Shown: one piece after another, positions 1-34,572 of the stretch
How the letters are laid out: every line of letters starts with the position of its first letter
Numbering within the stretch: the stretch's first letter is position 1
DNA from: Nitrospirae bacterium CG2_30_53_67
Lineage (GTDB): Bacteria; CG2-30-53-67
NCBI GenBank assembly: GCA_001873285.1
Contig: MNYV01000075.1
Location: 1-34,572, forward strand
Direction: 5' to 3'
Length of the DNA: 34,572 nucleotides
Made by a program: the position numbers and the translations under genes
Notes under the pieces: generated by a model
The model's database searches: none
Told to the model about the DNA's origin: nothing
The model's input: only the letters and a program-made list of their open reading frames with translations

Positions 1-901
1 GCCCGAATTACTGGAAGTCGTGCACAGTCTGATCGAGGAAAAAAGAGGGATTCAATTCATTCTGACCGGCTCCAGCGCGAGAAAGCTCAAAAGAACGGGC
101 GTCAACCTCCTGGCCGGGCGCGTCCGGATGAAGCGCATGCACCCCTTTGTCGCCGCGGAACTTGGAAAGAACTTCGATTTGAACCATGCGTTGCAGCATG
201 GATTGATCCCGGTAGTTCTGGACAGTGCTCAGCCGGCTGCTTCCCTGAACGCATACATTGACCTCTATATCCGGGAAGAAGTCCGAATGGAAGGCCTGAC
301 CAGAAATATCGGCAACTTCTCAAGGTTCCTGGAAGCCTTAAGTTTCTCTCACGGTTCCGTCTTGAATATCAGCAACATTTCAAGAGACTGCCAGGTGCAG
401 AGAAAATTAGCGGAAGGCTACCTTCATATTCTGGAGGATCTCCTGCTGGCGTTCAGAGTTCCGGTTTTTACAAGAAAGGCAAAGCGCGCCGTAAGCCGGC
501 ATCCCAAGTTCTATTTCTTCGATGCCGGCGTCTACAGCAGCCTGCGCCCTTCGGGCCCGCTTGACCGGCCGGAAGAAAAGACCGGAGCCGCGTTGGAAGG
601 ACTGATCGCCCAGCACCTGAGGGCATGGATGGATTACAAACATCCCGATTGCCGGCTCTTCTTCTGGAGAACCAGTTCCGGCCCTGAGGTTGATTTCGTG
701 GTGTATGGCCCGGATATTTTCTGGGCCGTGGAGGTTAAGAATGCGGCCGATGTGCGTCCCGAAGATATCAGGGCGCTCAAAACCTTCGGAGAGGATTATC
801 CCGAGGCGAAACGAATTCTCGTCTATCGCGGCAAGGAGCGGCTCAAACGAGAAGGGATTCTCATCGTGCCCTGCACGGAATTTCTCATGACACTCTCCTA
901 A
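1..901 (+). CDS. AAA+ ATPase with C-terminal DUF4143 (PD-(D/E)xK-like) domain, 5' end outside window
   Basis: Frame open from base 2 (PELLEVVHS...). Motifs ILTGSSARKL, LAGR, PKFYFFDAGV and FWRTSSGPEVDFVV..AVEVK are typical of AAA_14+DUF4143 proteins. The Walker A motif would lie upstream of the window. Confidence 0.88.
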   Translation, partial: PELLEVVHSLIEEKRGIQFILTGSSARKLKRTGVNLLAGRVRMKRMHPFVAAELGKNFDLNHALQHGLIPVVLDSAQPAASLNAYIDLYIREEVRMEGLTRNIGNFSRFLEALSFSHGSVLNISNISRDCQVQRKLAEGYLHILEDLLLAFRVPVFTRKAKRAVSRHPKFYFFDAGVYSSLRPSGPLDRPEEKTGAALEGLIAQHLRAWMDYKHPDCRLFFWRTSSGPEVDFVVYGPDIFWAVEVKNAADVRPEDIRALKTFGEDYPEAKRILVYRGKERLKREGILIVPCTEFLMTLS

Positions 902-958
902 TCGTCATCAACTTGCGCCCCGAGCGGGCCTGGGACAGGCGCTTTGTGTGTCCTTCAA

Positions 959-1104
959 ATCGCAGGGATTGCTTCCTCAAGAGGCGCTGCACGCGAGCTC
1001 TTGCGCCTCGCGGAGATAGGGCTCATCGAGATTCTTGTGCCGCGCCAGGCGATCGTTGAGGCCGACCGGAACATTTCGGCAAAACTTCCTGAATGCCTGA
1101 CGGA
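959..1104 (+). pseudogene. PIN-domain protein fragment
   Basis: IAGIASSRGAARELLRLAEIGLIEILVPRQAIVEADRNISAKLP resembles the segment after the first Asp of PIN proteins. There is no N-terminal xxDT strand, and the frame runs into the secF stop on the opposite strand. Confidence 0.55.
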
Positions 1105-2016
1105 TCAGGCTTTTGCCTTGGCCGGCTTTACAAACCTATCAAGAAACACAACAACCGGGGTGGCTACAAAGATCGAGGAATAGGTTCCCACCACGACCCC
1201 CACGATCATGGCAAAGGCGAAGTCGTGAATGACCTCACCGCCCAAAAAGAATAGGATCACCACCACGATAAAGACGGTCAAGGAGGTCAGGATGGTCCGG
1301 CTCAGGGTCTGGTTGATGCTCTGGTTGATGGTCTCATCAAAGGTCTCCTTCTTCTTAAGCTTCATCCTTTCCCGGATCCGGTCGCAGACCACGATGGTGT
1401 CGTTCAGGGAATACCCCACGATGGTGAGGAGCGCGGCAATGATCGGGAGGTTGAACTCCTTGTTCAAAAGCGAAAAGACCCCGATGGTAATGAGCACGTC
1501 ATGGATCGTGGCCAGGGTCGCGCCCAGGGCAAAACGGAACTCGAAACGGAAGGTGATATAAATCAGCAGAGCGACCAGGGAAAACGCCAGGGCCTTGAGG
1601 GCCTTGAGCTGCAGATCACGGCCGACTTGGGGCCCCACCTCTTCCACCCTTTGTACGGCGAAGGCATCCTTGCCATAGGATTTCTGCAGAGACTCGGTAA
1701 CGAGATCCGCAACACTCCCCTTGCCTTCGCTGGACTTCTCAAGCCGGATCATGATCTCATCGGGGCTTCCGTATTCCTGGATGACGCTGTCGCCCAGATT
1801 GATCTCTTTGAGACTCTGCCGGATTTTGCTGATGTCCGCAGGCGCATTGAATTTGAGCTCAACGAGAGTCCCGCCTTTGAAATCAATCCCATAGTTCAAC
1901 CCGCCGTGCCACATGATGGATCCGATGCCGATCAGGATCATCGTCCATGAGGCGACAACTCCGATCCACATCTTTTTTACAAAGTTGATATTGATATCCG
2001 GTTTGATGATCTCCAT
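1105..2016 (-). CDS. secF: Protein translocase subunit SecF
   Basis: GLNYGIDFKGGT, VGPQVG, GYSLNDTIVVCDRIRE, RTILTSLT, GTYSSIF; follows secD. Confidence 0.97.
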   Translation of the reverse strand: MEIIKPDININFVKKMWIGVVASWTMILIGIGSIMWHGGLNYGIDFKGGTLVELKFNAPADISKIRQSLKEINLGDSVIQEYGSPDEIMIRLEKSSEGKGSVADLVTESLQKSYGKDAFAVQRVEEVGPQVGRDLQLKALKALAFSLVALLIYITFRFEFRFALGATLATIHDVLITIGVFSLLNKEFNLPIIAALLTIVGYSLNDTIVVCDRIRERMKLKKKETFDETINQSINQTLSRTILTSLTVFIVVVILFFLGGEVIHDFAFAMIVGVVVGTYSSIFVATPVVVFLDRFVKPAKAKA

Positions 2017-2046
2017 GCGCCTGTCTCCGTTTGATAAAAATGAACC

Positions 2047-3579
2047 TCAAATACTGATCCGGTTGACTTCCCATTTCTGCAAAACAAAATCAAAGATCAC
2101 ACGGGTGACAAAGATGGCCGTAAACATACTGGCAATAAGGCCCAGGGAAAGGGTGACGGCAAATCCCTTGATCGGGCCGGTTCCGAACTGGAAAAGGAAA
2201 AAGGCCGTGATCAGCGTCGTCAGGTTGGCATCAAAGATGGTGATGAAGGCCTTGGTGTATCCTGCATCCAGGGCGGCGCGCATGGTTTTTCCCAGCCGGA
2301 GTTCCTCCCTGATCCGCTCGAAAATAAGGACGTTCGCATCCACGGCCATACCGATGGTCAGGATGATCCCGGCGATACCGGGAAGAGACAAGGTCGCATT
2401 GACGGCGGCCATGACCCCCAGGATCAGAAGAATGTTCAGGATCAAGGCGACATTGGCCACCAGACCGGAGAGTTTATAGTAGATCACCATGAACAGGACC
2501 ACCAGGATCCCGCCGATCAAGCATGATTTGATCCCCTTCGCGATGGAATCCCGTCCCAGTGACGGGCCCACGGTCCGGTTCTCCAGGATGCTCACCGGAG
2601 CGGGAAGAGCGCCGGCCCTAAGCACGATGGAGAGGTCCTTGGCCTCATCCAGGCTGAAACGGCCCGAGATCTGGGCACGGCCTCCGGAAATCCTCTCATT
2701 GATCACCGGAGCGGAATAGACGGCATTATCCAGGATGATGGCCATCCGCTTTTTCACATATTTCCCGGTGATCTGATCAAAGAGCTTGGCCCCTCGGCTG
2801 TCAAACGTCATGTGCACGTAAGGATTGTTGAACTGGTCATAGCCGACGCGGGCATCGGTGATGGTGTCCCCGGTCATCAGGACCCTTTTTTTCAACAGCA
2901 GGGGGGATTTTTTCCCGGGGGTTGCGGTCTTCTCATAAAGAATCTCGTCGTCCGGAGGGATATCTCCGGAGAGGGCCTTGTCCAGGTCGTTCTCATCGTC
3001 CACCAGTTTGAATTCGAGCCGCGCCGTCTTTCCGATCAGTTCGATGGCCCGTTTGGTATCCTTGAGTCCCGGGAGCTGGATCAGGATCCGGTCCTTGCCT
3101 TCCCGCTGGATGGTGGGCTCGGCAACCCCGAATTCATCCACCCGGTTCCGGATGGTCTCCAGACTCTGATCAATGGTCGCGTTCTTGATCCTCTGGATCT
3201 CCTGATCCTTGATGGTCAAAGAGACCTTGTTCTCTCCAAGCTCCTCAACGTTTAATATGTTGTATTCATCCTGGATGAACTTCTTGACATCCTCCAGTCC
3301 CTTCCGGTCGAGGGTCGAAACGTCCAGGGCGCCGTCCGCTTTATCAACGGAGACATATTCGATCCCTTTATCGTCCATGAGTGTCTGCAGTTCATCCACC
3401 ATCCGGTCCAGGGTCGAGTCTATGGCCTTTTCCGTCTCGACTCCTAAAATCAGGTGCATTCCTCCCTGAAGATCGAGCCCCAGATTGATCTTGTGCCCCT
3501 GCACCGGATAGAGAAAGTAGGCCGATGCCACGATGGACAGCGCTATCACCCCGATCCGCCACTGCAAACTCTTATCCAT
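2047..3579 (-). CDS. secD: Protein translocase subunit SecD
   Basis: LGLDLQGG, IRNRVDEFGVAEP, LRAGALPAP, VGPSLG, GMAVDANVLIFERIREE, GPIKGFA; AAGGAG RBS upstream. Confidence 0.97.
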   Translation of the reverse strand: MDKSLQWRIGVIALSIVASAYFLYPVQGHKINLGLDLQGGMHLILGVETEKAIDSTLDRMVDELQTLMDDKGIEYVSVDKADGALDVSTLDRKGLEDVKKFIQDEYNILNVEELGENKVSLTIKDQEIQRIKNATIDQSLETIRNRVDEFGVAEPTIQREGKDRILIQLPGLKDTKRAIELIGKTARLEFKLVDDENDLDKALSGDIPPDDEILYEKTATPGKKSPLLLKKRVLMTGDTITDARVGYDQFNNPYVHMTFDSRGAKLFDQITGKYVKKRMAIILDNAVYSAPVINERISGGRAQISGRFSLDEAKDLSIVLRAGALPAPVSILENRTVGPSLGRDSIAKGIKSCLIGGILVVLFMVIYYKLSGLVANVALILNILLILGVMAAVNATLSLPGIAGIILTIGMAVDANVLIFERIREELRLGKTMRAALDAGYTKAFITIFDANLTTLITAFFLFQFGTGPIKGFAVTLSLGLIASMFTAIFVTRVIFDFVLQKWEVNRISI

Positions 3580-3695
3580 CCCCGACTCCTTTCACAAGAC
3601 TCAGCCAAAAACCCTGACGGCAGGCACGCCCTTATCGCGTCGTCATCGTTCGCATATAAAACAAATAAAATCTTCCCTCACCCATCAGAGGGATA

Positions 3696-3742
3696 ACTCC
3701 CCCCGGCCCCCTCTTAAATAAGAGGGGGAGAAAGGGGGATTT
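3696..3742. repeat. REP-like GC-rich hairpin (CCCCCTCTTA-AA-TAAGAGGGGG)
   Basis: 10-bp perfect inverted repeat 3707-3716/3719-3728, flanked by CTCCCCCCGG and AGAAAGGGGGATTT, in the yajC-secD spacer. Confidence 0.65.
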
Positions 3743-3916
3743 TCCATCATGCATTGCCGACACAAAGTCGATCTTCCCACTGTATACACGGAAGAATCAA
3801 AATAAATTACAAATAAATTTCAAATGAAGAATTTATCATATAAAAAAAATAAACTAAAGAAAAAAATGTAACCTGCTGAATATTTCATGAAAACGGTCAG
3901 ACCGGGGACAGCCATT

Positions 3917-4252
3917 TCATCCTTTGGATACGGCCTGATCCGTTACGATTTTCCTCACGATGGCGCTCCTGTCCACCCTGATCTTGACCTTGTCGTCCAC
4001 CTGCAGGGTCACGGTATCGGACGTGATGGCCTTGATCTCCCCATGGACTCCGCCGGATGTGACCACGCGGTCCCCTGCTCTGAGAGCGGAGAGCATGGTC
4101 TTGAGTTCCTTGGTCTTTTTCATCTGCGGCCGGATCAGAAGAAAATAAAAAATCAGGACCATCAGGAGCAGGGGGGCTATCGAACCTAATGCCCCTCCGG
4201 GAGCCGCCGGTGTTGAAGTCGCGTCTTGCGCATAGGCCAGCATTTCAAACAT
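3917..4252 (-). CDS. yajC: Preprotein translocase subunit YajC
   Basis: IFYFLLIRPQMKK, LRAGDRVVTSGGVHGEI; lies between tgt and secD; AAGGAG RBS. Confidence 0.95.
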   Translation of the reverse strand: MFEMLAYAQDATSTPAAPGGALGSIAPLLLMVLIFYFLLIRPQMKKTKELKTMLSALRAGDRVVTSGGVHGEIKAITSDTVTLQVDDKVKIRVDRSAIVRKIVTDQAVSKG

Positions 4253-4290
4253 CTTTTTCTCCTTTTTGTAAAGTTAAAAAATAAGGTCCT

Positions 4291-6599
<2,309 letters not shown>

Positions 6600-6663
6600 A
6601 GGCCTCCCCTCTTCAATGTCCGATCAGAGTAAAACAACCGAACAGAACCAAACAGGGTTTTCC

Positions 6664-6891
6664 TTATTTTCGAAAGAAAAAATAGAATAACAAAAATAAG
6701 ATAATACTTAGAATGATGCTGGTCGTCAAAGGAAAATAAAAGGTAAAATTCTTTTTCCGGATAAAGATGTCTCCGGGAAGCCTGCCCAGCCACGGGATCT
6801 TCCCGGCAAGGAGGAGCATCCCGCCGATCAGGACCAGGAGAAAACCCGTAAAAATCAGGAATTTACCAATGGTTGTCCAGGGACTCATCAT
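6664..6891 (-). CDS. DUF2905 small membrane protein
   Basis: LGRLPGDIFIRKKNFTFYFPLTTSIILS signature between two hydrophobic segments; usual position between ruvB and queA. Start uncertain (6903/6891/6888). Confidence 0.88.
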   Translation of the reverse strand: MMSPWTTIGKFLIFTGFLLVLIGGMLLLAGKIPWLGRLPGDIFIRKKNFTFYFPLTTSIILSIILFLLFYFFFRK

Positions 6892-6914
6892 CTCTTCTTT
6901 CAAAGGCCTTTTCA

Positions 6915-7151
6915 GGGTAAAAAGGATTCAAGGGTTTCAGGGTTCAAGGGTTCAAGTGAAATACCGAAACGCAAGAAAAATCTTCAGAGAAAAGCACTGG
7001 AACCCTGGACCCCTGATGTTTTTGGCACTTCACTTGACCCCTGGAATCCTGGACCCCTTGACCCCTCGGTCCCTTATGTTTTCAGCACTTCACTTGACCC
7101 CTGGAATCCTTGACCCCTTGGACCCTTATGTTTCACCCGCTCTTTTGGAGA
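6915..7151. mobile_element. Hairpin MITE-like repeat family A, copy 2 (internal ~60-bp tandem duplication)
   Basis: Same core and right end as the other copies. GCACTTCACTTGACCCCTGGAATCCT occurs twice, 60 bp apart, within 7011-7130. Confidence 0.8.
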
Positions 7152-7703
7152 TGAACCTTTTTTTGCCTCCGGCTTCTTTTTCATGTAGCGTTCCATCTCG
7201 CTGTAGATACACCCGCAATAGGCCTGGCGGTAGATCCCAAGTTCCCTGGACCGGTCCGCCCCGGCCTTCCATCCTGTGCGGAAATCCTCATAGTAAAAGG
7301 GAATGCCCCTCTCCTTGGCCACGTCCTCGCCGACACGTTTCACCAGATCATGCTTCTGATAAATACTGTAAAGGAGGGTTGTGGAAAAAGCGCCGGCCCC
7401 CTGCTCCACCGCCTCTTGGGCGGCGGCGGTCAAACGCATACGGTAACAGTGAAAGCAGCGATTCTCTTCATGGAACACCACCTCTCGAAGAAACTCCTTC
7501 AACAGGTATTGGTCCCTGACGATCAAAGGGAGATCCATGGACGAGGCATAACCCGTCAGGGCCGAAAGACGCTTTCTGTATTCTGTCAAGGGATGGATGT
7601 TCGGGTTGAAAAAGAACCCCGTGGTTTCGACCTTCCGGTCTCTCAGAACCGTCAAGGGATATATGGAGCAGGGCGCACAGCAGATATGGAGCAACAGCTT
7701 CAA
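7074..7703 (-). CDS. queH: Epoxyqueuosine reductase QueH (DUF208)
   Basis: [51 protein letters not shown]; clustered with queA and tgt; TTGA overlap with the ruvB stop. Confidence 0.92.
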
Positions 7704-8734
7704 AACATCTCCTCCTGAGGGCTCTTCCTGTAGGGTATCCCGAAATGCTCATAGGCATTTTTTGTGGCCACCCGGCCTCTTGGTGTTCTCGCCAGGTATC
7801 CGTTCTGGATCAGATAAGGCTCGTAGAGATCCTCAATGGTATCCTTTTCTTCGCTGATGGCCGCGGCCAGGGTTGAAATCCCCACCGGCCCCCCGCTGAA
7901 TTTCTCAATCAGGGTCCGGATCAGTTTCTGGTCCATATGATCCAGCCCCATGGAATCCACGTCCAGATGGAGCAGGGCCTGATCCGCCACTTCTCGGGTG
8001 ATCACGGGATCCCCCTGCACTTCTGAAAAATCCCGCACACGGCGGAGAAGCCGGTTGCATATTCTCGGCGTTCCGCGGGACCGTCTCGCAATCTCATGAG
8101 CCCCCTCCGAATCAATGGAAACGGAAATGATCCGTGCGGAACGGATGATGATCTGTGTGAGATCCTCGATGCTGTAAAAATTCAGGCGCTCGACCACGCC
8201 GAATCGGTCCCTTAACGGCGAGGTGAGAAGCCCGGCCCGGGTGGTGGCGCCCACCAGGGTAAACCGGGGAAGGTCCAGCTTGATCACACGCGCAGAAGGC
8301 CCCTCCCCCAGAAGAATATCAATCTGGAAGTCCTCCATTGACGGGTAGAGAAGCTCCTCCACCACTCGGTTCATCCTGTGGATTTCATCCACAAACAGGA
8401 CGTCCCCGTCCTTGAGGTTGGTGAGGATCGCAGCAAGGTCGCCCGGCCGCTCCAGCACGGGCCCCGATGTCGCCTTGATATGGACCCCCATTTCATCTGC
8501 AAGGATATGAGCCAGCGTGGTCTTCCCCAGGCCTGGGGGGCCGTAAAGAAGGATATGGTCCAGGGCCTCCTTCCTGGCCTTGGCCGCTTCAATAAAGATA
8601 CGGAGGTTATGCTTGATCTTCTCCTGTCCGACAAAGTCATTCAGACATCTCGGACGGAGGCTCGAATCCAAGACAACCTCGTCTATGCCTTCTTTTGGAC
8701 TGATGATGCGGTCTTCTTCCATAACCATAACCAT
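7700..8734 (-). CDS. ruvB: Holliday junction helicase RuvB
   Basis: [57 protein letters not shown]. True start may be 8722. Confidence 0.98.
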
Positions 8735-8815
8735 TTGAACCGTTCAAGCCGTTTAAACTGTTTGAACCGTTTGAATCTTTTGAACGGTTTGAACTGCTTT
8801 TACCGTTTGAACCAT
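8735..8815. repeat. Tandem array of nine degenerate 9-mers (consensus TTGAACCGT)
   Basis: ttgaaccgt tcaagccgt ttaaactgt ttgaaccgt ttgaatctt ttgaacggt ttgaactgc ttttaccgt ttgaaccat. Confidence 0.9.
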
Positions 8816-8820
8816 TCTTT

Positions 8821-9429
8821 TTATGCCTTTGAAAGCAGCCTGAGAGACTCCCGGATCAGGTCCTCCACAGAGCGATCTTCTTTTTCATCAGCCAGCCCCT
8901 GAATGACCTCCCTGACTTCACCCCTCTTGTACCCAAGATGGACCAGGGCGGCCATGGCATCCTTGTATGGACACTGGTCCAGCAGGGAGAGCGCGGCGCT
9001 GGAAACGCCTTCCGGGTTGATGGGCTCATCCGGGATCTTATCCTTGAGTTCCATGCAGATCCTCTCCGAGGTCTTTCTCCCGACACCGGGAATGCCGCGG
9101 AGCCTTTCGACATCTCCGTGGCGGATGGCCGTCCGGAGGCTTCCCGTATCCAAACCGGAGAGGAGTGTCAGGGCGATTCTGGGCCCGACCTTGGACACGG
9201 AAATGAGCTGTTCAAAGAGATCCTTCTCCGAGGAGGTCAAGAACCCGAAGATCTGCATGGCATTATCACGGACATGGGTATAGGCCTTAAGACAGACCTG
9301 GGCGCCCGCCTCCGGCAACTGATAAAATGTTGAGAGTGGAATTTCCAAGAGATACCCGACGCCGTTCACATCCACGATAATCTCTGATGGATCCTTCTCT
9401 TCCAAGACACCTTTGATCTGGGCAATCAT
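8821..9429 (-). CDS. ruvA: Holliday junction branch migration protein RuvA
   Basis: MIAQIKG, DVNGVGY, LISVSKVGPRIAL, IPGVGRKTSERICMELKDK, ALVHLGY; GAGG upstream of ATG 9429. Confidence 0.96.
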   Translation of the reverse strand: MIAQIKGVLEEKDPSEIIVDVNGVGYLLEIPLSTFYQLPEAGAQVCLKAYTHVRDNAMQIFGFLTSSEKDLFEQLISVSKVGPRIALTLLSGLDTGSLRTAIRHGDVERLRGIPGVGRKTSERICMELKDKIPDEPINPEGVSSAALSLLDQCPYKDAMAALVHLGYKRGEVREVIQGLADEKEDRSVEDLIRESLRLLSKA

Positions 9430-9456
9430 CTCTGGTTTCCTCTGCGGCGCCTTCAT

Positions 9457-9482
9457 CCCTGCCTGTGCTACGGCAGACAGGG
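9457..9482. repeat. Short palindromic element CCCTGCCTG-N8-CAGACAGGG
   Basis: 9-bp inverted repeat with one mismatch, upstream of ruvA. Confidence 0.45.
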
Positions 9483-9513
9483 CGCCCCTCTACGGGCGTA
9501 GATCTTTCCCCCG

Positions 9514-9637
9514 GGGTCTGCGACAAATTTACAGGTAAATATTTCTCTAAGAGCGTCATTCCCCGACTCGATCGGGGGACCGGACAATGACAAACATATG
9601 TAATCCTGATGTGTACCCATAAATTTGTCGCACACCC
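9514..9637. mobile_element. 124-bp MITE with 18-bp TIRs and 9-bp target-site duplication
   Basis: GGGTCTGCGACAAATTTA (9514-9531) and TAAATTTGTCGCACACCC (9620-9637) are 17/18 complementary; TTTCCCCCG at 9505-9513 and 9638-9646. Confidence 0.9.
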
Positions 9638-9681
9638 TTTCCCCCGGCGCCCGGCCGATCCCCCGGGCGGATCTCCCTGCT

Positions 9682-10230
9682 CTATTCCTTCGGAAGATCC
9701 CGGCCATGCCTGCATCTTTCATTCTGATTCTTTAAGGTGACGGCCTTCAAGTTCCGGCGCATCATCCTGCTCTGGCTGTGGCAGATGGCTATGGCCAGGG
9801 CGTCCGAGGCATCGTAAGGATCGGGCAGGTAAGGAAGAGCAAGGAGGCTCTTCACCATTTTTTGGACTTGTTCCTTGTCGGCTCTTCCAAAACCGGCGAC
9901 CGCCTTCTTGACTTCCGCAGGGGTGTAATCAAAGACCTCAAGGCCGTAATTTACGGCCGCCAGAATAGCCGCTCCCCGAGCATGCCCCAGTTTAAATGCG
10001 GAGCTGACGTTCCTCGCAATGAAAATGTTCTCCAGGGAAACCACATCGGGGCGCTTCGATTCGATGATGCGGTTGAGTCCATGATACAGCCTTTTCAGGC
10101 GGTAGGATATCGGCAGTGTTCCCGAGGTGCGGATCACTCCGCAATCCAAAAATACCAGAGCGCCGTCTTTCTCTTCGATGATCCCGAACCCGGTCTGAAC
10201 CGAACCGGGATCAATGCCGAGTATGCGCAC
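9682..10230 (-). CDS. ruvC: Crossover junction endodeoxyribonuclease RuvC
   Basis: ILGIDPG, SLENIF, LGHARG, YTPAEVKKAV, ADKEQV, DASDALAIAICH. Confidence 0.97.
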   Translation of the reverse strand: MRILGIDPGSVQTGFGIIEEKDGALVFLDCGVIRTSGTLPISYRLKRLYHGLNRIIESKRPDVVSLENIFIARNVSSAFKLGHARGAAILAAVNYGLEVFDYTPAEVKKAVAGFGRADKEQVQKMVKSLLALPYLPDPYDASDALAIAICHSQSRMMRRNLKAVTLKNQNERCRHGRDLPKE

Positions 10231-10980
10231 TCAGATACTCATCCTTTCCATGATCTCATCATCAATTTCATAGTTTGCATGGACGGCGTTCACGTCGTCA
10301 TTATCTTCCAGCGCCGAAACAAGTTTCAGCATCTGCTCCGCCTCCTTACCCTCCAGTCGGACCGAAGTCTGGGGTATCTTGGTCAGCTCAGCAAGCGTGT
10401 ACCGGATTCCGGCGGTATCCAGGGCCTGTTTCACGTTTTCGAAATGAGGAGGCTCCATAATGATTTCGAAGGTCTTACCTTCATCCTTGACGTCCTCAGC
10501 CCCGGCATCGAGAGCCGTTTCCAACAGCCGATCTTCATCGGCGCCCTCTTTTTCGACCACGATCAGACACCGGGTTTGAAACATCCAGGAAACGCAGCCG
10601 GTTTCTCCGAGGTTGCCGTGATTTTTTGAGAAGATATAACGGATTTCGGAAACGGTACGGTTCTTGTTGTCGGTCAGGGTCTCGACCAGAACGGCGACGC
10701 CTCCAGGACCGTAGCCCTCATAGACGATCTCTTCATAGTTGACGCCGGGCAGTTCCCCTGTCCCTTTCTGGATGGCGCGTTTGATATTGTCTGCCGGCAT
10801 GTTGGCCTCTTTGGCCTTCAGAATAACCGCCCGAAGCCTCGCATTCGATGCGGGGTCGCCTCCCCCTATACGGGCGGCCACGGTAACCTCCTTGATGATC
10901 TTCGAGAAGATCTTCCCACGCTTGGCATCCGCCGCCCCTTTCTTATACTTGATGGTGGACCATTTTGAATGACCTGACAT
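10231..10980 (-). CDS. yebC: YebC/PmpR family protein
   Basis: [45 protein letters not shown]; directly upstream of ruvC. Confidence 0.95.
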
Positions 10981-11041
10981 AACCGGACTCCTTTAACTCT
11001 TTCAGCCCATGAAGAACGCTATGTTTATTGTTTTAGGTTTT

Positions 11042-11246
11042 TCTCCCATTTAGTGGGTAAAATAAGGGTTCAAGGGGTTCAGGGTTCAAGGATTCAAGTG
11101 AAATACTGAAACGCAAGCAAAATCTCCAGAGAAAAACACTTGAACACTTGACCCCTCAGACCCTCAAGTTCTTGAAAAGCACTTCACTTGACCCCTGGAA
11201 TCCTTGACCCCTTGACCCCTGATGTTTTCACCCACTCTTTTGGAGA
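11042..11246. mobile_element. Hairpin MITE-like repeat family A, copy 3 (most complete)
   Basis: Left TCTCCCATTTAGTGGGTAAAATAAGGG versus reverse complement of right end TCTCCAAAAGAGTGGGTGAAAACATCAGGG forms an imperfect TIR; inner arms CAAGTGAAATACT and AGCACTTCACTTG. Confidence 0.85.
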
Positions 11247-11257
11247 TGATCCTTTTT

Positions 11258-11797
11258 TTATGACTTCCTTCTCCAGAGGGATAGCAGCCGATCCCACCAG
11301 CTTGCAGCCTGGATCTCCCCTGGGTCCTGCGGCGTCTCTTCATCCTCTTCTTCCTCACCGTAGATGAGCGTGGTTCTTCCATCCAAGATGTCGATCTCCG
11401 GATGATCCTCGCTATCCGGACCAAGATCGTATGCGCCCTCTCCGCTGAAGGAAACCTCTGACTGAGACGCCTTTTTGAGAGAGATTGAAACACTGAGGAG
11501 ATATTCCTCAGAAACGCCGTTCGGAAGCTTAATCTGAAGGGGGATCAGAATCCCTCTCCCTTCATTTCTGCCGGAAGGCCTGATATCGAGCCTTTTGGAA
11601 ACAACAGGCCGGCGCTCGAAGAGGCGGTTTTCTCTTTTAAAAGGCTGAAGAGAAATATCCTCCTCATACTCCACATTCTCTTCCTCGGAGATCAAGTCCT
11701 CAAACGCCTTGAACCCCTGGTCCATCTGTTTTCCCGGCGCCTGCCCCCGTGAATGCGCATTTACGGATCCATTTTCATTAGATTTTTTCTCTTCCAT
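11258..11797 (-). CDS. Hypothetical acidic protein
   Basis: Long ORF co-oriented with its neighbours and filling the gap; E/D-rich; start placed at MEEKK (ATG 11797). No family recognised. Confidence 0.6.
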   Translation of the reverse strand: MEEKKSNENGSVNAHSRGQAPGKQMDQGFKAFEDLISEEENVEYEEDISLQPFKRENRLFERRPVVSKRLDIRPSGRNEGRGILIPLQIKLPNGVSEEYLLSVSISLKKASQSEVSFSGEGAYDLGPDSEDHPEIDILDGRTTLIYGEEEEDEETPQDPGEIQAASWWDRLLSLWRRKS

Positions 11798-11925
11798 GTC
11801 GTCCGTCCCATTCAGGACCGAATGGCAGGATACCATCCAATCCATACCATAAAACATCTCATCAAGTCAATGGATTCCGTCTTCCACGTAAACAGCATCC
11901 GCGCCGCCCGATTCTTTGATGACCC

Positions 11926-14313
11926 CTATTCCCCGGAAGCCGTGCGTTTCAGACCCTTGATCCCATACGCCGTCAGTTTTTTATGAACCCCGTAGGATAG
12001 GACGAGACGAAGACTGTTTACCCGGCCGCCGATCAAATTTTCGGTCTCTTCGTCCACCAGAATCTGGCCGGGAGAACCGGCCTGCATCAGGGTCAAAGCC
12101 CTTTCCCACGTATGGCCGAAAACGGCATAGGGGATGCCCCCCGTCCTCTCCCGAATCAGGAGATCTCCTGTAGCCACGCCCACTGAAACGCCATACCCGT
12201 TCATGTCTTCCTGGGGCAGCCCTTCACCAAAACGTGAAAAAATCTTGAGAAGGTCAACGGATGCAAGAACCGCCCGCCAGGGGTCTCCATGATCAGGAAA
12301 GGGAAGCCCAAAAATCCCCATGACGCCTACGCCGGCATCCCCTGCCGCATCTCCGCTGTGCCGGGCAATGACTTCCCGAACTTTCCGGAGATGCTGTTCG
12401 ATCCTCCGGATCCTTTTGGAAGCCTCCGGGTCTTTCTGCATGGCCTCATTCTCATGGAGATGGACCGAGAGCACGGTCACCTTGTATTCTCCTTCCATCT
12501 TATCGAGAACCGGGGAGTTGTGGAAAACCTTTTCGGAAAGCCTCTGGGAGAGCCCCCCTTCATAACATTCACGGATCCAGCGGCCGTTCTCGAACTCCTC
12601 ATAAAGACGGTGATTCACAATGGCAATGGCCGCCTGTCTCGAAAGGACCTGCAGGATCTCAAGATCTTTATCTGTAAACGGACCTTCGCGCATCGGGTCG
12701 GAGAGATTGATGACGCCGAGGACTTTCCCCTCATGAAGCACCGGCGCCGAAAGCAGGGTCCCGGATCGATACCGGTCCCGCTTGAAGGGAACAAAACGGG
12801 GATCCTTTTCTATGTCCTCGATCAGAAGCGGCTCACCCTTCTGAGCCACGTAACCGGCTATGGCCTCACCGACCAACAGCCGTGTTTTTTGTGCGATCTC
12901 ATCCTGGAGCCCCCGGTAGGCCTTGACCACAAGGTCCCCTTTGTCCTCCCGGAGGAGCATAATCGATACGCTTTTCACAGAGATCTTCTCACAGATCATC
13001 TCCACAATCAAATCAAGCACCACATCCAGATCAAAGAGCATGGAGACGGCCTGGCTCAGGTCCACCGATGCCAGCATCTCAAAAACCTTCTGTTCCTTCT
13101 CCGATTCCCTGGCCATGAGAGAAAGGACCTCTTTATTCAGCTTCAGGGTGGCTGACCGCACCTGCTCATCGAGCGCCTCTTTGAGCCGGCGATTTTCCTC
13201 CTCAAGGGCCTGCAGGCGCTCCGCCGTGACCTCGGTTCCTCCGTTTTTTTCCGCTCCGGCCTCCCTGACCGGGACCGTCTTTTCCCCGGGATCCTTTTCA
13301 GGTCTTGGATCCTTATCCTCCTGCTTTTCAAAAGCAAGGGACTGCTGCATCCAGCCGGTCATCATCTCTTCATACGAGGAGAGGACCTCCCGTTCAGCAG
13401 GGGAAAAGGCATCCCTTCCTTTTCTGCCGAAAACAACCATCCCTTCCATCTCCCCCACACGGATACGGATCGAGAGCAGGCTGACAAGCCTTCGAGCTTC
13501 AAAAAAGTCCTTTTCATCCTTCTCCTTCCTGAGGTCAGGGTAATAGGCCTCCTCTCTCTTGATGGATCTCAATAACCAAGGAATCCGCTGCTGGCCCAAA
13601 AGAACCTCACCGATCTTTCCTCCCTGGTCCCGTTCCAGACCCCGCAGATTCCCATCCGGATCCAGGAGGAGAACCGAGCAGAAATCAACCTCGATGGGCG
13701 GGTCGTTTTCCAGAATTTTCTGAATGCAGTCTTTAAGACCCGGAGGGGGGCTGAAAGCAGGGATGCCGCGCACCAGCTTTCGCTGTCCGTGATATAGCGA
13801 TAGAATCCGATCCGCTCTTAAGACCACCGAATAAACAATCCCGGCGAACACAAAGTAGAGAAAAACGATCCCGCCGAGTTCCAGGTTCCATCCCTCGGAT
13901 ACCACCGAGGTGTAAAACGCATGATACAGGGTCATCACCGAAGGGATCAGGGCAATGGGAAACCAGGCCCACCTCCGATTGTAGCAGAGACCGATCCCCA
14001 GCATCAGGACAGGAATCGTCAAATACCACTGGACAGAAAGCCCCTTCATCTGGATCAGGGAAGAAACCGCGAAGACATCCAGAAAATAGATGCCGATCGC
14101 TACCCCCTGTTGAATCCGTCTGGTGTAGCGGACCAGGAGCATAATTTCCGATACGGCAAAATACCCCAAAGCCGGCCAGAGAGGGAAGAATCTGCCGGAT
14201 TCGATCAAGACGTAAACCGTCCATGCGATCAGAAGGAATACGGCAAACCTCAGGATAATGAAAGTCCATGACCGATGAATGGAGTCGTCTATTCTGTTGT
14301 TCCAAAACCTCAT
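11926..14313 (-). CDS. Membrane protein with GAF domains, coiled coil and degenerate class III nucleotide cyclase-like domain
   Basis: Hydrophobic N-terminal ~160 aa; GAF motifs GEAIAGYVAQKGEPLLIEDIEKDPRF, LLSAPV..GKVLGVINLSD, FTDKDLEILQVLSRQAAIAI; C-terminus VTVL..MGIFGLP..VGVATGD..YAVFG..GQILVDEET. ATGA overlap with the uvrC stop. Confidence 0.8.
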   Translation of the reverse strand: MRFWNNRIDDSIHRSWTFIILRFAVFLLIAWTVYVLIESGRFFPLWPALGYFAVSEIMLLVRYTRRIQQGVAIGIYFLDVFAVSSLIQMKGLSVQWYLTIPVLMLGIGLCYNRRWAWFPIALIPSVMTLYHAFYTSVVSEGWNLELGGIVFLYFVFAGIVYSVVLRADRILSLYHGQRKLVRGIPAFSPPPGLKDCIQKILENDPPIEVDFCSVLLLDPDGNLRGLERDQGGKIGEVLLGQQRIPWLLRSIKREEAYYPDLRKEKDEKDFFEARRLVSLLSIRIRVGEMEGMVVFGRKGRDAFSPAEREVLSSYEEMMTGWMQQSLAFEKQEDKDPRPEKDPGEKTVPVREAGAEKNGGTEVTAERLQALEEENRRLKEALDEQVRSATLKLNKEVLSLMARESEKEQKVFEMLASVDLSQAVSMLFDLDVVLDLIVEMICEKISVKSVSIMLLREDKGDLVVKAYRGLQDEIAQKTRLLVGEAIAGYVAQKGEPLLIEDIEKDPRFVPFKRDRYRSGTLLSAPVLHEGKVLGVINLSDPMREGPFTDKDLEILQVLSRQAAIAIVNHRLYEEFENGRWIRECYEGGLSQRLSEKVFHNSPVLDKMEGEYKVTVLSVHLHENEAMQKDPEASKRIRRIEQHLRKVREVIARHSGDAAGDAGVGVMGIFGLPFPDHGDPWRAVLASVDLLKIFSRFGEGLPQEDMNGYGVSVGVATGDLLIRERTGGIPYAVFGHTWERALTLMQAGSPGQILVDEETENLIGGRVNSLRLVLSYGVHKKLTAYGIKGLKRTASGE

Positions 14314-16163
14314 TTCGTCAACCCAGCTTCCTGGCGCAGGATATTGAAAACGCGGGAGGCCGCGTCAAGATTCATGGAAGGGGCCTGAGCCAGATCTTTC
14401 AGACTCGCCCGGCGCACCCTCTCCAGACTGCCGAAATGCCGCAGCAGCGAGAGGGTCCGGGTCTTTCCTATCCCCTTGATCTCTTTTAAACGCGAGGTCA
14501 GGGTGTCTCGGGTGTGCAGTTTTCTGTAGTACGTCACCGCAAATCTGTGGGACTCGTCTCTGATTCTCTGAATCAGATGGATCACCGGATCGGCGGGGTC
14601 CAAAACGACCGGCTCCCTGCGCCCTGGCAGATAGATCCGGTCAACGCCGTTCTTTCCGGCATCAGGGTCCCCGGGCTTTGCCAGGGCCATGAAATCCGTA
14701 CCCTCAGTAAACCCTTGCTCACCGGCGACGTGGAGCAAGATATTGAGCTGCCCTTTTCCTCCGTCTATGAGGATGAGGTCGGGCATGGGAAGAGCAGCAT
14801 CCTCCCCGGAGCCATAACGGCGCGTGAGGACCTCGAAGATCATGGCATAATCATTGGGGCCTTCCACCGACTGGATCCTGTAGTGCCGGTAATGGGATTT
14901 CAAGGGTTTCCCTTTCTCAAAAACGACCATGGACGCTACGGGATATTCCCCCTGGATATTCGAGATGTCAAACGCCTCGATCCGGAGCGGGAGCTTCTTT
15001 AAACCCGCCGCATCCTGCAGATCTTTCAGAATAACCAGATCCCGGTCTCTCTGATTGAGATGGGACTGCAGGGCAAGCGCTGCATTTTCGTCGGCCATAC
15101 GGACCAGCTTGAGGTTGATGCCCCTCTGCGGGACCCTCATCCTCACCCGGCGCCCGCCTACGGCTGAAAAGGCCTTTTCCATGGTCTCCGTCTCCGATTC
15201 CGCAAACGCGAAGGGGGCAAAAATCAAGGGCGGGATGAGCCTCTCTTTGCTGTAATACTGCATCATAGTCGTCCTGAGTATCTCCTCCTCTTTCTCGTCT
15301 CCGGGCCGTTCGATAAAAAAGTCTTCCTTCCCGAGCAGCTTTCCGCCCCGGACGAAGAGAATCTCCGCGCATACCGTTTCACCGCTCATCGCCGTACCGA
15401 AGACATCCTTGTCCTCCATGTTCGGGCTGATGATCTTTTGCTGCTCGGTCATCTTCTCGATGCGCCTGATCTGGTCCCGGATCACGGCTGCTTTCTCGAA
15501 TTCGAGGGACCTGGATGCCTGTTCCATCTTCGTGGAAAGTTCACGGATCAACGGCCGGTTCTTCCCCTGCAAAAAAAGAACGGCCTGCCGAACCATCCGG
15601 GAATATTCGGCCTTGGATATCGAACCGGTACACGGAGCGAGGCATCTTCCGATCTGGGCGTTCAGGCAGGGTCTCTCCCTTTTCCCATCTATCCTGTTTT
15701 TGCATTTCCTGAGCGGGAAGGTCTTTTCGATGAGGTCCAGGGTCGTACGCAGGTGACTCCCTGGAACGTAAGGCCCGAAATACCTGGACCTGTCCCTGCC
15801 GATCTTACGGACCACATCCAGTTTGGGATAATCCTCCTTGACCGAAAGCCGAAGATAGGGATAATGCTTGTCGTCCCTCAGGAGGATGTTGTATTTCGGC
15901 CTGTTCTTCTTGATCAGATTGCTCTCAAGAATATACGCCTCTGCCTCAGAACCGGTCACCATGAAATCGATCCGTTGGACCTTCGAGAGCATGACCTCGG
16001 TCTTGGGCGTGAGTTTGGCCGAAGCAAGAAAGTAGGCCCTGACCCTGGATCTCAAATCCTTGGCTTTTCCGATATAGAGGATATCCCCCTGCCGGTCCTT
16101 CATGAGGTAGACGCCGGGAGACCTGGACATTCGATCGACAGTTTCCAGTAAAGATTCATTCAT
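14310..16163 (-). CDS. uvrC: Excinuclease ABC subunit C
   Basis: PGVYLM..LYIGKAKDLRSRV, PKYNILLRDDKHYPY, RIEAFDISN, PDLILIDGGKGQL, IRDESHRFA, C-terminal HhH IKGIG. Confidence 0.98.
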   Translation of the reverse strand: MNESLLETVDRMSRSPGVYLMKDRQGDILYIGKAKDLRSRVRAYFLASAKLTPKTEVMLSKVQRIDFMVTGSEAEAYILESNLIKKNRPKYNILLRDDKHYPYLRLSVKEDYPKLDVVRKIGRDRSRYFGPYVPGSHLRTTLDLIEKTFPLRKCKNRIDGKRERPCLNAQIGRCLAPCTGSISKAEYSRMVRQAVLFLQGKNRPLIRELSTKMEQASRSLEFEKAAVIRDQIRRIEKMTEQQKIISPNMEDKDVFGTAMSGETVCAEILFVRGGKLLGKEDFFIERPGDEKEEEILRTTMMQYYSKERLIPPLIFAPFAFAESETETMEKAFSAVGGRRVRMRVPQRGINLKLVRMADENAALALQSHLNQRDRDLVILKDLQDAAGLKKLPLRIEAFDISNIQGEYPVASMVVFEKGKPLKSHYRHYRIQSVEGPNDYAMIFEVLTRRYGSGEDAALPMPDLILIDGGKGQLNILLHVAGEQGFTEGTDFMALAKPGDPDAGKNGVDRIYLPGRREPVVLDPADPVIHLIQRIRDESHRFAVTYYRKLHTRDTLTSRLKEIKGIGKTRTLSLLRHFGSLERVRRASLKDLAQAPSMNLDAASRVFNILRQEAGLTK

Positions 16164-16290
16164 TGAAATATCCCATAATCAAATACTATTTCTGGTTCCC
16201 TATTTCTGGTTCTTCTCCTCTACGAGCCATCGGCCATTTAGTGGGTAAAATAAGGGTTCAAGGGGTCCAGGGGTCAAGGATTCAAGTGAA

Positions 16291-16321
16291 CCCCGTTAGA
16301 GAGATGATCTCTCTAACGGGG
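16291..16321. repeat. Nested palindrome CCCCGTTAGAGAGAT-G-ATCTCTCTAACGGGG
   Basis: Perfect 15-bp inverted repeat flanked by TGAA on both sides; absent from the equivalent site of copies 1-3. Confidence 0.9.
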
Positions 16322-16434
16322 TGAAATACTGATACCGGTGAACCTAGTACAAGAACGCAAACAAAATCTCCAGAGAAAAGCACTTGAACCCTTGGACCCT
16401 AGTACCCTCGGCCCCTTATGTTTTTAGCACTTCA

Positions 16435-16462
16435 CCCCGTTAGAGGACAACCTCTAACGGGG
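16435..16462. repeat. Nested palindrome CCCCGTTAGAGG-ACAA-CCTCTAACGGGG
   Basis: Perfect 12-bp inverted repeat flanked by TTCA on both sides; the other copies read AGCACTTCACTTG at this site. Confidence 0.9.
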
Positions 16463-16532
16463 TTCACTTGACCCCTTGAATCCTTGACCCCTTGACCCCT
16501 GATGTTTTCACCCACTCTTTTTGAGATGTTCC

Positions 16533-18536
16533 CTACTTTTTTATCGCCTGGACGCCGATCAGCCTCTCTTTCATGGCGAGGAATTGATCCCGAAGGACCG
16601 AGGCCTTTTCAAATTCCAGGTTCCTGGCCGCATTCAGCATCTCCGCCTCCAGATCCCTGATCTTCCGATCGATCTCCTCGTCTGACAAGTAGGCTTCACC
16701 CGGTTCAGCGACAACCGACACCGTGATATAATCCGCCTCGCAGATCTGTACAAGCCCTTTGGGGATCGCCTTCATGATGGTCTGCGGCGTAATCCCCATC
16801 CGATGGTTGTATGCTTCCTGAGTCTTCCTCCTCCTGCTGGTTTCCCGCATCGCGTTTCGCATGGAATCAGTGATCCGATCGGCATAGAGAATCACCTGTC
16901 CGGAGGCGTTCCGGGCAGCGCGCCCCGTGGTCTGGATCAGGGACCGCTCGGATCGAAGAAAACCTTCCTTGTCTGCATCCAGAACTGCTACGAGCGAGAC
17001 TTCGGGGAGGTCCAGACCCTCCCGAAGAAGATTGATCCCGATCAGGACATCAAAGTCCCCTTTGCGAAGAGACCGGAGGATCTCCATCCGTTCGATGGTC
17101 TGAATGTCCGAATGAAGGTATTTCACTCGTACACCCAGTTCGGAATAATAGTCCGTCAGATCCTCGGCCATCTTCTTGGTCAGCGTTGTCACAAGGACCC
17201 GTTCGTTCCGCTCCGCCCTGATCCTGATCTCGTTTAAAAGATCATCCACCTGTCCGTTGGCCGACCGGATGAAGATCTCAGGGTCGAGCAGGCCTGTCGG
17301 GCGGATGATCTGCTCCGCCACGGATGCCCCGGCCTTTTCCATCTCATATTGTGCGGGCGTGGCGGAAACGTAAATGACCTGTCCGGCCAGCCCCTCAAAT
17401 TCGTCGAACCGGAGCGGGCGATTATCAAAGGCTGAAGGGAGACGGAAACCGTATTCGACCAGATTCTCCTTCCTGGACCGGTCTCCCCGATACATGCCGT
17501 TGAGCTGAGGGACGGTGATATGGCTCTCATCGATCACTACAAGGGTATCCCGGGGAAGATAATCAATCAAAGTGGGCGGCGGCTCCCCCGGCAGTCTGCC
17601 CGTGAGATGACGAGAATAGTTTTCGATCCCCTGGCAGTATCCGACCTCCTGAATCATCTCAAGATCAAAGAGGGTGCGCTGTTCGAGCCGCTGTGCCTCC
17701 ACCAGTTTGTTCTGCCGCTCCAGTTCCGCCACCCTCTCCTGCAGCTCTTTACGGATCTCCCGGACTGCTTTCTCTATTCTTTCCTTTGGAGTGACATAGT
17801 GGCTCTTCGGGTAAACGGCGATCTTGGGCAGGCGGCGGATCCTATCCCCGGTCAGGAAATCCACTTCATAGATGGATTCCACCAGATCTCCAAAGAATTC
17901 CACTCGGATGGCTGTATCGGCATAGCTCGGCAGAATCTGTACCACATCCCCCCTGACGCGGAACGTCCCCCTCTTGTATTCGAACTCATTCCGCTGGTAC
18001 TGGATCTCCACCAGCTTGCGCAGCATGGCGTCCCTGTCTATTTCGCACCCCTCTTCGAGATGGACCAGCATCCCGTGATAAGCCTCGGGCGAACCGAGAC
18101 CATAGATACAGGATACGGACGCCACGATGATCACGTCGTTCCTTTCCAGGAGCGAGTGGGTGGCCGAGTGGCGCAGCTTGTCGATCTCATCATTGATCGA
18201 GGCGTCTTTTTCGATATAGGTGTCGGACTGAGGGATGTATGCCTCGGGCTGGTAATAATCATAGTAACTGACAAAATACTCCACGGCATTCTCAGGGAAA
18301 AAAAACTTGAACTCGTTATAAAGCTGTGCCGCCAGGGTCTTGTTGGGCGCAATCACCAGGGTGGTCTTCTGAACCTCCTCAATCACCTTGGCCATGGTAA
18401 ATGTTTTTCCCGAACCGGTCACCCCTAAAAGCACCATATGGGACCGGCCTTCCTGCACCCATGCAGACAACCGTTTGATGGCCTCAGACTGGTCGCCGCA
18501 TGGTTCGAACTCCGAGCAGACACGAAATGACGTCAT
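16533..18536 (-). CDS. uvrB: Excinuclease ABC subunit B
   Basis: [61 protein letters not shown]-terminal UVR domain. Confidence 0.98.
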
Positions 18537-18566
18537 GATGGATCCCTGCGGTTCTGATTTTCCTTT

Positions 18567-18595
18567 ATTTTATAATAGTTTTCATTGCCTGTCAA
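18567..18595 (-). promoter_or_regulatory. sigma70-type promoter for uvrB
   Basis: Minus strand TTGACA-N17-TAAAAT, about 30 bp upstream of the ATG. Confidence 0.7.
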
Positions 18596-18774
18596 ACCCC
18601 GAAAAGAGCGATAGGACGGCGCCGATACAAGGGGAGCGTACTCCCTAAAAGGTCCGTCAAAGGCTATAAGTTGTTTATTTGTTCACTGAGGAGTTCTAAA
18701 ATTAACAAATTAACACTTATTGGATATAGAGCCCAGGCTGAACGAGATCTGTGGTTACAGGCATCTTCCCCCCC

Positions 18775-21045
18775 TCACTTCTTAACCAAAACTTCCTGTT
18801 CAAGGATTTTATACATGGTCAGGAGGGAGATCAGCCATGAAAGGGTGGACTCTGCGCCCTGATTCGCATTCACTCCGGTAGGCTGAATGCCGTCGCAGCA
18901 GCCCCCTGTTTCAAAATCATAGATCTGTACATTGAGGTCGTTTCGTCCCAGAAACCAGCTGAGACAGCGGTACCCCTCTTCAATCCACTTCCTCTCGCCA
19001 GTGGCACGAAAGGCCTCGGCACAGGCTTCGATCAGGCACATGGCTTCAATCGGTTGTTGATCAAAGGTAGATGAATCGCCTTCCCTGTTGTGCCAATCCG
19101 TATTCCCGATGATGGAGAGGTGACCTTCAGGCGCCTTCTGTCTGGCAAGCAGCCAGTTCAGGCTGTTGATCCCCATCTCGAACATTTCCGTGTGCGGTAT
19201 CCATTGGCCGGCCAGGATCAGTGCATGGGACAACTTGGCATTGGCATAGGTCACCTGATCTTCACACCACGGCCAGTCGTGAGAGGCCCTTTGCTTAAAG
19301 AGGTCAAACAGTTTTTCCCCAAGGACTGCGCGCAACCGACGGGCCGTCGTGTCCCCGCCGAATGCTTCCATATAGGCCTGCAGGCCGACAATGGCAAAGG
19401 CCCATGCCCTGGGTGACGTAAAGTTTTCCAGCGCAGGAAGACCCTCTGAAAAGAGACCCGCAGCCATTTTCCGGATCGAGTCACTCGGCGCGCATTTCAC
19501 GGCAGTGCCCAGCCCCCAGAGGGACCGGCCGTGGGAATCTTCACTTCCCATCTCTTCAAGCCAGCGTCTGTCATAGGACATGAAGTTTCTGAAGCGAGCG
19601 TTTCCCGGATTGAAAGAGTCGTTCATAAAGGAAAGATAGGTCTGAATCAACGGGACCACACCTTTATCCTTGAGCAGGGAGTAGTGCATGCAGGCAACAA
19701 TGAGCGCCCTGGCGTTATCATCGGCGCAGTAGCCATGGCTTCGGTCGGGGATGGAGTATTTCGCGTGCTGAAGCATCCCGGTGTCATCGGTCATGATTCT
19801 CATATGTTTCAAGTTGATGTCAGGAAGTTCACTGACGATCCTGGCATCCGGTCTTTCCGAAAATTGTGGTATGGCCTGGTCTTTTGTGTGCGTGAGCACT
19901 TTACCGATTAGCTTGAAGTAGCTTCGTCCCACTTCCTTCCAGATCATGGACCGGCCGAACCGGTAACACTTCTCGCGGATCTCCATGCGTTCTTCTTCAT
20001 GATCCAGCAAGTGGTTGACGGCTTCGGCCATGGCGTGATCGTCGTTGAAAGGGACGAGGCGCCCTCTCCCATCAGCCAGCATCTCCTTGGCATACCAGTA
20101 AGGCGTGGAAACAGCGGGGGTCCCCATGCCCGTACTATAGGCCAGGGTGCCGGATACGATCTGTTGTTCGTTAATGTATGGCGTGATATAGATGTCGGCC
20201 GCCGTGATATATTGAATCAGTGTGTCCATCCTGACAAAACGGTTCCGAAACAGGACATGATCGTTCATACCGAGCCGGTTGACCAGCTGATAAAGGCCTT
20301 GTTGGTAGGAATCTCCGGATTCCTTCACAACGTATGGATGGATTTGCCCGAGAATAATATAAACCGCATCGGGGTGGCGCTCAATAATCCCGGGCATGGC
20401 CTTGATCATCATGTCAAGCCCCTTTGCCGGGCTCAACAGGCCAAAGGTTAAAAGAATCTTATTCTCGCTCAAGCCAAGGTGATTTCGAAAGGTATCGGAC
20501 CTTTTAAAGGGAGTGTCAGGAATCCCGTGAGGGATGAATTCTATTTTTGAGTCGTCGATGCCGTACACTTCCTTCAACATCGAACGGGCCTTGTGGGCCA
20601 TGACCACCAATGATTCGGAATATCTTGCCAGTTCCTGAATGATGACACGCTGTTTGCCGAAAGGGTCCTGGAGGATTGTATGCAAGGTGGTAATGACCGG
20701 CATTCTCAGATTCTTGATCAGACGGATGATGTAGGCGCCGTCACTTCCCCCAAAAATGCCGAATTCGTGCTGGAGGATGGCGACATCGAATTTGTGCACA
20801 TTCAGAAAATCAGCGGCACGGATATAATCAGGCTGGACATTTGCTCTAATCTGGAACTTGACCCGGTCCGGGTAGTGATACCCTTCATCCATATCATCCA
20901 TGGCCACGGCGATGAGATTTTCATCGCTCTTTTCCATCTGACCTGCAAGGGCATCACACAGATCGCCAGTAAAGGTTGCAATACCGCACTGCCTGGGGAG
21001 GTAATTTCCTATGACTGCTATTTTTTTCAATGATTCTGTCCCCAA
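18775..21045 (-). CDS. GT4 glycosyltransferase fused to a C-terminal six-hairpin glycosidase-like domain
   Basis: N-terminal PRQCGIATFT, QHEFGIFGG, TLHT, IPHG, TFGLLSPAKG, SGTLAY, VSTPYWYA; C-terminal DDTGMLQHA, YCADDNARAL, EDSHGR, FDQQPIEA, WFLGRN, NQGAESTLSWL. Start is TTG 21045 or TTG 21030. Confidence 0.85.
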   Translation of the reverse strand: MGTESLKKIAVIGNYLPRQCGIATFTGDLCDALAGQMEKSDENLIAVAMDDMDEGYHYPDRVKFQIRANVQPDYIRAADFLNVHKFDVAILQHEFGIFGGSDGAYIIRLIKNLRMPVITTLHTILQDPFGKQRVIIQELARYSESLVVMAHKARSMLKEVYGIDDSKIEFIPHGIPDTPFKRSDTFRNHLGLSENKILLTFGLLSPAKGLDMMIKAMPGIIERHPDAVYIILGQIHPYVVKESGDSYQQGLYQLVNRLGMNDHVLFRNRFVRMDTLIQYITAADIYITPYINEQQIVSGTLAYSTGMGTPAVSTPYWYAKEMLADGRGRLVPFNDDHAMAEAVNHLLDHEEERMEIREKCYRFGRSMIWKEVGRSYFKLIGKVLTHTKDQAIPQFSERPDARIVSELPDINLKHMRIMTDDTGMLQHAKYSIPDRSHGYCADDNARALIVACMHYSLLKDKGVVPLIQTYLSFMNDSFNPGNARFRNFMSYDRRWLEEMGSEDSHGRSLWGLGTAVKCAPSDSIRKMAAGLFSEGLPALENFTSPRAWAFAIVGLQAYMEAFGGDTTARRLRAVLGEKLFDLFKQRASHDWPWCEDQVTYANAKLSHALILAGQWIPHTEMFEMGINSLNWLLARQKAPEGHLSIIGNTDWHNREGDSSTFDQQPIEAMCLIEACAEAFRATGERKWIEEGYRCLSWFLGRNDLNVQIYDFETGGCCDGIQPTGVNANQGAESTLSWLISLLTMYKILEQEVLVKK
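20994..21030. repeat. 37-bp degenerate direct repeat, copy A (coding start of the GT4 fusion gene)
   Basis: tggggaggtaatttcctatgactgctatttttttcaa matches 24932-24968 at 32/37. Confidence 0.85.
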
Positions 21046-21079
21046 AATATAGGGTTTGAGTGTTAAAGAGCTTTAGGGG

Positions 21080-21856
21080 TCAAGGGTCCAAGTGGAATTG
21101 GGAATATTGTTTGCAGAAATTATTTGGCAAAAGCTTCGCTGCTTTTAAATCCAAAAACATATAAACTTTAGATTTTTTTTGCAAGACAGACGCAGGACAT
21201 TTTGGAGTTACTTCTCCCAACAGGCTTTCTGCCAAAATTCTTGACTTTGATTCTCCGCTAACTAAACAAAAAATTTCTTTGGATTTCATAATTTGTTTTA
21301 TTGACATCGTAATAGCTTTTTGAGGCACATTATCAACGGAAGGGAAATATCCTTTTTTAAATTGATTTTTTTTATTAAGATCATCCAATTCAACGACAAT
21401 ATATGGATCTTTTGTTAAAAGATCAGCCGGCGGATCATTAAAAGCAATGTGGCCATTTACCCCAATCCCTATAAATGTCAGGTCAACAACATATTGAGAA
21501 ATTAATTTATTTAATCGGTGACATTCTGTTTCAGCATTTACCGAATCGCCATTAATAAAATGAATTTCTCCGGGATGAACAATATCCACCAACCGTTCTT
21601 TTAAATATTTGCGAAAACTGGCAGGATGTTCTTTGCCAAGACCGATATATTCATCCAAATGAAAAATTGTAATTTTCCTCCAATCAATTCCCGGAAATGC
21701 GGTCAGTTCTTTTAAAAAGGCAATTTGAGTTCTTCCCGCTGCCGCCACCAGGCAAGCCCTGTTTTTTTTATCAATACATTGCTGAATTCTCTCCGTTGCC
21801 AACTTGGCGGCGGCGATAGCTAACTGATTCTCTGTCTCAAATAAATAAACGTTCAT
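21080..21856 (-). CDS. Glucosamine-6-phosphate deaminase/isomerase (NagB-like)
   Basis: FHLDEYIGL..HPASFRKYL, GIGVNGHIAFNDPPA, VPQKAITMSI, CPASVLQ; AT-rich. Confidence 0.85.
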   Translation of the reverse strand: MNVYLFETENQLAIAAAKLATERIQQCIDKKNRACLVAAAGRTQIAFLKELTAFPGIDWRKITIFHLDEYIGLGKEHPASFRKYLKERLVDIVHPGEIHFINGDSVNAETECHRLNKLISQYVVDLTFIGIGVNGHIAFNDPPADLLTKDPYIVVELDDLNKKNQFKKGYFPSVDNVPQKAITMSIKQIMKSKEIFCLVSGESKSRILAESLLGEVTPKCPASVLQKKSKVYMFLDLKAAKLLPNNFCKQYSQFHLDP

Positions 21857-21875
21857 AATTATCAGGGGAATAATT

Positions 21876-23096
21876 TTATTTGTGTAGATTGTTGTGATTG
21901 TTGTTGTGCCGTCTCAGGTCATCAAAATACAGGGTGCTCTTTTTTTCCACACAAGCGGCTGCGTATAAATACATTGCTGCTGACCAGGTCTGCCAATCTT
22001 GCCCACGGGGTTCCCCTGTTTGGGCCTTAATCCATTCGTTAAAACCAAACGAAACATCATGGTCACGGGTTAATTTTACCAATGCGGTTAAACTAAGTAA
22101 CTTTTCTTCAGCTAAACGATATTTTTGCACTGCCACTATAGAAGCCACGTAAAAAGCAGATATAAAGGGCCAGACGCCTCCGTTATGATATTCGCCCGGA
22201 AGGTTAAATTGTTCATATCTTTTGTGCCAGTCAGGGTTAGTCGGCTGTATATATGGAATCAAGCAAGGCGGCAGTTTTATAGCCAACTCTTCTCTTTTAA
22301 TCAACGCCTCACTTTCAGCTTCAACCCAAAGCACCATCTCGAGCGCCCGGCTATGAGAAGCCACACCGGATAATATAGCCAAACTATTGCCCAATAAATC
22401 AAAACGGTCATCACTATGGATTTTATATGAAGACATCGCGTAATATGGTTTGTGTTTGACTACTAAACCTTCATGCACGTGCCGGTTTCTGCGCCCCCCT
22501 CGAACATTCAGCCTGTTCATCATTTTTTTTAACATATCAGCCCGGTCATTGAAGCCATAAAGCTTGAGATAGGTGTAAGTTAATGTATTAACATAAAGGC
22601 CAAATCCCATAACCCAGTGTTCATCTCGCCAGTCACTGGTCGGTAACTGAGCAACCATCTCTGAACAATCCGGACTTTGATATTCCATCCAAGTAAGTGC
22701 TTTTTGCGCCGCTTTTTCTAAAAACAATTTTTCTCCAGTCACTTTCCGATAAAGCGCTAATCCAATTAAAAATAACGGCGTGGTATCACTTGCGCCTAAA
22801 TCATGGGGATCATGGGCTAAGGAAGGTATATGTCCTAAGTTGGTTTGATTTTTAGCTAAAGCTTCCAATGTCCGACGCAATGAATCAATTAATTCTTCGT
22901 TTCCTGAAGCAAGCATTCCAAAGGCCGCAATCATTAAATCTCTGGTATAGGGCTCTGGATATCCCCAGCCAGCAGTTCTGGGCAGTTCTTGATAGGGTCC
23001 GTCAACGTTATGCAACAGTATCTCTATAGCAGCTTCCTTAGCTTCCTGAATTTCAGCTTTGTTTTTTTCATTAAGAACTGAATTTTTTTTGAACAT
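21876..23096 (-). CDS. (alpha/alpha)6 glycoside hydrolase, GH100 (neutral invertase)/amylo-alpha-1,6-glucosidase-like
   Basis: YTRD, SDWRDE, YHNGGVWPF, FNEW and QTWSAAMYL resemble neutral invertase motifs (YHNGGSWP, QTWS). Confidence 0.75.
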   Translation of the reverse strand: MFKKNSVLNEKNKAEIQEAKEAAIEILLHNVDGPYQELPRTAGWGYPEPYTRDLMIAAFGMLASGNEELIDSLRRTLEALAKNQTNLGHIPSLAHDPHDLGASDTTPLFLIGLALYRKVTGEKLFLEKAAQKALTWMEYQSPDCSEMVAQLPTSDWRDEHWVMGFGLYVNTLTYTYLKLYGFNDRADMLKKMMNRLNVRGGRRNRHVHEGLVVKHKPYYAMSSYKIHSDDRFDLLGNSLAILSGVASHSRALEMVLWVEAESEALIKREELAIKLPPCLIPYIQPTNPDWHKRYEQFNLPGEYHNGGVWPFISAFYVASIVAVQKYRLAEEKLLSLTALVKLTRDHDVSFGFNEWIKAQTGEPRGQDWQTWSAAMYLYAAACVEKKSTLYFDDLRRHNNNHNNLHK

Positions 23097-24244
23097 TATG
23101 ATATCCCTAAACGATTGGAAACAATTTCTACAAATTTTTTGGCTACTATTTTATAGTCGAAAAGCTTTGCTGCTCTTTTGCGTCCAGCTTCACCCATTTT
23201 TTTGCGTAAATCGGCGTCTTCCATCAACTTTAAAAGATAATCTGCTATATCATGAATACTGGCCCGAAAGTCTACAGTGCGGGGAGGGTTAAAAAGAACT
23301 CGGTGTCCCTTTTCATAACCGGATTCTTCACCAATGATGGCTTCGTTAACTACAATTTGGGTGGCAACATTCGCTAAAAATGCAGTTTCCCCATGTTTCA
23401 TGGTATCTAAAAAACCCATGGCATTGATTGCCAATACTGGTTTCCCGCAAGAATTTGCCTCTACAGCCGGCATACCAAATCCTTCCAATCTAGAGGGAGA
23501 CGCATAAATATCACAAGCTGCAAATAAATACGGCATAAAGTATCTTGACAGGACACCTTCAGAATAAAGCACATTTTTTTCTATACCCAAATGAGTGGCC
23601 AATTGCAGGTCAATAAGGTTTTGGGCTTTTGTACGAGCCTGTGGCCAAACCTTACATATATATCTCCAATCCGGCGCTTTTTGGTCAATTAGCGCTAATG
23701 CCTGCATGACTTCCTGAGCTCCTTTGGAAGCGGCATCTCCTCCTACAGTTAAAAGCATTAACTGGTCTTTAGGTATCCCGAATGTATTACGAACAGCTTG
23801 TACTTTTGAATCATCCTGATCCATCGGGGTAAAAACATTTGTATCACAACCAATGGGCAATACCTCTATATTGTCTCCTTTTACTCCGTCTCTAATATAT
23901 GTTTCTTTAACCCAATTTGAAGTAACTAAAATCAACGGCAACGAATTCAATATCTCATGATAATTCGCCACATAGCCGTCCGCTATTAACCAAGGAACAG
24001 GTTGAACACCATAACGTTTTGGATGAAGCACGATATGAGGGGTGTGCCCCCAATAGCCTATCCCCACAACGATATTCGGTTTAAACCATCTGTAATACCA
24101 CTCCTTTTCAGTTGGTGATTGAAAATGAACACCACATACGTCAACTCCTATCTCCTTAAGGCCTCGGTATAAAAGTGCTCCCTGGGTAGCAATCCCTCCG
24201 GGAGAAGTCGGATCAAACAACACCAAGACTTTCATTTTAACCAC
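23096..24244 (-). CDS. GT4 (GT-B) glycosyltransferase
   Basis: GGIATQ near the N-terminus, SKG, DIYASPSRLEGFGMPAVEANSCGKPV (E-x7-E), KMGEAGRKRA..FDY. Confidence 0.88.
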   Translation of the reverse strand: MVKMKVLVLFDPTSPGGIATQGALLYRGLKEIGVDVCGVHFQSPTEKEWYYRWFKPNIVVGIGYWGHTPHIVLHPKRYGVQPVPWLIADGYVANYHEILNSLPLILVTSNWVKETYIRDGVKGDNIEVLPIGCDTNVFTPMDQDDSKVQAVRNTFGIPKDQLMLLTVGGDAASKGAQEVMQALALIDQKAPDWRYICKVWPQARTKAQNLIDLQLATHLGIEKNVLYSEGVLSRYFMPYLFAACDIYASPSRLEGFGMPAVEANSCGKPVLAINAMGFLDTMKHGETAFLANVATQIVVNEAIIGEESGYEKGHRVLFNPPRTVDFRASIHDIADYLLKLMEDADLRKKMGEAGRKRAAKLFDYKIVAKKFVEIVSNRLGIS

Positions 24245-24264
24245 CTCTCTTAATTGCGAATACT

Positions 24265-24876
24265 TTAAAGTTTTCTGGTAGAATTAGCCTGCCAGAAAGC
24301 CTCAGTCTTTTGTGCGCATTTAGCTTCAAAACTATCATTAGCAAAACCATATATTTGTGTAATTATTTTATGTTTTTGATACCATATGCTTTGCGCCAAA
24401 TTTGACACTAAATCAGCTTTCTCGACAGGCTTCGGCAGATATTTTCCTTGTCCGTCTTCATAAGCAAACAACCACAATTTATCAGAAACAATATCGGCAC
24501 TTTCCCAAAGCTTGATTACGGCCTTACCGATTTGTTCATGTCGTAAATGAGAAGTGTATTCACCTTTCGGGTGGTGAGTTATTATAAGATCGTATTTTAT
24601 TAAAGGAAGTAAGGAAAGGATGTTTTGTTGGATCTCGTGAGTGCGTATTGGCTTGAGCTGAGGACTGTCGTCTAGATCACCCATTTTTCCGGCGGCGCCT
24701 AAAGCCCCGAGTGCTTTGTAGAACTTAGGAGCCCGATCTTTATCACTTGCACGGCATAATGACAGTATAAACCAATCCCAGCTTGGATTGCTCATGATCA
24801 AGCCCCCTGCCCATATAGTTTCGTCATCCGGATGGGCTACAATGACAGCCGCTTTCATTTGTCTATTAGCTTTCAC
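24265..24876 (-). CDS. PIG-L/LmbE family N-deacetylase
   Basis: VIVAHPDDETIWAGG Zn motif; ITHHPKGEYTSHLRH second motif; C-terminal EAF. GTG start. Confidence 0.82.
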   Translation of the reverse strand: MKANRQMKAAVIVAHPDDETIWAGGLIMSNPSWDWFILSLCRASDKDRAPKFYKALGALGAAGKMGDLDDSPQLKPIRTHEIQQNILSLLPLIKYDLIITHHPKGEYTSHLRHEQIGKAVIKLWESADIVSDKLWLFAYEDGQGKYLPKPVEKADLVSNLAQSIWYQKHKIITQIYGFANDSFEAKCAQKTEAFWQANSTRKL

Positions 24877-24931
24877 CTACATTAAGTTATTTTACTTAAT
24901 TTTGTGTCCACTTTTTTAGCTTGCCTCACTT

Positions 24932-24968
24932 TGGGGACGTAGTTTTCCATGACTGCTGTTTTTTTCAA
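24932..24968. repeat. 37-bp degenerate direct repeat, copy B (relict GT4 start overlapping the GH130 stop)
   Basis: Minus strand TTG AAA AAA ACA GCA GTC ATG GAA AAC TAC GTC CCC = LKKTAVMENYVP, versus LKKIAVIGNYLP in the real gene. Confidence 0.85.
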
Positions 24969-26461
24969 TTCCCCTCCAAAACACTGGTGGTTCGGCTATT
25001 CAACATCCTGGACAGTAAATCCTTTACCGGAACAACCGCAATGCCTGACGAGGTATCCGACATGGAGTAAGGGATAATCAAGTCCTCGTTGTGGATCATG
25101 GCTCCGCAGGTATACAACACGTTCGGCACATACCCTTCACGCTCTTCTTCTGTGGGAGAAAGAAGCGGTTCAGACAGGCGGCCGATCACCTTTGTCGGAT
25201 CTTCCAGATCCAGCAGGCAGGCTCCAATGCAATATTTCCTCATGGGACCGACGCCGTGAGTTAACAGGATCCACCCTTCCTCGGTCTCAATGGGAGAGCC
25301 GCAATTGCCGATCTGTATGAACTCCCACGGATACCGTGGCTTCTGCAGAAGTTGGGCTTCTTGCCAGAAGTGAATATTGTCTGAAGACATGATAAACATG
25401 TTTTCACCATCCTGACGGGAGATCATCATATATTTCCCATTAATTTTTCTGGGGAAAAGGGCCATCCCTTTGTTCTGCACGGCATCCCCGTTGAGCGTTC
25501 GAATCTTGAAGTTGTTAAAGTCCCTGGTTTCCAGTAGCATGGGGAGGATATTAAAACCGTTGTAGGCGGTGTAGGTCGCATAGTAGATGGGTTCGTCGTC
25601 GCCATTGAAAAAATGTACGAATCGGGCATCCTCAATCCCCCGGCTTTCGTTTTCAGAGACCGGGAAGATGACTTTCTCTGATATCCTTTTCTCTTTTCTG
25701 AATCTTAATTCGTAATTGGATCTGGCGAGCCAGAGGATCTTCTCAACCGTGTCATGAAGCAAAGGCAGCCGCGCTCCTCTATGCGCGTCGAACTCCCGCT
25801 GAATAGCCGTCTCAAGCTCATAGAAAGAAAACCTGTCGGACAAGTCCTTCAAGATTTCATCGGAGACCTCGTTCTTTGACTCCATATCTTCCAGTTTCAA
25901 CTGGAACACGTATTTGTCGTAGGTCGGGTTCTTTATCACTTCAGGGGTCTCCACAAAGCGGCCCACTTCGTCGAAGTGGAGTTTATTCTTATCATCAAGA
26001 ATGCCGCTTCTGAACTCAATCGAGGAGATATGACCTTCGCCGGTGGAGCGAAAACTCAGAATAAATCGGACGCTCCCTTTGTTGAGATTGCTCTGATCCG
26101 TATGCTTCACGATGGAGGGGTTAAAAAAGGCCGCAGCTTGTACAGAGTATTCATGCGTAAAACAAGCCCCGATCAGGCACCGCCTGTCCCCGGACATCTT
26201 CGTTCCATTCGGGATATAATGTTTGATGACCTTGAAGTTCTTGTCAATTATCCGCCAGATGTCCTTGTGGCGGGTTGAAAAGTCAGTGATGATCTGGTTC
26301 AGGTTCTCCTTGACGTCATCCTCTGAAAGACCAAGAACACGTTGGATGATATGGTTGATCTGCTCAACACTGCTCGGCACGTAGAATTTGGCGATGACTC
26401 TGGAGGGCTCTGAAAAAAACCTTTTTTTTCTTCTTCGTATCTTTAAAGAATTATTATTCAT
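24965..26461 (-). CDS. GH130 glycoside phosphorylase/hydrolase, long form
   Basis: AAFFNPSIV, STGEGHISSIEFR, GIEDARFV, YTAYNG, NKGMALFPRKI, WEFIQIGNCGSP, LTHGVG, EREGYVPNVLYTCG. Start placed at ATG 26461. Confidence 0.88.
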   Translation of the reverse strand: MNNNSLKIRRRKKRFFSEPSRVIAKFYVPSSVEQINHIIQRVLGLSEDDVKENLNQIITDFSTRHKDIWRIIDKNFKVIKHYIPNGTKMSGDRRCLIGACFTHEYSVQAAAFFNPSIVKHTDQSNLNKGSVRFILSFRSTGEGHISSIEFRSGILDDKNKLHFDEVGRFVETPEVIKNPTYDKYVFQLKLEDMESKNEVSDEILKDLSDRFSFYELETAIQREFDAHRGARLPLLHDTVEKILWLARSNYELRFRKEKRISEKVIFPVSENESRGIEDARFVHFFNGDDEPIYYATYTAYNGFNILPMLLETRDFNNFKIRTLNGDAVQNKGMALFPRKINGKYMMISRQDGENMFIMSSDNIHFWQEAQLLQKPRYPWEFIQIGNCGSPIETEEGWILLTHGVGPMRKYCIGACLLDLEDPTKVIGRLSEPLLSPTEEEREGYVPNVLYTCGAMIHNEDLIIPYSMSDTSSGIAVVPVKDLLSRMLNSRTTSVLEGN

Positions 26462-26506
26462 ACTCAAGTTCTTCTCCAATTTAGTGTGCAAGAAGAAATT
26501 TGGTGA

Positions 26507-26546
26507 CACCCCTCATCCTAACCTTCTCCCCATGGGGGAGAAGGGA
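26507..26546. repeat. REP-like element CACCCCTCATCCTAACCTTCTCCCC-ATG-GGGGAGAAGGGA
   Basis: 10-bp perfect stem 26522-26531/26535-26544 between the two GH130 genes. Confidence 0.65.
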
Positions 26547-26583
26547 TATTTAAACTTCCTTTTATCTTCAGCCTTCCAATCTC

Positions 26584-27525
26584 CTAATAAGCTGCCCTTG
26601 AATGCTTCAGGCACATCTCCACAAGATCCGAGATGGTAGCGGACCCAACACACATGACGGTATCCGCGCCGCCCCAATAAAGCTTTACAGTGCCGTCCTC
26701 TTCCGGAACGGCGCCGCAGGTGAAGACAACATTGGGAACATAGCCGGTCGTCTCCCAGGGATCTTCGGGCTGAAGAATCCAGTCATCAGAGATACCGATC
26801 ACTTTGGACGGATCGTCCAAGTCGTGTAAGGCCACGCCTAACCTGTAAACCGCACCTGCCATAGTCCGGTAGACCCCGTGGTAGATATGGAGCCATCCTT
26901 GATCGGTCCTGAACGGGGTGGCTCCAGGACCGATCTTCAGCTCATCCCAGTGATAGGTCACCGGTTTCATCACGACCCTCGACTCTCCCCAATGGATCAG
27001 GTCGGGAGAATAGGATATGTGTATGGACCAAGGTGATATCTCCGAATGAGGGCGGTCAAGACGAGCATATCGCCCGTCAAACTTCTGGGGGAAGATGACC
27101 ACATTTCGCATGTCCGGTTGGGAAATAAGAGCCATACGCTCGACACTCTTAAAATCCGTGGTTCGTGCCAGGGCAATCCTCACTCCATGTCTGGAGTAAG
27201 CGCTGTAGGTAAGCAGATACTCGTCATCTATGGCACAGATACGCAGATCCTCGACCCCATACTCTTCGTATTCGGCGAAGACGCCTTGTTTTGCAGGAAC
27301 AAGGAAAGGCTCCGGACGCACGGTAAAGGAGTAACCCTCTTCGCTTTCCGCCAGACCGATGACACACCGGCCGTTTAAAAGATGGGAACGGAAGAGCATC
27401 ACGTACCTCCCGTCATGTTTGACCATCCCGGCATTATGAACGGTAGAGACGGGGTAGGGTACGTCATCACAGGTCAGAATGGGGTTCTTTTCATACCTTC
27501 GAACCACAGGATTTTTCAAGACCAT
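26584..27525 (-). CDS. GH130 beta-mannoside phosphorylase family protein
   Basis: RYEKNPIL, VHNAG, GVEDLRI, RNVVIFP, RLDRP, KIGPG, IYHGV, YRLG, GYVPNVVFTCG, YWGGADT. Confidence 0.9.
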   Translation of the reverse strand: MVLKNPVVRRYEKNPILTCDDVPYPVSTVHNAGMVKHDGRYVMLFRSHLLNGRCVIGLAESEEGYSFTVRPEPFLVPAKQGVFAEYEEYGVEDLRICAIDDEYLLTYSAYSRHGVRIALARTTDFKSVERMALISQPDMRNVVIFPQKFDGRYARLDRPHSEISPWSIHISYSPDLIHWGESRVVMKPVTYHWDELKIGPGATPFRTDQGWLHIYHGVYRTMAGAVYRLGVALHDLDDPSKVIGISDDWILQPEDPWETTGYVPNVVFTCGAVPEEDGTVKLYWGGADTVMCVGSATISDLVEMCLKHSRAAY

Positions 27526-27530
27526 CTCCT

Positions 27531-28883
27531 CTACTTCCGACCGAAGTCATCCTCGATCCTTACAATATCATCCTCACCGAAATAGTCTCCCATTTGTACC
27601 TCAATAAAGGCCATGTTCTCCTTTGTCGGATTTTCGATACGATGGACACCCCCCCTCGGGATGTCTATGGAATCGCCTTTATTGAGCCGGATCTGTTTCC
27701 CATCCAATGTGACCAGGCCCTCACCATATACCGCAGTCCAATGCTCGGCACGACGCTGGTGCTTCTGGAGGCTCAGCCGCTTTCCGGGATAGACCACGAT
27801 ACGTTTGACTTTGTGGTCCGGTTTGTCGGAAAGGATCGTGTAGTATCCCCACGGACGATGGTCCTCACGTTTTGTCAATTCAAGGATCTGCTCGTAAACT
27901 TGAATGTAATCATTCACCATACGCTCAGCAGAAAAGTTCTTCTCCACAAACCCGCGGCAGGCCGAGCGGTCTATTGCAGACAACTCTTTCACGGCGTCAA
28001 CCGCCTCCTCAACATTGGAGACCAGGAAACCATTCACACCATGCCGAATCAGCTCCGGCATACTGCCCCGGTTAAAAGCAATCACCGGCGTCCCACAGCA
28101 CATGGCCTCAATAATGGAAAGACCGAAGGGCTCCTCAAAACTGATAGGGTGTAACAAAGCGCATGCCTTGCCGAGGAGTTTATCCCTCTGCTCCGGACCC
28201 ACGCTTCCCACATAGGTGACATGATCACCATCGATATGAGGCTTCACCTCTAATTCAAAATAAGCCTCGTCCTGAATCACACCGGCCATGATGAGTTTCT
28301 TGCCTGCGGCCCTGGCAATTTCGATTGCCTCTTTGGCTCCTTTTTCCGGGTGGATCCGGCCGAAGAAGAGAAGCGTGTCCTCAGGTTCAGGTACGAAAGT
28401 AAAGCCATCGAGGTCAATACCGTGGTGGATCGTAGCAATGTAGTTCAGATTCGGTGAACGGTCGGCCTCGCTAATGGCAACATAGAAGGTCTTTTCGTTA
28501 TATTTTTCATAAACAGGCAGGATGCGGGGGGATGAAAAGCCGTGAATCGTTGTGAGAACAGGCGTCGTCACCAGCTTGCTGTATGTCAAAGGGAGAAAAT
28601 CAAAATGGTTGTGAATCAGGTCAAATTCATCGGCCCGGTCAAAGAGTTCGGAAATGTGGAGGCACTCCCAGACCTTGGGTTCGATCTGCCTGTTCTCTTC
28701 GTAGCCTCCTTTGCAGACGGCATGGAGTTGCCCCTTTGTGATGGAGTCCGCCGTGGCAAAAAGGGTCACGTCGACCCCTTTGGCGATCAGCCCCTCCGTC
28801 AACAGAGACACGACACTTTCCCATGGTCCGTAATGTCGTGGAGGCGTTCTCCAAGCAATCGGTGAAAGCATCGCTATGCGCAT
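27531..28883 (-). CDS. GT4 glycosyltransferase fused to a type II phosphomannose isomerase cupin domain
   Basis: MRIAMLSP..PPRHYGPWE, GRIHPEKG, EEPFGLSIIEAMCCGTPV; C-terminal RPWGYY..VKRIVVYPGKRLSLQKHQRRAEHW..HRIENP..IEVQMGDYFGEDDIVRIEDDFGR. Confidence 0.9.
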   Translation of the reverse strand: MRIAMLSPIAWRTPPRHYGPWESVVSLLTEGLIAKGVDVTLFATADSITKGQLHAVCKGGYEENRQIEPKVWECLHISELFDRADEFDLIHNHFDFLPLTYSKLVTTPVLTTIHGFSSPRILPVYEKYNEKTFYVAISEADRSPNLNYIATIHHGIDLDGFTFVPEPEDTLLFFGRIHPEKGAKEAIEIARAAGKKLIMAGVIQDEAYFELEVKPHIDGDHVTYVGSVGPEQRDKLLGKACALLHPISFEEPFGLSIIEAMCCGTPVIAFNRGSMPELIRHGVNGFLVSNVEEAVDAVKELSAIDRSACRGFVEKNFSAERMVNDYIQVYEQILELTKREDHRPWGYYTILSDKPDHKVKRIVVYPGKRLSLQKHQRRAEHWTAVYGEGLVTLDGKQIRLNKGDSIDIPRGGVHRIENPTKENMAFIEVQMGDYFGEDDIVRIEDDFGRK

Positions 28884-29007
28884 AAGGTATATGTAACCTA
28901 TATTCCGATTGACAGCAAGGTTTTTCCCCTCATAGGGGAAGAAGAACCGCCACAGCCCATCCAAAACCGACGAGAAAATTGATCCTTCGATAGTATGAAT
29001 ACCGGGA

Positions 29008-29036
29008 AATCTAACACTCGCTCAGAAATATGTCAA
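29008..29036 (-). promoter_or_regulatory. sigma70-type promoter for the carbohydrate operon
   Basis: Minus strand TTGACA-N17-TAGATT with a TGn extended -10. Confidence 0.6.
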
Positions 29037-29120
29037 ACTGAAACATGATGGCCGGGATCCTGGTTCACATTCGCCATACGGCGCTTACCGATAAGGCTCT
29101 AATGCGGCAGAGTTATGGAT

Positions 29121-29597
29121 TCAAAGAGGTCGTGGTCGGTCCGGATCGGAGTTCTTCAGGGATTCCAATGCTTCCACATCGGCCAAATCCTTGGTTCTTC
29201 CTGACGTCCTCTTGTTTCGAATGAGGTCGTCAATCGAAAGAATATGCACTTCGATTCCCTCAATGTTCAGAGACAGTGACCTTCGATACGTCTCCTCAAA
29301 CTGAAGTCCGGATGCCGCGGTGATGATGTCGATTCGCCTCGGGGCAACTCCGATCTGGAAAATGGTCCCATCCTTCTGAAGGTCTTCTTTGGTCAGATTG
29401 TGCAGCGGGGCGCCGAAGCGGCGCAATGCCCGTAATACGGCATCAGCGTTCTGAGGTGACGGCATGACCCAAATGTCTATGTCCATGGTGGCCCGGGGAT
29501 AACCGTGGGCTGCCATGGCATAGGCGCCGACGAGGAGGAACCTAACCTTCTCGTCGGACAAGACTTGTAATATGTCTTTGTAGTCTTCGTTCAGCAT
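29121..29597 (-). CDS. Nucleotidyltransferase-fold protein (DUF6036-like)
   Basis: LLVGAYAMAAHGYPRATMDIDIW (G..A..RxTxDxD), RIDIIT, K..SGRTKDLADVEAL. Confidence 0.82.
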   Translation of the reverse strand: MLNEDYKDILQVLSDEKVRFLLVGAYAMAAHGYPRATMDIDIWVMPSPQNADAVLRALRRFGAPLHNLTKEDLQKDGTIFQIGVAPRRIDIITAASGLQFEETYRRSLSLNIEGIEVHILSIDDLIRNKRTSGRTKDLADVEALESLKNSDPDRPRPL

Positions 29598-29733
29598 CGT
29601 GCTTTTTACTCAGGGATGATATCTCTTGGGTCAGAATCCAGACGAGCTTAATGCGGTCTGCCGGCGTGCCGGGGACGAAGTCGTCGTTCCGTCGGTCCGA
29701 CATTCGGTATATGGCTGTGTGCTTCCTGTTCAT
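29542..29733 (-). CDS. Small hypothetical protein, partner of the nucleotidyltransferase
   Basis: 63 aa, TPADRIKLVWILT..RLQRHI; overlaps the NTase start and sits just downstream of a consensus promoter. Confidence 0.65.
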   Translation of the reverse strand: MNRKHTAIYRMSDRRNDDFVPGTPADRIKLVWILTQEISSLSKKHDAERRLQRHITSLVRREG

Positions 29734-29772
29734 GCTCTCAATCTACCCTGCTCTTTAAAATAATTTTTTGTG

Positions 29773-29802
29773 ATTATATCTTTGGGGAATTGCGCATGTC
29801 AA
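29773..29802 (-). promoter_or_regulatory. Consensus sigma70 promoter
   Basis: Minus strand TTGACA-N18-TATAAT, 40 bp upstream of ATG 29733. Confidence 0.72.
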
Positions 29803-29934
29803 GAATAATCCTGGAAGGACGCCTGGTGTTCGCTTCGTGGTCCTGTTCGTAAATAGGGTGACGTGCCGAGAGGGTCTCCAATGGAAGGATGAAGCAAGTG
29901 CCACGGAAGCGGTTTAGTTCAACAGGGTTTTCTA

Positions 29935-30654
29935 TTGTCGAAATCCTTTTTTAATGATATAAATGCAATCCTGATGACAAAAATTTCCCTGTTGGTTATC
30001 GTTTCCGTCATGATTCAGTTGGCCGCGGCATTCCTGGCCTTCCGCATGATCAAGGTCTCGAGGCACGTCCCAGGCTGGATCCTGATCTCTCTCGCCCTTT
30101 TTCTCATGGGAGTCCGGCGGATCGCCTCCCTCATGGGTTATCATCTGCCGGGAGCTGAACACTTCAGGGGGGGAACCCCGGAGACCATCGCCTTGGTCAT
30201 TTCCATCCTGATGCTCTGCGGCGTCGTCCTGATACGGCGCTATTTCATCCATCAAAACCGGCAGGAAGAACGCCTTCTCGAATCGGAAAAGCGCTACAAA
30301 ACCCTGTCGGATCAGCTCGAACAACGGGTAGAAGAGAGAACCCGGGAACTCCAGAATACCATTCAGACCCTTCAGGAGTGCCGGCGGATCAAAAGCGATT
30401 TTCTGGGCAGGATGTCCCACGAGCTCCGGACGCCGCTCAACTCCGTCATCGGTTTTTCAGACGTTCTTTTGAACGGCATGGATGGAGAACTCACCAGTGA
30501 ACAGAAAAAAGACGTCGAGATGATCTTCCACAGCGCTCAGCATCTTCTTCAACTAATCGATGATATCCTTGACCAATACAGACATGAATCAGGGAAGGAG
30601 ACACCGGACGCAGGCAAGGCGGGAAGTCCGGAAATCCCGGACGACGTTCATTGA
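29935..30654 (+). CDS. Membrane protein with HisKA domain but no HATPase domain
   Basis: About three TM segments, coiled coil LEQRVEERTREL, H-box KSDFLGRMSHELRTPLNSVIGFSD, LLQLIDDILD, then stop. Start uncertain. Confidence 0.82.
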   Translation: MSKSFFNDINAILMTKISLLVIVSVMIQLAAAFLAFRMIKVSRHVPGWILISLALFLMGVRRIASLMGYHLPGAEHFRGGTPETIALVISILMLCGVVLIRRYFIHQNRQEERLLESEKRYKTLSDQLEQRVEERTRELQNTIQTLQECRRIKSDFLGRMSHELRTPLNSVIGFSDVLLNGMDGELTSEQKKDVEMIFHSAQHLLQLIDDILDQYRHESGKETPDAGKAGSPEIPDDVH

Positions 30655-32609
30655 GGTTTTTTGAGCACGCGGCTATGGCGAAACACAAACCTTGGGCAAT
30701 GACGGTCATTCTCCTCTCAGCCATCCTGGGCGGAGCGGCGGCGGGGTGGGTGGTTTCACGTTTCATGAACCTCCCTCAAGTCGAGAGCCTTGAGGAATAT
30801 CATCCGAGTGAGGCTTCACACATTTTTTCCGATGACGGAACGCTCATGGATGAACTCTTCATCGAGAGAAGGGAGGTCGTCCCCTTGGACCGGATCCCGC
30901 TTCACCTCAGAGAGGCCGTAATCGCCGTTGAGGACTCCCGTTTCTATTCTCACCACGGAATCGATTTTCAAGGCATCGCGAGGGCCATGGCCAGCAACCT
31001 CATGGCCGGCCGTGTGGTTCAGGGGGGAAGCACCATCTCACAGCAGCTCAGCAAGGTTCTGTTTTTTTCGCCTGAAAAGTCCCTCCTCCGGAAAATCAAG
31101 GAGGCGATCGTCACCCTGCAAATCGAGAAACGCTATACCAAAGATCAGATCCTGGGTCTGTATCTCAACCAGATCTATCTGGGCATGGGATGTTACGGCG
31201 TTGCAGCCGCATCCCGGAGGTATCTGGGGAAGGACGTCTCCGACATCACCCTGCCGGAAGCGGCTCTCTTGGCGGCTCTCCCTAAATCACCGGGTAAATA
31301 CTCCCCCTCATCCAATCCTGAAGAAGCCGAAAAAAGAAGGAACCACGTCCTCGACCGGATGGCCGAGGAAAGATTCATCAGCCGTGCAGAGGCCGAAAAG
31401 TCAAAAAAAGAGCCTGTTCCGATCCGGGTTTACCAGCCGCTCAGCAGGAACGCCCCATACTTTGTCCAGGAGGTCGTGCAGGATCTTGAATCGCGTCTCG
31501 GGAAAAAAATCCTCTATCAGGGGGGGCTCTCCATTCATACCACACTCAACCTGCGTCTGCAGACCATCGCCCAGGAGAGCCTGCGGCAGGGTCTTGAAAC
31601 CGTCATCAAGCGCAACCGCCGCAAACCACACGCCCAACTGCAGGGCGCCTTGATTGCCATGGACCCGGCCAATGGACAGGTCAAGGCATTAGTCGGGGGT
31701 TATGACTTCGTATCGAGCCCGTTCGACAGGGCCTTGCATGCCAGACGCCAGCCTGGGTCCGCCTTCAAACCGATGATCTATGCCGCCGCGCTCGAGAAGG
31801 GATATCAGCCTTCGGATATCCTCATGGACACACCGCTTTCCTTCACGGACCCTCGGACCGGAAAAACCTGGGCCCCTCAGAACTACCGCCATGAGTTCAC
31901 GGGACCTGTCACCCTCCGGCATGCCCTGGAGAATTCCCTGAATATCCCCACCATCCGCCTGCTCCGGAATGTGGGGATTCAAAACTGCATGGATCTGGCA
32001 AAACGCCTGGGCATAGAGGAGCCTCTGACCCCTGATCTCTCCCTGGCCCTCGGGACCTCCGAGGTCACCCTTCGGGAACTGACCGCCGCCTATGCGGCCT
32101 TCGCGGCGCAGGGGGTTTACTCCTCACCCATGCTGATTACACAGGTCTATGACCGGAACGGGCGTATACTCGAAAATCACCAGCCTGAGCAGAGGATCGC
32201 ATTCGATGAAGATGCGGCTTTTCAGATGACCTATCTGCTGGAAGGGGTCGTACAGTCCGGCACCGGCAGGATCGCACGGTCGCTGAACCGCCCTGTTGCC
32301 GCCAAGACGGGAACCACGGACGATTACAGCGACGCCTGGTTCATCGGTTACTCGCCGGAGCTGGCAGCGGGGGTCTGGGTCGGGTATGACAAACGGACGC
32401 CTATCGGCCCGGGTGAAACCGGCAGCATGGCGGCCGGACCCATCTGGGTCTTCTTCATGCAGGAGGCATTGAAAAACAAGGCCCCTTCCTACTTCCCGGT
32501 CCCTTCGAATATCGTCTTCAAAAAGATCAATGCCCTAAACGGAGAACCGGCCGATTCCGACACGGCGAATGTGGTTGAAGAGGCCTTCAGGTTGAAACGG
32601 CGGGAATAG
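30651..32609 (+). CDS. Class A penicillin-binding protein (PBP1A family)
   Basis: Transglycosylase EDSRFYSHHGID, QGGSTISQQL, RKIKE, YLNQIY; transpeptidase RQPGSAFK, SLN, KTGT. Confidence 0.95.
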   Translation: MRFFEHAAMAKHKPWAMTVILLSAILGGAAAGWVVSRFMNLPQVESLEEYHPSEASHIFSDDGTLMDELFIERREVVPLDRIPLHLREAVIAVEDSRFYSHHGIDFQGIARAMASNLMAGRVVQGGSTISQQLSKVLFFSPEKSLLRKIKEAIVTLQIEKRYTKDQILGLYLNQIYLGMGCYGVAAASRRYLGKDVSDITLPEAALLAALPKSPGKYSPSSNPEEAEKRRNHVLDRMAEERFISRAEAEKSKKEPVPIRVYQPLSRNAPYFVQEVVQDLESRLGKKILYQGGLSIHTTLNLRLQTIAQESLRQGLETVIKRNRRKPHAQLQGALIAMDPANGQVKALVGGYDFVSSPFDRALHARRQPGSAFKPMIYAAALEKGYQPSDILMDTPLSFTDPRTGKTWAPQNYRHEFTGPVTLRHALENSLNIPTIRLLRNVGIQNCMDLAKRLGIEEPLTPDLSLALGTSEVTLRELTAAYAAFAAQGVYSSPMLITQVYDRNGRILENHQPEQRIAFDEDAAFQMTYLLEGVVQSGTGRIARSLNRPVAAKTGTTDDYSDAWFIGYSPELAAGVWVGYDKRTPIGPGETGSMAAGPIWVFFMQEALKNKAPSYFPVPSNIVFKKINALNGEPADSDTANVVEEAFRLKRRE

Positions 32610-32627
32610 CCGGCCAAAGAAATCAAA

Positions 32628-32681
32628 TCCCATGGAGTGGGTAAAGGGGGGTGGAAGGTTCAAGGGTTCAAGGGTTCAAGT
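32628..32681. repeat. Left-arm fragment of repeat family A
   Basis: TCCCATGGAGTGGGTAAA followed by AGGTTCAA GGGTTCAA GGGTTCAAGT. Confidence 0.7.
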
Positions 32682-32762
32682 TGTTTTTTTACTTTTTGAT
32701 TCCCAGTTTGCGCGTGGTTCAACACGGTCACGAAAGAGGGCAAATCATCGGCCGCCGGCTGA

Positions 32763-33857
32763 TCAGGACGACCCGACCAGATTCAATGATTCCTGACGGG
32801 TCAGGATATCCACAAAGACTTTCACGATCCGGGGATCGAACTGGGCACCTGCGCAGGATTGGATCTCTTGGATGACCCAATCCAGGGAGAGGGCCTTCCG
32901 GTAAGGCCGGTTGGAGATCATGGCATCATAGCTGTCGATGATCTGTATGATCCTGGCACAAAGCGGGATCTCTTCTCCTTTGAGTCCGTCCGGGTATCCC
33001 TGCCCGTCGAAGGATTCATGGTGATGCAGGATGATCTTGAGCACCTCCTGTGGAAGGCAGAGCGGTTTCAGAATCTCCACGCCGCGTCGGGGATGCTCCT
33101 TGATTTCGGTCCATTCTTCCGGATTCAGCTTTCCTCTCTTGTTCAGAATCTCATTGCTGATTCCTACCTTGCCGATGTCGTGGAGAAAGGCTGAAATCGT
33201 CAGAACCTCCTGTTCCTTTTCGGAGAGGCCCATGGCCTCGGCAACCACCATGGAATAGTGGTTCACACGCTCCGAATGGTGATGCATATTGGAATTCTTC
33301 GCCTCCAGGGTTCTGGAGAGGACCTTGATAAAATCCAGCAGACTGAGGTTTTTGCAATTGGACCAGGCCTCTCCCAGTGGAACCGTCCCCCCCTGCGGGT
33401 CCGGTTCTCCTTGGTTCATAATCACACTCCAGTCGGTTATGCCCTTGCTTTTCAGGTCCGAGATCACGGTTCCTACACGATCCTGAAGCCGTTTCTTGCA
33501 GATCGCTTTATTGACGACCGATATGAATTCCTTGATGTTGAACGGCTTGGTGATATAATCGAAGGCGCCGTACCGGATCGCCTGCTGTGCCGTTTCCAGG
33601 GAGCCGTACCCGGTGATGATCACCACCTCGATCTCCTGTTTCTTCTCTTTAATTCTTTTCAGAACTTCAACCCCGTGCATATCCGGCATATTCAGATCCA
33701 GTGTTACGAGATCGAAGGACTCATCCGTTATCTTCTGCAAAGCCTCCGCTCCGCTTTTCGCTGTTTGGATCTCGTGGTAAGGCTTCATGATCATACGGAT
33801 GGATTCTCGGGGACCGACCTCATCATCCACAACCAGGATATTTCCTCTATACTCCAT
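32763..33857 (-). CDS. Response regulator with HD-GYP phosphodiesterase domain
   Basis: REC: ILVVDDE, LDLNMP, ITGY, KPF; HD-GYP: HSERV, LHDIGK, HHESFDGQGYPDGL, DSYDAM..RPYR, GAQFDP. AAGGAG RBS before ATG 33857. Confidence 0.95.
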   Translation of the reverse strand: MEYRGNILVVDDEVGPRESIRMIMKPYHEIQTAKSGAEALQKITDESFDLVTLDLNMPDMHGVEVLKRIKEKKQEIEVVIITGYGSLETAQQAIRYGAFDYITKPFNIKEFISVVNKAICKKRLQDRVGTVISDLKSKGITDWSVIMNQGEPDPQGGTVPLGEAWSNCKNLSLLDFIKVLSRTLEAKNSNMHHHSERVNHYSMVVAEAMGLSEKEQEVLTISAFLHDIGKVGISNEILNKRGKLNPEEWTEIKEHPRRGVEILKPLCLPQEVLKIILHHHESFDGQGYPDGLKGEEIPLCARIIQIIDSYDAMISNRPYRKALSLDWVIQEIQSCAGAQFDPRIVKVFVDILTRQESLNLVGSS

Positions 33858-34001
33858 GCGCCGCTCCTTCCTGCTTCCGCTCAAATTGCCGGATGAAAAT
33901 AGTAAACGCCTCTTTCCGGATATCCGACGATTCCGGATGCCGGATAGTATTATCTTTGTCCAACGATGCTTCTTTTTTGATCTGAAGATGCCCCGTTTCA
34001 A

Positions 34002-34017
34002 TGCAAAACTGATGCCA
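34002..34017 (-). promoter_or_regulatory. sigma54 (-24/-12) promoter
   Basis: Minus strand TGGCATCAGTTTTGCA = GG-N10-GC with TGGCA/TTGCA consensus, ~145 bp upstream of the HD-GYP gene. Confidence 0.72.
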
Positions 34018-34216
34018 TGGCTCCGCCTGCCCGTCCGCCCTTCGCCTGGTATGACCAAGAAAAGGACCATCCAGGCAGTGACACAATTTGTCCGGCCATC
34101 TATCCCTTTTTATCATCTGATAAAAAAATGTATGAGACCGATTTTTGGCAGGATGGGACGGAATTCGACTGGAAAGAGTCCCTATGATTGGATATCGAAT
34201 CCGGAATGGAATCAAC

Positions 34217-34261
34217 AAAAAAAAGGACCATTTAGACCGGATACCGGTCGAAATGGTCCTT
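34217..34261 (-). terminator. Intrinsic terminator-like hairpin
   Basis: AAGGACCATTT-A-GACCGG-ATA-CCGGTC-G-AAATGGTCCTT preceded by an A-run, which is a U-tail on the minus strand. Confidence 0.72.
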
Positions 34262-34286
34262 GAACAGCTTGCTGCACAAATCCTTT

Positions 34287-34572
34287 GGTAACGTTCAAAA
34301 GTTGTGGCAAATAAGGAATTGAATAAATCACGACCACTTTCTATGATTAGGATCTGGAAAACCATAATCAAAAGAAAGGGTCGTGATGGAACAAGAGATA
34401 CATATCACATTAAGGTTCAATCTTGCAACTGGCAAAGTCAATTTGAATGAGATCGTCTACAGGCTGAAAGAGATCGGAGATGCTCTTATGTTGGATGTAT
34501 TGAAAGAGATTCTCATGAGTTATGACGATCTCATTGCGGAGAGGCTGAGCAAGACAACGGTTTATGGTAGCA
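34287..34572 (+). mobile_element. Probable left end of an insertion sequence
   Basis: Shift to AT-richer sequence starting GGTAACGTTCAAAAGTTGTG (IS-terminus-like), followed 99 bp later by an ORF that runs off the window. The right end is not visible. Confidence 0.45.
34386..34572 (+). CDS. Partial ORF, possible transposase N-terminus
   Basis: Not in the ORF track (no stop in window): MEQEIHITLRFNLATGKVNLNEIVYRLKEIGDALMLDVLKEILMSYDDLIAERLSKTTVYGS..., with AGAAAGGG RBS. Transposase assignment is from context and loose resemblance only. Confidence 0.5.
   Translation, partial: MEQEIHITLRFNLATGKVNLNEIVYRLKEIGDALMLDVLKEILMSYDDLIAERLSKTTVYGS

Follow-up and report, generated by a model that had tools for sequence, protein, structure and literature searches.

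A deacetylase, GT4 and GH100-like hydrolase gene triad inserted into a mannoside operon of a groundwater Nitrospirae bacterium

In the genome of Nitrospirae bacterium CG2_30_53_67 (assembly GCA_001873285.1, contig MNYV01000075.1), genes encoding a PIG-L/LmbE-type deacetylase, a GT4 glycosyltransferase, a distantly GH100-like hydrolase and a NagB-type deaminase follow each other, which raises the question of what sugar compound these enzymes handle and whether they form a pathway of their own. A sequence-only reading had taken them for a self-contained pathway that makes and recycles a glucosamine-containing small molecule. The window analysed here is the whole stretch of 34,572 nucleotides. 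The four open reading frames were confirmed on the minus strand (deacetylase, 24265..24876; GT4, 23096..24244; hydrolase, 21876..23096; NagB, 21080..21856), and GT4 and hydrolase do share base 23096, where the start ATG of the hydrolase overlaps the stop TAA of the GT4 (TAATG). What had been overlooked is that the four genes belong to a series of eight sugar genes that all run the same way (28964-18775) and that their base composition is foreign. A promoter-like site (29008..29036, minus strand; TTGACA-17-TAGATT with TG, 10/12) lies 5' of the eight-gene run; it is weak, and such sites were not more numerous in the region than in shuffled sequences. As claimed before, the window holds no cysteine ligase, phosphatase or transporter: among its open reading frames of at least 120 aa, neither these domains nor a sugar kinase domain were found. 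The remaining genes of the window encode SecDF, Tgt, QueA, RuvABC, YebC, UvrBC, PBP1A and signalling proteins.

The product of the first cassette gene (203 aa) matched PF02585 with 37.7 bits (cut-off 28.2), and its AHPDDE motif, H101, G105-E106-Y107, H110, R112 and H113 were conserved throughout an alignment of 60 homologues (in at least 97% of the sequences). By domain and motifs it is predicted to be a metal-dependent de-N-acetylase of the PIG-L/LmbE family, in which the AHPDDE and histidine residues are presumably the zinc ligands, by analogy with MshB; no PDB sequence matched at E ≤ 1. The second protein (382 aa) matched PF00534 with 84.6 bits (cut-off 26.4) and is invariant, across 37 sequences, in the EX7E pair E254/E262 and in G168-G169-D170...K174-G175; score and motif place it, as a predicted retaining GT-B enzyme, in family GT4. 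Its best PDB sequence matches were MshA (3c4q, 4.8e-12), sucrose-phosphate synthase (6kih), BshA (2jjm) and GlgM (6tvp), and the closest characterised GT4s act on small soluble acceptors.

The third protein (406 aa) is a predicted (alpha/alpha)6 glycoside hydrolase of the GH100/GDE_C/MGH1-like kind. It matched PF12899 with 46 bits (cut-off 23.6), the match spanning profile positions 249-432 of 435 only. Its predicted model (pLDDT 75.7) was most similar to GH100 invertases (Z 27-29, ~20% identity), followed by GDE, GH15 and GH63; the closest folds are cytoplasmic enzymes cleaving small alpha-glycosides, and its nearest relatives act on glucosides or mannosides rather than on glucosaminides. The catalytic pair of GH100 is Asp188/Glu414 in InvA numbering (PMC6995568). 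E354 of the hydrolase aligned with InvB Glu415 and the equivalent InvA Glu; the general-acid Asp was left unaligned by HMMER, with D155 and D158 as invariant candidates. Among 8,000 scored candidates, 6,459 homologues were found at E ≤ 0.001. The hydrolase belongs to a clade separate from the GH100 and GH63 enzymes, 60-70% identical internally across phyla.

Composition and boundaries of the cassette reveal how it came to lie here. The four cassette genes have GC contents of 0.358-0.421, the four flanking sugar genes of 0.474-0.532. The same-family relatives G002 and G005 carry the flanking genes, described below, with 77-92% protein identity and without the insert, and GH130b abuts GT4big in both. 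In blastn against G002, window positions 26477-24962 corresponded to positions 4964-6476 of its locus L103, and 21037-19861 to 6523-7699; at the insertion site the relative has 46 bases and the window 3,924 (21038..24961), with a GC content of 0.403 vs 50-52% in the surrounding operon. A 38-base direct repeat (family D1) is present in two copies on the minus strand, 33/38 identical and spaced 3,938 bases apart: the downstream copy (20994..21031) is the real 5' end of GT4big, with the probable start TTG at 21030 in a context that is the same in the relatives' loci L102 and L103, and the upstream copy (24932..24969) repeats the first 12 GT4big codons in decayed form and overlaps the stop of GH130b. 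The upstream junction was bridged without differences by contigs from other runs; for the downstream junction the evidence is the window contig together with synteny in the relatives. The cassette hydrolase was not found in any of 13 same-class relatives. The four genes were acquired together by horizontal transfer, as one piece of foreign DNA in a groundwater bacterium, and in this sense the earlier view of them as one unit holds. The insertion is a natural experiment, which defines the cassette boundaries and shows movement as a unit, and the cassette landed within a mannoside operon in the orientation of that operon.

The resident operon, also on the minus strand, begins with a fusion of a GT4 and a cupin domain of the type-II phosphomannose-isomerase kind (27531..28964; PF00534, and PF01050 with 118.9 bits), which is 91% identical in G002. 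It is followed by GH130a (26584..27525; PF04041, 186 bits), whose best PDB matches were TM1225 (1vkd, 8.2e-61) and UhgbMP (4udg, 1.4e-47), and by GH130b (24965..26509; PF04041, 118 bits). The latter, which is of the type of the beta-1,2-mannoside phosphorylases, is extended N-terminally by 270 aa; its best matches were 9fj8 (1,2-beta-oligomannan phosphorylase, 1.8e-38) and 7fip. By score and nearest solved enzymes, both are predicted members of the GH130 mannoside phosphorylase family. Beyond the insertion lies GT4big (18775..21045; 756 aa), in which a GT4 part (Pfam matches in residues 65-362) is joined to a C-terminal (alpha/alpha)6 domain; it is 83-90% identical in G002, G004 and G005. The model of this domain (pLDDT 81.6) was most similar to 7tem (Z 34.9), cellobiose 2-epimerases (Z 28-29) and GH76 (Z 28.6).

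To what extent the four genes belong together elsewhere was seen in 80 loci found through the hydrolase. The GT4 gene was present in 75 (62-71% identity) and the PIG-L gene in 70. In all five loci without GT4 the hydrolase lies within ~400 bases of a contig end, and four of the other five loci without PIG-L are likewise cut by a contig end, L056 alone having room. The core order is PIG-L deacetylase, GT4, GH100-like hydrolase, and order and strand were the same in 63/63 loci in which the ORF caller found all three genes, with typical intergenic gaps of -4 to +3 bases. At 60-70% identity the triad is found across Planctomycetota, Bacteroidota and Acidobacteriota, phyla dominant in sediment, peat, groundwater and digester communities, and it is present in at least 599 species-level genomes. 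Literature searches returned no description, product, substrate or phenotype for it. The triad is a widespread, strongly conserved, uncharacterised cassette. Of the neighbourhood conservation expected for all four genes, the part concerning PIG-L, GT4 and hydrolase stood, with an order and strand fixed far beyond chance; NagB, found in 2/80 loci, did not share in it.

Next to the triad, GT4big was found in 21/80 loci and a GH130 gene in 24/80, in three different gene orders. The other 59 loci have no adjacent GT4big, so the coupling rests mostly on genome-level co-occurrence. These 59 are also an argument for a stand-alone pathway, in which, without any need of the mannoside genes, the triad would attach alpha-linked glucosamine to a simple metabolite and recycle the resulting glycoside, which would serve as osmolyte or protective solute. 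Such a pathway would agree with the small-solute pathways in which both the closest GT4s (MshA, BshA, sucrose-phosphate synthase, GlgM) and the enzymes closest in fold to the hydrolase (invertase, mannosyl- and glucosylglycerate hydrolases) take part, and with the stress genes YtxH, Usp and DnaJ, together with an AI-2E transporter, near the triad in Bacteroidales loci. However, the GT4big C-terminal domain was encoded elsewhere in 47/50 triad genomes without GT4big at the locus vs 9/40 triad-less genomes, these controls being of other lineages and with smaller genomes. Within one phylum, a sample of Planctomycetota (n=120) being the only such control, the domain was found in 4/4 triad genomes vs 13/116 others (one-sided Fisher 2.9e-4, with kin that are not independent). 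The insertion inside a mannoside operon, in the same orientation, also speaks against independence, and we consider the stand-alone pathway unlikely. Since triad genomes nearly always hold GT4big, the triad looks like an add-on to the GH130 mannoside system rather than a stand-alone unit, and the self-contained four-gene pathway is not supported, in view of the adjacency and the genome-wide co-occurrence. The link of the triad to genomes bearing the GT4-(alpha/alpha)6 protein is new here. Together with the insertion it points to the GH130 and GT4-(alpha/alpha)6 system as partner, whose product is the likely acceptor.

The fourth gene, NagB (258 aa), matched PF01182 with 83.8 bits (cut-off 27) and TIGR00502 with 158.2 bits, under the cut-off of 236.9; its best PDB match was B. 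subtilis NagB (2bkv, 1.8e-34), relative to which the motifs HLDEY and GIGVNGHIAFND (GxGxNGHIAFN pattern) are kept. It is the sole PF01182 match in the genome. A role as 6-phosphogluconolactonase is unlikely because zwf was not found in the genome. The two NagB genes among the 80 loci are each of a different lineage; counting the window, L036 and L078, three different lineages lie directly after the hydrolase, and a fourth adjoins a distant triad in L146. Independent contigs from two other runs carry in-frame deletions of 216 bases, which removes the LDEY motif, and of 177 bases, which removes residues 185-243, at depths equal to or above that of the intact form. NagB is accessory, can no longer be counted as a conserved pathway member, and is being lost in this population. 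The genome, which is 95% complete, yielded no match for a ROK kinase, a glucokinase or nagA, which leaves a gap in the route from glucosamine to NagB.

The repeated recruitment of NagB after the hydrolase would fit a catabolic route for an imported oligosaccharide of GlcNAc and mannose (N-glycan-core-like or chitobiose-like), in which GH130 phosphorolyses beta-mannosyl-GlcNAc. The Thermococcus chitin pathway follows a similar logic of deacetylase, then glucosaminidase, then glucosamine-6-phosphate deaminase. UhgbMP and TM1225, among the best solved relatives of GH130a, are beta-1,4-mannoside types, and the closest relatives of NagB neighbour nagA in nagA-nagB catabolic operons in 35/79 loci. 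We nevertheless regard this route as distinctly improbable: no transporter is present in the window, and no transporter, kinase or phosphatase is recurrent beside the triad in the 80 loci; the triad nearly always includes a biosynthetic GT4, and the operon here has three; the fold of the hydrolase places it among the alpha-glycosidases, and none of the four cassette proteins showed an obvious signal peptide by eye; and the genome lacks a detectable nagA and sugar kinase.

That the product is not a thiol, as proposed before, is upheld: the 95%-complete genome has no match to BshC (PF10079) or inositol-1-phosphate synthase (PF01658), no ligase is recurrent in the 80 loci, the GT4 scored 72.3 bits against the MshA model TIGR03449 (cut-off 462.5) and 45.1 against the BshA model TIGR03999 (cut-off 273.7), and the BshB2 model gave 26 bits (cut-off 195). 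A mycothiol or bacillithiol pathway is ruled out as far as tested. GT4 plus PIG-L is also the logic of PIG-A/PIG-L, and surface-glycan islands typically have a low GC content, which would suit an envelope or lipid glycoconjugate (GPI-like GlcN-lipid, exopolysaccharide or protein glycan) trimmed by the hydrolase as in Pel/Psl systems. Weak NCBIfam matches to a GlcNAc-phosphatidylglycerol synthase model (37.6 bits, cut-off 480) and to EPS GT4 models point the same way, but all relevant scores are far below cut-off, a flippase, polymerase, export or lipid-carrier gene is neither present in the window nor recurrent in the 80 loci, and an inositol-1-phosphate synthase was not found in the genome, so that this explanation has little chance of being right. 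A match to PF20706 (GT4-conflict, 28.1 bits) was well below the generic GT4 match, and PADLOC models for anti-phage defence gave 0 families for 7/7 cluster proteins; membership of a known defence system was rejected.

The reading we favour, tentatively and at a little under an even chance, is that the cassette core is a cytoplasmic add-on to the GH130 / GT4-(alpha/alpha)6 mannoside system. The triad probably attaches glucosamine to an internal sugar compound that contains mannose, and takes it off again; the compound may serve in storage or stress protection. The retaining GT4 would transfer an N-acetylhexosamine in alpha linkage, with UDP-GlcNAc as the probable donor of GlcNAc, onto a soluble, unphosphorylated acceptor, probably a mannoside or mannoside precursor on which the resident GH130 and GT4-fusion enzymes act. 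The zinc-type PIG-L enzyme would then strip the acetyl group to leave a free amine, and the hydrolase, presumably inverting, may remove the glucosamine again for turnover or trimming. Through the co-transferred NagB, glucosamine-6-phosphate could be converted to fructose-6-phosphate, an optional branch that is decaying here. Making and recycling are thus kept from the earlier proposal, in line with the co-occurrence of the triad, the lack of obvious signal peptides, the small-acceptor GT4s and the alpha-glycoside-cleaving folds; the role of NagB and self-containment are not. In a wider and more doubtful extension, Planctomycetota, Bacteroidota, Acidobacteriota and others may make a new class of cytoplasmic mannose-based glycosides or oligosaccharides, a bacterial analogue of a mannogen-like reserve or stress protectant, which the triad as a transferable module reversibly caps or primes with free-amine glucosamine; if so, the insertion is an upgrade of the basic system caught in the act. 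The search for the glycoside is narrowed to a few enzymes and candidate acceptors.

Several known systems share parts of this arrangement. In Thermoanaerobacter sp. X-514, the beta-1,2-mannoside cluster Teth514_1785-1796 has two GH130 phosphorylases of different specificities beside a GT4 alpha-mannosyltransferase, GDP-mannose genes, a guanylyltransferase, a GH5 enzyme and an ABC transporter, and was read as salvage (PMC4264767). The resident operon likewise has two GH130s and GT4s, and also a phosphomannose-isomerase domain; unlike that cluster, it has no transporter, its GT4s carry a fused cupin or (alpha/alpha)6 domain, and it has gained the deacetylase triad. With canonical nagA-nagB catabolism the cassette shares a NagB-type deaminase that has kept its catalytic motifs and whose closest relatives lie beside nagA, but no nagA, kinase or transporter was found here, and NagB is polymorphic for inactivating deletions. 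The mycothiol (MshA/MshB) and bacillithiol (BshA/BshB) pathways likewise pair a GT4 (among solved proteins, MshA is the closest in sequence to the cassette GT4) with a PIG-L/LmbE deacetylase in the cytoplasm on soluble substrates, but they have a cysteine ligase where the triad has, as its invariant third gene, a hydrolase. The GH100 invertases (Anabaena InvA/InvB, Arabidopsis CINV1) and the GH63 mannosyl- and glucosylglycerate hydrolases share the (alpha/alpha)6 barrel with this hydrolase (Z 24-29); with the invertases the catalytic Glu aligns, sequence similarity is limited to the C-terminal half, and the hydrolase neighbours a GT4 and a deacetylase, not sucrose genes. In the mycobacterial methylmannose polysaccharide system, a cytoplasmic GT4, ManT, works with an (alpha/alpha)6 hydrolase, MmpH, whose cleavage feeds re-synthesis. 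The methyltransferases of that system are absent here, and the deacetylase and the GH130s have no counterpart there; MmpH (7qsj) matches the models of both the hydrolase and the GT4big C-terminal domain with Z 24-25.

The sugar region comprises eight genes that are all encoded on the minus strand, from 28964 to 18775, as seen from window ORFs and domain searches. The first three encode a fusion of a GT4 with a phosphomannose-isomerase cupin (GT4-cupin, 28964-27531), a GH130 protein (GH130a, 27525-26584) and a GH130 protein with an N-terminal extension of 270 aa (GH130b, 26509-24965). They are followed by a PIG-L deacetylase (24876-24265), a second GT4 (24244-23096) and a GH100/GDE_C-like hydrolase (23096-21876), here together called the triad, then by a NagB-like protein (21856-21080) and finally by a GT4 of 756 aa with an unannotated C-terminal half (GT4big, 21045-18775). 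The next gene downstream is uvrB and the remaining genes of the window are housekeeping genes. The sequence-only reading had proposed a make-and-recycle pathway for a glucosamine compound from the triad and the NagB-like gene; its four ORFs, their coordinates and domain calls were borne out, including base 23096, which is common to GT4 and hydrolase and read TAATG. Among window ORFs of at least 120 aa no ligase, phosphatase or transporter was found, as it had claimed, and a domain search of these ORFs found no sugar kinase domain either. The cupin of the GT4-cupin fusion is the C-terminal domain of a type-II phosphomannose isomerase, and the fusion is also found in three other loci (L003, L016 and L019), where the GH130 beside it is 69-70% identical. 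The extension of GH130b (residues 1-270) has no Pfam match. Just upstream of the sugar operon a DUF6036/AbiEii-like nucleotidyltransferase gene (29121-29597) and an unannotated ORF of 162 aa (29932-30420) are located, which may be a small toxin-antitoxin-like pair. Elsewhere in the window, a 795-aa protein (11926-14313) has a GAF domain and matches adenylate/guanylate cyclases weakly; its gene translationally abuts uvrC.

The triad and the NagB-like gene are one inserted block. Their GC content is 0.358-0.421, lower than in the four sugar genes that flank them (0.474-0.532) and in the window as a whole (0.516). In 13 relatives of the same class, including one from the same genus, a search for the hydrolase gave no hit. 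GT4-cupin, GH130a, GH130b and GT4big are present in two relatives of the same family (G002 and G005) with 77-92% protein identity, and in both GH130b directly abuts GT4big. At the DNA level, 26477-24962 aligned with 4964-6476 of the homologous locus of G002 (88.9%) and 21037-19861 with 6523-7699 (88.4%); the insert (21038-24961) amounts to 3,924 bases in the window versus 46 bases at the same place in G002. A 38-base direct repeat lies on either side of the insert (33/38 identical) and both copies correspond to the first 12 codons of GT4big. The downstream copy (20994-21031) forms the genuine 5' end of the GT4big gene, with a probable TTG start at 21030, beginning MKKIAVIGNYLP, and the upstream copy (24932-24969) is a decayed duplicate at the start of a remnant ORF of 28 codons, which overlaps the stop of GH130b. 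Genes encoding an integrase, transposase or recombinase were not found inside the insert. Contigs of two other groundwater/aquifer sequencing runs (10.9 kb from X7, 8.0 kb from X10) span 21768 to past 25500 without a single difference and, therefore, the upstream junction is not an assembly artefact of the genome bin; the cover takes in this junction, and 20500-21100 with the downstream junction is without cover. Two further runs, X16 and X22, gave no contigs of the region. In a quick tree of GT4 and hydrolase (53 rows, SH-aLRT support only), the branch of the window is long (0.59) and lies close to rows of Phycisphaerae and Acidobacteriota; no starred clade includes it, so that no donor can be named.

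The conserved core is the triad, and NagB is an accessory. Of 8,000 candidates scored against the hydrolase, 6,459 passed as homologues (E<=0.001). The top 120 have 60-71% identity and come from Anaerolineae, Planctomycetota, Bacteroidales and Chloroflexota. A pattern scan with one genome per species confirmed at least 599 hydrolase loci, some of them from Paludibacter, Mucilaginibacter and Draconibacterium relatives, and the gene content of the best 80 loci was determined by tblastn. GT4 was found in 75 and PIG-L in 70 of the 80 loci, followed by a GH130 (24), GT4big (21), the GH130b type (8; the extended form is also present in G002 and G005), GT4-cupin (3) and a NagB-like gene (2). Loci without GT4 or deacetylase end at a contig edge, with L056 as the sole exception. 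The order PIG-L, GT4, hydrolase and the strand were the same in all 63 loci in which all three ORFs were called, with intergenic gaps of typically -4 to +3 bases. The rows of the quick tree cluster largely by phylum, and the high identity therefore reflects constraint, not recent spread. Clustering of 1,074 adjacent ORFs revealed no further family in more than 8 loci, and no kinase, phosphatase or sugar transporter among the recurring families; in Bacteroidales, YtxH, Usp, DnaJ and an AI-2E transporter are among the neighbours. Breakdown of an imported GlcNAc/mannose oligosaccharide is considered quite improbable. Only one GT4 fusion of at least 670 aa, the lower end of the length band searched, was found: a GT4-hydrolase fusion on a single contig (P0125), which may reflect a single-base error where stop and start overlap. 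This band does not take in PIG-L-GT4 fusions of ~600 aa; one Brocadiia locus (L050:7121-8971) has PIG-L and GT4 called as a single 617-aa frame, which might be either a genuine fusion of the two genes or a sequencing error.

GT4big is missing from 59 of the 80 loci. Fifty of these genomes, all but the nine with a GH130 match, were searched genome-wide with a profile of the GT4big C-domain, and it was found elsewhere in 47, mostly with E <1e-100. Among 40 triad-less genomes (13 of the same class, 27 more distant) it was present in 9. Among 120 evenly sampled genomes of Planctomycetota, from which the seed genome G057 was left out, the triad hydrolase was found in 4 and the C-domain in 17, the latter in 4/4 genomes with the triad versus 13/116 others (one-sided Fisher 2.9e-4, which is overstated, kin not being independent). 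The converse does not hold: many genomes with GT4big, including relatives of CG2_30_53_67, lack the triad. Since the two co-occur at the genome level and the triad is inserted into the operon here, the triad looks like an addition to the system of GH130 and GT4-(alpha/alpha)6 proteins. We tentatively favour, at just short of an even chance, that it is a cytoplasmic make-and-trim module acting on a soluble, probably mannose-containing acceptor from this partner system. The GH130 / GT4big proteins would supply the acceptor, GT4 would add an alpha-linked N-acetylhexosamine, the PIG-L enzyme would then expose the amine, the hydrolase would take the sugar unit off again, and NagB might serve as an optional drain. 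A pathway for a solute that stands alone, without this partner, is considered unlikely.

In the GT4 of the triad, EX7E (E254, E262) and the GGD...KG loop show no variation among homologues. Its best characterised relatives (MshA, GlgM-type glycogen synthase, sucrose-phosphate synthase and BshA) act on acceptors that are small and soluble, but the scores all lie far below the cut-offs of the families. An envelope or lipid glycoconjugate as product appears very doubtful. Thiol pathways, as well as a defence system, were excluded as far as tested. PIG-L retains AHPDDE and the later GEY..H.RH block, and a search against PDB sequences gave no match. The predicted structure of the hydrolase (pLDDT 75.7, pTM 0.84) matched best to GH100 invertases (Z 27-29, rmsd 3.2-3.6 over 324-337 residues, ~20% identity), followed by an archaeal debranching glucosidase, GH15 enzymes, MmpH and GH63 mannosylglycerate hydrolase. 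E354 aligned with the Glu that is catalytic in InvB and InvA (residue identities as given in PMC6995568); the acid Asp did not align. The C-terminal half of GT4big (residues 385-756, 18778-19893) was modelled as an (alpha/alpha)6 barrel (pLDDT 81.6) with the uncharacterised Yersinia protein 7tem as nearest fold (Z 34.9), followed by cellobiose 2-epimerases (Z 28-29) and GH76 mannanases (Z 28.6). Its invariant DDNAR motif is suggestive of a GH76-type Asp-Asp dyad, and the domain is a putative hydrolase, transglycosylase or epimerase. No sequence similarity to the hydrolase was found (BLASTP E ~1); paralogy between the two (alpha/alpha)6 domains is not detectable. Prediction of a GT4-hydrolase complex from two alignments scored 0.00 against a mark of 0.32, without controls, and no reading is drawn from it.

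In the genome, which is 95% complete, only the NagB-like gene matches PF01182; the protein retains LDEY and NGH, with B. subtilis NagB as top match. 6-Phosphogluconolactonase was considered and rejected: NagB models score higher, and since zwf was not found in the genome a lactonase is unlikely. Its closest metagenomic relatives are 44-53% identical and adjoin nagA in 35 of 79 loci, and the gene therefore derives from ordinary amino-sugar catabolism. None of 80 metagenome loci centred on these relatives contained a close triad; in one (L146), a distant triad is paired with a fourth NagB. Among the hydrolase loci, two have a NagB gene immediately downstream, L036 (Phycisphaerae) and L078 (Bacteroidota), and in both it belongs to other lineages (TIGR00502 303-306 bits, 27-33% identity to the window NagB). 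The chance of NagB in 2/80 loci is 0.005 by a rough Poisson estimate, and such repeated independent recruitment supports a link of the hydrolase product to glucosamine. The earlier view of NagB as an integral step is weakened by its absence from 78/80 loci, by a genome in which no ROK kinase, glucokinase or nagA was found, and by in-frame nagB deletions in two runs. The first, of 216 bases (21552-21767), removes residues 30-101 including LDEY; it has a depth of 13.4 versus 6.6 for the intact form in X7 and is the only assembled form in X10. The second, of 177 bases (21128-21304), removes residues 185-243 (depth 27.5 versus 16.9 for the intact form in X10). The 3.7 kb of triad genes show 0 differences in contigs with these deletions. 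A BcrAD/BadFG-family ATPase on contig C21 is a possible sugar kinase; this family also includes dehydratase activators.

A description of the triad was not found by full-text literature searches, nor was a mention of it found in GH130 papers. Three aspects are new from this window: the insertion event that sets the boundaries of the cassette, the nesting, at the genome level, of the triad among genomes that carry the GT4-(alpha/alpha)6 protein, and the evidence for NagB as a repeatedly recruited yet dispensable accessory.
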